A stretch of 64,000 bases of DNA. Source: Chloroflexota bacterium (GTDB taxonomy: Bacteria > Chloroflexota > Limnocylindria > P2-11E). The notes under the pieces are model-generated. The model had not been told where the DNA came from. It ran no database searches and saw only the letters and a program-made list of their open reading frames with translations. The translations under genes and the position numbers were made by a program. The stretch lies in contig JACQAT010000020.1 in assembly GCA_016194865.1 (NCBI GenBank), positions 12,902 to 76,901 of the forward strand, written 5' to 3'. Position 1 is the stretch's first letter, and the number at the start of each line of letters is the position of its first letter. Below are positions 1-64,000 of this stretch, piece by piece.

Positions 1-1251
1 CAGCGCCTCGATCGCGGCGCGCTCCGCCGGAACGATCGTGCCGGGGTGGGAGACGATGTCGATCGCGCGCCGCTCCGTCGCGATCTTCCCCGGCGCCGCG
101 AAGGCAGCGAGGTTCGCGCGGATCTGCGGCTGGATCGTCGACACGGTGAAGGCATAGGTGTTGCCGCCGATCGTGGGCGACTCGAGCAGCGGCAGGTCTC
201 CGGACGCGTTCGCGTCGTCCTTCGACGGGTGGTACGGCTGCGCGTCCACGGGCAGCGTCCAGGGCCAGCGCAGGCGACCGAACGATCCGGCTGGCACCGC
301 GGTGCAATCGGCGGTGAAGCCCAGCGCGCTCAGCACGCGCAGCGTCGCGGCATCGGCGAAGTCACCGCCCGCGCGGAACGAGGTCGGCCGCGGCAGGCCG
401 CGATCGGCCATGAGCCGCAGCGCGTGCTCGATGTAGGTGCGCTGCTCGGCCTCGGGATACGCCGTGATCGGCACGTCGTAGCCGTCGCTTCGGCCGGCCC
501 AATTCGGTGCCAGGCGAGGGACGAGCCCCGCGGCGCGCACTTCGTCGGTCCAGAGGTGGACGTGGAGCCCGATCTCGTCGCCCTTCGCCAGGCGGCCCTT
601 CGTCCACTCCAGCATCGCGTCCTGCCGCTCCGTCGAGACCTCGTTCGTCGTCCAGACACGTGGGTTCCACAGCACGGTCATGGGGACCTCGAGGCCGTCG
701 GAGATGGCCGCCGTATTCGCCAGCTCGCTGTCGGCCGACGCGTCGCCCTCGAAGTCGAGCGTCCACACGACGTACTCGGGCTGCGAGATGGTCACGATGA
801 CGCTCGCGACCTGCGCCTCGCTGCCATCGGCGAGGCGTTCGAACACGTCGACGACACGCTCCCCGGGCGCCTGGAGGGCCGGAAGCTCAGCCGTCCACGA
901 CGTGGCGCTCGTGGGCACGAGGTCGACCGATACGCCACCCCGATACCGCGCGTACGGCCGTCCCGCCGTTGGATCGGATGCGAACGTCGCGATCACGCGC
1001 ACCGGATCCACAGGAAGCCCGTCAGGGACGAGGTACCAGCGACGAGAGCTCACAGCGGTGGCCGCGACCGCTGACGCGAGGCCGCCCCGCGGCGTGATCG
1101 ACGCGACTGGAATGCCTGTTGACGTCTCGGACGGCCCCCCGGGCCGATCCGAGACGGCGGCGGGCAAGATCGTCGCAGGCGCCCCACCCGACGAGGGAGA
1201 GCCACAGGCGACGACGAGCAAGACCAAGCATGCGAGATACTTAGTGGTCAC
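1..1251 (-). CDS. Putative lipoprotein with a deacetylase/glycoside-hydrolase-like fold (3' end outside window)
   Basis: Absent from the ORF track because no stop lies in the window. The minus-strand frame is open from 1251 down to position 1. GTG at 1251 gives MTTKYLACLVLLVVAC/GS (lipobox). Downstream motifs are WTLDFEGD, GLHVHLW and SFRAGGDFADAATLRVLSALGFTADCT, which resemble CE4/WalW-type deacetylases. The plus-strand ORFs 46..1074 and 680..1624 are Arg-rich shadows. Confidence 0.6.
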   Translation of the reverse strand, partial: MTTKYLACLVLLVVACGSPSSGGAPATILPAAVSDRPGGPSETSTGIPVASITPRGGLASAVAATAVSSRRWYLVPDGLPVDPVRVIATFASDPTAGRPYARYRGGVSVDLVPTSATSWTAELPALQAPGERVVDVFERLADGSEAQVASVIVTISQPEYVVWTLDFEGDASADSELANTAAISDGLEVPMTVLWNPRVWTTNEVSTERQDAMLEWTKGRLAKGDEIGLHVHLWTDEVRAAGLVPRLAPNWAGRSDGYDVPITAYPEAEQRTYIEHALRLMADRGLPRPTSFRAGGDFADAATLRVLSALGFTADCTAVPAGSFGRLRWPWTLPVDAQPYHPSKDDANASGDLPLLESPTIGGNTYAFTVSTIQPQIRANLAAFAAPGKIATERRAIDIVSHPGTIVPAERAAIEAL

Positions 1252-2958
1252 ATGGCCCTCGTTCCGCAACGCCGCTGGATCCTGCCGAACGCGTCCACGC
1301 GCGATCTTCCCGATGGTATCCCGAGCCTCGTCGCGCGGATCCTCCGCGCGCGCGGGATCGCGGACACCGATATGTCGGCCTTCCTCGAGGCCGCGCCGCC
1401 GGCCGACGATGGGCCGCCGATGCTCGACCTCGACATCGCGGTCGATCGCCTGCGCCGTGCGCTCGCTGCCCGCGAGCGCATCGTCATCTACGGGGACTAC
1501 GACGTCGACGGCATCGCCGGCACCGCGATCCTCGTCCGCGCGTTCCGCGCCTTCGGCGTCGCGGTCGGCGCGTACGTCCCGAATCGCTACGAGGAAGGGT
1601 ACGGCCTCAACGCGCAGGCGCTGAGCGATCTCGCGGCCGACGGCGCGAAGGTCGTCGTCTCGGTCGACTGCGGCGTCACGGCCGTTCGCGAGGCGGAGCA
1701 CGCGAGGACGCTCGGCATCGATCTGATCGTCACGGACCATCACCACCCGCCGCCGTTGCTGCCTCGCGCGTACGCGGTCGTGAACCCGCGCCGCCCGAAC
1801 GATCCGTCGCTCGACAAGGATCTCGCCGGTGCGGGCGTCGCGCTGCGGCTCGCGAAGAAGCTCCTCGGGGAGCTCACGTACGCGCTCCGCGAGGACGAGC
1901 TGCTGCAGCTCGCCGCGCTCGCCACGGTCGCCGATGTCGTGCCGCTGCGCGGCGCGAATCGCGCCATCACCCGCGCGGGCCTCGCCTCTCTCAATCGCGC
2001 GCCGATCACCGGCGTGCGCGCGCTGATCGAGCGGAGCGGCCTGAAGGCGGGCAAGGTCACGGCCGGCGAGATCGGCTGGACGCTCGGGCCGCGGCTCAAC
2101 GCCGCGGGCCGGATCGCCGATGCGGAGATCGCGCTACGCCTTCTGCTCAGCGAGGATGCCGAGGAAGCGCGCGGCCTCGCGGAGCAGCTCGAGGAGCGCA
2201 ACCAATCGCGACAGGCGCTCACCCGCGAGATCGTCGCGGGCGCCACCGAGCGGCAGAAGGAGCGGCCCGACGCGTGGATGACGGTCGTCGCCGACCCGTC
2301 GTGGTCCGCCGGCGTCGTCGGCATCGCCGCGGGGCGCCTCGTCGAGCAGCTCGGCCGGCCGGCCGCCGTGCTCGCGATCGACGGGGATGAGGCGAAGGGA
2401 TCGTGCCGCTCCATCTCGAGCGTGCACATCGCCGAGATCCTCGCGGAATGCGGGGACGTCCTCATCAAGCACGGCGGTCACGCGATGGCGGCCGGATTCT
2501 CCGTGAAGACCGAGCGGATCCCCGAGCTCATCGAGCGTCTCGACGACGCGGTGCGGCGCAGCCTTCACGGCGTGCGGCCGGTGCCACGGCTGCGCGTCGA
2601 CGCCGAGATCGAAGGCGAGATGCTCACGCCACGGCTGGCGCTCGAGCTCGCGCTGCTGGAGCCGTGCGGCAGCGCCAACCCGCAGCCGCGGCTGCTGCTG
2701 CGCGACGTGCGCGTGCACGGGGTGCGGCCGGCCGGCGCCGATCTCGATCACCTGCGCTGCAAGCTCACCGTCGGCCGCTTCACCTTCGACGCGATGGCCT
2801 GGCGGCGCGGCGATCACGCCGAGGCGATGATCGACGAGGGTCGCGTCGACGCGGTGGTCTCACTGAAGAGCGGCCTGCGCGGCTTCGTGGAGCTCGAGCT
2901 GGAGGACTTCGGCTCGGTCGGGACCGCGGCCGCGATGCAGCCGGCGGTGGTGACCTGA
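1252..2958 (+). CDS. recJ: Single-stranded-DNA-specific exonuclease RecJ
   Basis: 568 aa. DHH-family motifs GDYDVDGIAG, VDCG and DHHHPP, with a DHHA1-type GGHAMAAGF. Confidence 0.95.
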   Translation: MALVPQRRWILPNASTRDLPDGIPSLVARILRARGIADTDMSAFLEAAPPADDGPPMLDLDIAVDRLRRALAARERIVIYGDYDVDGIAGTAILVRAFRAFGVAVGAYVPNRYEEGYGLNAQALSDLAADGAKVVVSVDCGVTAVREAEHARTLGIDLIVTDHHHPPPLLPRAYAVVNPRRPNDPSLDKDLAGAGVALRLAKKLLGELTYALREDELLQLAALATVADVVPLRGANRAITRAGLASLNRAPITGVRALIERSGLKAGKVTAGEIGWTLGPRLNAAGRIADAEIALRLLLSEDAEEARGLAEQLEERNQSRQALTREIVAGATERQKERPDAWMTVVADPSWSAGVVGIAAGRLVEQLGRPAAVLAIDGDEAKGSCRSISSVHIAEILAECGDVLIKHGGHAMAAGFSVKTERIPELIERLDDAVRRSLHGVRPVPRLRVDAEIEGEMLTPRLALELALLEPCGSANPQPRLLLRDVRVHGVRPAGADLDHLRCKLTVGRFTFDAMAWRRGDHAEAMIDEGRVDAVVSLKSGLRGFVELELEDFGSVGTAAAMQPAVVT

Positions 2959-5186
2959 TGGCCGAGCGCGCCTCGACCGTCACCGCACGCATCGTCGGCA
3001 TCGCGGAGCGCCTGCGCCCGCAGCGCGCCGCCTCGTACGACGGCGAGACCGTCGCCAAGGAGCTGCTGCGGCACTACCCCGACGGCGACGCCGAGCTCGT
3101 CCGGCGCGCCTACGCCTACGCGAGCGAGGCGCACGAGGGGGTCCGTCGAGTCTCGGGCGAGTCGTACATCACGCATCCCGCCGCGGTCGCCACGCTGGTC
3201 GCGCAGCTCGGCATGGATGCGCCGACGGTCGCCGCGGCGCTGCTGCACGACGTGCCCGAGGACACGGTGCGGTCGATCGAGGACATCAAGAAGGAGTTCG
3301 GCGACGAGATCGGGCGGCTCGTGGACGGCGTCACGAAGCTGTCCAAGTTCTCGGGCACGTCGAGCGACGAGCATCAGGCCGAGAACATCCGGAAGATGTT
3401 CCTCGCGATGGCGGACGATCTGCGCGTCGTCATCGTCAAGCTCTGCGATCGCCTCCACAACATGCGGACCCTCGGAGTGCTGCCGCCGGAGAAGCGGCAC
3501 CGCATCGCGAAACAGACGATCGAGATCTACGCGCCACTGGCCCACCGCCTGGGCATCTGGCAGATCAAGTGGGAGCTCGAGGACCTCGCGTTCAAGTACC
3601 TCGAGCCCGATCAATACAAGGACCTCGCGGAGCAGCTGCAATCACGCAGGCAGGTGCGCGAGCGCTCCATCGAGGGGACGATGAAGACGCTGGCCCGCGA
3701 GCTCGAGAAGGCGGGCATCCGCGCCGAGCTGTCGGGACGCGCGAAGCACCTGTATTCGATCGCGCAGAAGATGCGCCGCAAGAACGTCGGCTTCAGCGAG
3801 ATCTACGACCTGCTGGCGATCCGCGTCATCGTCGCCGACGTGCCCACGTGCTACTCGGCGCTCGGCGTCGTCCACACGCTGTGGCCGCCGATCCCCAACC
3901 AGTTCGACGACTACATCGCGATGCCGAAGAACAACATGTACCAGTCCCTTCACACGGCCGTCATCGGCCCCGACGGGCAGCCGCTCGAGATCCAGGTGCG
4001 CACCCAGGAGATGCACGGCCTCGCGGAGTACGGGGTCGCCGCGCACTGGCGGTACAAGGAGGGTGGCAAGGGCGGCAAGGCCAAGTCCGACCCGCAGTAC
4101 GAGTCGAAGCTGGCATGGGTGCGCCAGCTCATGGAATGGCAGCACGACGTCGCGGACGCGACCGAGTTCGTCGAGTCGCTCAAGGTCGACGTGTTCCAGG
4201 ACCAGGTCTTCGTGTTCACGCCGAAGGGCGAGGTCAAGGACCTGCCCGCCGGCGCGACGCCGATCGACTTCGCCTACCGCATCCACACCGACATCGGCCA
4301 CCGCACGATCGGCGCGAAGGTCAACGGCCGGATCGTGCCGCTCGACCACAAGCTCGAGAACGGCGACATCGTCGAGATCGTCACCAGCAAGGCGGCCCGC
4401 GGTCCCTCGCGCGACTGGATCGGTATGGTCCGGACTCCCGGAGCTCGGGAAAAGATCCGCCAATGGTTCAAGAAGCAGCAGCGCGAGGAGAACGTCGCGC
4501 ATGGCCGCGAGCTGCTCGACCGCGAGCTCAAGCGCATCGCGCAGCGCTCGCTGGGCGACATCGGCGATGAGGATCTGCAGCGCGTCGCGGACCGGCTGAA
4601 CCTGCACGACGCCGACACGATGTTCGCCTCGCTCGGGTATGGCGCGGTCACCGCGGCGCAGGTCGTGACCCGTCTCGGCATCGTCGACGACACGGAGCTC
4701 GCGATCCCGGAGCAGGCGCCCGCGGCCCCGCCACCGACGTCGCGCGGCGGCGTGCGCGTGAAGGGCGTGGGGGACCTGCTGGTGCGCTTCGGTGTCTGCT
4801 GCAACCCCGTGCCCGGCGATCGGGTCCTGGGCTACATCACCCGCGGTCGCGGCGTGACCGTGCACCGCGCCGATTGCGCGAACGTCCGCACGAGCGTGGA
4901 GCACGAGCGCCTCGTCGAGGTCGAGTGGGAGCAGGAGCCGGCGCGCACGTATCCGGTCGCCATCCGCGTGCAGGGCTGGGACCGGCCCGGCTTCGTGCGT
5001 GACGTGGCGGCGATCATCAGCGAGAACGGGGTGTCGCTCATCAGCCTCGCCGCGAACGCGAATCCCGATCGTACCGCGACCGTCAATGCGACGCTCCAGG
5101 TCATCAGCGTCGAGCAGCTCTCACGGGTCCTGGCGAAGCTCGAAGGCGTGCGCGACGTCTTCACGGTCAGCCGGGACGCCCGGTGA
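2958..5186 (+). CDS. relA: Bifunctional (p)ppGpp synthetase/hydrolase Rel
   Basis: ATG at 2958 overlaps the recJ stop (ATGA). HD hydrolase motif (HDVPEDT), synthetase domain (YQSLHT), TGS domain and C-terminal ACT domain. ORF-track residues upstream of 2958 are an Arg-rich overlap with recJ and are not counted. Confidence 0.95.
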   Translation: MAERASTVTARIVGIAERLRPQRAASYDGETVAKELLRHYPDGDAELVRRAYAYASEAHEGVRRVSGESYITHPAAVATLVAQLGMDAPTVAAALLHDVPEDTVRSIEDIKKEFGDEIGRLVDGVTKLSKFSGTSSDEHQAENIRKMFLAMADDLRVVIVKLCDRLHNMRTLGVLPPEKRHRIAKQTIEIYAPLAHRLGIWQIKWELEDLAFKYLEPDQYKDLAEQLQSRRQVRERSIEGTMKTLARELEKAGIRAELSGRAKHLYSIAQKMRRKNVGFSEIYDLLAIRVIVADVPTCYSALGVVHTLWPPIPNQFDDYIAMPKNNMYQSLHTAVIGPDGQPLEIQVRTQEMHGLAEYGVAAHWRYKEGGKGGKAKSDPQYESKLAWVRQLMEWQHDVADATEFVESLKVDVFQDQVFVFTPKGEVKDLPAGATPIDFAYRIHTDIGHRTIGAKVNGRIVPLDHKLENGDIVEIVTSKAARGPSRDWIGMVRTPGAREKIRQWFKKQQREENVAHGRELLDRELKRIAQRSLGDIGDEDLQRVADRLNLHDADTMFASLGYGAVTAAQVVTRLGIVDDTELAIPEQAPAAPPPTSRGGVRVKGVGDLLVRFGVCCNPVPGDRVLGYITRGRGVTVHRADCANVRTSVEHERLVEVEWEQEPARTYPVAIRVQGWDRPGFVRDVAAIISENGVSLISLAANANPDRTATVNATLQVISVEQLSRVLAKLEGVRDVFTVSRDAR

Positions 5187-5210
5187 CCGAGGCGACCCGG
5201 CGATTCCGGA

Positions 5211-5615
5211 CTAGTGCTCCGTTTGCGGATCGCTACCAAGGTGATAAGAGATCAGCTCGATCAGTGTTCCATCGGGGTCTCGTAGATAGACGCTCGATCC
5301 GATCCCTCGGGCACCTTCCTTCTGGAGAGGCCCAAGTTCCGGCGCGATGCCCTGCCGCTCCAGGTGCGCGACGGCATCGGCGATGGGACCCGACCACTCG
5401 AAGCACAGGTCGCTGTTGCCCGGGCGCACCGGATCGCGCGCGACCGCTGACGGCGTGACGCCCGGGCCGTGCGCGTTGAGCTGCTGCGCGCCGAAGCGGT
5501 AGGCGAACCCGCCGCCGCGCGGGACGACCGTCGCGCCGAGCACATCGCGGTAGAACGCGTTGCTCCGTTGCCAGTCCGTTACCGCGATGACGACGTGATC
5601 GAGCGAAATGCGCAC
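5211..5615 (-). CDS. VOC/glyoxalase-family protein
   Basis: 134 aa. MRISLDHVVIAVTD..FYRDVLG...YLRDPDGTLIELI is typical of the glyoxalase/bleomycin-resistance fold. Confidence 0.8.
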   Translation of the reverse strand: MRISLDHVVIAVTDWQRSNAFYRDVLGATVVPRGGGFAYRFGAQQLNAHGPGVTPSAVARDPVRPGNSDLCFEWSGPIADAVAHLERQGIAPELGPLQKEGARGIGSSVYLRDPDGTLIELISYHLGSDPQTEH

Positions 5616-5621
5616 CGCAGG

Positions 5622-5627
5622 ATGCTA
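5622..5627 (-). promoter_or_regulatory. -10-like hexamer TAGCAT, 6 nt upstream of the VOC GTG (leaderless geometry)
   Basis: The minus strand reads TAGCAT-CCTGCG-GTG. Confidence 0.4.
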
Positions 5628-5697
5628 GGGAACCGCCCAGGGCATCTCGTTGTAGGGGTGGTGCAGGGCCAGAACGGCCCCTTGCGGAGGTGGCATC

Positions 5698-6276
5698 GTG
5701 AAGCGGCTCCTCGCGGCCCTGGCCATCGCGCTCGCGTCACTCGCGCCGGCCGGCCTGACGGCCAGCGCCAGCTGTGGCGTGTGCGTCTCGTCGGTCGCGC
5801 TCCAGACGCGCGATGGCCTTCCCTGGTCGAACGGCAAGCCGGTGACGCTGGTGATCTCCGTCGACCACGCGGCCGGCACTGCGCTGCCGGCGAGCGCCCT
5901 CGCGGTCGTCATGCAGACGGACGGCGATCGCACCAAGTGCCTGGACGTGCCGCTCAAGCTCGTGAGGAGCGATGGCACGACCGGTGTCTACGCGGGCCTG
6001 TTCTTCCCGTTCCGCGCGGCGCGCTTCGACGGCAAGCTGGCGATCGGCGACGACGTCTCCGACCTCGCGTTCGACGTGACGAAGATGGTGTCGGGCGCGG
6101 CGCCGGCGGGCGAGCTGCCTGCCGCCGAGCGGATCGACACCTCGGCCCCGCCGCTGTCGTTCGTCTCCGGGTCGCAGCTCCCGCTCGCCGGTGGGGTCGC
6201 GATCGCGTTCTGGTCGCTCGTGGCGCTCGCGCTCTACGCACGCCGTCGCGTGGTCGCGTCGGAAGGGACCGCGTGA
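5698..6276 (+). CDS. Hypothetical secreted protein with a C-terminal membrane anchor
   Basis: 192 aa. GGAGGTGG SD upstream of the GTG. N-terminal signal peptide (MKRLLAALAIALASLAPAG) and a C-terminal TM (VAIAFWSLVALALYARRR). Confidence 0.6.
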   Translation: MKRLLAALAIALASLAPAGLTASASCGVCVSSVALQTRDGLPWSNGKPVTLVISVDHAAGTALPASALAVVMQTDGDRTKCLDVPLKLVRSDGTTGVYAGLFFPFRAARFDGKLAIGDDVSDLAFDVTKMVSGAAPAGELPAAERIDTSAPPLSFVSGSQLPLAGGVAIAFWSLVALALYARRRVVASEGTA

Positions 6277-7343
6277 TGCGCGGCCTTCCGCTGGTGGGCG
6301 TGATCCTCTCGCTCGTCGCGTGCGGCAGCGGTGCCGCACGCGCCGTCCCCGCGGCCACGGCAAGCGCGACGCACGATCAGCACGCCGCGACGCCGAGCGC
6401 GACGCCGCTCATCAACGTCGACGACATGATGGGCTTCTTCGCGAACCAGCAGACCGTGTTCGTCGTGTCCGATGGCTGGGTGCGCGCCGTGACGCTGCTC
6501 AATCACGACGTGCGCTACGAGATCGCGGTGGGCGGCCCGGCGCAGGTGGCCGTCGATCAGGGCGGCACGTGGCTCTACGTGCTCGACCTGGACAAGAGCA
6601 CGGGCACCTCGCGTCTGCGCACCTTCGACGTCGCCGCCGGATCGGAGCGCGCACGCGCCACGGAGATCAGCGGCGTGGCTTCGGATCGGCGCGCGCTCGC
6701 CGCGGTCGCGAACAAGGTGTACGTGCTCAAGACGGAGGCGAGCGACAAACGCAGCTGGGTCGACTCCTTCGAGGCCCTCACGCTCAAGCCCGCCGGCACC
6801 ATCGCCGAGAAGGCTGGTTGCGCGGATCGGCTGCTCGCGACCGTCGCGCGGATCGCGCTTGTCTGCCGGACCGATGGGACGATGGCCGTGGGCTTCACGG
6901 TCGGTGGCGGCCGGCCCGTCGATCGCGCGTTCCCCGGGATCGCCGGCGCGACGATGGCCGATGACGGCACGATCTACGTCGTGACGAGCGCCGGTGCGCT
7001 CGCCGCGGTCCCGAGCGGGAGCGATCATCTCGCCGACCTGCCGTTGCCGAGCGACTGGATCGGGACCGTGCTCCCGGACACGCTCGTCGCGACGGGCGGG
7101 TACGTCGTCCTCGCGCAGCAGGCGAACGTCCCCTACGCCCGCATGTGGCTCAGCTCGAACATGGCCCAGCGGCGCAGCTGGCAGCTCTCCGGAACGCCGC
7201 AGGGCGGGATGCTCGCGCTCTGGCCGTTCGCGTACTTCACGGTCGATCGCAGCGTGCGGCACATCGATCTGGGGACGGGCGCCCTCGAGACCATGACCGA
7301 TATCGGCGCGAACGCGATGCTGGGGGCGATCGCGAGCAAATAG
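6276..7343 (+). CDS. Hypothetical lipoprotein
   Basis: ATG at 6276 overlaps the upstream TGA. MRGLPLVGVILSLVAC/GSG lipobox. The rest is repetitive and beta-rich (possibly propeller-like). I recognise no family. Confidence 0.6.
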   Translation: MRGLPLVGVILSLVACGSGAARAVPAATASATHDQHAATPSATPLINVDDMMGFFANQQTVFVVSDGWVRAVTLLNHDVRYEIAVGGPAQVAVDQGGTWLYVLDLDKSTGTSRLRTFDVAAGSERARATEISGVASDRRALAAVANKVYVLKTEASDKRSWVDSFEALTLKPAGTIAEKAGCADRLLATVARIALVCRTDGTMAVGFTVGGGRPVDRAFPGIAGATMADDGTIYVVTSAGALAAVPSGSDHLADLPLPSDWIGTVLPDTLVATGGYVVLAQQANVPYARMWLSSNMAQRRSWQLSGTPQGGMLALWPFAYFTVDRSVRHIDLGTGALETMTDIGANAMLGAIASK

Positions 7344-7346
7344 CGG

Positions 7347-8294
7347 CTAGCGCATCGCCTCGAGCAGGGGATCCACGTCGCGGTGGAACGTGTCGATCTC
7401 GACCAGCGGCTTCTCCGCGAGCGCGGGGATCCGCTGGTTGACGGCGTCCTCGTAGGTTGGCAGTTCGACCTGGTAGTAGATGCCGGTGGGGATGGGCTCG
7501 GCCTCGTACGAGCGCGCGACCGCGGCGGCCTTCTTCATGATGATCTCGTCGAGATCGGCCGGATCCTTCACGACGCCGTCGTAGCCGTGCTCCTCGAGCT
7601 TGTAGAGGCGCGACTTCTTCTCGGGCAGGTCCGCGCCCTCGTACCACTCCTTCGTGTAGAGGTCGTTGTACGTGGGGCACGTCTGCAATACATCTACGAG
7701 CGCGGAGCCCTTGTGCTGGATGGCCTTGACCAGGATGCCCGCCAGATATTTTGGCTCGAGCGCGTACGCGCGGGCGATGAACGTGTAGCCGGCCGCGACG
7801 GCCATCGCGATCGGGTTCACCCCGTCCTGGATGTTCTGCTCGGGCATCGACTTGGTCTTGCGGCCCTTGGACAGCGTCGGCGAGGCCTGACCCTTCGTGA
7901 GCCCGTACACCTGGTTGGTGTGGACGATGTAGGTGAAGTCGAGGTTGCGCCGGCCGCTGTTCACGAAGTAGCCGGCGCCGATGCCGTACCCGTCGCCGTC
8001 GCCGCCCATGGCGAGCACCGTGACCGCGCTGTTGGCCAGGCGCCCGCCCGTCGCGACGGGGAGGACGCGGCCGTGCAGCGTGTGGAAGCCGTAGGCCTTG
8101 ATGTAATGCGGCGTCTTGCCCGAGCAGCCGATGCCGGAGAAGAGCGCGATCTTGTCCGGGTCGAGGTTGAGCTGCGCGAGCGCCATCTGGATGCCGGTGA
8201 GGATGCCAAAATCGCCGCAGCCTAAGCACCAATCATTGTGAAGATCAGCTTTGTAATCCTTAACTGAGAACTTGATCGGCGCGCTAACGGACAC
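7347..8294 (-). CDS. korB: 2-oxoacid:ferredoxin/acceptor oxidoreductase, beta subunit (TPP-binding)
   Basis: 315 aa. WCLGCGDFGIL and GIGCSGK..GGDGDGYGIG TPP-binding motifs. Confidence 0.9.
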   Translation of the reverse strand: MSVSAPIKFSVKDYKADLHNDWCLGCGDFGILTGIQMALAQLNLDPDKIALFSGIGCSGKTPHYIKAYGFHTLHGRVLPVATGGRLANSAVTVLAMGGDGDGYGIGAGYFVNSGRRNLDFTYIVHTNQVYGLTKGQASPTLSKGRKTKSMPEQNIQDGVNPIAMAVAAGYTFIARAYALEPKYLAGILVKAIQHKGSALVDVLQTCPTYNDLYTKEWYEGADLPEKKSRLYKLEEHGYDGVVKDPADLDEIIMKKAAAVARSYEAEPIPTGIYYQVELPTYEDAVNQRIPALAEKPLVEIDTFHRDVDPLLEAMR

Positions 8295-10203
8295 GTGTCA
8301 CCACCGGCTCCGCGTGCGCGCCCGAGAGGACGTTCGAGAACGCGGCGACGAGCTCGTCCTCGCTGAAGGGGCGGCCGTCGTACTTCAGGATCCGCTCTTC
8401 GATCTTCACGCCGGTCTGCTCACGGAGGACGGAGCCGAGCTGGCCCGAGTAGTTCTCCTCGACGAGGCACAGCCTCTTCGCCTTCCGGAGGATCGCCTCG
8501 ACGTCCTCGGCGGGGAAGGGGCGCATCAGCCGGCACTGGAGGAAGCCGATCTTCCTGCCCCGCTCGGCGAGCACCCGGATCGCGTCGAGGATCGTGCCCT
8601 TCGGTGATCCCCAGCTCACGACCGTCAGCTCGGCGTCCTCCGGTCCGTAATAGCCGTACTGCTGATCCTTCGGGATCGCCTTCGCGATGAGGTCGAGCTT
8701 TCCCATGCGCTTCTCCATCATCGCCATGCGCATCTCGACGCCCTCGGTGATGTGCCCGTCGGGGTCGTGCTCGTCGGTCGTGGCCCAGAAGCGTCCGCCG
8801 GCGATGCCGGGACGGCTGCGAGGCGAGATGCCGTCCTTCGTCAGCGCGAAGCGCAGGTACTCGTGCACGTCGCCCTTCCCGTTGCCGTTCCCGTCGCGCC
8901 GGACGAGATCGTTGCCCTTCGCCTCGACCGCGGTCCACTCGCTCCCCGTGAAGTTCTCGCCGCGGTCGATCTTGTCGTACTTCAGCTCGAGCCTGTCGAT
9001 CGTCGTGTAGATGGCGGCGAGCTTCTTGTCCGATAGGACGATGACCGGGAGCTGGTAGCGCTCGGCCCAGTTGAAGGCGGAGAACACGTCCTGATACGAC
9101 TCACGCAGGTCACCGGGCGCGGTCACGATGTGCGGGAAGTCGCCCTGCGCGGGGTGGAGCGCGAAGAGCAGGTCGCCCTGCTCGTTGCGCGTCGGCAGGC
9201 CGGTCGACGGGCCGCCTCGCTGGTACAGCACGAGCACCGGTCCCGGTGCCTCGGTGATCGACGCGAAGCCGATGCCCTCGACCATCAGCGCGAAGCCGGG
9301 GCCGCTCGTCGCGGTCGCCGAGCGCACGCCCATGTGCGCCGCGCCGACGGCCATGTTGATCGAGGAGATCTCGTCCTCGCACTGCACGACGAGGATGTTG
9401 TGGTCGCGCTGCTGGCGCTCGAGGAAGACGGACTCGTCGGTGGCGGGCGAGATGGGGTAGTAGGTCTGGAAGTGACAGCCCGCCTTGAGCTTCGCGATGG
9501 CCATGATCTCGTAGCCCTTGGCGAGGATGCGCGCCTTCGGCTCGTGATGTGGCGTCAGCTTGTAGGGGAACGCCTCTGAGTCGAAGTGCTCCTTCACGTA
9601 GTCGAACGCGAGCCGGGCGACCCGCACGTTGAGCTGCCCGACCTCGCTGCGCTTTCCCTTGAACTGGCCCAGGATCACCTCGGACACGAGCTGGAGCGGA
9701 TAGTCGCAGAGCGCGAGCGACGCGCCGAGGGCGACGGTGTTCTTGTAGACCTCGTAGCGCCGGGCCTGGTCGCCCTTGCCGACCTCTTCGAGCGCCTTCT
9801 TGATCGTCTCCATGAAGGGCACCGCGTAGAAGTGGATGTCGTCGCGACCGGTGTGCGCCGGGTCGAATCCGATGTCGCTGTCGTAGATCACCCCACCGCC
9901 CTGCGAGACCTCGTGCAGGTGTCCGTAGTGGGTCGGCCAGCGGCGGTGGTCGCCGTCGCCGGCGAGCGTCTCGTGGTCGAGCGCGACCAGGATGTCGGTC
10001 ATCTCGCGGTAGGAGCGCACGTCCTCGTCATCGACACGCACCCGATAAAAGGAGTGCTTGCCCATGATGTTCGAGTGGTACTCGATATTGGCGTAGACGC
10101 GCAGCCCTGCCCGGCTGCACGACTTCGCGAATACCTCGGCGGAGGCGTTAATCCCGCTCCCCTGGGGTCCACCGATCATCCAGGTGAGCCGATTCTTCTG
10201 CAA
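8284..10203 (-). CDS. korA: 2-oxoacid:ferredoxin/acceptor oxidoreductase, alpha subunit (fused gamma-alpha type)
   Basis: 639 aa with a TTG start. The N-terminal GGPQGSGINASAE gamma-like domain is followed by a pyrimidine-binding alpha domain (YPISPATD). Overlaps korB by 11 nt. Confidence 0.9.
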   Translation of the reverse strand: MQKNRLTWMIGGPQGSGINASAEVFAKSCSRAGLRVYANIEYHSNIMGKHSFYRVRVDDEDVRSYREMTDILVALDHETLAGDGDHRRWPTHYGHLHEVSQGGGVIYDSDIGFDPAHTGRDDIHFYAVPFMETIKKALEEVGKGDQARRYEVYKNTVALGASLALCDYPLQLVSEVILGQFKGKRSEVGQLNVRVARLAFDYVKEHFDSEAFPYKLTPHHEPKARILAKGYEIMAIAKLKAGCHFQTYYPISPATDESVFLERQQRDHNILVVQCEDEISSINMAVGAAHMGVRSATATSGPGFALMVEGIGFASITEAPGPVLVLYQRGGPSTGLPTRNEQGDLLFALHPAQGDFPHIVTAPGDLRESYQDVFSAFNWAERYQLPVIVLSDKKLAAIYTTIDRLELKYDKIDRGENFTGSEWTAVEAKGNDLVRRDGNGNGKGDVHEYLRFALTKDGISPRSRPGIAGGRFWATTDEHDPDGHITEGVEMRMAMMEKRMGKLDLIAKAIPKDQQYGYYGPEDAELTVVSWGSPKGTILDAIRVLAERGRKIGFLQCRLMRPFPAEDVEAILRKAKRLCLVEENYSGQLGSVLREQTGVKIEERILKYDGRPFSEDELVAAFSNVLSGAHAEPVVTRVR

Positions 10204-10213
10204 CGTGAAGTCC

Positions 10214-10219
10214 TATTGT
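10214..10219 (+). promoter_or_regulatory. -10-like hexamer TATTGT, 8 nt upstream of the aspA ATG (leaderless geometry); its complement TACAAT faces korA
   Basis: Lies in the 24-nt divergent korA/aspA spacer: TATTGT-AAGCGCGC-ATG. Confidence 0.4.
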
Positions 10220-10227
10220 AAGCGCGC

Positions 10228-11625
10228 ATGACGATGCGTCGCGAACGCGACACGCTCGGCGACGTAGAGGTCCCGGCCGACGCGCTCTGGGGAGCGCAGA
10301 CGCAGCGGGCGGTCGAGAACTTCCCGATCTCCGGCTACCGGCCGTACCCCGCGTTCGTGCGTGGGTTCGTGCTCGTGAAGAAGGCCGCGGCGCACGCGAA
10401 CGCCCAGGCAGGCCGGCTCCCGCAAGATCGCTGTCAGGCGATCTCGGACGCCTGTGACGAGATCCTCGCCGGCAAGCACCTCGACCAGTTCGTGGTGGAC
10501 GTCTTCCAGGCCGGCGCCGGCACCTCGCAGAACATGAACGCCAACGAGGTGATCGCGAACCTGGCCGACGAGCGGCTCGGCGGCAAGCGCGGCGAGTACA
10601 AGAAGGTCAACCCGAACGACCACGTGAACATGGCGCAGTCGACCAACGACGTCACGCCGACCGCGATCCGTCTCGCGCTCCTCGAGCTCACGGCGCCGCT
10701 CTGCGACGAGCTCGAGCGGCTCGCCACCGCGTTCGACGCGAAGGCGAAGCAGTACGCGAACGTCGTGAAGCCGGGCCGCACGCACCTCCAGGACGCGGTG
10801 CCGGTCACCTTCGGCCAGGAGTTCGGCGGCTGGGCGACCCGCCTGCGCAGCGCGAGCAGCCGGATCCGCGGGGCACGCGGCGAGCTGTGCGAGCTCGGCA
10901 TCGGCGGGACCGCGGCCGGTACCGGCCTCAATGCCGATCCCGAGTACCGCGCGCGCGTCTGCGCGCTGCTCGCGCAGTGGACGGGCGACCCGATCGTGCC
11001 GGCGAAGGACCTCTTCGCCGCGATGCAATCGTCGGCGGCCTTCGTTCGCACGTCCAGCGGCATGCGCACGGCGGCGATCGAGCTCTCGAGCATCTCGAAC
11101 GACCTGCGGCTCATGGTCTCGGGTCCGCGCACCGGCTTCGGCGAGCTCATCCTGCCGCCGGTCCAGCCGGGGTCATCCATCATGCCGGGCAAGATCAACC
11201 CGTCGATCGCGGAGATGGTCGACCAGGTCTGCTACCAGGTCATCGGCAACGACACCGCCGTGATGCTCGGGGCGCAGGCGGGGCAGCTCGAGCTCAACGT
11301 GATGATGCCGGGCATGGCGTTCGCCCTGTGCTTCTCCGCGACGATCCTCACGAGCGCGTCGAAGGTGCTCCGTGAGAGGTGCATCGACGGGATGCGCGTG
11401 GACGAAGGGCGTGCGAAGGAGCTGCTCGACGCGAGCCCATCGCTCATCGTGACCGCGCTCGCCCCGCACATCGGCTACGCGCGCTCCGCGGCGCTCGTGA
11501 AGCGCGCGCTCGCCGAGCGCCGACCGCTGTTCGACGTCGCGCTCGAGGAAAAGGTGCTCCCGGAGGCCGATCTGCGACGGGTGCTCGACCCGCTTCCGAT
11601 GACGAAGGGTGGCGTCCAGAGCTGA
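10228..11625 (+). CDS. aspA: Aspartate ammonia-lyase (class II fumarase/aspartase family)
   Basis: 465 aa with the GSSIMPGKINP signature. FVRGFVLVKKAAAHAN, VDVFQAGAGTSQNMNANEV, NPNDHVNMAQSTND and QVCYQVIGND are closer to AspA than to FumC as I remember those sequences. LWGAQTQR is FumC-like, so the subfamily call is not certain. Confidence 0.75.
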   Translation: MTMRRERDTLGDVEVPADALWGAQTQRAVENFPISGYRPYPAFVRGFVLVKKAAAHANAQAGRLPQDRCQAISDACDEILAGKHLDQFVVDVFQAGAGTSQNMNANEVIANLADERLGGKRGEYKKVNPNDHVNMAQSTNDVTPTAIRLALLELTAPLCDELERLATAFDAKAKQYANVVKPGRTHLQDAVPVTFGQEFGGWATRLRSASSRIRGARGELCELGIGGTAAGTGLNADPEYRARVCALLAQWTGDPIVPAKDLFAAMQSSAAFVRTSSGMRTAAIELSSISNDLRLMVSGPRTGFGELILPPVQPGSSIMPGKINPSIAEMVDQVCYQVIGNDTAVMLGAQAGQLELNVMMPGMAFALCFSATILTSASKVLRERCIDGMRVDEGRAKELLDASPSLIVTALAPHIGYARSAALVKRALAERRPLFDVALEEKVLPEADLRRVLDPLPMTKGGVQS

Positions 11626-11816
11626 GGATCCTCGCGACCTCGATCGCCATCGCGGTGCTGCTCGCGGGCGCGACCTTCACCGGTCAGGGGCTGCGGATCA
11701 TCCGCGGAGGCAGCTTCATGGTGGGTGACCCGGCCTGGGTCGTCATCGGGTCTGTGCTGGTGGTCGCCGCGGCAATCGCGCTGTGGGCGATCCTGTGGCC
11801 GCGCGCGCGGCGATGA
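11622..11816 (+). CDS. Possible small two-TM membrane protein (start unresolved)
   Basis: An open frame after the aspA stop encodes ILATSIAIAVLLAGATF and WVVIGSVLVVAAAIALWAILW. The only in-frame start candidates are CTG 11622 or an internal ATG. Confidence 0.3.
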   Translation: MRILATSIAIAVLLAGATFTGQGLRIIRGGSFMVGDPAWVVIGSVLVVAAAIALWAILWPRARR

Positions 11817-11869
11817 CGTCGTGGTGACACCCCAGCTCTTGGCCACTGGCTAGGTACGATTCGCATTCC

Positions 11870-12388
11870 GTGACATCGAAGACCAGCACGCTACGGTCGC
11901 CGAAGATGAGACTCTGGCTTTTTGCTATTCCGGGATTCCGCGCGGGAGATCCACTGGATCCCTGGACCGCCGTGCGGGTGATCGTGCTCGCAGGCGTCGC
12001 CACGGGCGCGATGTACCTAAGCGGGTTGGCGATCGCCTCGGCGTTCGGCTTCGCCGACCTGTTCCAAGGAACAGCTGCATCAGTCGAGATCCCGGCACTT
12101 TTCATGGTGATGATCATTGATGTCTATTGGGCCGCCAGTGTCCTACCGCACAAGCTTGCCGTCGCGTTGAACTGTCAGCGCGAGACCGACGCGGCACGGC
12201 GTGCCTGCGAGCGCATCTTGAGACACGGCGGCTCGCTCGAGGTCGCGCTGATCGGAGCGATCGTCGTTCCGATGACGATCTTGCTGATCGCATCAACTTG
12301 GCTTTATGACGTTCGGAACGTGCTGTCCTTCATGATCGGACCCCTGCTCCCCGCGGCTCTTGGCCTTCTGTCGCAACTGCGCAAGTAA
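11870..12388 (+). CDS. Hypothetical polytopic membrane protein in a lower-GC patch
   Basis: 172 aa with about 4 hydrophobic helices. Third-position GC is visibly lower than in neighbouring genes. No recognisable family. Confidence 0.55.
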   Translation: MTSKTSTLRSPKMRLWLFAIPGFRAGDPLDPWTAVRVIVLAGVATGAMYLSGLAIASAFGFADLFQGTAASVEIPALFMVMIIDVYWAASVLPHKLAVALNCQRETDAARRACERILRHGGSLEVALIGAIVVPMTILLIASTWLYDVRNVLSFMIGPLLPAALGLLSQLRK

Positions 12389-12406
12389 GGACCTCTCACG
12401 ACAAGC

Positions 12407-12427
12407 GGAGCGAGTCGGCGACGCTCC
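12407..12427. terminator. Hairpin between convergent genes (GGAGCG-N9-CGCTCC)
   Basis: 6-bp GC stem located between the stop at 12388 (+) and the stop at 12436 (-). No clear U-tract. Confidence 0.3.
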
Positions 12428-12435
12428 TGCGATGG

Positions 12436-13059
12436 CTACTGGATCGTGATGGTCTTGATCGCGTCGCCGACCTTGACCGCGTCGGCGACCGCCTGCCCCT
12501 CGGTGACCGTACCGAAGTTCGTGTACATGTTGTCGAGGGAGCGGCACTCCCCGATGCAGACGAAGAACTGGAACGCGTTGCTCACCTTGATGTCGCCCGC
12601 ACGCGCGATGCCCACGGCGCCCTTCACGAACGGGAGATCGCTCAGCTCCGTCGGCTGGTTGCCGCCGCCGGACCCGTTCCCGAGCGGGTCGCCGCCCTGG
12701 ATCACGAAGCCGGGCACGACCCGATGGAACTTGAGATTGTCGTAGCACTTCGATCGCGACAGGTCCGCGAAGTTCTTGACCGTCGCTGGTGCCTTGTCGG
12801 GACGCAGGGTGATCGTGAACTGACCGCCGTTCGCCAGCACGACCGTGGCCTTCGTTGCCGGCTCCGGGAACGAATGGATGAGACAGCTGAAGGCGGGCGT
12901 CGGAGCACCGGAGCGCGCCGCGGCCGGCGTGGCCGTGGGCGTCGAAACCGGGGGGCTCGGTGGCGGCGTGAAGACGGGCGCCGCCGTCTTGACCGCCGTG
13001 GCCGTCCCGCCGCACGACATGACGACCGCCGCGGCACAGAGCAGGGCCGCGAGCCTCAC
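12436..13059 (-). CDS. Cyclophilin-type peptidyl-prolyl isomerase, lipoprotein form
   Basis: GTG at 13059 (GTGA overlap with the upstream stop). VRLAALLCAAAVVMSC/GG lipobox and a Pro-rich linker. Cyclophilin core: FHRVVPGFVIQGGDP...FFVC. Confidence 0.85.
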   Translation of the reverse strand: MRLAALLCAAAVVMSCGGTATAVKTAAPVFTPPPSPPVSTPTATPAAARSGAPTPAFSCLIHSFPEPATKATVVLANGGQFTITLRPDKAPATVKNFADLSRSKCYDNLKFHRVVPGFVIQGGDPLGNGSGGGNQPTELSDLPFVKGAVGIARAGDIKVSNAFQFFVCIGECRSLDNMYTNFGTVTEGQAVADAVKVGDAIKTITIQ

Positions 13060-13484
13060 GCGATCGTCACCTTCTCGATCTTGTCGCCGGCCTTGATGGC
13101 GTCGACCACGTCCTGCCCTGCCGCGATCGTCCCGAAGCTCGTGTAGGCGTTGTCGAGGTGGCGGGCGTCGCCTGTGCACACGAACCACTGGGCGTCGTTG
13201 CTCACCGTGATGTCGCCCCCGCGCGCGACGCCGACCGCGCCGTGCGTGAACGGGAGATCGCTGAGCTCCGTGGGCTGCGTGCCGCCCCCCGTCCCCGTCC
13301 CGAGCGGGTCGCCGCCCTGCGCGACGAAGCCGGGGACCACGCGGTGGAACGTGAGCCCGTCGTAGAAGCCGTCCTTGGCCTTCTTCACGAAGTTCGCGAC
13401 GGTGCCAGGCGCCTTGTCCTCGCGCAGCGTGAACGTGAACTCTCCGCCCTTCGCGAGCCGGACGATGGCCACTTGATGCTCCAT
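13056..13484 (-). CDS. Cyclophilin-type peptidyl-prolyl isomerase, cytoplasmic form
   Basis: 142 aa starting at ATG 13484 (MEHQVAIVRLAKGGEFTFTL...FHRVVPGFVAQGGDP). The remainder of the 761-aa track ORF is antisense to hisS/aspS. Confidence 0.9.
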   Translation of the reverse strand: MEHQVAIVRLAKGGEFTFTLREDKAPGTVANFVKKAKDGFYDGLTFHRVVPGFVAQGGDPLGTGTGGGTQPTELSDLPFTHGAVGVARGGDITVSNDAQWFVCTGDARHLDNAYTSFGTIAAGQDVVDAIKAGDKIEKVTIA

Positions 13485-13492
13485 GAGGGTCG

Positions 13493-13498
13493 AGGTTA
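13493..13498 (-). promoter_or_regulatory. -10-like hexamer TAACCT, 8 nt upstream of the PPIase ATG (leaderless geometry)
   Basis: The minus strand reads TAACCT-CGACCCTC-ATG, within the 33-nt divergent spacer to hisS. Confidence 0.35.
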
Positions 13499-13517
13499 CG
13501 TCACAATCGGCCTTCCC

Positions 13518-14882
13518 ATGCCGACGTTCCAGGCGCCCCGCGGTATGCGCGACCTGCTGCCTGCCGAGGCGGCGGGCTTCGACCGGCTGAACGCGGTCGT
13601 CGCCGCCCGCGGCGAGCGCTACGGCTACCCGCGCCTGGTGACCCCGGTCGTGGAGGATCGCAACGTCTTCCTCAAGTCCGCGGGCGCGACGAGCGACGCG
13701 GCCGGGCAGGAGATGTACGACGTCACGCTGCACGGCCAGGGCGGCCTCGCGCTGCGGCCCGAGGGGACCGCGGCGGTGACGCGCGCGTATCTCGAGCACG
13801 GGCTGCACCGGGCGCCGCAGCCGCAGCGGTTCTTCTACTGGGAGCCGATGTTCCGCGGCCAGCGGCCCCAGCTCATGCGCTGGCGCCAGTTCTGGCAATG
13901 GGGCCTCGAGCACTTCGGCTCGACCGAGCCGAGCGCCGACGTCGAGATCATCGAGTTCACGAACGGGCTGTTCGCCGAGCTCGGGCTCACCGCGTTCGAG
14001 CTGCAGCTGAACACCATCGGCGACACGCCGTGCCGCGCGAAGGTGAAGGAGACCCTCACGGCGTACTTCGCCTCGCACCGCGACGCGCTGAGCGAGCTCT
14101 CGCGCGAGCGTTTGAGTACGAACGTCCTGCGCGTCTTGGACTCGAAGGATCCGCGCGATCGGGAGGTGGTCGCCGGCGCGCCGCGCCTCTCGACGCTGCT
14201 GTGCGACGCCGATCGCGCGCATTTCGCGGAGGTCACCGAGAGCCTCGAGCGGCTCGGCGTGCGGTTCCGCGTCGTCGAGACGCTCGTGCGAGGCCTCGAC
14301 TACTACACCCGCACCGTGTGCGAGTTCGTCCTCACCGACCCGGAGTTCACGAAGGCGGGCGACATCGCCGTGGCGGCCGGCGGCCGCTACGACAGCCTCG
14401 TCGAGACGCTCGGCGGTCCGAGCGCACCCGGTGTCGGGATCGCGGGCGGCGTGGATGTCCTGTACTACGCGCTCAAGCAGCAGGGGGTGACCATGCCCGA
14501 CGCGCCGGAGGCCGACGTGTACGTCCTCTCCGGCGAGCCGAACGACGGCGCGGATCGCACGCAGCTCGCGACGCCGCTGCGCGAGGCGGGCTTCCGCGTC
14601 GCGATCGACCACACCCGGCGCTCCCTGGACAAGCAGCTCGAGAGCGCGGTGAAGCACGGCGCCCGCGTCGCGGTCATCCGTGGGACGGAGGAGTCGCGCG
14701 GCGGCAAGGTCATCGTGCGGGACCTCATCAAGAAGGAGCAGCGGGTCACGCGCCTGGCCGCGGTGGTCGTCGAGGTGGGCAGGCACGTGCCGAAGCGCGT
14801 GCGGCCGCGGCTCATCGACGAGCCGGGCGCGGCCGGCGAGACGCCCTTCCTCGAGGGCCCCACGCCGCCGGAGCGGCACTAG
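13518..14882 (+). CDS. hisS: Histidine--tRNA ligase
   Basis: ATG at 13518 gives MPTFQAPRGMRDLLP. Class II motifs and a C-terminal anticodon-binding domain are present. Confidence 0.95.
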   Translation: MPTFQAPRGMRDLLPAEAAGFDRLNAVVAARGERYGYPRLVTPVVEDRNVFLKSAGATSDAAGQEMYDVTLHGQGGLALRPEGTAAVTRAYLEHGLHRAPQPQRFFYWEPMFRGQRPQLMRWRQFWQWGLEHFGSTEPSADVEIIEFTNGLFAELGLTAFELQLNTIGDTPCRAKVKETLTAYFASHRDALSELSRERLSTNVLRVLDSKDPRDREVVAGAPRLSTLLCDADRAHFAEVTESLERLGVRFRVVETLVRGLDYYTRTVCEFVLTDPEFTKAGDIAVAAGGRYDSLVETLGGPSAPGVGIAGGVDVLYYALKQQGVTMPDAPEADVYVLSGEPNDGADRTQLATPLREAGFRVAIDHTRRSLDKQLESAVKHGARVAVIRGTEESRGGKVIVRDLIKKEQRVTRLAAVVVEVGRHVPKRVRPRLIDEPGAAGETPFLEGPTPPERH

Positions 14883-16646
14883 GTGTTGCGCACGCACACC
14901 TGCGGCGAGCTCCGCGCGGCGGACGGCGGCAGGGAGGTCACGCTCGCGGGCTGGGTCCACCGGCGCCGCGACCTCGGTGGCCTGACCTTCATCGACCTGC
15001 GCGACCGTTACGGCATCACGCAGATCGTCGCGAAGGCGGGTGAGGGCCCGCACGCGGCGCTCGGCGACGTGCGCAACGAGTGGGTCATCAGGGTCACCGG
15101 CACGGTCCGCGAGCGGTCGAAGACGACGATCAACGAGAGGCTCGCGACCGGCGCGATCGAGGTCGGAGCGACGAGCGTCGAGATCGTCAACGAGAGCAGG
15201 ACGCCGCCCTTCTACGTCAACGAGGAGACGCCTGTCGAGGAGACGCTGCGCTGGAAATACCGCTACGTCGATCTCCGGCGAGAGGGCCCTCGCGAGCTGA
15301 TGCGTCTCCGGCACGAGGTCGTCGCGTTCATCCGCGCGCACCTCACGGCGCGCGGGTTCTGGGAGATCGAGACGCCGACGATGATCCGCTCCGACCCCAC
15401 CGGCGCGCGCGACTTCGTCGTGCCGTCCCGCTACTACCCGGGGAAGTTCTGGGCGCTCGCGCAGTCACCACAGCAGCTGAAGCAGATCCTCATGGTGGGC
15501 GGCATCGACAAGTACTTCCAGATCGCGCACTGCTATCGCGATGAGGATCCGCGCGCCGACCGTGTCTACGAGCACACGCAGCTCGACCTCGAGATGAGCT
15601 TCGTCGAGCCGGATGACGTCATGGCGACGCTCGAGGGTCTGTACACCGAGATCTTCCGCACGTTCGGGCGCCGGCCCCTCGCGGCCACGCCGGTCCCGCG
15701 GATGACCTACCGCGATGCGATCGCGCGGTACGGGAGCGATCGTCCCGACCTTCGTTTCGGCCTGGAGCTCAGCGACCTCACCGAGGGGCTTCACGGAACG
15801 AGCTTCAATGCATTTCGCACCGTGATCGACCAGGGCGGCTCGGTCCGCGGGCTCCTCATCCCGGGAAAGGCCGACGCCACGCGCAAGGAGATCGATGCCT
15901 GGCAGGCGCTGGCGAAGACGAGGGGCGCCAAGGGACTCGCGTCGTTCGCGTACGCCGCCGGAGACGTCCGCTCGCCGGTCGCGAAGTTCCTCACGCCGGC
16001 CGAGCTCGCGGCGGCCCGCACTGCTTCTGGCGCAAAGGAGGGCGACCTGCTGCTCGCCGTCGCCGACACGTTCGCCGTCGCGAGCGCGTCGCTCGGCGTG
16101 CTGCGCGAGCGGCTCGGGCCCGAGCTCGGCCTGGCCGACATGACGAAGCACCACGCGGTGTGGATCACCGAGTTCCCCCTGGTCGACCGGACACCGGAGG
16201 GCGGGTGGACATTCGCGCACAACCCGTTCTGCGCGCCGTTGACGGAGCACGACCTCGAGCTGCTCGACACCGACCCGGCCGCCGCACGGTCGAAGCAGTA
16301 CGACTTCGTGGTCGATGGGAAGGAGATCTTCGGCGGCAGCGTCCGCATCCACCGACGCGCCGTGCAGGAGCGCGTGTTCGCGCAGCTGGGTGTGTCGAGG
16401 GACGACGCCGCGGCCCGCTTCGGCGCGCTCCTCGATGCGCTCGAGTACGGCGCGCCGCCCAGCGGCGGCGTCGGCGCGGGGATCGATCGGCTGGTGATGA
16501 CGCTCGCCGGGACCGAGAACGTCCGCGAGGTCCAGGCATTCCCAAAGACGCAGACCGGCTACGACCCGCTCCTCGACGCACCCGCGGATGTCGATCCCGG
16601 CCTGCTCGAGGAGCTCGGTCTGCGCGTCGTCCCGCCGAAGCGGTGA
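14883..16646 (+). CDS. aspS: Aspartate--tRNA ligase
   Basis: 587 aa. RTHTCGELR start, an OB-fold N domain, and the class IIb motifs FRDEDPRADR-like and GGSVRIH. Confidence 0.95.
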   Translation: MLRTHTCGELRAADGGREVTLAGWVHRRRDLGGLTFIDLRDRYGITQIVAKAGEGPHAALGDVRNEWVIRVTGTVRERSKTTINERLATGAIEVGATSVEIVNESRTPPFYVNEETPVEETLRWKYRYVDLRREGPRELMRLRHEVVAFIRAHLTARGFWEIETPTMIRSDPTGARDFVVPSRYYPGKFWALAQSPQQLKQILMVGGIDKYFQIAHCYRDEDPRADRVYEHTQLDLEMSFVEPDDVMATLEGLYTEIFRTFGRRPLAATPVPRMTYRDAIARYGSDRPDLRFGLELSDLTEGLHGTSFNAFRTVIDQGGSVRGLLIPGKADATRKEIDAWQALAKTRGAKGLASFAYAAGDVRSPVAKFLTPAELAAARTASGAKEGDLLLAVADTFAVASASLGVLRERLGPELGLADMTKHHAVWITEFPLVDRTPEGGWTFAHNPFCAPLTEHDLELLDTDPAAARSKQYDFVVDGKEIFGGSVRIHRRAVQERVFAQLGVSRDDAAARFGALLDALEYGAPPSGGVGAGIDRLVMTLAGTENVREVQAFPKTQTGYDPLLDAPADVDPGLLEELGLRVVPPKR

Positions 16647-16681
16647 CGAGCGCGGTCGTCGAGGAGCTCGCGACCCGCGCC

Positions 16682-16687
16682 TAAACT
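16682..16687 (+). promoter_or_regulatory. -10-like hexamer TAAACT, 6 nt upstream of the iscS ATG (leaderless geometry)
   Basis: TAAACT-GGCCAG-ATG. Confidence 0.4.
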
Positions 16688-16693
16688 GGCCAG

Positions 16694-17851
16694 ATGCGCG
16701 CGTATTTCGACCACGCGGCCACGACGCCGCTCGATCCCGAGGTCGCGGACGCGATGTCTCGCGTCCTGCGAGACGTCTACGGCAACCCCTCGAGCATCTA
16801 CAGCGAGGGGCAGACCGCGCGCGCCCTCGTGGATCAGGCCCGGGAGGACGTCGCGCGCGCGCTCGGCGCGGCACCGAACGAGATCGTGTTCACGAGCGGA
16901 GGCACCGAGGCGGACAATCTCGCGCTGCGCGGGACGCTCCGCGCGCGTGCGGCCGAGGGCGACGGCCTCGTCACGACCGCGATCGAGCATCACGCCGTCC
17001 TCGACACCGCGCATGACCTCGCGCACGAGGGCCGCGCGCGCGTCACCGTCGTCGGCGTCGACAAGCACGGTCGCGTCGAGCCCGAGGCGATCGAGCGCGC
17101 CCTCGACCGCCGCACCGTGCTCGTCTCCGTCATGCACGGCAACAACGAGATCGGCACGCTGCAGCCCCTCGCGCGCATCGGCGCGATCGACCGCGAGCAC
17201 GGCATCACGTTCCACAGCGACGCGGTCCAGACGGTCGGCGCGCTCCCGCTCGACGTGAGCCGCGTGCCGGTCGACCTCGTGTCCGTGAACGCGCACAAGT
17301 TCTACGGACCGAAGGGCGTCGGCGCGCTGTACGTGCGCACCGGAACGCGGATCGCGACGCTGCAGACCGGCGGCGGTCAGGAGAAGGGCCGCCGCACCGG
17401 CACGGAGAACGTGGCGGGCATCGTCGGCCTCGGCGTCGCGCTGCGCATCGCGGCGGCGAAGCGCGCGGAGGAGTCCGCGCGGCAGGCGAGACTGCGCGAT
17501 CGGCTCATCGAGGGTGTCCGGGGTCGGATCCCCGGCGCGGTCCTGACCGGCCATCCGAGCGAGCGGCTCCCCAACAACGCGAGCTTTTGTTTTCCCGGCA
17601 CGCAGGGCGAGGCGCTCGTCGTCGCGCTGGATCTCGCGGGCTTCGCCGTCTCGAGCGGCTCGGCGTGCACGTCGGGCAGCACCGAGCCGTCGCACGTGCT
17701 GCTCGCGCTCGGACTCGGGCGCGAGGTGGCGCAGGGGTCGCTGCGGCTCACGCTCGGTCGCGGCACGACCGAGGCCGAGATCGACGCGCTGCTCGCCGCG
17801 CTGCCGCCGATCGTCGCGCGGCTGCGCGCGGTGTCCGCGGTCCCGGTCTGA
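16694..17851 (+). CDS. iscS: Cysteine desulfurase (NifS/IscS class)
   Basis: 385 aa. YFDHAATTP start, PLP Lys motif SVNAHKFYGPKG, and active-site SSGSACTSG. Confidence 0.9.
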   Translation: MRAYFDHAATTPLDPEVADAMSRVLRDVYGNPSSIYSEGQTARALVDQAREDVARALGAAPNEIVFTSGGTEADNLALRGTLRARAAEGDGLVTTAIEHHAVLDTAHDLAHEGRARVTVVGVDKHGRVEPEAIERALDRRTVLVSVMHGNNEIGTLQPLARIGAIDREHGITFHSDAVQTVGALPLDVSRVPVDLVSVNAHKFYGPKGVGALYVRTGTRIATLQTGGGQEKGRRTGTENVAGIVGLGVALRIAAAKRAEESARQARLRDRLIEGVRGRIPGAVLTGHPSERLPNNASFCFPGTQGEALVVALDLAGFAVSSGSACTSGSTEPSHVLLALGLGREVAQGSLRLTLGRGTTEAEIDALLAALPPIVARLRAVSAVPV

Positions 17852-18222
17852 TGCGCGTGTATAGCGATGCGGCGAAGGAGCACTTCACGAACCCGCGGAA
17901 CGTCGGGACGCTGAGCGAGCCGGACGGGAAGGGCTCCGACGCCAATCCGTCCTGCGGCGACCGGACCACCATCACGCTGCGCGTCTCAAGCGGACGCGTG
18001 AGCGAGATCGCCTTCCGCACCTTCGGCTGCACCGCGGCGATCGCCTCGGCCTCCCAGGTCACGGAGCTCGCCCTCGGACGGCCCGTCGACGGCGCGTGGG
18101 CGCTCGAGCCGGCCGACGTGCTGAACGCGCTGGGCGGGCTGCCGCCCGACAAGGAGGCCTGCGCGCTCATGGCGGTCGGCGCGCTGCGCGCCGCGCTGCT
18201 CGACGCGCGGGTGCGGACATGA
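17851..18222 (+). CDS. iscU: Fe-S cluster scaffold, IscU/NifU N-terminal type
   Basis: ATG at 17851 overlaps the iscS TGA. NPSCGD, FGCTAAIAS and C-terminal CALM Cys ligands. Confidence 0.85.
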   Translation: MRVYSDAAKEHFTNPRNVGTLSEPDGKGSDANPSCGDRTTITLRVSSGRVSEIAFRTFGCTAAIASASQVTELALGRPVDGAWALEPADVLNALGGLPPDKEACALMAVGALRAALLDARVRT

Positions 18223-19295
18223 GCGATCGCGTCTTCGTCGCGATGAGCGGCGGCGTCGACAGCTCGGTCGCCGCGGCGATGCTCGCCGAGCGAGGCGAGG
18301 ACGTCGTCGGCGTGTGGATGCGCCTGACACCGGATGACGGCTCGCGAGACGCGCCGCGCTGCTGCGGGACGGACCAGGCCGGCGAGGACGCGCGGCGCGC
18401 GGCGTCCAGGATCGGCATCCCGTTCTACGCGCTCGACTACGCGGAGGTCTTCGCGCGCGACGTCGTCGATCCCTTCGTGGCGGCGTACGCGATGGGAGAG
18501 ACGCCGAACCCCTGCGTCGCGTGCAACTCGAAGGTCAAGTTCGAGGCGCTGCTGCGAGACGTGGTCGCGAAGTTCGGCGGCTCGCGCATCGCGACCGGGC
18601 ACTACGCGCGCGTGACGCGCGACGATGCCGGCCGGGCGCATCTCCTGCGCGCGCGCGACCCCAACAAGGATCAGTCATACGCGCTCTACATGCTCGGCCA
18701 GCGCGAGCTCGCCCGGATCGAGCTGCCCATCGGCGAGCTGGCGGACAAGTCGGAGACGCGCGCCATCGCCCAGCGCTTCGAGCTGTCGACGGCCGACAAG
18801 GCGGAGAGCATGGACATCTGCTTCATCGGCGGCGACTACCGCGAGTTCGTCCGGGAGCGCGTGCCGGAGGCCTTCGTGAGCGGTCCGGTGGAGCGCGGCG
18901 ACGGGATACCGGTCGGCACGCACGGCGGGATCGGGACGCTCACGGTCGGCCAGCGCGCCGGCGTCGGGATCGCGACGGGCGAGCGGCTCTACGTGCTGCG
19001 CCTCGAGACGGATCGGAACGCGGCGATCGTGGGCAGGCGCGACGAAGGCGCGACGATGATCGCGCTGCGCGACGTCACCTTCACCGGCGACAGCGCGCCG
19101 AGCGGTCCCTTCTCGAGCTCCGTCGCGCTTCGCTATCGCGGAGCGCCCCAGCCGTGCACGGTCGTCGTCAGCGGCCGCGACGCGACGATCGAGCTGTCGG
19201 AGCCGGCGCTCGTCGCGGGTGGCCAGGCCGCGGTCTTCTACGACGGCGACGAGGTCCTGGGAGGCGGAACGGTCACACGCGCGCTCGCGTCCTGA
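18219..19295 (+). CDS. mnmA: tRNA 2-thiouridine(34) synthase MnmA
   Basis: ATGA overlap at 18219. PP-loop SGGVDSSV, plus CCG and NPCVACN motifs. Confidence 0.9.
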   Translation: MSDRVFVAMSGGVDSSVAAAMLAERGEDVVGVWMRLTPDDGSRDAPRCCGTDQAGEDARRAASRIGIPFYALDYAEVFARDVVDPFVAAYAMGETPNPCVACNSKVKFEALLRDVVAKFGGSRIATGHYARVTRDDAGRAHLLRARDPNKDQSYALYMLGQRELARIELPIGELADKSETRAIAQRFELSTADKAESMDICFIGGDYREFVRERVPEAFVSGPVERGDGIPVGTHGGIGTLTVGQRAGVGIATGERLYVLRLETDRNAAIVGRRDEGATMIALRDVTFTGDSAPSGPFSSSVALRYRGAPQPCTVVVSGRDATIELSEPALVAGGQAAVFYDGDEVLGGGTVTRALAS

Positions 19296-19311
19296 CGGCC
19301 CACCCGGTGCG

Positions 19312-20670
19312 GTGAACGTCCTCGTGCGCCTCGCGGCCATCGCGGTCGCGGGCGTCGCCCTGTATTACGCCGGCGTCGTCAACGCCTTGGTCATCCAGCA
19401 CCCATCGCGGCTCGGCGCCGCGATCGTCGTGCTCGCGGTCGGCGCCTCGCTCGCGCTCGTCGTCGTCGCCCTATGGCGCACGTCCGAGCCGGTCAACGAA
19501 CGAGTGCCGAGCTCGACAGCGAGGGTGATGCGGATCGCCTGGCTCCTGATCTCCGTCATGGCGTTGGTGAGCCTGGCCTGGGTCTACGGGGTCCCGCGCC
19601 AGCGCGGCGTCGACTGGACGCCCTTCCACAACGACGCGATCGCGCTGAACGAGTGCGCGGCCCGCGCGCTGCTCGCGGGGCAGGACCCGTACTCGACCGT
19701 CGACCTTCTGGACTGCTACGAGAAGCGTTCGCTCGGCGCGGATCGCACCACGCCCGTGAAGCGCGGGGCGTTCAGCGAGGTGGCGATCTATCCGAGTGAT
19801 GACGAGCTCGACCGTGTCTGGTCGCGCGTGACGAGCGGACGCGAGGCACGGCCGGCCGAGTTCGTGTCGCGCCCCTCGTATCCAGCGCTGTCGTTCGTCC
19901 TCATCGCGCCGTGGGTCGCGCTCGGCTGGGACACCAACGTCCTCTATCTCCTGTGCCTCGTCGCCGCCGCGGCCCTCGTGCTCATCCGCGCCCAGCCGTC
20001 GCTGCGACCGTGGCTTGGGACAGCGCTGCTCGGCTCGACCTCGCTCGTCGCGTTCACCATCGGCGGCAGCGCCGATCTGCTGTACGCGCTCCCGCTGACC
20101 GCGGCGTGGCTCTGGCGCGAGCGGCGCGTCGGCGCGGTCTGCTTCGGGATCGCGTGCGCGACGAAGCAGCTCGCCTGGTTCTTCGCTCCTTTCTATCTGT
20201 TGCAGGTGGCCACCGCGTCGGGCAGGCGGGGGGCGCTGCGGCACTTCGCTCTCATCGCGCTCGTCTTTGGTCTGGCGAACGCGCCGTTCGTGCTCGCCGA
20301 CGCGGGGACCTGGGTCGCCGGCGTGCTGACCCCCGTCGCGGAGCCGCTGTTCCCGCGTGGCGCCGGCCTGGTGTTCCTTTCCACGAACGGTGTCGTCCCC
20401 CTCTTCCCGGGTGCCGTCTACCTGCTCTTCGAGGCGGCCGCGGCGGCGCTCGCGCTGTGGGTCGCGTGGCGCGAGCGGGAGCGGAGCCCGGAGCTCGGCG
20501 CCATGCTCGCGGTGGTCCCCCTGTTCTTCGCGCAGCGCAGCCTGTTCTCCTACTTCTTCCTCGTGCCGCTGTTCGCCTTCGCGGGCGTGACGCGCCTCCA
20601 CGTCCTGCTCGACCCTGCCGCGGCGCGCGCCGCCGGCGCGCTCACGCTCTTTGCCCGGAAGATCGGCTGA
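19312..20670 (+). CDS. Polytopic membrane protein, possibly a GT87/DUF2029-like glycosyltransferase
   Basis: About 452 aa from GTG 19312, with more than 8 predicted TM helices. The N-terminal loop carries a DPYS-type motif. The family assignment is tentative. Confidence 0.5.
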   Translation: MNVLVRLAAIAVAGVALYYAGVVNALVIQHPSRLGAAIVVLAVGASLALVVVALWRTSEPVNERVPSSTARVMRIAWLLISVMALVSLAWVYGVPRQRGVDWTPFHNDAIALNECAARALLAGQDPYSTVDLLDCYEKRSLGADRTTPVKRGAFSEVAIYPSDDELDRVWSRVTSGREARPAEFVSRPSYPALSFVLIAPWVALGWDTNVLYLLCLVAAAALVLIRAQPSLRPWLGTALLGSTSLVAFTIGGSADLLYALPLTAAWLWRERRVGAVCFGIACATKQLAWFFAPFYLLQVATASGRRGALRHFALIALVFGLANAPFVLADAGTWVAGVLTPVAEPLFPRGAGLVFLSTNGVVPLFPGAVYLLFEAAAAALALWVAWRERERSPELGAMLAVVPLFFAQRSLFSYFFLVPLFAFAGVTRLHVLLDPAAARAAGALTLFARKIG

Positions 20671-20942
20671 TGCCTCCTGCCCTGGTGCCCCTCGCGCTCG
20701 TCGCGATCGGGCTGCCGGCGGCCCTGCGGGCCGCGTTCGGGAGGCCGCGGAGCCTGCCCGCCGCGTGGATCGCGAGCCTGGCCGCGGCGGCGCTCGCGCA
20801 GGCGCTGGGCGAGCTCCTCGGCTGGCGCGCGGGTATCCTCGGGGATGCCCAGGTGCTCGCCGCGCTCGGCGGCGCGACACTTGCATCGCTGGTCGCCATC
20901 CGCCTCGAGCGGACGCCGAGCAGGTCGAACAGAAGGAGATGA
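20670..20942 (+). CDS. Small hypothetical membrane protein
   Basis: ATG at 20670 overlaps the upstream TGA. 90 aa with 3 hydrophobic segments. Confidence 0.45.
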   Translation: MPPALVPLALVAIGLPAALRAAFGRPRSLPAAWIASLAAAALAQALGELLGWRAGILGDAQVLAALGGATLASLVAIRLERTPSRSNRRR

Positions 20943-20945
20943 CAC

Positions 20946-21212
20946 ATGGGCTTCATCGTTGGCATCCTGGTGGGCGCGGTCGCGGCGCTCCTCTACGCAC
21001 CCAAGTCCGGTGATCTCACGCGCGAGGAGTGGCGGCAGCGGAGCGAGGAATTGAAGAAGCGCGCCGACGAGCTGCAGCGCATCGCGCAGAACATCGCGCA
21101 GGACGCGCAGGTGAAGGGTCGCGAGCTCATCGACGACGCGAAGAAGCAATGGGACAAGGCCGGCGCGACGACGAACGGCGGCAGCGGCGGGGGTCGTTCC
21201 TCGCAGTCCTAG
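20946..21212 (+). CDS. YtxH-domain protein (general-stress-type, membrane-anchored coiled coil)
   Basis: GAAGGAG SD. MGFIVGILVGAVAALLYAPKSG...TREE... matches the YtxH N-terminus. Confidence 0.8.
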   Translation: MGFIVGILVGAVAALLYAPKSGDLTREEWRQRSEELKKRADELQRIAQNIAQDAQVKGRELIDDAKKQWDKAGATTNGGSGGGRSSQS

Positions 21213-21252
21213 CGGCCCGGTCCGAGCGGCCCCGCCCGTTATCGTTCAAGGC

Positions 21253-23925
21253 ATCGATAGCGCCACGATCCGCGAGCGGTTCATCAAGTTCTTCGAAGAG
21301 AAGGGGCATCAGCGCCTGCCCAGCGCGCCCCTCGTGCTGAAGGACGACCCGAGCGTGCTGTTCACCAGCGCCGGGATGCAGCCGATCGTGCCGTACTTCC
21401 TCGGCAAGAAGCAGGCGCCGGCCAAGCGGATCGTCACGGTCCAGAAATGCTTCCGCACCACCGACCTCGACGTCGTGGGGTTCGACACGTACCACAACAC
21501 CTTCTTCGAGATGCTCGGGAATTTCGGCATCGGCGACTACTGGAAGAAGGAAGCGATCGAGTGGGGCTGGGAGCTGTTGACCACGCAGTTCGAGATCGAC
21601 CCGAGCACCCTCGTCGCGACGATCTACTTCGACGACGAGGAGGCCTTCGACATCTGGACGAAGGAGCTCGCGCTCCTCCCACCGGAAAAGGTGTTCCGGC
21701 TGGGCAACCTCGCGAAGGGCGATGACACGAACTTCTGGTCGCCGGGTCCGACCGGTCTGTGCGGCCCGTGCAGCGAGGTGTTCGTGGATCGCGGCCCGCA
21801 GCCCGGCGTGCCGCCGCACACCTGCGACCCGGGCGAGGGCTGCGGCCGGTACCTCGAGATCTGGAACTTCGTGTTCCAGCAGTACGACCGCAAGGAGGAC
21901 GGCACGCTCGTGCCCCTGTCCAAGCGGAACATCGACACCGGCGCCGGTCTCGAGCGCACGTCGCAGGTCCTGCAGGGCGTGACCGACACGTTCAGGACCG
22001 ATCTCTTCCAGCCCCTGCTGCGGAAGATCGAGGCGCTCAGCGGCGCGCGATACGGTGACGACCCGCTGAAGGACGTCTCGATCCGCGTCGTCGCCGAGCA
22101 CGCGCGCGCGGCCGCGTTCCTCATCGCCGACGGCGTGACGCCCGGCAACGAAGGTCGGGGCTACGTGCTGCGCCGGCTCCTCCGGCGCGCGGCGCTCCAC
22201 GCGCGCAAGCTCGGCCTGAAGACCGGCGCGATCTCGCAGGTCGCGGGCGAGGTCGTGAAGACGATGCAGCGGCACTACCACGAGCTCACGTCCGCTCGAG
22301 AGCGCATCGCGCGGGCGATCGCCTCGGAGGAGGAGAAGTTCGAGCGCGCGCTGTCGAGCGGGCTCGACATCCTGAACGCGGCGATCGCCGACGCGAAGGC
22401 CGACGTGACGAAGGGCTCGACGCTGCAGGGGGAGCAGGCGTTCCGGCTCTACGACACGTACGGCTTCCCGCTCGAGATGACGCGCGAGATCGCGGAGCAG
22501 GCTGGCCTGAAGGTCGACGAGGCGGGGTTCCGGCACCTGCTCCAGGACCAGCAGCAGCGCGGACGGCTGGCGCGCAAGTTCTCGCAGGACGCGATGCGCT
22601 TCGGGCAGTTCTACGCCGACCTCGCGGAAAAGGAGGGTATCCGCAGCGAGTTCGTCGGCTACACGGATCTGGTGAGCGAGGCGAAGATCGCCGCCCTCGT
22701 CGTCGGTGGCCAGCGCGTCGTCGAGGCTCGCGAGGGCCAGGAGGTCGAGATCGTCCTCGACCGCACGCCGTTCTACCCGGAGGGCGGCGGCCAGGTCGGC
22801 GACCGCGGCTCGGTGATGAGCGCCGAGGGTCGCGCCATCGTCGCCGACACGCAGAGCCCCGCGCACGACGTGATCGTGATGAGCGCGAAGGTCGTCGACG
22901 GCGTGCTGCGCACGGGTGCGAAGGTACACGCCAGTGTTGACGCGGACCTGCGGCGCGACACGATGCGCAATCACACCGGCACGCACCTGCTCCACGCGGT
23001 GCTGCGCAACGTCCTGGGTGACGAGGTGCACCAGGCCGGTTCGCTCGTGCACGCGCCGAATCTCCGCTTCGATTTCACGTTCGACCGGGCGCCGACCGCG
23101 GAGGAGCTCCAGCGCGTCGAGGACGAGGTGAACGCGGCGATCCTCGAGAACGCCTCGGTCCACGCTCGCAGCATGCCGCTGCAGGAGGCCCTGGCCTCCG
23201 GCGCGATGCACCTGTTCGACGAGAAATACGGCGACGAGGTGCGCGTCGTGGAGGCGGGGCCGAGCCGCGAGCTCTGCGGTGGCACCCACTGCCACTGCAC
23301 CGGCGATATCGGGCTCCTGCTGATCACGAAGGAGGAGTCGATCGGCTCTGGCGTGCGGCGCATCGAGGCCGTGACCGGCGAAGGAGCGCTGCGCGAGGTC
23401 AAGGAGCTGCGGGAGCGCCTCGCGCGCGCGGCGAGCGCGCTGCACGTCGCGCCCGCGCGCGTCCCGGAGGCGGTCGCGCAGCTGCAGGACTCGCGCGAGC
23501 GGCTCCAGCAGGAGCTGTCCGCGCTGCAGCGCAGCGGCATCGAGGCCGGCGCGGCCGGGCTCCTCGCGAAGGCCGAGCAGGTCGGCGACCGGCGTCTCGT
23601 CGTCGCCGATGTCGGCGAGGTCGACGTGAAGCAGCTGCAGGCGCTCGCCGACCGGGTACGCGACGCGCTCGGGTCGGGGGTGACCATCCTCGGAAGCGTG
23701 AACGGGGGCCGGCCGTATCTCGCGGTCTCCGTGACGCGCGACCTCACGCCGATCGTGCAGGCCGGCGCGCTGGTCAAGCAGGTGACGCCCATCATCGGCG
23801 GCGGTGGCGGCGGTCCTGACGGGAGCGCGACCGGTGGCGGCAAGGAGCCAAAGCGCCTCGCCGAGGCGCTCGATGCCGCACGGACCGCGGCGCGCGAGCG
23901 TTTGAACGGGGGACGTGGCCACTAG
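21253..23925 (+). CDS. alaS: Alanine--tRNA ligase (start codon non-canonical or unresolved)
   Basis: The track ORF starts at GTG 21334. However, the in-frame upstream sequence encodes the conserved AlaRS N-terminus DSATIRERFIKFFEEKGHQRLPSAPLV. No ATG/GTG/TTG exists in any frame between 21213 and 21333. ATC at 21241, 21253 or 21268 are the only candidates. The rest is a typical AlaRS (HCHC zinc motif, C-terminal DHHA1 domain). Confidence 0.9.
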   Translation: MDSATIRERFIKFFEEKGHQRLPSAPLVLKDDPSVLFTSAGMQPIVPYFLGKKQAPAKRIVTVQKCFRTTDLDVVGFDTYHNTFFEMLGNFGIGDYWKKEAIEWGWELLTTQFEIDPSTLVATIYFDDEEAFDIWTKELALLPPEKVFRLGNLAKGDDTNFWSPGPTGLCGPCSEVFVDRGPQPGVPPHTCDPGEGCGRYLEIWNFVFQQYDRKEDGTLVPLSKRNIDTGAGLERTSQVLQGVTDTFRTDLFQPLLRKIEALSGARYGDDPLKDVSIRVVAEHARAAAFLIADGVTPGNEGRGYVLRRLLRRAALHARKLGLKTGAISQVAGEVVKTMQRHYHELTSARERIARAIASEEEKFERALSSGLDILNAAIADAKADVTKGSTLQGEQAFRLYDTYGFPLEMTREIAEQAGLKVDEAGFRHLLQDQQQRGRLARKFSQDAMRFGQFYADLAEKEGIRSEFVGYTDLVSEAKIAALVVGGQRVVEAREGQEVEIVLDRTPFYPEGGGQVGDRGSVMSAEGRAIVADTQSPAHDVIVMSAKVVDGVLRTGAKVHASVDADLRRDTMRNHTGTHLLHAVLRNVLGDEVHQAGSLVHAPNLRFDFTFDRAPTAEELQRVEDEVNAAILENASVHARSMPLQEALASGAMHLFDEKYGDEVRVVEAGPSRELCGGTHCHCTGDIGLLLITKEESIGSGVRRIEAVTGEGALREVKELRERLARAASALHVAPARVPEAVAQLQDSRERLQQELSALQRSGIEAGAAGLLAKAEQVGDRRLVVADVGEVDVKQLQALADRVRDALGSGVTILGSVNGGRPYLAVSVTRDLTPIVQAGALVKQVTPIIGGGGGGPDGSATGGGKEPKRLAEALDAARTAARERLNGGRGH

Positions 23926-24982
23926 CGCGAGGGATCTCCGTAGGAGCGGGCGTGGGCCGGTCGTCGCGGGCATCGAGCTCGCCGCCGGTGGGGTCCGCGC
24001 GGTCGTCGGCCGGCGGGAGGAGGGCCGTCTGCTGCTCCTCGGGAACGGCTTCTCCCAGCTGCCGCCGAGCGCCATCAACGGCGGGCTCGTCGTGGACCGC
24101 GCGGCGGTGTCGACGGCCATCACCGGCGCGCTCGGGCATGCCGAGGTGCGCGAGCACGCGTCGCGCATCGTCGCGGCCATCGACGGTGACGACATCCGCA
24201 CGTTCCACATCGGGACCACCTTCGATCGCGCCGCGGCCGCCGAGCCGATCGTCGCGAGCGAGGTCGAGCGCGCGCTGCGCGAGGCACGCGAAGCGGCGGC
24301 CCGCGCGGCGCGCGACGGCGCGGCGGAGGACCCCGCGCTCCGCGGCGTCGCGACCGTGCAGCTGCGCGAGGATCGCGCCGGTTTCGCCGTCGACGGCCGT
24401 CCGCTCGAGCAGCTCATCGGATTCCAGGGCCGATTCGTCGAGGTCCGCAGCGACATCTCCCTCGCGCCGCTGCTGCAGGCGGGTGCCGCCACCACGGCCA
24501 TCGAGGACGCGAAGCGAAAGGGCACGGTGGCCTCGGGGATCCACGGGCTGGCGCGCCTGCTCGCGCTCTCGGGCTACACGGACGGCGCCGTGCTCCGCCT
24601 CGGAGCCGATCTCACGGCGTTCGCGGTCATCCGTGGCGGCCGCGTCGTCGCGACGCGCGTGTTCGGCCTGGGACGCGACGCGTTCCTGTCCCGCGCGCAG
24701 AGCCGCGATGTCGACGCGCGCGTCTGGGCGCGCTGCGTGGTCGCGCCGCTGCCTTCTCAGGAGGCGCAGCTGCCAGGCCGCTGGTCGTTCGTCGGCGTCC
24801 CCGAGACGCTCGTCGCGCTGCCCCACGCGCTGGGCGACGCGCTCGTCGAGGCGCGGGGCGGCGCGGTGGATCTCGTACCGCTGAAGATCTCGACGGCGTC
24901 CCGGATCATCGCGGACGCGTCGCTGCATGCCGATCACCTGGTCGCGTGCGGGGCGGCGGCGCTCGCCGCGGAGCTCACGTGA
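23915..24982 (+). CDS. PilM/FtsA-like actin-fold protein
   Basis: 355 aa. The N-terminus VVAGIELAAGGVRAVVGRREEGRLLLLGNGFSQLPPSAINGGLVVDRAAV follows the PilM/FtsA pattern, but the phosphate-1 Asp is replaced by Glu. Confidence 0.55.
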   Translation: MATSARDLRRSGRGPVVAGIELAAGGVRAVVGRREEGRLLLLGNGFSQLPPSAINGGLVVDRAAVSTAITGALGHAEVREHASRIVAAIDGDDIRTFHIGTTFDRAAAAEPIVASEVERALREAREAAARAARDGAAEDPALRGVATVQLREDRAGFAVDGRPLEQLIGFQGRFVEVRSDISLAPLLQAGAATTAIEDAKRKGTVASGIHGLARLLALSGYTDGAVLRLGADLTAFAVIRGGRVVATRVFGLGRDAFLSRAQSRDVDARVWARCVVAPLPSQEAQLPGRWSFVGVPETLVALPHALGDALVEARGGAVDLVPLKISTASRIIADASLHADHLVACGAAALAAELT

Positions 24983-26460
24983 GCGTCCGCACCGTGGTCG
25001 ATCTGGGCCGCGATGCCACGGTGCTCGACGCCGCGGATCGGCTGCGCGAGGCCGCGGACGACGCGGATATCGCGCTCGTCATTCCCGGCGGCGCGCCCTT
25101 CGCGCGCAACGCGGTCTTCCTCGATGTCGCGCGCCAGCTCAGCGAGCCGCGCCGGCTGTCCGTCGTCGCCGCGGACGCGCGGACGCGCTCGCTCGCGGCG
25201 AGCATGCGGATCCCCGCGTACACGACGCTGGCCTCGCTCGAGCGGCAGGAGCTCGACCCGACAGAGCGGCTCGATCGCGCGCGCAGCGGGCTCGCGGGCC
25301 TCGCCGTGCGACGATCGCCGCTGACCCGCTTCCGCCCGACGAGGCGCGGGCTCGGTATCGCGGGAAGCCTGCTCCTCGCCGTGCTCCTCTCAGCGGTCGT
25401 CGCCGTCCCCCAGACGACGGTGACGGTCGCGCCGACGACGATCGCGGTCGGCCCGATCGACTTCGAGGTGCGCGCGGGATCCGGCGCGGAGATCCCGAAG
25501 ACCGATCTCAGCGCGACCGTGACCACGAAGGTGAGCGGCACCGCATCGGGTTCGCGTGCCGAGGACACGAAGGCGACCGGCAGCGCGCACCTGGAGAACA
25601 AGCAGACCAGCGACCTCAGGATCGCGAAGGGGACGATCTTCTCCACCGCGCAGGGCATCCGCTTCCAGACCACCGAGGAGAAGACGCTGCCGCGCAGCGT
25701 GATCATCTTCCCACTCACGCTGGTCGTGGGCAGCGTGGATATCGCGATCGAGGCCGTGACCGCCGGTCCCGCGGGCAACGTGCCGGCGCAGCGCATCACC
25801 TTCGGTCCGTCCGCGAGCGACTACACGGTCACGAACACGACCGCCACCGCGGGCGGCGATTCGAAGAAGATCCCCATCGTCAAGCAGGAGGACTACCTGG
25901 CGGCGCAGGCGCGGGCGGCGAACGCGGTGCAGGCCGCGGCCGAGGCGCAGCTCGCGACCTGGCGCACGACGCCGAAGGCCGGGACCGCGGTGTTCCCGAA
26001 GGTGTTCTCGAAGCTCACCTCGCTGTCGCCCGCGACGGAGGTGGTGGGGAAGGAGGTCGCGACGTTCGAGCTGACGGCCAGCGGCACCGCGACCGCGTTC
26101 GCGTATCCCGCGGAGGAGCCCACGAAGAGCGCGCTGGCTCGTCTCCGTGCCGCCTCGAACAGCTCCTTCACGCTCGACGAGCGCAGCGCGCGCGTCGACG
26201 TCACCCGGAGCGACGCGCTGGAGTCGGGCGTGATCTCGTGGACCCTGCACGCGGCCGGCTCGCAGCTCGCGCGCGTGGACCGCGAGGCCATCAAGCGCGC
26301 GCTCGCGGGACACGACCGCTCGGAGGTCGCGGGGATCGTGCAGGGCAGCGGCGTCCGGCTCGCGCGCCTCGACTGGTTCCCCGAGTGGTGGCCCCGCCTC
26401 CCGCTGATCGACGCGCGCATCGACGTGCGCGAGGTCCCGGCCACGCCGGCGACGCCGTAG
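24979..26460 (+). CDS. Single-pass membrane protein with a baseplate-J-like ectodomain
   Basis: GTGA overlap at 24979. A cytoplasmic domain of about 100 aa is followed by a TM (GIAGSLLLAVLLSAVVAV). The ectodomain then shows GTIFSTAQGIRFQT and IAIEAVTAGPAGNVPAQRIT, which resemble the baseplate J/gp47 signature. Confidence 0.5.
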   Translation: MSVRTVVDLGRDATVLDAADRLREAADDADIALVIPGGAPFARNAVFLDVARQLSEPRRLSVVAADARTRSLAASMRIPAYTTLASLERQELDPTERLDRARSGLAGLAVRRSPLTRFRPTRRGLGIAGSLLLAVLLSAVVAVPQTTVTVAPTTIAVGPIDFEVRAGSGAEIPKTDLSATVTTKVSGTASGSRAEDTKATGSAHLENKQTSDLRIAKGTIFSTAQGIRFQTTEEKTLPRSVIIFPLTLVVGSVDIAIEAVTAGPAGNVPAQRITFGPSASDYTVTNTTATAGGDSKKIPIVKQEDYLAAQARAANAVQAAAEAQLATWRTTPKAGTAVFPKVFSKLTSLSPATEVVGKEVATFELTASGTATAFAYPAEEPTKSALARLRAASNSSFTLDERSARVDVTRSDALESGVISWTLHAAGSQLARVDREAIKRALAGHDRSEVAGIVQGSGVRLARLDWFPEWWPRLPLIDARIDVREVPATPATP

Positions 26461-26464
26461 GGCG

Positions 26465-26842
26465 GTGCGGTATCTTGCGCTGGACGTCGGGGATCGGCGG
26501 ATCGGCCTCGCGGTAGGTGATGACGCGTTCGGCCTCGCGCGGCGCCTCCCGACGCTCCAGCGGCGCTCGCTCGACGCGGATATCGCGGCGCTCAAGCGGG
26601 TCGTCGCGCAGGAGGAGGTCGGCGGCTTGGTGATCGGGCTCCCACTCACGCTGCGCGGTGAGGATGGTCCGCAGGCGTTGCGCGTGCGGCGCTTCGCGGC
26701 GGCCTGCGCGCCTCTTGGCATCCCATTGACGCTCCACGACGAGCGGTTCACGACGGCGGAGGCGATCGCGCGCGGCGAGCCCGATGTCGATGCGGGCGCC
26801 GCGGCGATCCTGCTCCAGGACTTCTTCGCGAGCCGGCGGTGA
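26465..26842 (+). CDS. ruvX: Holliday-junction-resolvase-like nuclease RuvX (YqgF)
   Basis: 125 aa. LALDVGDRRIGLAV, GLPL..G and DERFTT motifs. Confidence 0.9.
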   Translation: MRYLALDVGDRRIGLAVGDDAFGLARRLPTLQRRSLDADIAALKRVVAQEEVGGLVIGLPLTLRGEDGPQALRVRRFAAACAPLGIPLTLHDERFTTAEAIARGEPDVDAGAAAILLQDFFASRR

Positions 26843-28011
26843 GCCAGCAGGCACGAGGCCCGGTGCGCGCCACGCCGCGCCGGCCGATGCGCCCGCCGAA
26901 GCATCGCTCCGGCGGCGGCCCGCTCGCGTTCGTCCTCGTGGTCATGCTGCTGCTCGCCGGCTTCCTGGTGCTCATCCGGCCGGTCGCGGTGGATGCGGTC
27001 ATGGATCTCGCGAGCGGGCGCGACGGGATGCTCCGGCAATCCGTCGTGCGCGCGCTCGTCGCCTCGCGCATCGCGAACGACGTCGATCTCTCGCTCGATC
27101 CGAAGGGCGAGCTCAGGGACTTCGAGATCCCGCGCGGCTCGACCGTCTCGCGCATCGCGCAGGACCTCCAGAAGGCCGGCCTGATCAAGACCGCCTTCGC
27201 CTTCGAGTACGTCGTCTACGACACCGGCCGCGAGCTGTCGCTCCAGTCGGGCACGTACCGCGTCTCGGCGGCCATGACGCCACGGGAGCTCGCGAAGATC
27301 TTCGAGCGCGCGCCCGGCGAGCAGTCCGCGCTGAAGCTCATCGAGGGCTGGCGCCTCACCGAGATCGCGAACGCGGTGAGCAGGGCGTTCCCGACGATCA
27401 CGAAGGAGGCGTTCACGGCGGCCGCGGTCGTGGGAGACCGGCAGAACACGGTGCTGCTCGGTCTCGACCCGAAGACCCCGCTCGAGGGCTTCCTGTACCC
27501 CGACACCTATTTCTTCCGGCCCGATGCGACCGCGAAGCAGATCGTCGACCAGCTTGTCGCGACCTTCGAGGACAAGGCCGGCGCGCAGCTGCGCACGGCC
27601 GCGGTGACGCGGAAGACGACGATCTACGACATCGTCAAGCTCGCGTCGATCGTCGAGCGTGAGGCGCGCGATCAGGCCGAGGCGCCGATCATCGCGGGCG
27701 TCTACACGAATCGCCTCAAGATCGGCATGAAGCTCGACGCGGACCCGACGGTGCAGTACGCCGGCGGTGACTGGGGCATCCTGTCGCTCGACGACCTGAA
27801 GATCGACTCGCCGTACAACACCTACCGGGTGGCCGGTCTCCCGCCGACGCCCATCTGCAGCCCGGGGCTCAGGGCGCTGCTCGGGGCGGCCACGCCCGCC
27901 CAGCACGACTACCTCTACTTCGTCGCCAGGGGCGACGCCAGCGGGGATCATCTCTTCGCGAAGACGATCGAGGAGCAAGAGGCGAATCGGGTGAAGGTCG
28001 GGAACAAGTAG
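26839..28011 (+). CDS. mltG: Endolytic murein transglycosylase MltG (YceG)
   Basis: 390 aa. N-terminal TM, IEGWRLTEIA, SIVEREA, SPYNTY..GLPP and YLYFVA..GDHLF motifs. Confidence 0.9.
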   Translation: MSQQARGPVRATPRRPMRPPKHRSGGGPLAFVLVVMLLLAGFLVLIRPVAVDAVMDLASGRDGMLRQSVVRALVASRIANDVDLSLDPKGELRDFEIPRGSTVSRIAQDLQKAGLIKTAFAFEYVVYDTGRELSLQSGTYRVSAAMTPRELAKIFERAPGEQSALKLIEGWRLTEIANAVSRAFPTITKEAFTAAAVVGDRQNTVLLGLDPKTPLEGFLYPDTYFFRPDATAKQIVDQLVATFEDKAGAQLRTAAVTRKTTIYDIVKLASIVEREARDQAEAPIIAGVYTNRLKIGMKLDADPTVQYAGGDWGILSLDDLKIDSPYNTYRVAGLPPTPICSPGLRALLGAATPAQHDYLYFVARGDASGDHLFAKTIEEQEANRVKVGNK

Positions 28012-28799
28012 TGTCGGCCGTGTACCTGCTCGGTCACCCGGTGGCGCATTCGCTCTCGCCGGCGATGCATAGCGCCGCGTTCGGCGCGCTGGGGCTCACG
28101 CATGAGTACGAGCTGCGCGACGTCGCACCTGAAGATCTCGCCGGCGCCGTGGACGGGCTGCGCTCCCCCGACACGCTCGGCGCGAACGTCACGGTCCCTC
28201 ACAAGGAGCGGATCGTGCCGTTCCTCGATGCGGTCGCGCCCGAGGCGCTGCGGATCGGCGCCGTCAACACCGTGGTCAAGACCGAAGACCGCCTCCGCGG
28301 CGAGAACACCGATCGCGCCGGCTTCACCGCCGCGCTCGACGAATCCGGCGTGTTCGTGCGCGGCAAGCGTGTGCTCGTCCTCGGCGCCGGGGGTGCCGCC
28401 CGGGCGGTCATCATCGCGCTCACGAAGGGCGGTGCGCGCATCGAGGTCGCGAACCGGACGCAGGCGCGGGCGCGTCTGCTGGCGAGCCTCTTCGGCGTCA
28501 CCGCGGTCGCCTGGCCCGAGCGCCTCGACGGGTATGACCTCGTCGTCAACGCGACGAGCGCGGGACTGCACGGCGAGGATCCGCTGGCGGGGATGGCGCT
28601 GCCGCGGAAGATGGTGGTGGTCGATCTCGTCCCGATGCGCGAGGAGACCGTCCTGCTGACGCGCGCGCGAGCCGAGGGCTGCGTCGTCGTGGACGGGTTG
28701 CTCATGCTCCTGCACCAGGCGGCCGGCTCGTTCACGCTGTGGACCGGCCGCGAGGCCCCGCTCGAGGCGATGCGCGCGGCGTTGCCCAGAATGGTCTGA
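28011..28799 (+). CDS. aroE: Shikimate dehydrogenase
   Basis: 262 aa. GHPVAHSLSPAMH, NVTVPHK, NTD and GAGGAARA motifs. Confidence 0.9.
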   Translation: MSAVYLLGHPVAHSLSPAMHSAAFGALGLTHEYELRDVAPEDLAGAVDGLRSPDTLGANVTVPHKERIVPFLDAVAPEALRIGAVNTVVKTEDRLRGENTDRAGFTAALDESGVFVRGKRVLVLGAGGAARAVIIALTKGGARIEVANRTQARARLLASLFGVTAVAWPERLDGYDLVVNATSAGLHGEDPLAGMALPRKMVVVDLVPMREETVLLTRARAEGCVVVDGLLMLLHQAAGSFTLWTGREAPLEAMRAALPRMV

Positions 28800-29953
28800 T
28801 GCGCTTCCTCACGGCGGGTGAATCGCACGGTCCGGGCCTCGTCGCGCTCATCGATGGGGTGCCGGCGGGTCTTGCCATCGCGCCCGCCGACATCGACATC
28901 GACCTCCGGCGCCGGCAGCTCGGCTACGGCCGCGGCGGGCGCCAGAAGATCGAGCGAGACGCCGCGCGGATCACCAGCGGCATCCGGCACGGTCGCACGA
29001 CCGGAGCGCCGATCGCGCTGTGGATCGACAACCGCGACGCGGTCAACTGGGAGCGGGTCATGAGTGTCGTTCCGGTCGCCGAGCCGCCGGACGCGGTGAC
29101 GCGGCTCCGCCCCGGTCACGCTGATCTCGCGGCCGCGCTCAAGTACGACCTCGAAGACGTCCGCGACGTGATCGAGCGCGCCAGCGCGCGCGAGACCGCC
29201 GCGCGCGTCGCGGCCGGCGCGGTCGCGAAGGTGCTGCTGCGCGCGATCGGCGCGGAGGTGTTCAGCGAGACCGAGGCGATCGGCGACGTGGCATCCGTGC
29301 CGACGTTCGACCGCGAGCGCGTCGAGGCGAGCGAGGTGCGCTGCAGCGACACGGCCGCCGCCGCGCGGATGGTCGCGGCCATCACCGCGGCGCGCGAGGC
29401 CGGGGACACCCTCGGCGGCATCGTCGCGGTGCGCGCCGGCGGCATCCCGGCCGGGCTCGGCTCCCACACCCAGTGGGACCGGAAGATCGACGGCCGGATC
29501 GCGCAGGCGCTCATGTCGATCCAGGCGGCGAAGGGCGTGATGTTCGCCGACGCCTTCGACGCGGCCCACGAGCGCGGGAGCAGGGTGCATGACCCCATCG
29601 CGGTCAAGGACACGCGCTTCGTGCGATCGCGCAATCGCGCGGGTGGCCTGGAGGGCGGCGTGACGAACGGCGAGGACGTGGTCGTGCGCGTGGCGTTCAA
29701 GCCGATCTCGACGCTCATGGACCCGCTCCCGTCGGCGGACCTCAAGACGGGCGCGCCGGCGCCCGCGCACGTCGAGCGGTCCGATGTCTGCGTGATCCCC
29801 GCCGCCGGCGTGGTGGCGGAAGCGATGCTCGCGCTCGTCCTCGCGGACGCGCTGTGCGAGAAATTCGGCGGCGATGTCGCCGCCGATCTCGTGGCGGCGG
29901 TCGAGCGCTATCGCACGCGGCTGCACCCCATCGACCAGCGCCCGGGGAAGTAG
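28799..29953 (+). CDS. aroC: Chorismate synthase
   Basis: ATG at 28799 overlaps the aroE TGA. MRFLTAGESHGPGL and RPGHAD motifs. Confidence 0.95.
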   Translation: MRFLTAGESHGPGLVALIDGVPAGLAIAPADIDIDLRRRQLGYGRGGRQKIERDAARITSGIRHGRTTGAPIALWIDNRDAVNWERVMSVVPVAEPPDAVTRLRPGHADLAAALKYDLEDVRDVIERASARETAARVAAGAVAKVLLRAIGAEVFSETEAIGDVASVPTFDRERVEASEVRCSDTAAAARMVAAITAAREAGDTLGGIVAVRAGGIPAGLGSHTQWDRKIDGRIAQALMSIQAAKGVMFADAFDAAHERGSRVHDPIAVKDTRFVRSRNRAGGLEGGVTNGEDVVVRVAFKPISTLMDPLPSADLKTGAPAPAHVERSDVCVIPAAGVVAEAMLALVLADALCEKFGGDVAADLVAAVERYRTRLHPIDQRPGK

Positions 29954-31543
29954 GTGCACATCTTCCTCGTCGGGCCGCCGGGGATCGGGAAGTCCACCGT
30001 CGCTCCGCTGCTCCAGCGCGCGCTCGGCGCGGCGGCCACGCTCGATCTGGACGACGCGATCGAAAAGCGCGCTGGCCTCAGCCCGAAGACGCTGATCGAG
30101 CGCCACGGGTGGGAGCGTTTCCGTGATGTCGAGAGCGAATGCCTGCACGCGCTCGCGTCCACGCCGGCCTGGGTCGTCGTCGCGACCGGCGGAGGCGTGG
30201 TGGAGCGCGCCGCGAATCGCGCGCGGATGCGCGAGCTGGGTCCGCTGATCGGGTTGAAGGGCTCGCTCGCGACGGTCGTCCGCGGGATCACCGAGACGAT
30301 GGGAAAGCGACCGTTCGCCGACATCACGCCGCGGCGGCGCGCCGCGGACACGCTCCGCCGTCGTGCCGCCGCGTACCGCGACGTCGACGCGAGCTTCGCG
30401 GTGGATCGCCGGACGCCGCAGCACATCGCGGCGGAGATCGCGGCGTGGCTCATCAGCGCTCACGGCGTGCGGATCGACGTCGGCGGCACCCACCCGTATC
30501 CCGTCCTCATCCGCGCCGGCCTGCTCGACCACGTCGGGCCGCACCTGAGCGACCTTGGCTGGAGCGGGAAGGTCGCGGTCGTGTGCGACGCGACCATCGC
30601 CAGGCGCGCGGCGCCGGCCGTCACCCGCTCGCTCGAGCGCAGCGGGCTCGACGTGACGATCGTGCGCGTCCCCACGGGCGAGCGCGCGAAGACCGCGAAC
30701 GCGCTGCGCCGGCTGTGGTCGGAGCTCGCGGCCGCGAAGCTGGGGCGCGACTCCGCGATCGTGGCGCTCGGCGGCGGCGCGGTCGGCGACCTCGCCGGCT
30801 TCGCGGCAGCCACGTATCTCCGCGGGATCCGCGTCGCGCAGGTCCCCACGACGCTGCTGGCGATGGTCGACTCGTCGATCGGTGGAAAGACCGGGATCGA
30901 CCTACCCGAGGGGAAGAACCTGGCCGGCGCGTTCCACCCGCCCGACGCGGTGCTCGCGGACCCGAGCGTGCTCGCCACGCTGCCGGCGCGGCAGGTGTCG
31001 TCCGGGCTGGCCGAGGTGGTGAAGTCCGCGTTCCTCGCCGACCGCGCGTCGGTCTCGCAGCTGCGGTCGTCGCTGCCGCGCGTTCGTGCTGGCGACCTCG
31101 GGCCCACGGTCGCCTCGATCGCGCTCGCCGCGCAGGTGAAGGCCGATGTCGTCTCGAGCGACGAGCGCGAGAAGGGCCTTCGCGAGGTGCTGAACTACGG
31201 CCACACGATGGGCCACGCGTACGAGTCCGCGAGCGGCTACCGCGTCACGCACGGCGAGGCGGTCTCGATCGGCCTCGTGTTCGCGACCGCGCTCGCGGAG
31301 GCGCTGAGGCTGTGCCCGCGCACCCTGCGCGCTGACCTCGAGGAGCTCCTCGTGGCCGCGGGCCTGCCGATCCGAGCGCGGCTCCCGGCGAAGGCGTGGT
31401 CTCTGCTCGCCGTCGACAAGAAGGTGCGGGCCGGCACCGTGCGCTGGATACTTCCGAGACGCGTGGGACGGCTCAGCGAAGTGCGGGATGTTCCCGCCGG
31501 TGCCCTGCGCGCGGCCGCGCGCGTGGTGGAGGGCCCGAAATGA
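29954..31543 (+). CDS. aroKB: Bifunctional shikimate kinase / 3-dehydroquinate synthase (fusion)
   Basis: 529 aa. The N-terminal ~165 aa carry a P-loop (GPPGIGKST) and an AroK core (ATGGGVV). The C-terminal ~360 aa are AroB (GGGAVGDLAGFAAATYLRGI, NYGHT.GHA). Confidence 0.85.
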   Translation: MHIFLVGPPGIGKSTVAPLLQRALGAAATLDLDDAIEKRAGLSPKTLIERHGWERFRDVESECLHALASTPAWVVVATGGGVVERAANRARMRELGPLIGLKGSLATVVRGITETMGKRPFADITPRRRAADTLRRRAAAYRDVDASFAVDRRTPQHIAAEIAAWLISAHGVRIDVGGTHPYPVLIRAGLLDHVGPHLSDLGWSGKVAVVCDATIARRAAPAVTRSLERSGLDVTIVRVPTGERAKTANALRRLWSELAAAKLGRDSAIVALGGGAVGDLAGFAAATYLRGIRVAQVPTTLLAMVDSSIGGKTGIDLPEGKNLAGAFHPPDAVLADPSVLATLPARQVSSGLAEVVKSAFLADRASVSQLRSSLPRVRAGDLGPTVASIALAAQVKADVVSSDEREKGLREVLNYGHTMGHAYESASGYRVTHGEAVSIGLVFATALAEALRLCPRTLRADLEELLVAAGLPIRARLPAKAWSLLAVDKKVRAGTVRWILPRRVGRLSEVRDVPAGALRAAARVVEGPK

Positions 31544-31986
31544 GCGTGATCCTGTTGGTGAACGGGCCGAATCTGAACACCCTCGGCACGCGGCAACCGG
31601 AGATCTACGGCACGACGACGCTGCGCGAGATCGCCGACCGCCTGCGCGCGACCGTGCAGGAGCGCGGCGGGTCGCTGCGCGACCATCAGTCGAATCACGA
31701 GGGCGCGCTCATCGACTTCCTGCAGCAGCAAAGCGGCGCGAGCGGTGCCATCATCAACCCTGGCGGCCTCGCCCACACCTCGATCGTGCTTCGCGACGCG
31801 GTGGCCGCCTGCAAATTCCCCGTGGTCGAGGTCCACATCACCGACATCACGAAGCGAGAGGCGTTCCGTCACCACAGCTATCTCACGGAGGTCACCGTCC
31901 ACCAGGTGATCGGCAAGGGCGTCGCCGGATACGACGAGGCGCTGGCCTGGCTGCTGGAGCGGGTCGACATGCGCGAGCCGGAATAG
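31540..31986 (+). CDS. aroQ: Type II 3-dehydroquinate dehydratase
   Basis: ATGA overlap at 31540. LLVNGPNLNTLGTRQPEIYG, HQSNHEG and INPGGLAHTS motifs. Confidence 0.95.
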   Translation: MSVILLVNGPNLNTLGTRQPEIYGTTTLREIADRLRATVQERGGSLRDHQSNHEGALIDFLQQQSGASGAIINPGGLAHTSIVLRDAVAACKFPVVEVHITDITKREAFRHHSYLTEVTVHQVIGKGVAGYDEALAWLLERVDMREPE

Positions 31987-31995
31987 AGGGGATCC

Positions 31996-32553
31996 ATGAT
32001 CAGCACAGGGGACATCAAGCGGGGCATCACGATCGAGATGGACGGCACGCTCTATCAGATCGTCGAGTTCCAGCACATCAAGATGGGACGCGGCAGCGCG
32101 CAGGTGCGGATGAAGCTGCGCAACGTGCGCCGCGGCGACCTCATCGAGAAGACGGTCCAGGCGGGGGAGCGGTTCACGCGCGCGCGGCTGGACCATCGCA
32201 ACGTGCAGTTCATGTACAAGGACGGCACGCACTATCACTTCATGGACACGGCGACGTTCGACCAGATCGCGCTCGATGCGGATCAGCTCGGCGACGCGGT
32301 GAACTACCTGACCGACGGCATGGTGGTCCAGCTCAACGAGTACGAGGGGGACCCGATCGGCGTCGACATGCCCGCGTCGATCGTCCTGAAAGTGACCGAG
32401 GTCGAGTTCGGTATCAAGGGCGACACGGCGACCGGCGCGACCAAGCCCGCGATCCTCGAATCGGGCCTGCGGGTCCTCGTGCCGCTCTTCATCAACCAGG
32501 GCGACAAGATCAAGGTCGACACCAGGAGCGGTGAGTACCTCGAGCGGGCCTGA
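31996..32553 (+). CDS. efp: Elongation factor P
   Basis: 185 aa. GDIKRG...VEFQHIKMGRGSA motif. GAGGGG SD. Confidence 0.95.
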   Translation: MISTGDIKRGITIEMDGTLYQIVEFQHIKMGRGSAQVRMKLRNVRRGDLIEKTVQAGERFTRARLDHRNVQFMYKDGTHYHFMDTATFDQIALDADQLGDAVNYLTDGMVVQLNEYEGDPIGVDMPASIVLKVTEVEFGIKGDTATGATKPAILESGLRVLVPLFINQGDKIKVDTRSGEYLERA

Positions 32554-33757
32554 GCGCGTCCTCGGCGTCGGGAAGCTCGTCGTCCGGCTCGCGGAGCGCA
32601 TCCAGACCACCGACGAGTTCAAGGACCTGTGGGTCGAGGGTGAGGTCGCGGAGACCACGAGCTCGTCCGCGGGGCACAGCTACTTCACGCTGAAGGACAA
32701 CCTCGGTGCGCTGCGCTGCGTCATGTTCGCCACCCAGGCGCAGCGCGTCGCGCTCGTCCCGCGCAAGGGGACGCGTCTGGTCGCGCACGGATACGTCGAG
32801 GTCTATCCGTCGAGCGGCGCCTGCCAGCTCAGGGTCGACGACCTGCGTCCGGCGGGGCTCGGCGAGGCCTACCTGCGGCTCGAGGCGTTGCGCCGGCGAC
32901 TCGAGGCCGAAGGGCTCTTCCGCGCCGACCGCAAGCGCCCGTTCCCCGCATCGCCGCGCCGTGTCGGCGTCGTGACCAGCCCGACCGGCGCCGCATGGCA
33001 CGACATCCAGACCGTCGTCGCGCGCCGCGACGCCCGCGTCGAGCTCGTGTTCGCGCCGGCGGTGGTCCAGGGGCCGACCGCGGTCGAGTCGATGATCGCC
33101 GCGCTCGATGGGCTCGCGCAGCTCCGCGACCTCGATGCGGTCATCCTGGCGCGCGGTGGCGGCGCGAGCGAAGAGCTGTTCCCGTTCAACGACGAGGCGC
33201 TCGTCCGCGCGATCGCGCGCTTCCCGAAGCCGGTCTGCTCGGGCGTGGGCCACGAGTCCGACACGACGCTCGCCGATCACGTCGCCGACATGCGTGCGCC
33301 GACGCCGTCGGTCGCGGCTGAGCTCGTCGTCCCCGACGCGTCGCAGACGGTGCGCGCGGCCGACAAGCTGAAGCGGCGCATCGACGCGCGGGTCCACGAG
33401 ATCGTCGCGCAGCGCCGTGCGCGAGCGCTGCAGGCGCAGCGTCGGATCATCAGGCGGGCGCCGGCCGCGCGCGTCGCAGCGCTGCGGCAGGCCTTCGACG
33501 AGACGAAGCGGCGCGCCGATCGGGCCGTCGTGCGGCTCGTTCCGGCCACGCGCGCGCGCGCGGAGCAGCTGCGGAAGCGCCTTGACGGGTTGTCGCCTCT
33601 CGCCGTGCTCGGCCGTGGCTACGCGATCGTCGAGGGCGCCGACGGGCACGTGCGAACGGACGCTCGCTCGCTCGCTCCCGGCGAACGAGCGCGGCTGAGG
33701 ATGCGCGACGGGCGAGCGGGGATCACCGTGACGGAGGTGCCGGGTGGCCAGGTCTGA
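32531..33757 (+). CDS. xseA: Exodeoxyribonuclease VII large subunit
   Basis: 408 aa. OB-fold N-terminus (WVEGEV...SGHSYFTLKD) and the catalytic region GVVTSPTGAA..RGGG. Confidence 0.9.
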   Translation: MSTSSGPERVLGVGKLVVRLAERIQTTDEFKDLWVEGEVAETTSSSAGHSYFTLKDNLGALRCVMFATQAQRVALVPRKGTRLVAHGYVEVYPSSGACQLRVDDLRPAGLGEAYLRLEALRRRLEAEGLFRADRKRPFPASPRRVGVVTSPTGAAWHDIQTVVARRDARVELVFAPAVVQGPTAVESMIAALDGLAQLRDLDAVILARGGGASEELFPFNDEALVRAIARFPKPVCSGVGHESDTTLADHVADMRAPTPSVAAELVVPDASQTVRAADKLKRRIDARVHEIVAQRRARALQAQRRIIRRAPAARVAALRQAFDETKRRADRAVVRLVPATRARAEQLRKRLDGLSPLAVLGRGYAIVEGADGHVRTDARSLAPGERARLRMRDGRAGITVTEVPGGQV

Positions 33758-33965
33758 AGAGCGATCGATCGAGGAAGCCCTCGAGCGGCTGGAGACGATC
33801 GCGGAGAAGCTCGAGGATCCCGCGCTCGACCTGGACGAGGCCGTTCGCCTGTACGAGGAGGGCCTGAAGCTCTACGGCGAATGCGCGAAGCGCCTCGATG
33901 CGGCGGACCTGCGCATCACGCAGCTCGCCGAAGCGCTCGCCAAGCAAGCGGGACGGGCGACGTGA
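33744..33965 (+). CDS. xseB: Exodeoxyribonuclease VII small subunit
   Basis: 73 aa. IEEALERLETIAEKLEDPALDLDEAVRLYEEGLKLYGEC matches the family. Confidence 0.9.
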   Translation: MARSEERSIEEALERLETIAEKLEDPALDLDEAVRLYEEGLKLYGECAKRLDAADLRITQLAEALAKQAGRAT

Positions 33966-34094
33966 GCACCGCCTGATCGCTCGCAGCGACGCGACTGCAA
34001 CCTCACGGGGGAGATACAGCGGGGTGACGGACCTGTAACGTCGCTCGCGTCCGGACGTTGACCCGGACGAGAACGACGAAGGAGTCAGGTCCTT

Positions 34095-34979
34095 TTGCGA
34101 CATTTTACCAGCCTTCTCATTGGTCTCGCCTTCGCTGCCGCGGCGCTCGCCGTGCCTGCCGCCGGCGCGACGCTCGACTCCGGCGAGGCCGACCTCCTGA
34201 CCCAGGTGAACGCGTTCCGGGCCGCCAACGGCCTTCCGACGCTCGTGGTCTCCGACACGCTGACGAACGCCGCCAAGTGGATGGCGACCGACATGTCCGT
34301 GAAGGACTACTTCTCGCACACCTCGCTCGACGGGCGCACTCCGACGCAGCGGATGGCCGACGCGGGCTACCCGGCGTTCCAGAACTGGGCGGGCGAGGAT
34401 CTCGCCGCCGGCTACACGAGCGCGAAGGACGTCCTGGGCGGCTGGATCAACAGCCCCGCGCATCTCGCGGTGCTGAAGAATCCCGAATACCACGCGATCG
34501 GCATCGGCCGCGCCTACAGCGCCGGCTCGCAGTGGAAGTGGTACTGGGCCGCGGACTTCGGCGGCGCGATCGACAGGGCGACGACGGCCTCGGCCTTCGA
34601 CCTCGGCTACCACAGCAGCTTCTCCGCGCAGAGCCCCGACCCGACGCTCGCCCCCGGCCAGACGACCACGCTGGTGCTCGCGCTGAACAACACCGGCTAC
34701 CGCGGCTGGTACGCGGGCTCTCCGGGACAGTCCGCGTTCATCGGCACCGCGGATCCTCTTGATGGACCGCGCACGGATGTCGCGAGCGGCTGGCTCTCGC
34801 TGAACCGTCCCGCCACGACGACGACGGCGTATGTCGGGCCGGGTCAGACGGGCTGGTTCTCGTTCGCGATCAAGGCGCCCTCGACGCCGGGCACCTACCG
34901 ACTCTCGGTTCGTGGCGTGATCGACGGTGTCACGTGGCTCGAGGACGCGGGCGTGTACTGGACGATCACCGTCCGCTAG
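34095..34979 (+). CDS. Secreted CAP/SCP (YkwD-like) domain protein with a C-terminal Ig-like (NBR1-type) module
   Basis: GAAGGAG SD with a TTG start and a signal peptide. The CAP core runs LLTQVNAFRAANGLP...GENLA-like...GWINSPAHLAVL. The C-terminus PGQTGWFSFAIKAPSTPGTYRLSVRGVIDGVTWLED has a paralogue at 60042..61313. Confidence 0.75.
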   Translation: MRHFTSLLIGLAFAAAALAVPAAGATLDSGEADLLTQVNAFRAANGLPTLVVSDTLTNAAKWMATDMSVKDYFSHTSLDGRTPTQRMADAGYPAFQNWAGEDLAAGYTSAKDVLGGWINSPAHLAVLKNPEYHAIGIGRAYSAGSQWKWYWAADFGGAIDRATTASAFDLGYHSSFSAQSPDPTLAPGQTTTLVLALNNTGYRGWYAGSPGQSAFIGTADPLDGPRTDVASGWLSLNRPATTTTAYVGPGQTGWFSFAIKAPSTPGTYRLSVRGVIDGVTWLEDAGVYWTITVR

Positions 34980-35822
34980 CTACGCGCGATGCTTCCTGAG
35001 GAACGGCTCCAGCGCCTCGAGGAAGGGCTCGGGTCGCGTGCCGTGGATCCGATGGCTCACACCCGGGAAGCGCACGACGGTCACGTCGCCTGAGGCGGCG
35101 AGCTTCTCGTCCTCGCCCTCGGCGAGCGCCGTCTGCTTCGGATCCGCCGTCAGCAGCAGCGTCGGCACCTTCAGCGTCGCGCCCGCCAGCAGCTTCGCGC
35201 CCTCCTTGTCCTTCTGGAACCCGTCGGCGAACCGCCTGTCGACGTCGGCGAAGTACATCGCCATGCGTTCGGGGCTGTAGAACCCGCGCACCTCGCCGAC
35301 CGTTCGCTCGCCCTTCGGTCCCGGAGCCGGTAGGTGGAGGCGCGCGACGGCCGCCTTCAGCGCGGCGGGATCGCCCTGCTTCTCGAGGATCGCGCTGAGC
35401 GCCCTGTAGTAGTCGAGGCGCCAGCTCCCGTACTGCGCGAGCAGCGGGTCCTCGAGGATCAGCGCCTTGAAGCGCTCGGGCGCGTTGGACTGCAACGCGT
35501 AGGCGGCCGCGCCGCCGACCGAATGGCCGATGACGATCGCGGGGGCAGCGGCGACGTCGAGGATGCGGCCGAGGTCCTCGATGAGCGCCCGGAGGCCGTA
35601 CTCCGTCGCGCGACCGCTCTTGCCGTGACCGCGCGCGTCGTAGGCGACGACCCGGTAGCGCGTGGCGAGGCGGGGAAAGACGTTCTCCCAGTCCTCAGAC
35701 CGCAGCGTGGCGCCATGGAGGAGCACGATGGGCGCCTCGCCGGCCGTCCCGCCGCCCGAGTCGTAGTGCGCGAGCTTCGGCTCTCCCTTGAGCGTGCGGG
35801 CGCGCGGGAGACGCTTCGGCAC
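34980..35822 (-). CDS. Alpha/beta-fold hydrolase
   Basis: 280 aa with a GTG start. HG oxyanion motif (VLLHGAT), nucleophile elbow GHSVGG, and C-terminal His. Confidence 0.85.
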   Translation of the reverse strand: MPKRLPRARTLKGEPKLAHYDSGGGTAGEAPIVLLHGATLRSEDWENVFPRLATRYRVVAYDARGHGKSGRATEYGLRALIEDLGRILDVAAAPAIVIGHSVGGAAAYALQSNAPERFKALILEDPLLAQYGSWRLDYYRALSAILEKQGDPAALKAAVARLHLPAPGPKGERTVGEVRGFYSPERMAMYFADVDRRFADGFQKDKEGAKLLAGATLKVPTLLLTADPKQTALAEGEDEKLAASGDVTVVRFPGVSHRIHGTRPEPFLEALEPFLRKHRA

Positions 35823-35828
35823 GTGATG

Positions 35829-35834
35829 AGTCTA
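35829..35834 (-). promoter_or_regulatory. -10-like hexamer TAGACT, 6 nt upstream of the hydrolase GTG (leaderless geometry)
   Basis: The minus strand reads TAGACT-CATCAC-GTG. Confidence 0.4.
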
Positions 35835-35852
35835 GATACGATGACCTCCGTC

Positions 35853-36650
35853 ATGGCACCGACGACCGGCCGGCGTACGCGGCGCCTCGATCTGCTCCTG
35901 GTCGCGCGTGAGCTCGTCCCGAGCCGCGAGAAGGCCCAGGCGCTGATCCTCGCGGGCGTCGTCCGCGTCGACGGCGAGGTCGTTCATCGCGCTGCGGAGC
36001 CGGTCTCGGAGGACGCGGTCATCGCGCTCGACCGCGGGCCGCGCTTCGTGTCGCGCGGTGGCGAGAAGCTCGAGGCCGCGCTCGCCGAGCTGCGGATCGA
36101 CGTGACCGGACGGCTCGCGCTCGATGTCGGCTCGTCCACCGGCGGCTTCACCGACGCGTTGCTGCAGCGGGGCGCCCGTCACGTCTATGCCATCGATGTC
36201 GGGAAGGGTCAGCTCGACTGGTCGCTGCGGAACGATCCGCGCGTCACGGTCATGGAGGGCGTGAACGCGCGCCTCGGCTTCACCCTTCCCGAGCAGGTGG
36301 ATCTGCTCGTCGCGGACCTCTCCTTCATCTCGTTGCGCGTCGCGCTTCCGCCGGCCTTCGCGCACCTCAAGGCGGACGGCGAGATCGTCGCGCTGGTGAA
36401 GCCGCAATTCGAGGCCGGGCGCGAGGCGGTGGGCCGCGGGGGCATCGTCCGCGACGTCAGCGCGCGGGCCGCGTCGGTCGTCGCGGTCGCGGAGCGATTC
36501 GTCGCGGAGGGTCTGGGCGTCGTCGCGATCGTCCGCTCGCGGCTCGAGGGCCGCGAAGGGAACCGCGAGATCTTCATCCACGCGCGCTACGGCGATGCCG
36601 GCATGCCGCCCGGCCGGATCAAGGAAGCCGCGGCCGAGGCGAGCGCATGA
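35853..36650 (+). CDS. tlyA: TlyA-family rRNA (cytidine-2'-O)-methyltransferase
   Basis: S4 domain RLDLLLVARELVPSREKAQALILAG.V.VDG followed by an FtsJ-like SAM fold (DVGSSTGGFTD). ATG 35826 and 35841 are alternative starts. Confidence 0.85.
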   Translation: MAPTTGRRTRRLDLLLVARELVPSREKAQALILAGVVRVDGEVVHRAAEPVSEDAVIALDRGPRFVSRGGEKLEAALAELRIDVTGRLALDVGSSTGGFTDALLQRGARHVYAIDVGKGQLDWSLRNDPRVTVMEGVNARLGFTLPEQVDLLVADLSFISLRVALPPAFAHLKADGEIVALVKPQFEAGREAVGRGGIVRDVSARAASVVAVAERFVAEGLGVVAIVRSRLEGREGNREIFIHARYGDAGMPPGRIKEAAAEASA

Positions 36651-37477
36651 AGTACGCGATCGCCGTCCGGCCCGATTACCCGAGGGCCGCCGCCGCCGCC
36701 AGCGCCGCCGCGGCACGCATGCGCGCGCGCGGCGACGACGTGGTGGAAGTGCAGCTCGACTCGCCCACGCTCGCCGCGGACGTTGCCGGCGCGCAGGTCG
36801 CGTGCGTCTTCGGCGGCGACGGCACGATGCTGCGCGCGGCGCGCGCCTTCGCTCCGCTCGGGCTCGCGCTGCTCGGTGTGAACATGGGCCGGCTCGGCTT
36901 CCTCACGACGACGCCGAGCGAGCAGCTCGATGCCGTCATCGCCGAGGTGTCACAGGGCCGCTACTCCTGCGAGGACCGCTCGCTCGTGCATGCCCGTTTG
37001 CGTCGCGACGGGCGTGAGGTCGTGCACGTGAACGCGCTCAACGACGTCGTCGTCGCGCGTGGCCAGCTCGTGCGCTCGATCCACATCGAGGTGCGCATCG
37101 ACGACGCGCCGTTCACCGTCTACTGGGCCGACGGCCTCGTCGTCGCCACGGCCACGGGCTCGACGGCCTACGGCTTCTCCGTCGGTGGGCCGATCATCCT
37201 GCCGCACTCCGACGCGGTCATGATCGTCCCGATCGCCCCGCACCTGTCGTTCCGCAATGCCGTCGTGCTCGAGGGCGATCAACGCATCGACCTGCGGATC
37301 CTCGACGAGCCCGCGCGTCTCTCGCTCGACGGCCAGGAGGAGCACGACCTTCACGTCGGCGACGTCATCGACGTGCGGCGCAGCGCGACGGTCGCCCGCT
37401 TCGTGCGCACCGCGGGCATGCGTCCGTTCCTCGAGCTGCTGCGCACGAAGATCTTGAAAGAGGACGGTGGCCTCTGA
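36647..37477 (+). CDS. nadK: NAD kinase
   Basis: ATGA overlap at 36647. GGDGTMLRAAR and ATGSTAY motifs. Confidence 0.9.
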   Translation: MKYAIAVRPDYPRAAAAASAAAARMRARGDDVVEVQLDSPTLAADVAGAQVACVFGGDGTMLRAARAFAPLGLALLGVNMGRLGFLTTTPSEQLDAVIAEVSQGRYSCEDRSLVHARLRRDGREVVHVNALNDVVVARGQLVRSIHIEVRIDDAPFTVYWADGLVVATATGSTAYGFSVGGPIILPHSDAVMIVPIAPHLSFRNAVVLEGDQRIDLRILDEPARLSLDGQEEHDLHVGDVIDVRRSATVARFVRTAGMRPFLELLRTKILKEDGGL

Positions 37478-37505
37478 TGGTCCTGAGAGGGGTGGGCGGC
37501 AGGTG

Positions 37506-38308
37506 ATGACCATAAGAACTGGTCCCGCGGTCGCGGCGATCCGGGCGCGCACCAAGCGCGTGCCGTCGGTCGCGATCGTCCTCGGCTCGGGCCTGGGCGC
37601 GCTCGCGACCGAGGTCGCCGACGCGACGCGCATCCCGTACGGGGACATCCCCGGGTGGCAGAAGAGCACCGTCCCGGGGCACGCGGGCCAGCTGGTCGTG
37701 GGGACGCTCTCCGGCAAGGACGTGGCTGTCATGCAGGGCCGCCTCCACTACTACGAGGGCTACGACATGGACGCCGTGACGTTCCCGCTCCGTGTCTTCA
37801 AGGCGTGGGGCATCGAGACGATCATCCTCACCAACGCCTGCGGCGGTCTGAACCCCGCGTTCAGCGCCGGTGACCTGATGGTCATCTCCGACCACATCAA
37901 TCACATGCCGGCGAATCCGCTGCGCGGCCCGAACGACGACGCCCTTGGCCCGCGCTTCCCCGACATGGTCGGCACGTACTCGGAGGAGCTCCGGACGCTC
38001 GCGCACAGCGTCGATCGCGACCTGCGCGAGGGGGTCTACGTGGCCGTGCCCGGTCCGAACTTCGAGACGCCGGCCGAGCTGCGGATGCTGCGTGGCTTCG
38101 GCGCCGATGCCGTCGGGATGAGCACCGTACCGGAGGTGCTCGTCGCGCGGCACATGGGCATGCGCATCCTCGCCATCGCCACGGTGACCGACATGGCGAC
38201 CGGCATCCCCGGGCAGATCGAGCACGTGCACCACGAGGACGTGCTCGCGGTGGCCGATCGCGCCGGCAAGCGGCTGGGCGAGGTCATCAAGGGCGTCGTC
38301 GCGAAGCT

Positions 38309-38312
<4 letters not shown>
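37506..38312 (+). CDS. punA: Purine nucleoside phosphorylase (PNP/MTAP trimeric family)
   Basis: VAIVLGSGLG, STVPGHAG, GRLHYYEG, TNACGGLNP, GPNFETPAE and GADAVGMSTVPE motifs. Confidence 0.9.
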
Positions 38313-39610
<1,298 letters not shown>

Positions 39611-39612
39611 GT

Positions 39613-39643
39613 GGTCACAGCACCGCTCCGCGGTGCCGTGACC
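39613..39643 (+). terminator. Likely intrinsic terminator after deoA
   Basis: GGTCAC-A-GCACCGC-TCC-GCGGTGC-C-GTGACC forms 13 bp of stem with one mismatch and a 3-nt loop. It starts 3 nt after the stop and is followed by the T-rich tract GTCCTTCTTCTTC. Confidence 0.5.
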
Positions 39644-39684
39644 GTCCTTCTTCTTCGCCTGCGGCTCCGTAGGAGAGCCGTCTC

Positions 39685-39690
39685 TAGACT
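39685..39690 (+). promoter_or_regulatory. -10-like hexamer TAGACT, 6 nt upstream of the M50 protease GTG (leaderless geometry)
   Basis: TAGACT-CTCTTC-GTG. Confidence 0.4.
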
Positions 39691-39696
39691 CTCTTC

Positions 39697-40440
39697 GTGA
39701 TCGCCCGTGGTTCGCGTTTCCCCGGATCGGACAATCCCGTGCTTCTCATCGCGCTGGTGCTGCTGGTCTTCTACTTCCTCACCGGCAGCCTGCAGGGACC
39801 GATCGGGAACGCCTCCCGGGACCCGATCGGCTTCGTCGGCTTCATCATCGCCGTCGTCCTGGGCATCACGGTCCATGAGTTCATGCACGCCTACGCGGCG
39901 CATCGCCTCGGCGACGACACGGGCCGGCTGCTCGGCCGTCTGAGCCTCAACCCGCTCGCGCACTTCGACATCTTCGGCACGCTGCTCCTCGTGGTCGCCG
40001 GCTTCGGCTACGGCAAGCCGGTGCCGTTCAACGAGTCACGCCTCCGTGGCCCCTTCGGCGTGACGCTGGTCGCGATCGCCGGACCTCTGGCGAATCTGGC
40101 TCTGGCGGCGATCTGCGCGCTGCCGCTGCGCTTCTCGGCGACGCTTCCGTCGACCTCGCTCACGAGCGACTACGACAAGATCCTGCTGCTCGTCGTCTTC
40201 TACAACTGCATCCTCGCGGTGTTCAACCTGCTCCCGATCCCGCCGCTCGACGGAGCGAACGTGGTCTACGGGCTGCTTCCGCCGCGTCAGCAGTTCGCCT
40301 GGCGCAGCTACCAGCAGTACGGGCCCTTCCTGCTCCTGTTCCTGCTGCTGGCCGGCGGCCGGTTCTTCAACACGATCGTGTTCGGCCCCGCGCAGTTCCT
40401 CTTCAGCCTCTTCGTCGGCTCGCACGGCACGTTCTTCTGA
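39697..40440 (+). CDS. Site-2 protease family (M50) membrane metalloprotease
   Basis: 247 aa, polytopic. HEFMH zinc motif and a downstream LLPIPPLDG motif. Confidence 0.85.
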   Translation: MIARGSRFPGSDNPVLLIALVLLVFYFLTGSLQGPIGNASRDPIGFVGFIIAVVLGITVHEFMHAYAAHRLGDDTGRLLGRLSLNPLAHFDIFGTLLLVVAGFGYGKPVPFNESRLRGPFGVTLVAIAGPLANLALAAICALPLRFSATLPSTSLTSDYDKILLLVVFYNCILAVFNLLPIPPLDGANVVYGLLPPRQQFAWRSYQQYGPFLLLFLLLAGGRFFNTIVFGPAQFLFSLFVGSHGTFF

Positions 40441-40448
40441 GCGGCGCG

Positions 40449-40853
40449 ATGCCGGGGCTCGATCGGGTCATTCAGACCTGGCGATTCGCGACGACCCCCG
40501 AGGCCGACGCGCGTCACGCCGAGCGGACCGCCGAGATCCTGCGCTCCCTCGGCGCCACCGACGACCTGGTCCTCGCGGGGTACCTGCACGACCTCGCGAA
40601 GCCGGCCGAGACGCGCATCTGGCACCGTGTCGCCGCGGTGCTGCTCGGGGCGATCCCCGGCCTGAGGGCGCGGGTCGGGCGCGGCGACTCGATCCTCGCG
40701 CGGTACATCGATCACGCGCGGCGCGGCGCGATCGAGGCGAAGAAGCGTGGCGCGCCGGAGCATGTCGTGCAGCTGATCGCGCGGCACCACGAGACGCCGA
40801 TCAGCGGCGAGGAGCGGCTGCTCGCGCGCGCGGATCGAGAAGCGGTGCCGTGA
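40449..40853 (+). CDS. HD-domain protein
   Basis: 134 aa. H...GYLHDLAK and a C-terminal ARHHE are consistent with HD phosphohydrolase metal ligands. Confidence 0.6.
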   Translation: MPGLDRVIQTWRFATTPEADARHAERTAEILRSLGATDDLVLAGYLHDLAKPAETRIWHRVAAVLLGAIPGLRARVGRGDSILARYIDHARRGAIEAKKRGAPEHVVQLIARHHETPISGEERLLARADREAVP

Positions 40854-41581
40854 TCGGCCCGGATCTCCCGCGCGTCACGGTCGAGGGCTTCGAGGGCCCG
40901 CTCGATCTGCTCCTCCAGCTCATCGAGGAGCGCAAGCTCGACATCCTCACGATCCGGCTGGGGGATCTTGCCGATGAATACCTGCAACGAGTGCGCGCGC
41001 TGGACGCGCTGCCCGCGGAGGAGGTCTCGGCGTTCCTCATGCTCGCGTCACGCCTCGTGCTCCTGAAGGCGCGCAGCCTGCTGCCCTCGCTCGAGCCGAT
41101 CCCCGAGGACGAGGGCGAGAGCGAGGCCGAGCTGCGCGCGCGGCTTCTGGAGTACGCCGCGACGCGCGAGCGCGCCGCGTCGTTGGGTCAGCGGATGCGG
41201 GCCGGCGAGCGAGCGTTCCATCGAGAGGGCGGCACCGTCGTGCTCCCGCCGAAGGGCGGTTCGCCGGACGCGCTCGCGTCGGCCTGGGCGCACGTGCTGT
41301 CGCTCGTCGGTCGCCAGCGCGAGGACGAGCTCGTCGCGCCGGCCGAGCGCTACTCGGTGGAGCAGCGCACGGCGGAGATCGAGGCGCTCTTCGCATCTCC
41401 CGATGCGCGGCTCACGTTCATGGAGCTGCTCGGCACGACGCCGACCCTCGGCTTCGCTATCGTGACCTTCATCGCGCTGCTCGATCTGTACCGGCGCATC
41501 GTCATCGATATCCAGCAGGACGCGCTGTTCGGCGAGATCGTGATCACGAGGAAGACGACGGGAGAGGCGCGCGCCGAATGA
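40850..41581 (+). CDS. scpA: Segregation and condensation protein A
   Basis: GTGA overlap. FEGPLDLLLQLIEERKLDI is the family signature. Confidence 0.9.
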   Translation: MIGPDLPRVTVEGFEGPLDLLLQLIEERKLDILTIRLGDLADEYLQRVRALDALPAEEVSAFLMLASRLVLLKARSLLPSLEPIPEDEGESEAELRARLLEYAATRERAASLGQRMRAGERAFHREGGTVVLPPKGGSPDALASAWAHVLSLVGRQREDELVAPAERYSVEQRTAEIEALFASPDARLTFMELLGTTPTLGFAIVTFIALLDLYRRIVIDIQQDALFGEIVITRKTTGEARAE

Positions 41582-42114
41582 CACCGACCGCCAACGCGAT
41601 CCAAGCGGTGCTCTTCGTCGCCGAAAAGGCCGTCTCGCGCGGCGAGCTCGCGAAGATCATCGGCGTCACGCCGCGAGCGATCGACGCGGCGCTGCAGGAG
41701 CTCGAGGCGACGCTCGAGGACACCGGCCTGCGCCTCGCGCACGACGGAGACGACTGGCAGCTCATGACCTCGGCCGGCGCGGCCCCGTACGTGTCCGCGT
41801 TCCTCGGCGCGGATCGGCTGCGCGTGTCGACCGCCTCACTCGAGACGCTCGCGGTCATCGCGTACAAGCAGCCCGCCACTCGCGCGGAGATCGAGGCCAT
41901 CCGCGGGGTGAACTGCGACCAGACCATCTACACGCTGATGGCGCGGCGCCTCATCGAGGAGCGCGGGCGCCGCGAGGCCGCCGGCCGGCCCATCCTCTAC
42001 GGGACGACCTGGGAGTTCCTCGAGTGCTTCGGCCTGACCAGCCTCGAGGAGCTGCCGCGGGTGATGACGCCCGAGGGTCTCGTGAGCGACACCGAGGGAG
42101 CGCACTCGCCATAG
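41578..42114 (+). CDS. scpB: Segregation and condensation protein B
   Basis: ATGA overlap. Winged-helix repeats (AVLFVAEKAVSRGELAKI; LETLAVIAYKQPATRAEIEAIRGV). Confidence 0.9.
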   Translation: MTPTANAIQAVLFVAEKAVSRGELAKIIGVTPRAIDAALQELEATLEDTGLRLAHDGDDWQLMTSAGAAPYVSAFLGADRLRVSTASLETLAVIAYKQPATRAEIEAIRGVNCDQTIYTLMARRLIEERGRREAAGRPILYGTTWEFLECFGLTSLEELPRVMTPEGLVSDTEGAHSP

Positions 42115-42827
42115 CGGACATCCGCCTGCAGAAGGTCCTCGCCGACCGCGGTGTCGCCTCGCGCCGCGCGTCCGAGCGGCTCATCGCCGAGGGTCGCGTT
42201 CGCGTGGACGGAAAGCTCGTCACGCAGCTCGGGACGCAGGTCGACCCATCGGCGACGATCGAGGTCGACGGGCTTCCTCTGGGTGCGGCACCTCGGCGCC
42301 GCTACCTGGTGTTGCACAAGCCACGCGGGATCGTGTCCACGGCGCGCGACGAGCGCGGGCGGCAGGACGTGGTCGCGCTCGTCGGCGCACCCGAGCGTCT
42401 CTACCCCGTGGGCCGGCTGGACGCCGATTCCGAGGGGCTCCTGCTCCTCACGAACGATGGCGACTGGGCGGAGCGCGTGCTGCACCCGCGGAACGGGCAC
42501 GACCGCGAATACGAGGTCAGCGTGCTCGGCGGGGTCACGCGCGAAGCGCTGGCGAAGCTGCGCAGCGGCGTCGAGCTCGAGGAGGGGACCGCGCGCGCCG
42601 ACACGGTACGCGTGGTCTCGCGCACCGCGACCGGCGGGACGCTGCGCCTCGTGCTGCGCACGGGCTGGAAGCGGCAGGTGCGCCGCATGTGCGCGGCGGT
42701 CGGGCTCCGCGTGACGGGCCTGCGGCGCGTGCGCCTTGGCCCGCTGCTCCTCGGACGACTCGCGCCCGGAAGCTGGCGCGAGCTCAGCGCGCGGGAGATC
42801 AAGCTGCTCGGTACGGCGGCGCGCTGA
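42024..42827 (+). CDS. rluB: Pseudouridine synthase RluB/RsuA family (start uncertain)
   Basis: S4 domain IRLQKVLADRGVASRRASERLI, catalytic GRLDADSEGLLLLTNDG. The only canonical start (GTG 42024) overlaps scpB by 91 nt and adds an Arg-rich extension. CTG 42126 (giving MQKVLA..) lies 12 nt after the scpB stop and is an alternative. Confidence 0.85.
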   Translation: MLRPDQPRGAAAGDDARGSRERHRGSALAIADIRLQKVLADRGVASRRASERLIAEGRVRVDGKLVTQLGTQVDPSATIEVDGLPLGAAPRRRYLVLHKPRGIVSTARDERGRQDVVALVGAPERLYPVGRLDADSEGLLLLTNDGDWAERVLHPRNGHDREYEVSVLGGVTREALAKLRSGVELEEGTARADTVRVVSRTATGGTLRLVLRTGWKRQVRRMCAAVGLRVTGLRRVRLGPLLLGRLAPGSWRELSAREIKLLGTAAR

Positions 42828-43522
42828 TGCCGACGCCGCGCACGATCGCCATCGATGGACCGGCCGGCGCGGGGAAGAGCACGATCGGCGCGCTCGTCGC
42901 GGAGCGGCTCGGCTACCTGTACCTCGACACCGGCGCGATGTACCGCGCGGTCGCGCTCGCCGCGCTCGACCGTGGGATCGATCCAGACGATGGCGCGAAG
43001 CTCGCCGAGCTCGCGCGCTCCGTGCGCATCCTCATCGGTCCCCCGACGGTGCGCGACGGCCGCGCTTATACCGTGCTCCTCGACGGCCGCGACGTCACCT
43101 GGCCGATCCGCGCCGCGGGCGTCGATCGCGTCGTGTCGCAGGTCGCGCGCGTGCCGGCGGTGCGCGACGCGATGGTGGAGCAACAGCGAGCGCTCGCGAC
43201 GCAGGGGCGCGTCGTGATGGTCGGGCGCGACATCGGCACGATCGTGCTGCCTCATGCCGAGCGGAAGATCTTCCTCACGGCATCGGCCGCGGAGCGGGCG
43301 AGGCGGCGTGAGGAGGAGCTCGCGGCGCGCGGCGAGGCCCGCACACGTCAGCAGCTCCTGCACGAGATCCTGCGGCGCGACCAGCTCGACAGAGAGCGCG
43401 CCGTGGCGCCGCTCAAGGCGGCGCAGGACGCCGTCGTCGTGCAGACCGACGGCCTGAGCGTCCAGGAGGCGCTCGATCGCGTGCTCGCGGTGATCACGCG
43501 GCCCAACGCGCCCAGGTCGTGA
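42827..43522 (+). CDS. cmk: Cytidylate kinase
   Basis: ATG at 42827 overlaps the TGA. IAIDGPAGAGKST and LDTGAMYR motifs. Confidence 0.95.
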   Translation: MPTPRTIAIDGPAGAGKSTIGALVAERLGYLYLDTGAMYRAVALAALDRGIDPDDGAKLAELARSVRILIGPPTVRDGRAYTVLLDGRDVTWPIRAAGVDRVVSQVARVPAVRDAMVEQQRALATQGRVVMVGRDIGTIVLPHAERKIFLTASAAERARRREEELAARGEARTRQQLLHEILRRDQLDRERAVAPLKAAQDAVVVQTDGLSVQEALDRVLAVITRPNAPRS

Positions 43523-44190
43523 CCGCGACGGGCGTCGGCTGGCTTGGCGCGCCCGAGTGGCCCGACCGGCGCCTGTGGGTGTGGCAGCTCGGCTTCGGGA
43601 CGGTGAGCGCGCTCGCCACGTTCCTCGCTCCCCTCGCGGTCCGCGGCCGCGAGCACATCCCCGCGGAGGGCCCGTACATCCTCGCCGCGAACCACATCGA
43701 TTGGAAGGACCCTCCCTGGATCGAATTCGCGTTCCGCGTGCCGCTTCGCTACATGGCGAAGCAGGAGGTCTTCGAGGTGCCGCTCATCGGCGGCGTGCTC
43801 CGCGGGATCGGCTGCTTCCCGGTGCGGCGTGGCGAGGCCGACCGGCGCGCGATCGTGACGGCGCTGCGCGTGCTCGAGACCGGGCATCCGCTCGGTTTCT
43901 TCCCGGAGGGCCATCGCAGCGAGGACGGCGTCCTGCGCCGCGGGCATCCCGGTATCGCGCTGCTCGCCGAGCGCTCGGGAGCGCCGATCGTGCCCGTCGG
44001 CATCGCCGGCACGACACACGCTCGCCTTGGGCGCTTCTGGCGCCGCGACATCGACGTCGTCATCGGTGAGTCCTTCCGTGTGGCGGATCTCGCGAGCAGC
44101 GAGCGCTCGTCGGCCGACGCGACGACGGCCGCGATCATGCGACGCATCGCGCGCCTGCTTCCCGAGGAGATGCGCGGCGAGCATCGCTAG
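43519..44190 (+). CDS. plsC: 1-acyl-sn-glycerol-3-phosphate acyltransferase
   Basis: GTGA overlap. NHIDWKD (HX4D) and FPEGHRS motifs. Confidence 0.85.
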   Translation: MTATGVGWLGAPEWPDRRLWVWQLGFGTVSALATFLAPLAVRGREHIPAEGPYILAANHIDWKDPPWIEFAFRVPLRYMAKQEVFEVPLIGGVLRGIGCFPVRRGEADRRAIVTALRVLETGHPLGFFPEGHRSEDGVLRRGHPGIALLAERSGAPIVPVGIAGTTHARLGRFWRRDIDVVIGESFRVADLASSERSSADATTAAIMRRIARLLPEEMRGEHR

Positions 44191-44208
44191 AAACGGCTCG
44201 CGCGAACG

Positions 44209-44214
44209 TACACT
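44209..44214 (+). promoter_or_regulatory. -10-like hexamer TACACT, 6 nt upstream of the ispH ATG (leaderless geometry)
   Basis: TACACT-GAGGTC-ATG. Confidence 0.4.
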
Positions 44215-44220
44215 GAGGTC

Positions 44221-45051
44221 ATGGAAGTCCTCCTCGCGCGCGAGAACGGGTTCTGCTTCGGGGTCAAGAAGGCCGTCGAGCTCACCGAGGCCGCAACTGA
44301 AACTGGGCGCAGCGTGCACAACCTCGGGCAGGTGGTGCACAACCCGAAGATCAGCGAGCGCCTCGCCGCGCGCGGCGTGAAGGTCATCTCCGACCCGAGC
44401 GAGGCGAAGGACGGCATCATCGTCATCCGGGCTCACGGGATCCCGCCGGAGACGCGCGCCAAGATCGAGGCGCAGGGCATGGAGTGCATCGACGCGACCT
44501 GCTCGCTCGTGCTGCGCGCGCAGCGCTTCACGAAGCAGCTTGCGGACGAGGGCTACACGGTGATCATCCTCGGCACCCGGGAGCATCCCGAGGTCGTCGG
44601 GCTCCTTGGCTTCGCCCCGAACGCGAAGGTCGTCGAGACGAAGGAGGAATGGGACAGGCTGCCGAAGATGAAGCGCGCGGGTGTGGTCTCGCAGTCGACG
44701 CAGCCGCCCTGGGCGTTCACCGCGCTCGTCGCGCACGTCGCCGAGATCTCGCAGGAGCTCAAGGTCTTCAACACCGTCTGCCCGGTCACCGTGAAGCGAC
44801 AGCACGCCGCGACCGAGCTGTCGGAGCGGACCGACACGATCATCGTCGTCGGTGGGAAGAACTCCGCGAACACGCGCGAGCTCGTCAACCTCGCGAGGAT
44901 GCAGGGGCGCACCGCGTATCACATCGAGAGCGCCGCGGAGCTCGAGCCGGCGTGGCTGGCCGGGAAGGAGCGCGTCGGCCTCATCGGTGGCTGTTCGACG
45001 CCGATGGAGACCCTACTCGAAGTGAAGGAGCGCGCGGAAGCGCTCTCCTAG
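44221..45051 (+). CDS. ispH: 4-hydroxy-3-methylbut-2-enyl diphosphate reductase
   Basis: 276 aa. GFCFGVKKAV, a second Cys in DATCSLV, a third in NTVCP, and SANT near the C-terminus. Confidence 0.9.
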   Translation: MEVLLARENGFCFGVKKAVELTEAATETGRSVHNLGQVVHNPKISERLAARGVKVISDPSEAKDGIIVIRAHGIPPETRAKIEAQGMECIDATCSLVLRAQRFTKQLADEGYTVIILGTREHPEVVGLLGFAPNAKVVETKEEWDRLPKMKRAGVVSQSTQPPWAFTALVAHVAEISQELKVFNTVCPVTVKRQHAATELSERTDTIIVVGGKNSANTRELVNLARMQGRTAYHIESAAELEPAWLAGKERVGLIGGCSTPMETLLEVKERAEALS

Positions 45052-45067
45052 CGATCGTGATCGTCCG

Positions 45068-46390
45068 ATGACCCGTGCGCTCGTCGCCGTCGTCGGGAGG
45101 CCGAACGTCGGCAAGTCCACGCTGTTCAACCGTCTCATCGGCGAGCGCCTGGCCATCGTCGAGGACCTGCCCGGAACGACGCGCGATCGGATCTACGGGA
45201 CGGTCGAGTGGCGCAGCCGCGACTTCGGCCTCGTCGACACCGGCGGGCTCGACGACGGCAAGGCGGAGATGGACACGGCGGTCCGCCGCCAGGTCGAGGC
45301 CGCCATCGAAGAGGCGGACATCGTGATGTTCGTCGTCGACGCGAAGACGGGCATCGTGCCCGTCGAGCACGACGTCGCCGATCGGCTGCGGCGGTCGGGC
45401 AAGCCCACCCTGCTCGTCGCGAACAAGAGCGACGGCTGGCGCGCGGAGGCGCAGTCGGCCGAGTTCTACGAGCTGGGTCTCGGCGAGCCGCAGCCCGTCT
45501 CCGCGATCCAGGGCCACGGGACGGGCGATCTGCTCGACCGGGTGGTCACGCTCCTTCCGCCCGACGACGACGTGTTCGAGGGCAGGTACGACGCGCGCAT
45601 CGCGATCGTCGGCCGGCCGAACGTCGGCAAGTCGAGCTTCCTGAACGCGCTCGTCGGCAGCGAGCGCGCCGTCGTGAGCGAGATCCCCGGGACCACGCGC
45701 GATCCGATCGACACGATGCTCGTGCGCGATGGCGCGCAGATCCTGCTCGTCGACACGGCCGGCATCCGCCGGCGCGGCCGTATCGACGAGGGCATCGAGA
45801 AGTACGCGCTGCTGCGGACCGTCCACGCCCTCGAGCGCGCGGACGTCGCGATCCTGCTCGTCGATGCCACCGAGGGCATCGTCGACCAGGACGTCCACGT
45901 CGCGGGCTACGCGTTGGAGGCCGGCGTGGGCCTCGTGGTCGCGGTGAACAAGTGGGACATCGTCGAGCACGGTGAGGAGGTCACCGCCACGTGGACGGCC
46001 GACCTCGTTCGCGAGTTCCACTTCGCGCCGTGGCTCGCGCATCACTTCACCTCGGCCAAGAACAAGCGCAACGTCGACGCCACCCTCGATGACGCGATCC
46101 GGATCGTCGCGACCCGCGCGGGCCGGATCCCCACGGGTCAGCTGCACGAGCTGCTCGTGGAGTCGCTCGCGTCGCATCCGCCCCCGACGAGCCGCGGACG
46201 ACCGGTAGGCTTCCATCACGTGACGCAGGCCGACGCGCGCACGCCGACGTTCGTGTTCTTCGTCGACCGCCCCGAGGCGGTCCACTTCTCCTACCAGCGC
46301 TACCTCGAGAACAGGATCCGCGAGCGCTTCGGCTTCCAGGGCACGCCGATCCGCCTCCAGATGCGCGGCGCGCGGGACGAGAAGGACTGA
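45068..46390 (+). CDS. der: Ribosome-biogenesis GTPase Der (EngA)
   Basis: 440 aa. Two G domains (GRPNVGKST and GRPNVGKSS) plus a KH-like C-terminus. Confidence 0.95.
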   Translation: MTRALVAVVGRPNVGKSTLFNRLIGERLAIVEDLPGTTRDRIYGTVEWRSRDFGLVDTGGLDDGKAEMDTAVRRQVEAAIEEADIVMFVVDAKTGIVPVEHDVADRLRRSGKPTLLVANKSDGWRAEAQSAEFYELGLGEPQPVSAIQGHGTGDLLDRVVTLLPPDDDVFEGRYDARIAIVGRPNVGKSSFLNALVGSERAVVSEIPGTTRDPIDTMLVRDGAQILLVDTAGIRRRGRIDEGIEKYALLRTVHALERADVAILLVDATEGIVDQDVHVAGYALEAGVGLVVAVNKWDIVEHGEEVTATWTADLVREFHFAPWLAHHFTSAKNKRNVDATLDDAIRIVATRAGRIPTGQLHELLVESLASHPPPTSRGRPVGFHHVTQADARTPTFVFFVDRPEAVHFSYQRYLENRIRERFGFQGTPIRLQMRGARDEKD

Positions 46391-47028
46391 TGGGTCCGCT
46401 CCACCCCGTCGCGGCCGTCGTCGTGGGCCTCGCGGGGTACGCGATCGGCTCGGTCTCGAGCGGCTACCTCGTCGGCAAGATCTATCGCAATGTCGATCTG
46501 CGGCGCGTCGGCTCGGGCTCGACCGGCGCGACGAACACGATGCGCACGCTCGGTGTCGGCGCGGGCCTGCTCGTCGCGGGGCTCGACATCCTGAAGGGCG
46601 TGACCGCGGTGCTGCTCGCGGACATCGTGTTCCCCGGCGGAGCCGAGCTGCGGCCCGTCGCGCAGGCGCTCGCCGCGCTCGGGGCGGTCGCGGGGCATTG
46701 CTGGCCCGCGTTCCTCGAGGGCCGCGGCGGGCGCGGCGTCGCGACGGGCTTCGGCGCGCTGCTGGTCATCGCGAGCCCCGCGTGGCTCGTGTCCGTCGCC
46801 GCGTTCATGGTCGCGATCGCGCTCACGCGCATGGTCTCGGTCGGCTCCCTCGCGGCCGTTGCCGGCGCTGTCGCCGGTTACGCGCTCTTCACCTGGACCG
46901 GCGTCATGCCCTTCAACGCGGCGATCCTCGCGTTCATCCTGGCCGCGAGCGCGATCGTCACCTGGCGCCACCGGCAGAACATCGAGCGCATCCTCCGCGG
47001 CGCGGAGCCGCGCCTCGGGAGCCGCTGA
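46390..47028 (+). CDS. plsY: Glycerol-3-phosphate acyltransferase PlsY
   Basis: 212 aa, polytopic. GSGSTGATN and GGRGVATG motifs. Confidence 0.9.
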   Translation: MGPLHPVAAVVVGLAGYAIGSVSSGYLVGKIYRNVDLRRVGSGSTGATNTMRTLGVGAGLLVAGLDILKGVTAVLLADIVFPGGAELRPVAQALAALGAVAGHCWPAFLEGRGGRGVATGFGALLVIASPAWLVSVAAFMVAIALTRMVSVGSLAAVAGAVAGYALFTWTGVMPFNAAILAFILAASAIVTWRHRQNIERILRGAEPRLGSR

Positions 47029-47029
47029 G

Positions 47030-48091
47030 GTGACGCCGGAGGTCGCGGTCCTGCAGGCCGGATCGTGGGGGACGACGCTCGCCACGATCCTCGCGCGCGA
47101 CGGCGGGAAGCGCGTGCTGCTGTGGACGCGCGACCCGGAGAAGGCCGCCGAGCTCGCCGCGCTGCGGGAGAACCGTCGCTACCTCCCCGGCATCAAGATC
47201 CCCAACTCGGTCGAGGTGACGGCCGATCCCGAGCGCGCCCTCGCGGCGGACGACCTGGTCTGCGCCGTGCCGACCGCGGGGGTGCGCGCGCTCCGCGACC
47301 GCCTCGCACCGCTGCTGAAGGACCGCCACCACGTGCTCTCGGCCACGAAGGGGCTCGATGCCGACGGAACGCGCATGAGCGAGCTGTGGGGTGAGGCGAT
47401 CGGCCCACGTCGCGTGGCGGTCCTCTCAGGACCGAACATCAGCCGCGAGATCGCGGCCGGGCTGCCGGCGCCGACGGTCATCGCCTCGGCGGAGCCGCTC
47501 GTCGCGCGACGCTTCCAGGCGCTCATGGGCACGCCGATGTTCCGCGCCTACACGAACACCGACGTCGTCGGCGTCGAGCTGTGCGGGGCGCTGAAGAACA
47601 TCATCGCCCTCGGCGCGGGCGCGATCGACGGCATCGGCTACGGGGACAACGCGAAGGCCGGGTTCCTCACGCGCGGCCTCGCGGAGATCGCGCGATTCGC
47701 GTTCAGCGAGGGCGCCGACCCGCTCACGGCGGCCGGTCTCGCGGGCGTGGGCGACCTCATCGCGACGTGCGCGAGCACCCACTCGCGGAACCGGACGGTC
47801 GGCGAGCTGCTCGCGCGTGGCCTCGCGCTGCCGGAGATCACGGAGCGCCTCGGTGGCCAGGTCGCCGAGGGCGTCGGCACGACGGTCGCCGCGTACGCGA
47901 GCGCGAAGCGCAAGGGCGTCGAGATGCCGATCACGACGCAGACGCACGCCGTTCTTTTTGACGCGCGCCCTGTCCGAGCCGCGATGCGCGAGCTCATGGA
48001 CCGCGAGCCCGCGGAGGAGCTGTCCGGTCCGCTCGCGGAGTTCTCGCGCCTGCTGCGCGGCCTGAGTGACACCAGCCCCCGCGCGCGTTGA
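47030..48091 (+). CDS. gpsA: NAD(P)H-dependent glycerol-3-phosphate dehydrogenase
   Basis: GTG 47030 lies 1 nt after the plsY stop. AGSWGTTLA Rossmann motif, SGPNISREIA and GALKNIIALGAG motifs. Confidence 0.9.
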   Translation: MTPEVAVLQAGSWGTTLATILARDGGKRVLLWTRDPEKAAELAALRENRRYLPGIKIPNSVEVTADPERALAADDLVCAVPTAGVRALRDRLAPLLKDRHHVLSATKGLDADGTRMSELWGEAIGPRRVAVLSGPNISREIAAGLPAPTVIASAEPLVARRFQALMGTPMFRAYTNTDVVGVELCGALKNIIALGAGAIDGIGYGDNAKAGFLTRGLAEIARFAFSEGADPLTAAGLAGVGDLIATCASTHSRNRTVGELLARGLALPEITERLGGQVAEGVGTTVAAYASAKRKGVEMPITTQTHAVLFDARPVRAAMRELMDREPAEELSGPLAEFSRLLRGLSDTSPRAR

Positions 48092-48099
48092 ATGTAGGT

Positions 48100-49584
48100 A
48101 TGCGCTCCCGCGTACTCCTCCTGATCCTCGCCGGCGCCCTGTCCTGCACCCCGGCGGTCCCGGTCTCGGGTCCGGACGGTCCGCCGGAACGGGAGCCCGT
48201 GGCGCGGCATCTCGACGTTCGTGCCGCCAGCGGTGGGAACGGGGTGCGGGCCGTGCGGGTGTGCGCGACGGGCACCGGTCGCGGCGACGAGCGCTGCGGG
48301 ACGACGGGTGCGGACGGCCGCGTCGCGTTCGACCTCCCCAGCGGCACGTACCTGCTGCGCGCGACGCCACCGGCGGGCGCCCGTCTCGAGGAGGCACGTC
48401 AGGGCGTGGACCTGACGACCGGCAGCGCGACGACGGTCATCGCGCTCGAAGGGCTCGCGCTCGTCGGCGGGACGGTGCGTGACGACGCGGGCGCGCTCGT
48501 GAACGGCGCCAGCGTGTGCGCGCACGCGACCGTCGACGGCGCGACGTTCTGCGTGTCGTCGCATGCGGACGGGCGCTACGCGGTGCGCGTGAAGCCCGGC
48601 GTCTACAAGGTCGAGATCCAGAGCTCGCCGGGCGCGCGGCTCGTGGCGCAGTGGGCGCGCGGGCGCGTCGATTCGTACGAGGCCGACACCATCGACGTGC
48701 GCGCGAGCGACGAGCTCGGCGTCGACGTGGCGCTCATACGCGGCTTCGTCATCGACGGCGTCGTCACCGATGGACGCGACGGCCGGCCGCTCGAGGAGGC
48801 GCAGATCTGCACGAGCACGCTCGCGGCACCGCTGCCGTGGAATTGCGACAAGACGGACAAGGTGGGGACGTACCGCGTGGTGCGCGAGCCAGGCCAGTAC
48901 TGGGTGTGGACGATCCCGTCCGACACGGACGGGGAGCAGCTGCGCTACCAGTACCACCGCTTCGCGGACACGGGCATGAACGCGGCGCCGCTCATCCTCG
49001 ACCGCGACGTGCGCTACGACGTCGCCCTCCGCACCGGCCCGCGCCTCGTCGGCCGCGTGACGCTCCCGGACGGCACGCCGCTCGTCGGGGCGCACGTCTG
49101 CGTCGACACGCCGTTCGCGACGGGACGCATCTGCCGCGAGACGAAGGGCGATGGCAGCTACGTGGTCACGACCCGCCCCGAGACCTACGTGCTCCAGATC
49201 CAGCCACCTTCCGGCAGCCGCGCGGTCGGCACCTGGTGGCGCAGCGGGCGAAGCTGGAACGACGCCGATCCGGTCGAGATCCGCTCCGCCGACACGCGCG
49301 TCGACATCGTGCTGGCGGCGGGCGTGCTCCTGCGCGGCAATGTGCTCACCGCCGACGGCGTGCCCATCGAGGAGGCGCCCGTGAACGTGAGCGACGCGCG
49401 TGGCTTCCTCGTCGGCGGCTACACCGACCCGCACGGGCACTACGAGATCGCGGTCCCGAAGGGCAGCTACACGGTCGACGTGTTCGCCCCGCGGGTGAGC
49501 CAGCTGCTGAGCGTCCCGGGCAAGGAGCTGCGGATCGACGCCGACACCACGTACGACGTGAAGCTGCCGTTTGCGTCACCATGA
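48100..49584 (+). CDS. Secreted/lipoprotein with 5-6 carboxypeptidase-regulatory-like (CarboxypepD_reg) repeats
   Basis: MRSRVLLLILAGALSC signal/lipobox. The repeats follow the pattern V.G.V.D..G.P...A.VC....(9-12)..C..T..DG.Y.V.V.PG.Y. Four of them carry a conserved Cys pair. Confidence 0.7.
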   Translation: MRSRVLLLILAGALSCTPAVPVSGPDGPPEREPVARHLDVRAASGGNGVRAVRVCATGTGRGDERCGTTGADGRVAFDLPSGTYLLRATPPAGARLEEARQGVDLTTGSATTVIALEGLALVGGTVRDDAGALVNGASVCAHATVDGATFCVSSHADGRYAVRVKPGVYKVEIQSSPGARLVAQWARGRVDSYEADTIDVRASDELGVDVALIRGFVIDGVVTDGRDGRPLEEAQICTSTLAAPLPWNCDKTDKVGTYRVVREPGQYWVWTIPSDTDGEQLRYQYHRFADTGMNAAPLILDRDVRYDVALRTGPRLVGRVTLPDGTPLVGAHVCVDTPFATGRICRETKGDGSYVVTTRPETYVLQIQPPSGSRAVGTWWRSGRSWNDADPVEIRSADTRVDIVLAAGVLLRGNVLTADGVPIEEAPVNVSDARGFLVGGYTDPHGHYEIAVPKGSYTVDVFAPRVSQLLSVPGKELRIDADTTYDVKLPFASP

Positions 49585-49615
49585 CCCCCTGACGAAGATC
49601 CATGGGAGGACAACG

Positions 49616-50029
49616 ATGCTGGCACTGACTCGGCTGCTGGCCCCGCGCCTGACCGCCCACGCGCACTGCGACGTCCCCTGCGGCATCTACGACCCGAGCA
49701 CCGCGAAGATCGCGGCCGACACGGTCGCGAAGATGGTCGAGAAGATCACGGCCATCGACCCGAAGAACAACGCAGACCGGAATACGTTGGTCCGTTGCAT
49801 CCAGGTCAAGGAGGAGCACGCGCAGATCTGCAAGAAGGAGCTGCTCATCCTCTGGAGCGACTACTTCAAGCCCGAGCACCTCGAGAAGTACCCGAAGCTG
49901 CACGACACGTTCTGGAAGGCGGCCAAGCTCTGCTCGAAGAACAAGCAGAACGTGGACGCGCAGGCCGCCGCGGACCTCCAGGCCGCCGTGAAGGAGATCA
50001 GCGACATCTTCTGGGCGACCAAGAAATAG
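49616..50029 (+). CDS. sodN: Nickel superoxide dismutase precursor
   Basis: GGGAGGA SD. The 14-aa leader MLALTRLLAPRLTA-HA is followed by the Ni-hook HCDVPCGIYDP. LWSDYFKPEHLEKYP and IFWATKK match Streptomyces SodN as I recall it. Confidence 0.95.
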   Translation: MLALTRLLAPRLTAHAHCDVPCGIYDPSTAKIAADTVAKMVEKITAIDPKNNADRNTLVRCIQVKEEHAQICKKELLILWSDYFKPEHLEKYPKLHDTFWKAAKLCSKNKQNVDAQAAADLQAAVKEISDIFWATKK

Positions 50030-50346
50030 CCTTCGGGCTGCGACGCGTCGCGGTCTCCGGCGGAAGCATGGAGCCCGTCCTGCGGGACGGTGACTGGCTG
50101 GTGGTCGCCGCGCTGCGGCGGCCGCCACGCGCCGGGGAGCTCGTGGTGCTGGACGACCCGCTCGCGCCAGGACGCCTCCTGGTGAAGCGCGTGCGGGACG
50201 TCACGACCTCGGGGGTGCGCGTCGGCAGCGATGCGAGCGAGCACGCCGGCCATCTGGCCGAGCGTGGCGTCATTCCGCTGAGCCTGGTCCACGGACGGCC
50301 CGTGCTGCGCTACGCGCCGCTCGCCCGCGTCGGCATTCCCCGTTGA
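50011..50346 (+). CDS. sodX: NiSOD maturation protease SodX (S26/S24 signal-peptidase-like); start non-canonical or unresolved
   Basis: FGLRRVAVSGGSMEPVLRDGDWLVV...LLVKRV corresponds to SodX FGLAEVTGPSMVPTL. The only ATG/GTG/TTG upstream of the catalytic Ser is ATG 49795, which would overlap about half of sodN out of frame. CTG 50011 or ATA 50026 fit better. Confidence 0.8.
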   Translation: MGDQEIAFGLRRVAVSGGSMEPVLRDGDWLVVAALRRPPRAGELVVLDDPLAPGRLLVKRVRDVTTSGVRVGSDASEHAGHLAERGVIPLSLVHGRPVLRYAPLARVGIPR

Positions 50347-50352
50347 CGCTTC

Positions 50353-50358
50353 TATCCT
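50353..50358 (+). promoter_or_regulatory. -10-like hexamer TATCCT, 6 nt upstream of the yggX ATG (leaderless geometry)
   Basis: TATCCT-GAGGAC-ATG. Confidence 0.4.
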
Positions 50359-50364
50359 GAGGAC

Positions 50365-50598
50365 ATGGGGATCGTGACCTGCGTCCGCTGCTCGCAGACG
50401 CGCGAGGGAGCGGGCAAGGTGGGGCTTCCTGGCACGCTGGGTGCAGAGGTCGAAGAGCGCGTCTGCTCCGTCTGCTGGGCCGAGTGGGTGCAAACGCAGA
50501 TCAAGGTCATCAACCACTACGGGCTCAAACCGGTTCTCAGGGAGGACCGCGAGAAGCTGTACGGCTTCACGCGGGAGTTCCTGAACCTGGCGTCATAG
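50365..50598 (+). CDS. yggX: YggX-family Fe(2+)-trafficking / oxidative-damage protection protein
   Basis: 77 aa. The pattern C..C...(E/R)G...PG.LG..V...V....W.EW...Q...IN...L......R..L......FL matches E. coli YggX. Confidence 0.8.
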   Translation: MGIVTCVRCSQTREGAGKVGLPGTLGAEVEERVCSVCWAEWVQTQIKVINHYGLKPVLREDREKLYGFTREFLNLAS

Positions 50599-50623
50599 CA
50601 TCCGCCGGCGAGGAGGAAGTCGA

Positions 50624-51442
50624 GTGGACGAGCGGACGGGTCTCGCGGTCGCGGCAGACGCCACCGGCGCCACGGACGATGGCGTCTACGTCTACTGCAT
50701 CATCGAATCGACCGAGCCACGCAGCTTCGGCAACATCGGCATCGGCGGCCGATCGGATTCCGTCTACACCGTCCACGACCGCGACCTCGCCGCGGTCGTG
50801 AGCCGCGCCCCGCTCCAGGTCTACGACCCGACCCGCGAGAACGCGCTCACCCATGAGCACGTCAACGAGGTCGTCATGATCGACAACGGCTTCACGCCGG
50901 TCCCGATGAGCTTCGGCACGCTGTTCAAGACCGAGTCGGACACCATCGAGTTCCTCAAGGACACGTACGACGCGCTGCGCGACGTGCTCCAGAAGATGAA
51001 GGACAAGCTCGAGTTCGGGCTCAAGGTGAACTGGGATCGCGAGGAGGTCCTCGCGGAGATCGAGCGGGAGAACGAGGAGATCCGGCGGCTCAAGGACGAG
51101 ATCGTCAACAACCAGCACGCGTCCACCTACTTCGCGCGGATGCAGCTCGGCCGGCTCGTCGAGCAGGCGCTCGCGAACAAGTCCGACGCCTACGTGCGCG
51201 ACATCTACGACCATCTCGCCGACGCGGCCATCGCGTCGCGCTCGAACAAGGTCATCGGCGACAAGATGATCATGAACGCCGCGTTCCTCGTCGCCCGCGA
51301 GAGCGCGGACGCGTTCGACGGCAAGGTCCACGAGATCGGCAAGAAGTACGAGGGCAAGCTCGCGTTCCGTTACACGGGCCCCTGGCCTCCGTACAACTTC
51401 GTGACCATCCGCCTCCAGCTCGAGCGCTCCGCGGGGGTCTGA
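50624..51442 (+). CDS. gvpF: Gas vesicle protein GvpF/GvpL family (copy 1)
   Basis: GAGGAGGAAG SD with a GTG start. 272 aa. YVYCII, DLAAVVS, PMSFGTLF and C-terminal YTGPWPPYNF motifs. Confidence 0.9.
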   Translation: MDERTGLAVAADATGATDDGVYVYCIIESTEPRSFGNIGIGGRSDSVYTVHDRDLAAVVSRAPLQVYDPTRENALTHEHVNEVVMIDNGFTPVPMSFGTLFKTESDTIEFLKDTYDALRDVLQKMKDKLEFGLKVNWDREEVLAEIERENEEIRRLKDEIVNNQHASTYFARMQLGRLVEQALANKSDAYVRDIYDHLADAAIASRSNKVIGDKMIMNAAFLVARESADAFDGKVHEIGKKYEGKLAFRYTGPWPPYNFVTIRLQLERSAGV

Positions 51443-51446
51443 CCCC

Positions 51447-51776
51447 GTGTTCGGGCTGGGGAAGCTCCTGATGCTGCCGTACTCGTTGCCCGCCGCGGGC
51501 ATCAAGTACTGCTTCGAAAAGGTGCTCGAGGTGGCCGAGGCCGAATATATGAACGAGGACGCCGTCAAAGAGCGGCTGCTGCTCCTACAGCTCCAGCTCG
51601 AGGAGGGCCAGATCGACGAGATGGAGTACCGCGCCCAGGAGGCGCCGATCCTCGTGCAGATGCGTGAGATCCGCGAGTACCGCAAGCGTCAGATCGAGGC
51701 CGAGATGGCCGAGCGGCTGGCGGCGAATACCGAGGGCAAGAGGGTCGTGATCGAGACGCCGGACGAGCTTTCGTGA
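51447..51776 (+). CDS. gvpG: Gas vesicle protein GvpG
   Basis: 109 aa. An N-terminal amphipathic LPAAGIKYCFEKVLEVAEAE is followed by LLLLQLQLEEGQIDEMEYRAQEAPIL, a typical GvpG coiled coil. Confidence 0.8.
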   Translation: MFGLGKLLMLPYSLPAAGIKYCFEKVLEVAEAEYMNEDAVKERLLLLQLQLEEGQIDEMEYRAQEAPILVQMREIREYRKRQIEAEMAERLAANTEGKRVVIETPDELS

Positions 51777-52561
51777 GCGGCCTGCTGTACGTGTACGCGG
51801 TCGCGGGTCCAGGCGCCGTGCAGTGGCTCGAGCGGCATCAGCTCGAGGGCATCGGTGGGGCGCGCGTTCGCGGCGTCACTGCCGACGCGGTCATCGGCGC
51901 GGTGAGCGAGGTCCCCGCAGCGGAGTTCGATCAGGAGCCGCTCGATCGCAACGTGGCGGACGCGACCTGGCTCGGCCCGCGCGCCGCGTCGCATCAGGAG
52001 GTCAACGCGCGACTGCTGGATGGGCTCGGTGCGGTCCTGCCGCTCGCGTTCGGCACGATCTTCCGCAGCGAGGACCGCGTGCGTTCTGCCTTGCGCGAGC
52101 GCGGCCCCGAGCTCGCGACGGCACTGGCCGCCGTGGCGGGACGCGCCGAGTGGGTCATCACGCTCGATCGCGACGACCGGGTGGCGGGGGAGTCGCTCGA
52201 CGCCGAGCCCGAGCTGCGGGAGCTGCGGGGGGCCGCGGGGGCGAGCGCGCCGGGCCGCGCGTATCTGCTGCGGACGAAGCTGGACAACGCGCGCCGCGAC
52301 GCCAGGCGGCGCGTCGAGGATGACGCGCGCGCGGCGCTTCGCGCGGCGACCGAGACCGTGGCGGAGGAGCTCACCGACGAGCCGCTCGTGGAAGGCGGCC
52401 CGGTCGCGCGCGCCACCGCGCTCGTCCCGCGGGACCACGAGGGGGCGCTGCGCCGGGCGACCGAGGGCTTCAACAAAGTGTGGTCGCCTCGTGGCTACGC
52501 GGCACGCGTAGCGGGTCCCTGGCCCGCCTACCGCTACGGCGCGAAGGTCGGGTCGTTGTGA
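51773..52561 (+). CDS. gvpL: Gas vesicle protein GvpF/GvpL family (copy 2)
   Basis: GTGA overlap. 262 aa. LLYVYAV, LPLAFGTIF and C-terminal VAGPWPAYRY motifs. Confidence 0.85.
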   Translation: MSGLLYVYAVAGPGAVQWLERHQLEGIGGARVRGVTADAVIGAVSEVPAAEFDQEPLDRNVADATWLGPRAASHQEVNARLLDGLGAVLPLAFGTIFRSEDRVRSALRERGPELATALAAVAGRAEWVITLDRDDRVAGESLDAEPELRELRGAAGASAPGRAYLLRTKLDNARRDARRRVEDDARAALRAATETVAEELTDEPLVEGGPVARATALVPRDHEGALRRATEGFNKVWSPRGYAARVAGPWPAYRYGAKVGSL

Positions 52562-52737
52562 TCGATCGCTCCGCAGGCATGAGCCTTCTCGAGCTGACGG
52601 ATCGGCTGCTGAACCGCGGCGTGGTGCTCACGGGCGAGGCCACGATCTCCGTTGCCGGCGTCGACCTGATCTACCTCGGGCTCAACCTCGTCCTCACCGC
52701 GGTCGAGACGATGTCCGAGAAGCAGAAGACCGCGTGA
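52558..52737 (+). CDS. gvpS: Small GvpA-family gas vesicle protein (GvpS/GvpM-like)
   Basis: GTGA overlap. 59 aa. LLELTDRLLNRGVVLTGEATISVAGVDLIYLGLNLVLTAVETM is the GvpA/J/M core. Confidence 0.8.
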   Translation: MIDRSAGMSLLELTDRLLNRGVVLTGEATISVAGVDLIYLGLNLVLTAVETMSEKQKTA

Positions 52738-53411
52738 GCCTCCTCATCCACGCCATCAGCGCGTCGCCTTGCGACGAGCCGCCGCGCGGCCTTGCTGGCG
52801 TGCCGCTCGTCTGGGTCCCCGCGGGCGAGCTCGGGCTCTGGGCATCGCCCAGCGAAGGTCCGCTCGACCGGGAGCTGGTGTTCGACCACCACCGGATCGT
52901 CGAGCAGCTCTGCGCGCGGACGGCGTGTCTCCCGGTGCGCTTCGGTCAGCGCGTCGAGGACGAAGACGTCGCGCGAGAGCGGCTCGCCGCCCGCGCCGGC
53001 GAGCTGGGCGCGACGCTGCGCCGCATCGGTGGCCGGCAGGAGATCGCGATCACGCTGCTCTGGCAGTGCTCGCCGGTGATCGAGGGACGCGGTCATCGCG
53101 TGCAGGCGAGCACCCCGGGCCGGCGATTCCTCGAGACGCGCGGGCAGGCCTTTGCCGACGAGGACGGGCGGCGCGCGGCGGCCGAGGCGCTCGCGGAACG
53201 GCTTGTCAGGGAGCTGGCGGTCGACCAAGCGGACGTTCGGCACGCAATTTGCCCTGCACCCGACCTTGCGCTTTCGTCATCGCTGCTGGCCGTGCCGGGT
53301 GCGGCCGAGCAAGCCAAGGAGGACGCGGTGCGTGTGACGGCGACGCTCGAAGGTGTCCGTGCGGTCGTGAGCGGCCCCTGGCCGCCATACACGTTCGCGG
53401 AGACGGCATGA
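52734..53411 (+). CDS. Gas vesicle protein GvpF/GvpL family (copy 3, short)
   Basis: GTGA overlap. 225 aa. LIHAIS, LPVRFGQRV and C-terminal VSGPWPPYTF motifs. Confidence 0.8.
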   Translation: MSLLIHAISASPCDEPPRGLAGVPLVWVPAGELGLWASPSEGPLDRELVFDHHRIVEQLCARTACLPVRFGQRVEDEDVARERLAARAGELGATLRRIGGRQEIAITLLWQCSPVIEGRGHRVQASTPGRRFLETRGQAFADEDGRRAAAEALAERLVRELAVDQADVRHAICPAPDLALSSSLLAVPGAAEQAKEDAVRVTATLEGVRAVVSGPWPPYTFAETA

Positions 53412-53707
53412 GCGCTTCGCGCGCGGATCTGGCCGATCTCCTGCCGGAGAAGATCGACATCGACCCCGAGCGCGTCGAGCAGGGCCTCGCCCAGCTCGTC
53501 CTGACGCTCGTCGAGTTCCTGCGGCAGCTGCTCGAGCGTCAGGCGGTCCGGCGCATGGAGGGAGGGAGCTTGAGCGAGGACGAGGTCGAGCGAATGGGCA
53601 TCGCGCTCATGCGACTGGAGGAAAAAGTGGAGGAGCTCGCGAAACAGTTCGGGCTCACCAAGGAGGATCTGAATCTGGATCTGAAGCCATTGGGGAAGCT
53701 GCTGTGA
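53408..53707 (+). CDS. gvpK: Gas vesicle protein GvpK
   Basis: ATGA overlap. 99 aa. IDIDPERVEQGLAQLVLTLVEFLRQLLERQAVRRME is the GvpK signature. Confidence 0.85.
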   Translation: MSASRADLADLLPEKIDIDPERVEQGLAQLVLTLVEFLRQLLERQAVRRMEGGSLSEDEVERMGIALMRLEEKVEELAKQFGLTKEDLNLDLKPLGKLL

Positions 53708-54033
53708 TGGATCGCCGACCCGGGATGCAGCACGAGAGCACGAGCATCATCGACATCCTCGATCGCGTCCTCGATAAGGGCCTGGTCGTGGCGGGCGACA
53801 TCAGCATCTCGCTCGCGAACGTCGAGCTGCTGACGATCCGCATCCGACTGCTGGTCTGCTCCATCGACAAGGCGGAGCAGATCGGGCTCAACTGGTGGCG
53901 TTACGACCGCAATCTCGTACGGCCAACGCATGGCGGGGGACAGCTCGATACGGGTGAGGTGCAGCGGCTCGAGAGCCGCATCGCCGAGCTCGAGCGCGAG
54001 CTCGCGCGCACCAAAACGGCGAAAAAGGGGTAG
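53704..54033 (+). CDS. gvpJ: Gas vesicle protein GvpJ
   Basis: 109 aa. IIDILDRVLDKGLVVAGDISISLANVELLTIRIRLLVCSIDKAEQIGL followed by a C-terminal coiled coil. Confidence 0.9.
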   Translation: MMDRRPGMQHESTSIIDILDRVLDKGLVVAGDISISLANVELLTIRIRLLVCSIDKAEQIGLNWWRYDRNLVRPTHGGGQLDTGEVQRLESRIAELERELARTKTAKKG

Positions 54034-54039
54034 AGCGGC

Positions 54040-54333
54040 ATGCCAGTAGAACGCGCAGCAGGTGGCACCAGTCTCATCGATGTCCTGGATCGGATTCTCG
54101 ACAAAGGCATCGTCATCGATGCCTGGGTCCGCATCTCCCTCGTCGGGATCGACCTGATCACCGTCGAGGCCCGCGTCGTCGTCGCCTCCATCGACACGTA
54201 CCTGCGCTACGCGGAAGCCCTCGGCATCACCTCCACGGTCGCGCGTCCCGCCTCGGGCGCGGCCCGCGAGCTCGGTGGTGGCGAGTCGGGTGCTCCCTTG
54301 AGCGAGAGCAGGGCTCGGACACGAGCCGAGTAG
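54040..54333 (+). CDS. gvpA: Major gas vesicle structural protein GvpA (with a ~30-aa C-terminal extension)
   Basis: 97 aa. [52 protein letters not shown] is the canonical GvpA core. Confidence 0.95.
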
Positions 54334-54403
54334 GTGGTCGTGCCTCGCTTCGCTCAGCTCGACCGTCCTGCTCCGCCGGGCTTCGCCCGGACGTGGTAGC
54401 CGC

Positions 54404-56467
54404 TTGAGCGACCTTCTCGAGCTTCTCGAGCAGCGGACATCCGCGCGCGAGTCGGGTGAGATCCCGGCCGCGCTCGGGCCGATGCTCGAGGAGCTCAGCC
54501 GCGCGTTCGCGTGCGACCGCGCGCTGATCGCGCTGTACCACCCGGACCGGCAGCTTCTCTCGGGCAGCCTCGGACGCAATATCCCGCGCGACTACGCGGA
54601 AGCGCTCGAGATCCCCCTCAGCGACGCGACCGACCCCAGCGTCACGGCCTTCCGGAGCGGCGTCCCGCAGCGCGTCGAGGACGCCGCGACCGACCCACGG
54701 ATCCGCCAGCACATCCGGGAGGTGCTCGTCGAGCTTGCGCTCGAGCGATTCCTGGTCGCGCCGCTCCTCGGCGCGTCCGAGGCCGTCGGCGTCGTGCTGC
54801 TCTCGCGAGCAGCTCCGTTCAGCGAGAGTGACGTCGACGCGCTCATGCCGCTCACCAATCGCGCCGGCGCCGAGCTCGCCCGCGCGCGCGACGTCGAGCG
54901 GCTCCGCGACACGAGCGAATCCACAGCGATCCAGCAGGGCTGGCTCTGGCTCATGATCAACTCCGTCGCCGACCCGGTGCTCGTGTCGGACGAGCAGAAC
55001 GAGATCATCCTGCAGAACAGGCGCGCCGAGCTGCTCTTCCGCGTCAACCCGGAGGACAGCCCCGGCCGCAAGCACGCGGTCACGATGAACAACTTCCTGT
55101 TCACGGCGGCGCTGTCCACGTGGAATCTGCAGCGCGGCGAACGATCGCCAACGCGCGAGCTGACGCTCGTCGATCCGACCGAGGGCTCGGAGCTCAGCTT
55201 CGAGGTCATCGCGCAGCCGGCGACGAACTACCGGCTCGGCGCGGGCGGCCGCGGCATGGTCGCGGTGCTGAAGAACGTCACCGACCTTCGCAACGTGACC
55301 GAGGAGCTCAGCCGCAACGTCCTCCGTCTCCAGTCCGCGGACCAGGAGATCCGGACCGAGCGCGACCGCCTCGATCTCATCCTGCGGAGCGTGCCGAACC
55401 CGATCATCGTCATCGACAACGACAACCAGATCATCACGACCAACGAGGCGGCGCAGCGCGTCTTCGGCGGTGAGAAGCGGCCGCTGGCCGAAGGCCGCGC
55501 CGCGGAGACCGCGCTGCGCAACAACGCGAAGTTCACGTCGTTCCTCGCGCAGCTTCGCCTCGATCCGGCGACGCGGAAGGCCGGCGAGCTCGCGCTCATC
55601 GATCCGACCACTTCGGAGGCCCTCGAGATGGTCGTGACGGCGACGGAGATCCAGGATCAGCTGGGAGCCGTCGTCGCCGTGGTCGCGGTGCTCCAGGATG
55701 TCGGCCGGCTCCGCGAGCTCGAGCGCCGCCGCCTCGAGCAGGCGCTCTTCGAATCCGAGAAGCTCGCGGCGACCGGCCGTCTCGCCGCGTCGATCGCGCA
55801 CGAGATCAACAACCCGCTCGAGGCGATCCAGAACTCGCTGTATCTGCTGGTGAACAAGGTCCCGAACGACGACCCGAACTACAAGTTCCTCGAGATCGCG
55901 ATGAAAGAGACCCAGCGGATGTCGCGGATCCTGCGACAGATGCTCGGGTTCTACCGGCCGGCCGCGTCGATGGGGCCCACGGATGTCAACGCGCTCATCG
56001 ATGAGGCGGAGGCGCTCGTCGTGAAGCGCCTGCGGGATCGCAAGATCGGACTCCGCAAGTCGCTGGACGGCGCGCTGCCGCCGATCCAGGCTTCGGCCGA
56101 TCAGCTCAAGCAGGTGATCCTCAACCTGCTCCTCAACGCCGCCGAGGCGATGGGGGAGGGCGGCACGATCGACCTCGAGACACGCGTCTACCGCGACGCG
56201 AGGGCTCCGTTCCTTCGCGCCGAAGCCGTGCAGATCCTGATCAGGGACACGGGCGCGGGCATCGACGAGGAGCACATGCCGCACATCTTCGAGCCCTTCT
56301 TCTCCACGAAGGGCGAGCGCGGCACCGGCCTCGGGCTCTGGGTGTCGTCCGGCATCGTGCAGGCGCATGGCGGCACGCTCCAGGTGCGCAGCAGGCCCGG
56401 CATCGGGACCACGTTCAGCATCACCCTGCCGATCGCGGGGCCGCCGAGCGATGCCGATGGCCGGTGA
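54404..56467 (+). CDS. Cytoplasmic sensor histidine kinase (GAF-PAS-PAS-HisKA-HATPase)
   Basis: 687 aa with a TTG start and no TM segment. H-box SIAHEINNPL, N-box LLLNAAEAM, and G-boxes DTGAGI and GTGLGL. Confidence 0.85.
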   Translation: MSDLLELLEQRTSARESGEIPAALGPMLEELSRAFACDRALIALYHPDRQLLSGSLGRNIPRDYAEALEIPLSDATDPSVTAFRSGVPQRVEDAATDPRIRQHIREVLVELALERFLVAPLLGASEAVGVVLLSRAAPFSESDVDALMPLTNRAGAELARARDVERLRDTSESTAIQQGWLWLMINSVADPVLVSDEQNEIILQNRRAELLFRVNPEDSPGRKHAVTMNNFLFTAALSTWNLQRGERSPTRELTLVDPTEGSELSFEVIAQPATNYRLGAGGRGMVAVLKNVTDLRNVTEELSRNVLRLQSADQEIRTERDRLDLILRSVPNPIIVIDNDNQIITTNEAAQRVFGGEKRPLAEGRAAETALRNNAKFTSFLAQLRLDPATRKAGELALIDPTTSEALEMVVTATEIQDQLGAVVAVVAVLQDVGRLRELERRRLEQALFESEKLAATGRLAASIAHEINNPLEAIQNSLYLLVNKVPNDDPNYKFLEIAMKETQRMSRILRQMLGFYRPAASMGPTDVNALIDEAEALVVKRLRDRKIGLRKSLDGALPPIQASADQLKQVILNLLLNAAEAMGEGGTIDLETRVYRDARAPFLRAEAVQILIRDTGAGIDEEHMPHIFEPFFSTKGERGTGLGLWVSSGIVQAHGGTLQVRSRPGIGTTFSITLPIAGPPSDADGR

Positions 56468-57740
56468 CCGGATCCTCGTCGTCGACGACGAGGAGAGCGT
56501 CGCGGTGACCATGCAGGCCATCCTCGAAATGGACGGTTACGACGTCATGACCGCGCTCAGCGGGTCCGAGGCGGGGGAGCTCATCCGCGGCGGCGGCGAG
56601 TTCGACCTTGTGCTCACGGACCTTCGCCTCGAGGATGCCGACGGGCTGCAGATCATCCAGGAGGTGCGCAAACGCAGCCCCGACACGATCTCGATCATCC
56701 TGACGGGCTACGCCTCGCTCGACTCGGCGGTGAACGCGCTGCGCGAGGGCGCGTACGACTATCTCGTCAAGCCCTGCGATGTCGAGGAGCTGCGCGCCAC
56801 GGTCTCGCGCGCGCTGGAGCGGCGGCGGTTGGGACAGCAGCTTCGCCAGCGTCTCGGCGAGCTCGAGCAAGCGAACGAGACGATCAGCGCGCTCAACGCG
56901 GACCTCCAGCGGCGCGTCGACGCGGCCACCGCCGAGCTGCGCGGGAACCTCGAGCGTCTCACGGAGCTCGACCGATTGAAGTCACAGTTCATGTCGATCG
57001 CGTCGCACGAGCTCAAGACGCCTGTCACCGCGATGTCCGGCTTCCTGCAGATCGCGCTCCGCCGGATGCGCAAGCGCCTCGACGCCGGCGGCCGCCCCGG
57101 CGACGACTGGCAGGGGGAGCAGAAGGCCATCGCCGGGCAGCTCGAGGTCGTGCACCGCCAGACCGAGAAGCTCGCGCGCCTGATCGACGAGCTCCTCGAC
57201 GTCTCCCGCATCCAGAGCGGGCGCGTCGAGTTCCATCTCCAGGAGATGGACGTCACCGCGCTCGTCGCCGAGGTCGTGGAGCGCATGCAGACGGCCAATC
57301 CAGCCCGCGAGATCCGCCTCGCCAAGAGCACCGCGCTGCCGATCACCGCCGATCGCGACCACCTCGAGCAGGTGCTCAACAACCTCATCGCCAACGCGAT
57401 CAAGTACTCGCCCGACGGCGGGCCGGTCGAGGTCGCGGTGCGCAAGGCCGACGGCGGCGCCGCGGTGTCGGTCACGGATCACGGCATCGGCATCCCCGCG
57501 GAGGAGCTCGAGAAGATCTTCGGCGTGTTCTATCGCTCGCCCGACCGCCGTGCGCGCGACGTCGGTGGGATGGGGTTGGGCCTCTACATCAGCAAAGAGA
57601 TCGTCGATCGCCATGGTGGCGACCTGATCGTCGAGAGCACGCCCGGCAAAGGTTCGACGTTCACGATGAAGCTGCCGCGCAGGGCGATCACCGATCACGC
57701 GCAGCTCACGTCACCGGAGCCCGCCGCCGCCGCGCGATAG
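56451..57740 (+). CDS. Hybrid response-regulator receiver / histidine kinase (REC-HisKA-HATPase)
   Basis: Overlaps the upstream kinase by 17 nt. REC domain (ILVVDDEE..DLVLTDLRL..KP) followed by H-box SIASHELKTP, N-box NAIKYSP and DHGIGIP..GMGLGL. Confidence 0.85.
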   Translation: MPMAGDRILVVDDEESVAVTMQAILEMDGYDVMTALSGSEAGELIRGGGEFDLVLTDLRLEDADGLQIIQEVRKRSPDTISIILTGYASLDSAVNALREGAYDYLVKPCDVEELRATVSRALERRRLGQQLRQRLGELEQANETISALNADLQRRVDAATAELRGNLERLTELDRLKSQFMSIASHELKTPVTAMSGFLQIALRRMRKRLDAGGRPGDDWQGEQKAIAGQLEVVHRQTEKLARLIDELLDVSRIQSGRVEFHLQEMDVTALVAEVVERMQTANPAREIRLAKSTALPITADRDHLEQVLNNLIANAIKYSPDGGPVEVAVRKADGGAAVSVTDHGIGIPAEELEKIFGVFYRSPDRRARDVGGMGLGLYISKEIVDRHGGDLIVESTPGKGSTFTMKLPRRAITDHAQLTSPEPAAAAR

Positions 57741-57803
57741 CCGATGCCCCGGGCCCCTCGACGCGCTTGGCAACGGAGCTGTAGTTTCCTAGGTTACTAG
57801 CTG

Positions 57804-57877
57804 TCGGGGTGGAGGGATTTGAACCCTCAACCTCCTGAACCCCATTCAGGCACGCTGCCAGGTTGCGCCACACCCCG
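57804..57877 (-). tRNA. tRNA-Pro (anticodon GGG)
   Basis: The reverse complement folds as a cloverleaf. Acceptor CGGGGTG/CACCCCG; D arm GCGC..GCGT; anticodon stem CCTGA/TCAGG with loop AT-GGG-GT; T arm GAGGG-TTCAAAT-CCCTC. Discriminator is A and CCA is not encoded. Confidence 0.9.
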
Positions 57878-57889
57878 ATCTCGCTCTGT

Positions 57890-58834
57890 TCAGTCAGTGT
57901 ATCGGCGGCGGATGTCCTTGAGTGGCCGGGGTGCGATGCCGCGCGCAGCTCGTTTGCGCCGGTCACGGATCCGCGCGCACGCGTTGCAGTGGACGCGCGT
58001 CCGGCCCGTCGACGTAGTTGTCCGTCGGTCGTAGACGTGCGCACGCTTACAACGCGTTCGGTCGCCCTTCAGTCGCTCCTGGGAGGCGAAGGTGACGATC
58101 GCGGCGCGGGCCTGTTCGCGCTTCACGCTGCCCAGCCAAGGACCAACGATCGCGAGAACGCGTTCGACGGCCGGCAGGCCCTCGGCCACCCATTTGAAGT
58201 CGTCAGGCTGGCCGTGTCGCTCGATCCGTCCTACACCGATCACTTTGTGGAGTCGGATCAGCACGGCCGCCGGCGTACCGACATCGCCGTGCTGATCGGC
58301 GGAGACACGGAGTCGATGCCAGGGTTGCCCGCCGACTCGTGGCTTGCTTCGGGCGAGACCGAAGCAGCCCTCGCCGTCCAGAAAACCAGCGGCCCACGCC
58401 CGAACGAGCTTGGCTTCATCAGTCGTTGATCCTGTTCGCACTGGAACAGCCAAGCGGCCAGCGCGCACTCCGCCCCGACGCGACGCGAATGTGCCGGAAT
58501 CTAATTGAGCCTGCAGGGCGCGCATGGCCGCAGCCGCCTGCGCTCGTTTCACCGTGCCGAGCCAGCGCCAGAGCAGGGCGACGCACGCCCGGGTCTGCTC
58601 AAAGCCGCGATCACGCCAGCCGTACGTCCCATCGCCATATGGCCCGGTGATGCTGCCCATGCCGAGCATCGCGGCCTGGAACCGATGGAGAACCTCAGGG
58701 ACCGCGCCATCGCCATGCTGTCGTATCTGCATTCCGATACGTAGATATCCGGGGCGTCCTGCTGCGCGCAGCACGTACGTCGATCCTTCCCCATCGAAGA
58801 GGCCCGCGGCCCACGCAAGTGCCTCAAGGTCCAT
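57890..58834 (-). mobile_element. Free-standing double-motif LAGLIDADG homing-endonuclease-like gene
   Basis: 314 aa. Two LAGLIDADG motifs (LAWAAGLFDGEGS and RAWAAGFLDGEGCF) lie about 135 aa apart. The basic C-terminal tail has a C-x2-H...HC-x2-C pattern. Third-position GC is visibly lower than in flanking genes. Ends 12 nt before tRNA-Pro on the same strand. Confidence 0.75.
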
Positions 58835-58846
58835 GATCCGCAGTTA

Positions 58847-58858
58847 GAACGAACGTTC
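58847..58858. promoter_or_regulatory. Candidate LexA/SOS (Cheo-type) box GAAC-GAAC-GTTC
   Basis: A perfect GAAC-N4-GTTC core lies in the 29-nt divergent spacer. It is 13 nt upstream of the LAGLIDADG ATG and 6 nt upstream of the UDG-like GTG. Confidence 0.4.
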
Positions 58859-58863
58859 ATGTC

Positions 58864-59508
58864 GTGTCAATAGGCAATCCTGTCGGCATGGATCGGCTCG
58901 CGCGTCTGCATCGCGAGATCCGCGCCTGCACGAAGTGCGTCGCCGCGGGATACCTCGCGACCGCGATGCCGATCCTCGCGGGGACGTCGCGCGATCGCGT
59001 CGCGATCGTCGGCCAGGCACCGGGCGCGATCGAGATCACGACCGGCCTTCCCTTCACCGGACGATCGGGACGGATCTTGCGCGAGTGGCTCGCCGAAGCG
59101 GGCATCGACGAGGCGCATCTTCCGTATCGCACGGCGGTGACGAAGTGCTTTCCGGGCAAGGCGAAGACCGGACCAGGTGACCGGCGACCGTCCCCCGCGG
59201 AGATCGAGCTGTGCGCACCGTGGCTCGAGCAGGAGCTCGCGCTGCTGAAGCCGCGCGTGATCCTGCTCATCGGCACGCTCGCGATCGAGCGGCTGTGGGG
59301 CCGCGTCGCGCTCGCGTCGGTCATCGGCACGCTGCGTCGCGAGCCGGATCGCGTGCTCATCCCGTTGCCGCATCCGAGCGGCGCGTCGCGCTGGCTCAAC
59401 GAGCCGGCGAACAAGGCGCTCCTGCGGAAAGCGCTTCGCCTGGTCCGCCGGGAGGTCGTGGGCCTTGACAGCGCGGGAATTGCAGGGAGAATGCATCGAA
59501 GCAGGTGA
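58864..59508 (+). CDS. Uracil-DNA glycosylase superfamily protein, family 4/5-like with Fe-S ligands
   Basis: 214 aa (ATG 58888 is an alternative start). Cys ligands CTKC...KC...C, motif A variant IVGQAPG, and motif B PLPHPSGASRW. Confidence 0.75.
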   Translation: MSIGNPVGMDRLARLHREIRACTKCVAAGYLATAMPILAGTSRDRVAIVGQAPGAIEITTGLPFTGRSGRILREWLAEAGIDEAHLPYRTAVTKCFPGKAKTGPGDRRPSPAEIELCAPWLEQELALLKPRVILLIGTLAIERLWGRVALASVIGTLRREPDRVLIPLPHPSGASRWLNEPANKALLRKALRLVRREVVGLDSAGIAGRMHRSR

Positions 59509-59785
59509 AACTCGCAACGCAACGAGAGCAGGTGCTGCAGTTAGCACGCCGACTCCGTCAGCCGACGACGAGTTCCTCACGACCGAGGAAGTCGCGAAGC
59601 GGCTCCGGGTACATCCCACGACCATCTTGCGCCGCCTCGGCGCGGTGGACGACGCGGATCCGACGCGGATACCCGCGGTCAGGGTCGGTCGGGTCTGGCG
59701 CATCCCGAAGCGCGAATTCGAGGAGTGGCTCGCTCGCTCCGGCCAGACGAAAAGTCTCGCCGGGCGTCAGCGGCGGCTCTTCTAG
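59465..59785 (+). CDS. Excisionase-type (MerR-superfamily) helix-turn-helix protein
   Basis: The core LTTEEVAKRLRVHPTTILRRL...RVGRVWRIPKREFEEWL is the excisionase/HTH_17 pattern. The start is uncertain (TTG 59465 or 59480), and the N-terminus overlaps the UDG-like 3' end. Confidence 0.6.
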   Translation: MTARELQGECIEAGETRNATRAGAAVSTPTPSADDEFLTTEEVAKRLRVHPTTILRRLGAVDDADPTRIPAVRVGRVWRIPKREFEEWLARSGQTKSLAGRQRRLF

Positions 59786-59825
59786 GGATGCGCTGACGAA
59801 CTTCAGAGGAAGGGAGGTGACCTAA

Positions 59826-59888
59826 ATGCCCGCAAAGAAGAAGGCTGCCAAGAAGTCGACCAAGAAGGCCGCGAAGAAGAAGAAGTAA
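59826..59888 (+). CDS. Candidate 20-aa Lys/Ala-rich micro-protein MPAKKKAAKKSTKKAAKKKK
   Basis: A GGGAGGTGA SD lies 8 nt upstream of the ATG, with a TAA stop. It is too short for the ORF track, and the AAG runs are conspicuous in a high-GC context. Confidence 0.35.
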   Translation: MPAKKKAAKKSTKKAAKKKK

Positions 59889-60041
59889 CGATCCCTTAGT
59901 GGAGGTGGGGCGCCGCGGGCGGGCGGCGCGCCATCGCGAGCAAGCGACAGCTGCTCCCAAGACGTGCACCCCTGCTCGGTCGCTTCCCCCATTGGTCCTA
60001 GCCCCCTAACGGATCTGTGACGGGGCCCGTTCAACAGGCAG

Positions 60042-61313
60042 ATGACCAAGTCAGCTCACCTCCTGGCGCTCGCGTGCCTGACGCTCGCGCTCCTCGCTTG
60101 GCCGCTTCGCGCATCGAGCGACGCCGCGAGCAACATCGCGATCGATCTCCTCGCCCAGCAGAACGGTCTGCGCTACGCGATCGGCGCGCCGACGATCACC
60201 TCGGACCCACGCCTCATCGTCGCGGCACAGAATCACGCCGACTACTCGGCGCTCAATCACACCGGCGGTCACTACGAGACCGCGGGTCAGCCCGGGTACA
60301 CCGGCTATGCCCCGCGCGATCGCGTCGCCGCGGCGGGCTGGTCGCCGTCGTTCGTCAGCGAGGTCGCAGCCGGCTACAGCGGCGCGTCGAACGCGCTCAA
60401 CGAGCTGTGGCACGCGCCGTATCACCGGCTCGGCATGATGCATCCGAACAACGTCTCGTCCGGCTGGGGCAACTCGACGGCCGGCGGCGGATCCGCCACG
60501 GTGGGCGACTTCGTCTACGACTTCTCGGTCCGCCCGGTCGACTTCGTCCGCTCGCCGGCCGCGAGCCAGACCGGCATCCCGGCCTCATGGAGCGGCAACG
60601 AGTCGCCGAGCCCGCTGCCCTCGGGGATCCGCGGCCCGGTCGGCTATCCGATCATGGTCGTCTACTCGGCGGGTCAGAACGTCACGATGCGAGCGGCCGA
60701 GATCGTCGCGCCGAACGGCTCGCGCGTCCCGATCTACTACGCGCCGCAGCAGTTCGAGTACGACTACCAGGTCATCATTCCGCAGCAGCCGCTGGCCGCG
60801 GGCACCACGTACCACGTGCGCTTCGACATCAACGTCAACAGCCGCATGGTCACGAACGAGTGGGACTTCACGACGGCGGGCGCGGGCGGCAGCTCGTCGA
60901 CACCGCCGGCGTACAAGCCCCCTGTGCCGGCCGACGCGGGCTACCACAGCCGCTGGCTCTCCGAGTCACCCTTCCCGACGCTGAAGGCCGGCGAGGTCAG
61001 CGCGCCGCTGACGATCTCGTTCACGAACACCGGCAGCAAGTCATGGGTCCGTGGCGTCGAGGGCCAGCAGGCGAACCTCGGCGTCAACGGTGACAACCGG
61101 CAGTGGGCGCCGCTCGGCATCGGCTGGCCGACCCCCGATCGTGTCGCCATCCAGAAGGAAGCGATCGTCGCACCGGGTCAGGTCGGGTCGTTCACCTTCC
61201 AGGTGCGCGCCCCCTCCGCTCCGGGGACGTACGCGATCGATCTGCGCGGGGTCATCGACGGCACCGTGTGGCTCGAGGACGAAGGCGTCTTCCTCTACAT
61301 CACCGTCCGCTAA
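60042..61313 (+). CDS. Secreted CAP/SCP domain protein with two C-terminal Ig-like (NBR1-type) modules
   Basis: 423 aa with a signal peptide (MTKSAHLLALACLTLALLAWPLRASS). CAP core: LLAQQNGLRYAIG...ELWHAPYHRLGMM. The C-terminus APGQVGSFTFQVRAPSAPGTYAIDLRGVIDGTVWLEDEG is paralogous to 34095..34979. Confidence 0.75.
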   Translation: MTKSAHLLALACLTLALLAWPLRASSDAASNIAIDLLAQQNGLRYAIGAPTITSDPRLIVAAQNHADYSALNHTGGHYETAGQPGYTGYAPRDRVAAAGWSPSFVSEVAAGYSGASNALNELWHAPYHRLGMMHPNNVSSGWGNSTAGGGSATVGDFVYDFSVRPVDFVRSPAASQTGIPASWSGNESPSPLPSGIRGPVGYPIMVVYSAGQNVTMRAAEIVAPNGSRVPIYYAPQQFEYDYQVIIPQQPLAAGTTYHVRFDINVNSRMVTNEWDFTTAGAGGSSSTPPAYKPPVPADAGYHSRWLSESPFPTLKAGEVSAPLTISFTNTGSKSWVRGVEGQQANLGVNGDNRQWAPLGIGWPTPDRVAIQKEAIVAPGQVGSFTFQVRAPSAPGTYAIDLRGVIDGTVWLEDEGVFLYITVR

Positions 61314-61513
61314 CCACTGAAGACGACCTCGAACAGCGCCGCGCACTTCGGGCACTTGACCGACGCGGCATAGGGCGGATCCGGTGGGACATCGAGGTGT
61401 TCGCGCGTGACGAAGCGCGGACCGACGAGCGTCCCGCACGCCGGGCACGCGACCTTGTAGGCGAGGAAGTCGCGCCGCGGCGCGTCGATCCGGATCGCGG
61501 TGCCACCCGACAT
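61310..61513 (-). CDS. Small zinc-ribbon protein
   Basis: 67 aa from ATG 61513. Two CxxC pairs (CPAC...CPKC). The longer track ORF start lies inside the neighbouring gene. Confidence 0.55.
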   Translation of the reverse strand: MSGGTAIRIDAPRRDFLAYKVACPACGTLVGPRFVTREHLDVPPDPPYAASVKCPKCAALFEVVFSG

Positions 61514-61519
61514 TGCCCG

Positions 61520-61526
61520 TAGTCTA
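61520..61526. promoter_or_regulatory. Overlapping divergent -10-like hexamers TAGTCT (+) and TAGACT (-)
   Basis: The palindromic TAGTCTA sits in a 20-nt spacer. It is 8 nt upstream of the ahpE-like ATG 61534 and 7 nt upstream of the zinc-ribbon ATG 61513. Confidence 0.45.
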
Positions 61527-61533
61527 GGCAGCC

Positions 61534-62043
61534 ATGGACGAGCCGCGTCCGAAGACGCGCAACAAGATCGCGACCGAGAGCAAGACGCTGAAGGTCGGTG
61601 ACCAGGCACCCACCTTCGAGCTGCGCGCGCACGATGGCCGACAGGTCTCGCTCGCGGCGCTCCGCGGCCAGCGGGTCGTGCTCGCGTTCATGGCCTTCGC
61701 CTTCAGCGGCACCTGAAACCAAGAGGTCCCCGCGCTGAACCTCCTGCAGGAGCGTTCCAGCGCGGGCAAGGCCCAGGTCGTGGGCATCACCTGTGACTCG
61801 GTGTACGCGCTGAAAGCATGGGCCGACGACCTCGGCGGCGTGAGCTTTCCGCTCTGCGCGGACTTCTGGCCGCACGGCGCCGTCTCGAGCGCGTACGGCG
61901 TGTTGAACACGGAGATCGGACGGCCCGATCGCTCGATCTTCGTCATCGATCGGGAGGGCGTCATCCGCTACATCGACCTGCACCAGCTTCGTGAGGTCCC
62001 GGATGAGGCCGAGATCGCCGAGGAGCTCGAGAAGCTCGCTTAG
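61534..62043 (+). CDS. ahpE: AhpE-type 1-Cys peroxiredoxin with an in-frame TGA at the peroxidatic position (candidate selenoprotein, or a pseudogene)
   Basis: Track ORFs 61534..61716 and 61780..62043 share one frame. The joined product VGDQAPTFELR..VVLAFMAFAFSGT-[TGA]-NQEVPAL..FPLCADFWPHGAVSSAYGV..RSIFVIDREGVIRY aligns along its length with M. tuberculosis AhpE as I recall it (FFPLAFTGICQGEL; FPLLSDFWPHGAVSQAYGV). TGA 61714-61716 falls exactly on the Cp codon. Confidence 0.7.
61729..61766 (+). promoter_or_regulatory. SECIS-like stem-loop downstream of the in-frame TGA
   Basis: CCCGCGCTG-AAC-CTCC-[TGCA]-GGAG-c-GTT-c-CAGCGCGGG gives 9+3+4 bp with two single-C bulges. The apical loop starts 28 nt after the TGA and has G at loop position 2. 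Confidence 0.5.
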
Positions 62044-62480
62044 CTCCCCGGCTTGTACACCGTGCCGAACAGCGCGCCGTAGATGAGGTGCGACCCGAGC
62101 AGCGTCAGCGATTCGCGGTGCGGCGCGAACGCGCGACGGCCACCGAGATCCTCGCGCGCGGCGACCGCGCCGATCGCGATCTCGGCGGCCAGCCACTGCG
62201 GTAGCGCGAACAGCGCGCCGCTGAGCGGACCGATCGGCATGTCGGTCCACCACCAGAGCAGCGCCGACACGAAGGCCCACGCGATGCCGAACGCGACGTG
62301 CAGCACGACGCCGGTCGCGAAGCCGCTGCGCGCGTCGAGCGCCAGGCGCTGGCCGATGGCCAGTGGCACGTCGACGGCGACGCGGCCGTGGCGCGGCAGG
62401 ACCGCGAGCACGAGCGAGCCGCCGACCGTCGCCGCGGCGCCCGCGAGCAGGACGCTCCCCGGATCGACCGCCGCGCTCAT
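62040..62480 (-). CDS. Hypothetical membrane protein
   Basis: 146 aa from ATG 62480 (ATGA overlap with the upstream gene), with 4 hydrophobic helices. The remainder of the 356-aa track ORF is an Arg-rich shadow. Confidence 0.55.
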   Translation of the reverse strand: MSAAVDPGSVLLAGAAATVGGSLVLAVLPRHGRVAVDVPLAIGQRLALDARSGFATGVVLHVAFGIAWAFVSALLWWWTDMPIGPLSGALFALPQWLAAEIAIGAVAAREDLGGRRAFAPHRESLTLLGSHLIYGALFGTVYKPGS

Positions 62481-62929
62481 CGGGTGGGGATGTAGTACGC
62501 GGAGCCCTCGTCGGCGACGGCGAAGCGGACCACGTCGCCCTCGCTCACACCGGGCAGCGTGTCGCCGCGCACGAGGATCTCGACTCCGCAATCCACGACC
62601 GTCAGCTCGCCCGTCGAGACGATGCTGCCCTCGACGATCGCGCCCGGCGCGACGAGGTCGCCCGTCACGCTCGCGCCCATGCCCGGCGTCACGTCGCGCG
62701 CGACGTACTCGATGGCCATCGTGATGCGGTCTCCGAGGGTCAGGCGCGCCTTCCGCAGGGCGCCGGTCGCGTCGCGGCCGCGCAGGTCCATGCGCTCGCC
62801 GAGCTCGCCGACACGCATCGTGACGATCGGGCCGCCACCGCTCCGGCCATCGAGCGCGACGATCACGCCACGGGCCGCGCGGCGCCGCCACTTCTCGATG
62901 AACGCGAGCTGTTCGAAGTCCATGGCCAT
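62477..62929 (-). CDS. Hypothetical cytoplasmic protein
   Basis: 150 aa from ATG 62929 (MAMDFEQLAFIEKW...). Composition looks like normal coding sequence. No recognisable family. Confidence 0.5.
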   Translation of the reverse strand: MAMDFEQLAFIEKWRRRAARGVIVALDGRSGGGPIVTMRVGELGERMDLRGRDATGALRKARLTLGDRITMAIEYVARDVTPGMGASVTGDLVAPGAIVEGSIVSTGELTVVDCGVEILVRGDTLPGVSEGDVVRFAVADEGSAYYIPTR

Positions 62930-62936
62930 GTCGCGG

Positions 62937-62942
62937 ACAATA
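62937..62942 (-). promoter_or_regulatory. -10-like hexamer TATTGT, 7 nt upstream of ATG 62929 (leaderless geometry)
   Basis: The minus strand reads TATTGT-CCGCGAC-ATG. Confidence 0.4.
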
Positions 62943-63027
62943 AGAGCATGAACGCCGGGTTCGTCGACGTGGGCGGCACGCTGACCGAAGCCTGGACCGC
63001 CGGCGGGGCGCCCTGGCTGACGTCGCG

Positions 63028-63657
63028 GTGAGCTTCGCCGAGGATCGCACGGCGCTCGTGCGAGCGCTCGAGCGCAGCGGCATCGCGGATCGCCGCGTGC
63101 TCGATGCCATGGGCCGCGTCCCGCGCGAGCTGTTCGTACCCGCCGACCTCCGTGACGACGCGTACGCGGATCACCCCATGCCGATCGGCGAGGGCCAGAC
63201 CATCTCGCAGCCGTACATCGTCGCGCGCATGACCGAGCTCCTCGACCCGCGGCCGACCGACCACGTGCTCGAGGTCGGCGGCGGCTCCGGGTATCAGGCC
63301 GCCGTCCTCGCATCGCTGGTGCGCGACGTCGTGACCGTCGAGCGTCACGAGCCGCTGGCACGAGCCGCCGCCGAACGGCTGCGCGAGCTCGGCTACGGGA
63401 ACGTCCGCGTCGTCGTCGGCGACGGATCCGAGGGATATGGCGCCGAGGCGCCATACGACAAGATCCTGATCGCCGCCGCGGCTCCGGAGATCTCCGACAA
63501 GCTGCGCGCGCAGTGCGCGCCGCACGGCCGCGTCGTCGCGCCGCTCGGCGACCGTCAGCGCCAGGAGCTCGTCGTCGAATTCGGCGACGGCCGGCGCGAG
63601 CGGTACGGAGGCGTCCGTTTCGTGCCGCTGCGCGGTCGAGCCGGCTTCACGGAGTGA
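63028..63657 (+). CDS. pcm: Protein-L-isoaspartate O-methyltransferase
   Basis: 209 aa. VPRELFVP, GQTISQPYIVA and SAM motif VLEVGGGSGYQAAVLA. Confidence 0.9.
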   Translation: MSFAEDRTALVRALERSGIADRRVLDAMGRVPRELFVPADLRDDAYADHPMPIGEGQTISQPYIVARMTELLDPRPTDHVLEVGGGSGYQAAVLASLVRDVVTVERHEPLARAAAERLRELGYGNVRVVVGDGSEGYGAEAPYDKILIAAAAPEISDKLRAQCAPHGRVVAPLGDRQRQELVVEFGDGRRERYGGVRFVPLRGRAGFTE

Positions 63658-64000
63658 GGGCGCTCCTCTTTCACGGCGGCCGCGTGCACGTTGGCGACGG
63701 GACCACAGGCGACGCATTGCTCGCGCGCGACGGCCGTGTCGTCGCGGTCGGACGCGGCGTCGATCTCGGACGCGAAGCGGGTGACGCGGAGCGGATCGAT
63801 CTTCGCGGTGGCCTCATGGTGCCCGGCTGGTGCGACGCGCACGTCCACTTCATGTGGTGGGCGATCCAACGGACGCAGGTCGACCTGCGGGACGCGGCGA
63901 CCGTCGACGAGGCGCTGGGCCTGATCGCGACGTATGCCGCCGCGCTTCCTCGCACCGGCTGGATCCTGGGCGGTCGCTTCGACAAGAACCGCTGGGGCCG
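63654..64000 (+). CDS. Amidohydrolase-family protein (YtcJ-like), 5' part only
   Basis: Absent from the track because no stop lies in the window. GTG 63654 (GTGA overlap with pcm) gives RALLFHGGRVHVGDG..DALLARDGRVVAVG..IDLRGGLMVPGWCDAHVHFMWW, the metal-binding HxH N-terminus of amidohydrolases. Confidence 0.75.
   Translation, partial: MRALLFHGGRVHVGDGTTGDALLARDGRVVAVGRGVDLGREAGDAERIDLRGGLMVPGWCDAHVHFMWWAIQRTQVDLRDAATVDEALGLIATYAAALPRTGWILGGRFDKNRWG

Follow-up and report, generated by a model that had tools for sequence, protein, structure and literature searches.

A compact cluster of gas-vesicle genes lies within the 64-kb stretch of DNA analysed here (the window). Gas vesicles are gas-filled flotation organelles, and we consider it reasonably probable that the locus is a functional, vertically inherited and streamlined gas-vesicle operon of Limnocylindria-type Chloroflexota. 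The gene set encodes the shell protein GvpA, two small GvpA-like proteins (GvpJ and GvpS), GvpG, GvpK and three proteins of the GvpF fold (F, L and F3).

Eight consecutive plus-strand ORFs, spanning 50624-54333, are arranged in the order gvpF-G-L-S-F3-K-J-A (Table 1). All eight clear their Pfam cut-offs, in agreement with the gas-vesicle signatures that the first-pass annotation had assigned to them. The tight packing that it described was also borne out: start and stop codons overlap by 4 nt at exactly the five positions claimed (GTGA at 51773, 52558, 52734 and 53704; ATGA at 53408), and gaps of 4 and 6 nt separate gvpF from gvpG and gvpJ from gvpA, respectively. The Shine-Dalgarno-like motif reported ahead of gvpF is present, although at 50610-50619 rather than at 50607-50616. 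GC3 ranges from 0.79 to 0.95 across the eight frames. Neither a promoter nor a terminator was detectable at the locus. The eight-gene operon is real and intact.

Table 1. Features of the gas-vesicle locus and its immediate flanks in the window.
Feature	Coordinates	Strand	Length (aa)	Basis and remarks
yggX-like (Iron_traffic)	50365..50598	+	77	Pfam Iron_traffic 2e-11; four Cys
Shine-Dalgarno-like GAGGAGGAAG	50610..50619	+		Read from sequence; 4 bases 5' of gvpF GTG (50624), inside 25-nt gap after yggX-like gene
gvpF (F1)	50624..51442	+	272	Pfam GvpL_GvpF 2e-72
gvpG	51447..51776	+	109	Pfam GvpG 5e-13, 49.4 bits vs cut-off 30.6
gvpL	51773..52561	+	262	Pfam GvpL_GvpF 2e-46; GTGA overlap with gvpG
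gvpS-type small GvpA-family protein	52558..52737	+	59	Pfam Gas_vesicle 2e-14
gvpF3	52734..53411	+	225	Pfam GvpL_GvpF 2e-29; between gvpS and gvpK
gvpK	53408..53707	+	99	Pfam GvpK 2e-35; ATGA overlap with gvpF3
gvpJ	53704..54033	+	109	Pfam Gas_vesicle 1e-16
gvpA	54040..54333	+	97	Pfam Gas_vesicle 4e-17; own ATG, AAGGGG upstream
GAF-PAS-HisKA-HATPase sensor histidine kinase	54404..56467	+		Pfam domains; TTG start uncertain
REC-HisKA-HATPase hybrid (receiver + kinase)	56457..57740	+		Pfam domains; 11-nt overlap with kinase stop
tRNA-Pro(GGG)	57803..57877	-		ARAGORN, Rfam; convergent with end of co-directional gene array (boundary)

The last gene contains the GvpA core quoted in the first-pass annotation and clears the NCBIfam GvpA subfamily cut-off (113.5 bits versus 100). 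Residues 1-71 of its product can be aligned along the whole of Anabaena GvpA (8GBS; 8e-26), and residues 1-65 align with B. megaterium 7R1C. Past the end of Anabaena GvpA there follows a low-complexity, disordered tail of about 26 aa (residues 72-97), kept in all 21 compared loci, among which the core is nearly invariant. This extra tail had been called unusual; it is real, but an extension as such is not unusual, since Streptomyces GvpA has 154 aa and B. megaterium GvpB 88 aa. Of the other small proteins, the gvpS-type product is 40% identical to Streptomyces GvpS, and a gene caller returned the identical 59 aa on a Logan contig. GvpJ combines a GvpA-like N-terminal domain with a charged helical C-terminus and is 47% identical to the Streptomyces 'gas vesicle protein' occupying the gvpJ slot of gvpOAFG-JLSK. 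An alternative gvpJ start, the ATG at 53707, gives 108 aa, as gene-called on L001. gvpG was present in 23 of 23 related loci.

The three GvpF/L proteins end, as had been noted, in GPWPPYNF, GPWPAYRY and GPWPPYTF. The gvpF product has cyanobacterial GvpF as its best NCBIfam match (2.5e-31, under the equivalog cut-off), scores about 100 bits against both Halobacterium and Streptomyces GvpF, and shows a median identity of 80% over the 23 related loci; it is the conserved GvpF orthologue and, by homology, would act as chaperone-like partner of GvpA. GvpL (NCBIfam GvpL 4e-22, under the cut-off) is a fast-evolving paralogue with a median identity of 41% over the same loci, and homology suggests a role as scaffold for GvpS, GvpK and GvpJ. 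The gvpF3 product scored only 25-53 bits against any other F/L protein compared. Its AlphaFold2 model (mean pLDDT 89.6) nevertheless had as top Foldseek matches Anabaena GvpF 6L5D (TM 0.75, E 1e-11) and Microcystis 4QSG, at 15-18% identity, and on its predicted structure it is a third, highly diverged GvpF-fold protein. An F3-type gene also lies between gvpS and gvpK in an Oscillochloris cluster, there together with gvpN and gvpO. The view that two F/L paralogues are the norm did not hold, as Serratia and Oscillochloris have three F genes and Bacteroidetes/Chlorobi reportedly have four or five copies of L/F (PMC2963123).

The cluster and its flanks recur in about 20 species-level MAGs of uncultured Chloroflexota and in further metagenome contigs. 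Gene order is identical in 23 of 23 related loci, and the claimed novelty of the order was therefore not upheld; these relatives are uncultured MAGs. The likeness to actinomycete-type clusters proved misleading as well, since both the named relatives and the flanking synteny are those of Limnocylindria (Chloroflexota). Every locus that was long enough carried der-plsY-gpsA-CarboxypepD_reg-sodN-sodX-yggX upstream and the kinase, the REC-kinase, UDG, CAP, AhpC and PCMT downstream; this recurrence argues for vertical inheritance. In all 23 divergent loci, the eight genes are free of stop codons and frameshifts and the overlapping start/stop junctions are preserved. GvpA shows a median identity of 92%, where the adjoining CarboxypepD_reg and kinase genes reach 45-64%, and together with the intactness of the genes this points to selection on the gvp set. 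The locus could alternatively be what is left of a larger Oscillochloris-like cluster in decay, heading for loss after gvpN and gvpO went, given that these and several unnamed genes are missing relative to Oscillochloris. The intact frames, the preserved junctions and the nearly invariant GvpA core make this highly improbable, and the conservation data bring it close to refuted. Our literature search found no paper linking these uncultured Limnocylindria relatives to gas vesicles.

The limits of 50600-54340 first set for the operon were probably too narrow: the yggX-like gene ends 25 nt upstream, and directly downstream lie the kinase and the REC-kinase, which accompany gvp genes in other lineages. 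The yggX-like gene was upstream of gvpF wherever this flank was captured, adjoining it also in L011, where sodN is inverted, and in L019, where sodN lies 4 kb off, and was not found at L029; it is possibly co-transcribed with the operon. The sensor kinase directly follows gvpA in 23 of 23 related loci, an adjacency that, taken alone within Limnocylindria, could reflect conserved synteny and nothing else. However, two unrelated contexts with other flanks also have a kinase homologue within or next to a gvp cluster, full-length in both L029 (35% identity over 682 aa, 5e-125) and L033 (30% identity, 5e-76). The kinase is probably a regulator of the operon. The REC-kinase has no DNA-binding output domain in Pfam, and its REC domain shares 40% identity with a REC-only regulator encoded within the gvp cluster of L029; an overlap of 11-14 nt between the two kinase genes is kept in L002 and L004. 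The gvp unit thus probably extends through both (54404-57740). An analogy is offered by gvrA, gvrB and gvrC within the Serratia gvp cluster, each of which is required for full gvpA1 expression (PMC4982088).

GvpN, GvpO, GvpC and an ArsA-type ATPase were absent from the window and from the 23 related loci (353 kb). The window was searched by tblastn with probes for GvpN (Methylocella, Halobacterium), GvpO (Halobacterium, Streptomyces) and GvpC/H/I/D/E. Neither the four GvpN/GvpO probes nor GvpC gave a window match below E = 0.3, in line with the first-pass annotation, whereas at the Oscillochloris locus the same GvpN and GvpO probes reached 3e-95 and 1e-20, respectively, indicating that the probes work. 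The other Halobacterium probes gave a single match below E = 0.3, a 74-aa GvpD fragment at 41222-41443 (E = 0.008, 30.8 bits), which was treated as chance.

GvpN has been required for vesicle elongation in every system tested (PMC11445434, PMC11223475); gvpN mutants do not elongate, and in one B. megaterium study no vesicles at all were seen by EM (PMC11223475). In the literature consulted, no natural gvpN-less cluster was shown to form vesicles. The cluster may therefore be functional without being self-sufficient, with a gvpN (perhaps with gvpO/R-type or ArsA-type helpers) elsewhere in the genome supplying elongation. gvpN occurs in Chloroflexales, which belong to the same phylum (PMC7332563; Oscillochloris locus), and the ATPase search covered the window and, for related loci, about ±10 kb. 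Still, we judge this unlikely: in characterised clusters gvpN, where present, lies inside the gvp gene string, although some haloarchaeal gvp genes fall in two groups (PMC9501494 Table 1), and the 353 kb from 23 loci held no gvpN. None of the 120 best relatives of Oscillochloris GvpN was named Limnocylindria, a weak point as all were at least 67% identical and most had no name.

The order F-G-L-S-[F3]-K-J, described earlier as permuted, is that of B. megaterium gvpFGLSKJ with one GvpF-fold gene inserted; the whole B. megaterium cluster reads gvpAPQ-B-R-N-F-G-L-S-K-J-T-U (PMC9501494 Table 1). Besides this sub-order, the two share three GvpA-family proteins (shell protein, S and J), G, K, a shell protein with a C-terminal extension (88 aa in 7R1C) and the lack of GvpC. 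The window differs in placing gvpA last rather than first, in the attached two-component genes and, judging by the lack of a spare ORF in the cluster, in having no gvpR/T/U. Mature vesicles of B. megaterium need B, N, F, G, L, S, K and J, GvpN for elongation only (PMC11223475); the window set equals these eight minus the AAA+ ATPase GvpN, plus the third GvpF-fold protein. Within the phylum, Chloroflexales members form cylindrical gas vesicles (PMC7332563). In the cluster of an Oscillochloris sp. MAG (L034), one paralogue is of the F3 type (110 bits against the F3 profile versus 23-63 for ordinary F/L) and a PAS-domain gene is internal. Unlike the compact 3.7-kb Limnocylindria form, without N or O, this cluster extends over >10 kb and includes gvpO, a gvpN whose product shares 55% identity with Methylocella GvpN, and several more genes; gvpA was not identified in the examined stretch. 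Serratia sp. ATCC 39006 resembles the window by paralogue count (three GvpF paralogues, three GvpA-family proteins) and in encoding regulatory genes (gvrA, gvrB, gvrC) with gvp (PMC4982088), but has gvpN, gvpC, gvpV, W, X, Y, Z and gvrA in two operons.

Streptomyces gvpO-A-F-G-J-L-S-K likewise lacks gvpN and gvpC, measures about 3.8 kb, has a long GvpA C-terminal extension and belongs to soil bacteria, but it includes gvpO, only two F/L genes and gvpA near the front, in another order. There, as for the window cluster, vesicle formation is putative. No conditions giving gas vesicles have been identified for the gvpN-less S. coelicolor cluster, for which 'another, unidentified, function' was suggested (PMC4982088), and it is outside the five clusters with detectable vesicles in E. 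coli (PMC10344784). Considering that soil-type metagenomes (SMAG, forest-soil names) are the source of most related contigs, and that flotation has no obvious use there, the genes might be kept for a non-buoyancy role, cryptic or as a stress-related Gvp assembly in soil, as discussed for Streptomyces. We assign this a low probability, because the GvpA core is almost identical to the shell proteins of solved vesicle structures (8GBS, 7R1C) and keeps its median identity of 92%, as would be predicted for selection acting on the shell lattice itself, and because none of the nucleation genes F, G, L, S, K, J has been lost.

For a functional operon, a working model can be drawn from what F, G, L, S, K, J and N do in B. 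megaterium and Halobacterium (PMC11445434, PMC11223475). GvpF would bind nascent GvpA and pass it to GvpG; GvpL, alongside GvpS, GvpK and GvpJ, would seed the bicone; and GvpA would polymerise into the ribbed shell. F3 may be an additional chaperone or scaffold, and possibly each of the three GvpA-fold proteins has one dedicated GvpF-fold partner. The genes are probably translated as a coupled unit; the mostly GTG starts and overlapping stops of the accessory genes should keep their output low, while the own ATG and Shine-Dalgarno of gvpA should allow a higher one. The adjacent GAF-PAS kinase and REC-kinase may control expression upon some signal. Without GvpC, the vesicle exterior is probably decorated by the disordered tail of GvpA. 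Since neither the cluster nor its surroundings encode an ATPase, the prediction is that vesicles either remain small and spindle-shaped, like those of gvpN mutants, or lengthen independently of GvpN. The cluster data leave three outcomes, namely full vesicles, bicones only, or help from a gvpN elsewhere in the genome, and the operon is a natural test of building vesicles without GvpN.

Eight consecutive open reading frames on the plus strand make up the gas-vesicle operon, and each of them (8/8) scored above the gathering threshold of a gas-vesicle Pfam family. The eight-gene gvp cluster claimed in the first-pass annotation is thereby confirmed, and its junctions are as first described: neighbouring genes overlap by GTGA at four junctions and by ATGA at one, and the other two have gaps of 4 and 6 nt. 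By Pfam gathering scores, the general gvp accessory set (GvpF/L, GvpG, GvpK and GvpJ plus GvpS/M) is complete. GTG is the start codon of six of the eight genes and ATG that of gvpK and gvpA; gvpA has its own AAGGGG upstream of its start. Long minus-strand ORFs lie over the cluster (e.g. 50567-51685 and 54227-56521), and these were rejected as the usual high-GC artefacts, since GC3 (0.79-0.95 across all eight frames) and homology favour the plus-strand genes. Given the tight packing of the cluster, no unassigned ORF is left inside it. Scanning 46.5-59.5 kb for promoters and terminators returned nothing usable, as expected for such G+C content and phylum. A hairpin in the 70-nt spacer between gvpA and the kinase gene was dropped as a terminator, because it was no better than shuffles (z = -1.8) and the spacer is merely 18 nt in the related locus L004.

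Table. Features of the gas-vesicle locus in the window, with the median identity of related proteins to those of the window
Feature	Coordinates	Strand	Length	Domain or family match	Median identity
CarboxypepD_reg protein			498 aa	CarboxypepD_reg, repeated	45%
Ni superoxide dismutase and maturation peptidase	49571-50346	+		Sod_Ni 1e-48	
yggX-like gene	50365-50598	+		Iron_traffic	
gvpF	50624-51442	+	272 aa	Pfam GvpL_GvpF 2e-72	80%
gvpG	51447-51776	+	109 aa	Pfam GvpG	56%
gvpL	51773-52561	+	262 aa	Pfam GvpL_GvpF 2e-46	41%
gvpS type	52558-52737	+	59 aa	Pfam Gas_vesicle	76%
gvpF3	52734-53411	+	225 aa	Pfam GvpL_GvpF 2e-29	48%
gvpK	53408-53707	+	99 aa	Pfam GvpK	71%
gvpJ	53704-54033	+	109 aa	Pfam Gas_vesicle	72%
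gvpA	54040-54333	+	97 aa	Pfam Gas_vesicle	92%
Kinase	54404-56467			GAF-PAS-HisKA-HATPase	64%
REC-kinase	56457-57740			REC-HisKA-HATPase	
tRNA-Pro(GGG)	57803-57877	-			
Peroxiredoxin, split by TGA	61530-62043	+		AhpC/TSA	

The product of gvpF3 (F3), the diverged third GvpF-fold gene, has at least 186 relatives, and every named one comes from a 'Candidatus Limnocylindria' or Chloroflexota MAG. An actinomycete origin of the window was rejected on the same ground. A scan of GTDB with one genome per species gave 21 loci, including one titled 'Clostridia bacterium' (L029); the Limnocylindria-type loci were 19 full copies and one fragment, and 18 of these 20 are titled Limnocylindria or Chloroflexota. 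The closest F3 is 59% identical to that of the window, indicating that the window's own species is absent from the GTDB representatives. Looked up as exact sequences, GvpA and GvpK of the window occur only on a 1.9-kb Logan contig, and GvpF1 matched no record. With four further metagenome contigs added, the compared set consisted of 23 loci (353 kb), and the order F-G-L-S-F3-K-J-A with all genes intact was found in 23/23. Where the loci are long enough, they share der, plsY, gpsA, the CarboxypepD_reg protein, Ni-superoxide dismutase with its peptidase and the yggX-like gene upstream, and the GAF-PAS kinase, REC-kinase, UDG, CAP, peroxiredoxin and PCMT genes downstream. Collectively, the same order, the intact genes, the shared flanks and the median identities across loci argue, at the level of sequence comparison, that the gvp cluster is an ancient trait of the class, inherited vertically and kept under selection, and not one genome's oddity.

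According to one survey, which treated gvpA and gvpN as the crucial genes and used GvpN for its gene tree, the only Chloroflexota with gas-vesicle genes are those of the Viridilinea/Oscillochloris group (PMC7332563). No paper in the literature searched links 'gas vesicle' with Limnocylindria or 'gvp' with Ellin6529. Public MAG annotations already name Limnocylindria Gvp proteins automatically. In one record, an annotation-based survey would miss the shell gene, because an intact gvpA was left uncalled (L002/L010 11331-11537; GCA_036276035.1, DASUCM010000108.1), leaving a 340-nt 'gap' after gvpJ. Among the 21 loci of the GTDB scan, one complete Limnocylindria-type locus with its flanks lies on an 84.6-kb contig titled Candidatus Saccharimonadales (L017, DATJHW010000085.1), which is probably mis-binned.

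GvpN is not universal, although the archaeal, cyanobacterial, Bacillus and Serratia clusters that have been studied contain it. Annotated records of Halobacterium, Methylocella and Streptomyces supplied the tblastn probes for GvpN, GvpO, GvpC, GvpH, GvpI, GvpD and GvpE. Against the 64-kb window, the GvpN probes gave no match below E = 0.39, and the GvpO (Streptomyces, Halobacterium) and GvpC probes nothing below E = 0.3. As a control, the probes found GvpN at 3e-95 and GvpO at 1e-20 in the Oscillochloris locus L034. With this positive control working, the tblastn search of the window supports the earlier description of a compact cluster lacking GvpN, GvpO and GvpC. Of the GvpH, GvpI, GvpD and GvpE probes, only GvpD went below E = 0.3, with a match at 41222-41443 (E = 0.008, 30.8 bits, 74 aa) that was treated as chance. 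A weak GvpS-like match at 60471-60635 (E = 0.06) falls in a CAP-domain protein and is chance. None of GvpN, GvpO, GvpC and ArsA was found in the 23 compared loci. None of the best 120 relatives listed for the Oscillochloris GvpN was named as Limnocylindria; this is a weak screen, because every one of them has 67% identity or more and most are nameless.

Several phyla have an ArsA-type ATPase linked to their gvp genes (PMC2963123). As an alternative motor it was rejected, because neither the window nor the Limnocylindria loci compared contain one, although L029 does. In that soil MAG locus (DASPLH010000085.1), a 634-aa two-domain ArsA-type ATPase is encoded directly upstream of gvpL (5093-6997), the order is ArsA-L-S-F-K-J-A-kinase-REC-F-G, and GvpN was not seen in the stretch. 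L029 is possibly another case in which a different ATPase stands in place of GvpN.

GvpA scored 113.5 bits against the NCBIfam GvpA subfamily (cut-off, 100); its residues 1-71 align gap-free to the whole of Anabaena GvpA (8GBS, 8e-26) and residues 1-65 to B. megaterium GvpB (7R1C), so that it has the conserved core of about 70 aa expected of a shell protein. Beyond this core, GvpA continues for 25-45 residues in the window and in all 20 relatives compared (21/21 loci). This tail, rich in Gly, Ser, Thr, Pro and Ala, varies in sequence and usually has basic residues at the end. The conservation of its presence and composition, but not of its sequence, is suggestive of a disordered extension at the surface. 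A C-terminal extension is in itself nothing unusual, as Streptomyces GvpA has 154 aa and B. megaterium GvpB 88 aa.

F3 aligns with F and L at 25-53 bits and is equally far from archaeal and actinomycete F/L proteins. Its AlphaFold2 model, which is confident (mean pLDDT, 89.6), matched solely the two solved GvpF structures over the full length, with TM scores of 0.75 (6L5D) and 0.73 (4QSG) at 15-18% identity. The two-domain GvpF fold of the model and the C-terminal GPWPxY motif place F3 in the GvpF/GvpL family, and VVSGPWPPY is invariant across 71 F3 orthologues. Searched against 1.84 billion representatives, a profile made from these orthologues recovered 8084 family members, of which 85 lie below 1e-30. 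With this profile, ordinary paralogues reach 23-63 bits, and all 150 matches listed score at least 110 bits. Three contigs were reached via distant matches to this profile. L033 has the order L-S-F3-K-J-A-kinase with unrelated flanks. L035, a 2.3-kb contig too short for context, has an F/L gene, a gvpS-type gene and an F3-type gene in that order. L034 (Oscillochloris sp.) reads gvpN ... F-G-O-J ... L-S-(PAS/STAS gene)-F3-type-K. Judged by gene order, these contexts indicate that an F3-type gene between gvpS and gvpK characterises a wider type of cluster, at least part of which is from Chloroflexota, and that in L034 this gene coexists with GvpN. The idea that F3 replaces GvpN in a simple swap was therefore rejected: the Oscillochloris F3-type gene, in the same position, occurs together with gvpN and gvpO. 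An F3 orthologue in L029 was rejected as well: at 48 bits, the gene at that position matches the F3 profile no more closely than ordinary paralogues do and corresponds to F3 in position alone. The operon of Limnocylindria is most readily understood as a reduced version. The PAS/STAS gene of L034 (8731-9975, JAAUQO010000034.1), inside the gvp cluster, encodes a 414-aa protein, and stretches of 2.2 kb and 0.9 kb in this locus are without called genes.

Two kinase genes directly follow gvpA. Within Limnocylindria alone, this adjacency could be plain synteny. L029, however, encodes two proteins of this kind inside the cluster between gvpA and gvpF: a kinase homologous over the full length (35% identity over 682 aa including the sensor part, 5e-125) and a REC-only regulator that shares 40% identity with the window REC domain. 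In L033, gvpA is followed by a kinase with 30% identity along the full length, and everything beyond it differs. Linkage of kinase and gvp genes is thus seen in three independent gene contexts (Limnocylindria, L029 and L033), and those of L029 and L033 argue for a real link. In a Methylocella plasmid cluster, genes for a kinase and a regulator immediately precede gvpA, the kinase being 30% identical over the PAS-kinase part. In Serratia, the cluster-encoded gvrA, gvrB and gvrC are each needed for full gvpA1 expression (PMC4982088), an analogy for the linked kinases of the window. Given the link in other contexts, the operon unit likely runs to 57740 and includes both kinases; a convergent tRNA-Pro(GGG), the sole RNA gene detected in the window, marks the end of the unit after the REC-kinase.

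At the other end, the yggX-like gene stops 25 nt before gvpF. It was found upstream of gvpF in all 18 loci with captured upstream flank, and in the loci inspected it is directly upstream with a gap of 25-46 nt (247 nt in the relative L019). It keeps this place even where sodN is inverted or displaced, and its retention suggests that the transcript may start further upstream than gvpF. The gene is absent beside the L029 cluster. Its product has four Cys as two CxxC pairs. Ni superoxide dismutase and its maturation peptidase are encoded just upstream, preceded by the CarboxypepD_reg protein, which has a lipoprotein-like N-terminus.

Further downstream, the AhpC/TSA peroxiredoxin gene is split by an in-frame TGA at 61714-61716, which falls at the expected peroxidatic Cys (...AFMAFAFSGT[TGA]NQEVPAL...). 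The TGA is in the same place in three relatives, L004 (~18345, read directly), L031 (~17654) and L032 (~16524), the latter two positions being the first codon of folded stretches; in L030, the gene is likewise split by gene callers. A stable hairpin begins 11 nt past the TGA in the window (z = -4.7) and is weaker or non-significant in relatives. The split protein is probably a selenocysteine peroxiredoxin.

The cluster had been framed as actinomycete-type with a permuted order, and neither description survived comparison. The actinomycete order is A-F-G-J-L-S-K, and gvpO heads the gvpOAFG-JLSK cluster, whereas the Chloroflexota window has F-G-L-S-F3-K-J-A without a GvpO match, and its relatives are Limnocylindria/Chloroflexota. 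The window has gvpF-G-L-S-K-J in the B. megaterium order, but not as a contiguous run, since gvpF3 interrupts it between S and K. In B. megaterium, gvpN is immediately upstream of gvpF, preceded by gvpR (a GvpO homologue), whereas the window has the yggX-like gene there. The supposition that only two F/L paralogues are the norm elsewhere was likewise not sustained. The individual parts are ordinary; it is their combination that is undescribed in the searched literature, namely the lack of an ATPase, an additional GvpF-fold gene, a GvpA that has a tail and is encoded last, an attached phosphorelay and, from the loci compared, class-wide conservation in a mostly soil lineage.

In B. megaterium, GvpB together with GvpF, G, L, S, K and J is essential, GvpR, GvpT and GvpU are dispensable, and GvpN is required for elongation and not for initiation (PMC11223475); the window set equals these required proteins minus N and plus F3. 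Interaction mapping suggests that GvpF is the first to bind GvpA and is then displaced by GvpG, that GvpL contacts GvpA via GvpS, GvpK and GvpJ, a trio that may form the seed of the bicone tips, and that elongation is driven by GvpN; gvpN mutants form bicones without elongation (PMC11445434). By homology, the window gene set would nucleate vesicles, after which assembly would either halt at small spindles or proceed to elongation by a GvpN-independent route. No natural gvpN-less cluster has been shown to form vesicles in the literature covered. Vesicle-like structures have reportedly been seen in one Streptomyces strain. For S. coelicolor, no vesicle-giving conditions are known (PMC4982088), and its cluster is outside the five with detectable vesicles in E. 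coli (PMC10344784). It seems rather unlikely that 50624-54333 is a complete ATPase-independent kit giving full-size vesicles without GvpN or another NTPase, in which F3 and/or the tail would spare the energy step and the tail would replace GvpC. If it were, the 3.7-kb operon would be the smallest natural self-sufficient gvp system, and GvpN would not be mechanistically required for shell growth.

Gas vesicles serve as acoustic reporter genes, a use limited by cluster size and gene number, and a translationally coupled operon of eight genes and 3.7 kb would be an attractive engineering candidate, if functional. A lineage with a strongly selected gvp operon and no linked ATPase offers a natural experiment on GvpA insertion and on the contribution of GvpN, and the conserved sensor kinase provides an entry point for finding what signal turns the organelle on. 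The gvp genes are a core, syntenic trait of a second, non-phototrophic Chloroflexota class with mostly soil-derived genomes, and their presence in soil Limnocylindria reopens the question raised for actinomycetes, that of the purpose of gas vesicles in soil.

Follow-up and report, generated by a model that had tools for sequence, protein, structure and literature searches.

Mycobacterium tuberculosis AhpE (Rv2238c) is a 1-Cys peroxiredoxin which is reduced by mycoredoxin-1 together with mycothiol. Peroxiredoxins containing selenocysteine (Sec) are known as the Prx selenoprotein family, which has a T/SxxU site and was defined by comparative genomics (PMC1794560; PMC13188914). The count made in 2006 included twelve Sec-Prx members and five independent Cys-to-Sec conversions (PMC1794560, Table 1). 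Experimentally, the prototype of the family is the PrxU protein from Eubacterium acidaminophilum (Sohling et al. 2001, cited in PMC13188914), and a review of 2026 calls the motif PxxxTxxU highly conserved (PMC13188914). Also the Prx-like thiol:disulfide oxidoreductases include selenoproteins, these with UxxC or UxxU motifs and the Pfam domain PF00578 (PMC13188914). Within Chloroflexota, Dehalococcoidia are rich in selenoproteins (PMC13326102). Among the papers searched, none described a Sec-containing enzyme of the AhpE type, nor did any connect Limnocylindria, Dormibacterota or Eremiobacterota with selenoproteins or the use of selenium.

The locus described here is situated on the + strand at positions 61534-62043 of the window, i.e. 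the whole 64-kb stretch of DNA that was analyzed. Judged from its sequence, it is very probably a functional selenoprotein gene which codes for an intact 169-residue AhpE-like peroxiredoxin with Sec as the peroxidatic residue. Such a selenoprotein was the subject of the original prediction, and the reading is supported by the conservation of the TGA codon, by the association of the TGA with a downstream hairpin, by purifying selection, and by an independent assembly.

Like the members of the Prx selenoprotein family, the predicted protein has the AhpC/TSA fold (PF00578) and an S/T-x-x-U site in which Sec replaces the peroxidatic Cys. It likewise has Cys homologues, and a SECIS-type hairpin directly follows the UGA. 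Unlike the PrxU and Prx-SUH equivalogs, it belongs to an AhpE-like branch and stays under the cut-offs of both, and its motif AxxxSxxU is without the proline that the review regards as highly conserved. Also the hosts differ, being Limnocylindria, Dormibacterota and Eremiobacterota here and Clostridia and Deltaproteobacteria in the described family. With the Prx-like thiol:disulfide oxidoreductases the window protein shares the Pfam superfamily and the presence of Sec, but instead of their thioredoxin-like UxxC motif it has an S/TxxU site with Sec as the peroxidatic residue, and has kept the catalytic Arg, and it would therefore be a true peroxiredoxin.

The similarity to M. tuberculosis AhpE includes the size of the protein, the peroxidatic position, and the motifs FPL(L/C)SDFWPHG and RxxFVID common to both. 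Unlike AhpE, the window protein has Sec instead of Cys, a Pro-to-Ala change in the motif, and an N-terminal extension of roughly 18 residues (KIATESKTLKVGD) that is kept in its clade. It also has two additional cysteines, C87 and C108, and so may not be a 1-Cys enzyme. In a Chloroflexota host, mycothiol would not be expected. The case had been predicted to be an unusual one: the enzyme is very probably a Sec enzyme of the AhpE type, but the Sec-Prx family with its T/SxxU site is an established one, and the AhpE-like Sec branch is widespread and common in soil bacteria.

Reading frame and protein family

A single frame extends from the ATG at 61534 to the TAG at 62041-62043, including 169 codons and the stop. 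The TGA at 61714-61716, codon 61, is its sole interruption, and the translation of 61534-62043 contains no further stop or frameshift within the 169 codons. The ORF list divides the frame into 61534-61716 (60 aa) and a second ORF that ends in the same frame at 62043. The division into two same-frame ORFs separated only by TGA, from which the original prediction started, is thus seen both in the sequence and in the translation. The scan for promoters and terminators around the gene found none.

The product used in the profile and structure searches was the read-through translation with Cys placed at the TGA. It matched the Pfam family AhpC-TSA (PF00578) over the whole model (positions 1-124/124) with an E-value of 1.2e-32 and 112.9 bits (cut-off 26). 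Residues 14-159 aligned with M. tuberculosis AhpE (PDB 1xvw, 4x1u, 1xxu; E about 9e-27), so that the originally stated likeness to AhpE was borne out by the structures. The top seven PDB sequences were all AhpE (E 9e-27 to 2e-25), followed by Prx1-type sequences at 3e-15 or weaker. By closest similarity the protein belongs to the AhpE subfamily and not to the Prx1/AhpC, Prx6, Tpx, PrxQ/BCP or Prx5 types, and those database homologues that have a name are labelled mycoredoxin-dependent peroxiredoxin or AhpE. In the alignment (AFSGT-C-NQE in the read-through product, AFTGI-C-QGE in AhpE), codon 61 is opposite to the peroxidatic Cys of AhpE; with the codon written out, AFSGT-[TGA]-NQE stands against AFTGI-C-QGE, which is the placement originally proposed.

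The NCBIfam profile search of the same product found no model reaching its cut-off, the equivalogs PrxU (NF040737) and Prx-SUH (NF045827) scoring 55 bits against 270 and 41.8 bits against 298, respectively. The public annotation of these genes is fragmentary because no NCBIfam model captures this Sec-Prx branch. The nearest database proteins, with 65-74% identity and lengths of 92-113 aa, matched the query only over its C-terminal 51-62%. They are C-terminal fragments, and therefore gene callers have halted at the corresponding TGA in many genomes.

Taken literally, such gene calls would mean that the locus codes for two separate small proteins, one an N-terminal peptide of 60 aa and the other a product of 87 aa that starts from the GTG at 61780. 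This is what the gene callers predict (for example in L083, and in fragments named redoxin domain-containing protein), but it is most improbable: each piece is one half of a single thioredoxin-fold domain, and the alignment of the two to AhpE is continuous. Furthermore, codons 62-82, which separate the TGA from the internal GTG, are conserved as protein in the relatives, and the called starts of the C-terminal fragment vary from one relative to another.

The TGA codon, its relatives and the host

The related DNA consisted of 80 loci from species-representative genomes and 80 loci from metagenomes, in which the codon corresponding to the TGA at 61714-61716 was read in frame. Two of the 80 genome loci were unreadable, and of the remaining 78, 33 had TGA and 45 had TGC or TGT. 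The metagenome loci were divided into 41/80 with TGA and 39/80 with TGC or TGT. When the 158 readable loci were pooled, 74 had TGA, 84 had TGC or TGT, and none had TAA or TAG. All 25 closest relatives (L001-L007 and L084-L101; protein identity 59-73%) had TGA, and in the six of these with long flanks (L001-L006) the TGA gene was found in the same syntenic slot as in the window. The neighbour-joining tree placed the window inside a clade in which 35/35 members have TGA, and six state changes cover the entire Sec/Cys distribution. The codons of the orthologues thus agree with a selenoprotein in the S-G-T-U site, with TGA coding for a predicted Sec (U61).

The alternative named beside the original prediction was a recent nonsense mutation from TGC to TGA, which would make the locus a pseudogene. 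A pseudogene would also result if the genome had recently lost Sec decoding and the ancestral selenoprotein gene were now dead. The presence of TGA in 25/25 of the closest relatives and in 35/35 members of the clade contradicts a recent mutation, and on the sequence evidence the TGA of the window's lineage is ancestral. Neither is there any other stop or frameshift in the 169 codons. Purifying selection continues downstream of the TGA: dN/dS, calculated pairwise between the window and its relatives, was about 0.25-0.6 before as well as after the codon, and the part downstream of the apparent stop is therefore translated. Together with the evidence from the hairpin and the active site given below, this leaves a pseudogene of either kind as a highly unlikely explanation.

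The TGA could also have been produced by an error of sequencing or assembly at 61716. This is hardly conceivable, since the Logan assembly of the run SRR12113409 has an identical sequence across the region, including the TGA (the gene being called there as pieces of 60 aa and 67 aa), and the same TGA is present in the 74 other loci.

As to the meaning of TGA elsewhere in the window, it ended 22/39 of the crude gene calls, the others ending with TAG (16/39) or TAA (1/39). TGA is thus otherwise an ordinary stop here, as was originally stated, and a genome-wide reassignment is therefore contradicted. Such a reassignment, to Trp or Gly, is one form in which the TGA could be decoded non-canonically; the other is the insertion of Cys by a tRNA-Sec-like tRNA. 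The homologues have Cys at the position, so that insertion of Cys would also give an active enzyme, and the failure to find sel genes in the 64-kb window or in the fetched flanks would agree with this. The probability of either form is nevertheless very small: apart from the many genes ending with TGA, the aligned residue in the non-TGA homologues is Cys, never Trp or Gly, and decoding by SelB has as its hallmark a SECIS-type hairpin alongside the TGA.

The selenoprotein reading also has a different host from the one first proposed. The genome had been taken as actinobacterium-like, but the window region of 58.9-64 kb is instead collinear, with a nucleotide identity of 70-78%, with MAG contigs of Candidatus Limnocylindria, a class of the phylum Chloroflexota. 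The same collinearity was found with older records labelled just "Chloroflexi bacterium". The conserved order includes uracil-DNA glycosylase, an HTH protein, a CAP-domain protein, a small zinc-ribbon protein and then the Sec-Prx, which is followed by a weakly DUF6789-like protein (E 0.002, under the Pfam cut-off) and a protein-isoaspartate methyltransferase. A tRNA-Pro(GGG) is situated upstream of this block, and it is present also in 4/6 of the syntenic relatives.

The carriers of the TGA form included Dormibacterota, Eremiobacterota/Vulcanimicrobiota and many Anaerolineae, among these the isolate Ornatilinea apprima. The TGA form was also found in Sulfobacillus harzensis, another Bacillota MAG, Acidobacteria, and a betaproteobacterial MAG. 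The Cys forms were mostly deltaproteobacterial.

The downstream hairpin and the Sec machinery

The minimum-free-energy fold of the sequence following the TGA included a SECIS-like stem-loop on the + strand. Its core, 61729-61766, has 16 bp in helices of 9, 3 and 4 bp with two 1-nt bulges, and the apical loop UGCA (61745-61748) is situated 28 nt past the UGA and has G in the second position. This is exactly the 38-nt hairpin with the UGCA loop that had been described at first. Four more pairs below a 3-nt internal loop lengthen the hairpin to 61725-61773. The energy of the window hairpin is -33.8 kcal/mol (z -3.7), a stability that not one of 200 dinucleotide shuffles reached. When the shuffles kept the protein and the codon usage, z was -3.17 and none of 150 shuffles was as stable.

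The bSECIS constraints were coded from the legend of Fig. 2 in PMC13188914. They ask for an apical loop of 3-9 nt with G among its first two positions, for 4-16 bp in the upper stem, for a distance of 16-37 nt between UGA and loop, and for an energy not above -7.5 kcal/mol (PMC13188914). The window passes every rule, with a 4-nt loop, G in the second position, 28 nt, a 4-bp upper stem and -33 kcal/mol, and the geometry of a bacterial SECIS element originally ascribed to the hairpin thus holds under the published constraints. Among the related loci, the rules were passed by 21/32 of those with TGA against 5/45 of those with Cys.

The difference between the two kinds of loci was seen also in the stability of the folds. 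In the 60 nt after the codon, the mean z against dinucleotide shuffles was -2.45 for TGA loci (n=34) and 0.01 for Cys loci (n=45; Mann-Whitney p 2e-10). In the second control, synonymous codons were permuted within the gene, keeping the protein sequence and the codon usage. These protein-preserving shuffles gave, for all loci, a mean z of -1.56 with TGA (n=73) and -0.21 with Cys (n=84; p 7e-11). Stable downstream hairpins thus accompany TGA and not Cys codons under both shuffle controls, in agreement with the prediction of a hairpin that goes together with the TGA.

The hairpins of the Anaerolineae type produced a clean consensus with compensatory changes at 5/14 pairs. The evidence is weaker in the window's clade, where each member forms a hairpin centred about 30 nt past the UGA, with a modest excess of stability over the synonymous shuffles (mean z -0.74, Wilcoxon p 3e-4). 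The two strongest hairpins of the clade are those of the window (z -3.17) and of L088 (z -3.18), and this strength is contrary to the decay that would follow if the window gene were dead or its decoding lost. RNAalifold analysis of the codon-registered Limnocylindria-type and Eremiobacterota hairpins gave a poor consensus, and the pairing was not column-conserved in the closest clade. The consensus was poor because the stems shift register between the sequences, and for this reason the per-sequence tests and the Anaerolineae consensus were relied on.

Much of the pairing in the hairpins of the clade is already encoded by the high GC content together with the conserved peptide APALNALQQRF.

The search for tRNA genes with ARAGORN and Rfam (gathering thresholds) found only the tRNA-Pro and no tRNA-Sec in the 64-kb window. 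Neither did ARAGORN detect a tRNA-Sec from the 34 Sec loci or, subsequently, from all the fetched loci. When E. coli SelA, SelB and SelD were compared by tblastn with the window and the 160 loci, one weak GTPase match was the only result. Thus selA, selB, selD and tRNA-Sec were not found in the 64-kb window and about 1.5 Mb of flanks of the related loci. The lack of Sec machinery genes within the window would suit a pseudogene, but the result is no evidence of absence because the sample is small in comparison to a genome of several megabases. The source organism presumably possesses the Sec machinery and inserts Sec. A scan for coding-looking frames interrupted by TGA, which covered the window as well as 267 kb of Limnocylindria-type DNA, detected the Prx alone and no second selenoprotein candidate, and this too is to be expected from so small a sample. 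The remaining matches to TGA-interrupted frames in the scan were adjacent genes in the same frame.

Active site, possible mechanism and meaning of the finding

The motif codons A54-F-A-F-S58 (61693-61707, + strand) give the active site the form AxxxSxxU, compared with the canonical PxxxTxxC/U. In the alignment of 77 loci, the motif Pro was kept in 45/45 of the Cys loci and in 23/32 of the Sec loci. In its place the window, L001-L007 and L011 have A, S, G or V, and L084-L101 likewise lack the Pro. The window, having A54, thus departs from the PxxxT/SxxC(U) motif at the proline, and a missing active-site Pro could be taken as a sign of a pseudogene; however, the loss is clade-wide and so is not a lesion of the window copy alone. 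The hydroxyl-bearing position of the motif is occupied by S58, and Ser was found there in 7/32 of the Sec loci. The codon of Arg133, the conserved catalytic arginine of peroxiredoxins (61930-61932, + strand), was invariant in 77/77 aligned loci and in a further alignment as well.

The two extra cysteines are characteristic of the same group of Sec loci. The codon of Cys87 (61792-61794, + strand), in the sequence GITCDS, had Cys in 9/32 of the Sec loci, among which are the window and L001-L007, and in 1/45 of the Cys loci. Cys87 was also present in all of L084-L101, and every member of the clade that was read has the motif GI[STL]CDS. The codon of Cys108 (61855-61857, + strand), in the sequence PLCADFW, had Cys in 7/32 of the Sec loci (the window and L001-L006 only) and in 0/45 of the Cys loci, and most members of the window's clade have this Cys in the form PLCSDFW. 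In the alignment to AhpE, C87 and C108 replace a Val and a Leu, respectively. We take this Val to be the end of strand beta-4 and the Leu to be in beta-5, two strands which presumably adjoin the active-site strand of the AhpE fold. Because of this proximity, C87 is proposed as a putative resolving residue, which is a hypothesis only, and a role for the second clade-specific cysteine C108 is equally conjectural.

The Anaerolineae homologues are extended at the C-terminus by about 100 residues, which include a CxxC motif, and the tail of one of them, L024, matched Pfam Glutaredoxin (4.4e-12). The window's clade is without this glutaredoxin fusion. By analogy, the fusion in Anaerolineae suggests a reductant of the glutaredoxin type.

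By analogy with the established bacterial Sec pathway, the hairpin, which starts 11-15 nt past the UGA, would act in translation as a bacterial SECIS element. It would recruit SelB with Sec-tRNA(Sec), the UGA at 61714-61716 would be decoded as Sec, and the chain would continue. From the chemistry of peroxiredoxins, the selenolate of U61, positioned by Ser58 and Arg133, would be expected to attack the hydroperoxide and to form a selenenic acid, which a thiol partner would recycle. For the recycling in the window's clade, our guess is a selenenylsulfide with Cys87, perhaps with a relay to Cys108; a protein of the glutaredoxin or thioredoxin type would then carry out the reduction. This guess is made because there are Anaerolineae homologues with a fused glutaredoxin and because M. 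tuberculosis AhpE uses mycoredoxin.

A more far-reaching reading would regard the Limnocylindria/Dormibacterota branch as a remodelled, proline-less selenoperoxiredoxin with a Cys87/Cys108 relay, working in aerobic soil bacteria with almost no other selenoproteins. This is doubtful. If it were true, the Cys87/Cys108 relay would be an atypical 2-Cys mechanism based on Se-S, undescribed for any Prx. A variant in which the UGA of this branch is decoded non-canonically is even less likely than the remodelled selenoperoxiredoxin.

Sec-Prx has been known as a kind of protein since 2001, and the general concept is not changed by the AhpE-like selenoprotein described here. The gene is systematically mis-annotated, appearing either as a C-terminal fragment of 92-113 aa with the name "redoxin domain-containing protein" or as two fragments. 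A dedicated profile would repair the dozens of loci found here and probably many more entries. The finding implies Sec decoding in Limnocylindria, Dormibacterota and Eremiobacterota, which are lineages of soil and freshwater. The family also provides natural Sec/Cys pairs, including apparent reversions from Sec to Cys, such as L010. Together with the proline-less active site, these would offer material for studying what Sec contributes to the catalysis of peroxiredoxins.

The divergent neighbour of Sec-Prx

The AhpE-like peroxiredoxin gene with an in-frame TGA (Sec-Prx) lies divergent to a gene for a 67-aa zinc-ribbon protein with a CPAC...CPKC signature (window 61313-61513, minus strand), the start codon of which is separated from the Sec-Prx ATG by only 20 nt (window 61514-61533). 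The nucleotide match from the zinc-ribbon ORF through into the peroxiredoxin gene was continuous in four related loci (L002, L003, L004 and L006). Neither a sigma-70-like promoter nor a Shine-Dalgarno-like sequence was evident around the 20-nt gap, and leaderless or internally promoted transcripts are therefore possible.

Other features of the window

Besides Sec-Prx, the only coding-looking frame broken by TGA in the window was found at 50344 (plus strand). Rather than a selenoprotein candidate, it appears to be a pair of adjacent genes in the same frame, the stop being followed by MGIVTCVRCSQ... A tRNA-Pro(GGG) gene (window 57803-57877, minus strand) adjoins a 314-aa ORF (window 57890-58834, minus strand) with a borderline match to a LAGLIDADG endonuclease (E 1.2e-4, 23.4 bits with a cut-off of 23.1). 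Upstream of the tRNA gene sits a hybrid sensor kinase of ordinary appearance (window 56367-57740, plus strand), in which a receiver domain is followed by HisKA and HATPase_c.

Cys forms among the Sec forms

The homologue L010 of the Eremiobacterota MAG CAVTCS01 (about 9998-10063) encodes Cys as its peroxidatic residue and is nested among Sec forms. It retains a hairpin of -33 kcal/mol, which satisfies the published bacterial SECIS rules and has a z of -3.2 against shuffled sequences. L010 looks like a recent Sec-to-Cys reversion carrying a fossil SECIS. Two further Cys forms, L019 and L155, are also included in the Sec clades.

Another Cys-containing homologue, the 151-aa protein P0003 from a 1052-nt JGI contig, resembles actinobacterial AhpE in its N-terminal half (FTGVCQGELC). 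In a comparison by eye, its C-terminal half shows a close resemblance to the Sec clade of Limnocylindria type. Recombination or a chimeric assembly could account for this protein.

Glutaredoxin fusion in Anaerolineae-type homologues

The Anaerolineae-type Sec-peroxiredoxins L020, L024, L025 and L043 have a C-terminal extension of ca. 100 residues with a CxxC motif, and an extension of the same type is present in the Cys form L019. In L024, the tail past the peroxiredoxin domain matched the Pfam family Glutaredoxin (PF00462, E 4.4e-12). This natural fusion of peroxiredoxin and glutaredoxin offers a hint as to which physiological reductant serves the branch as a whole.
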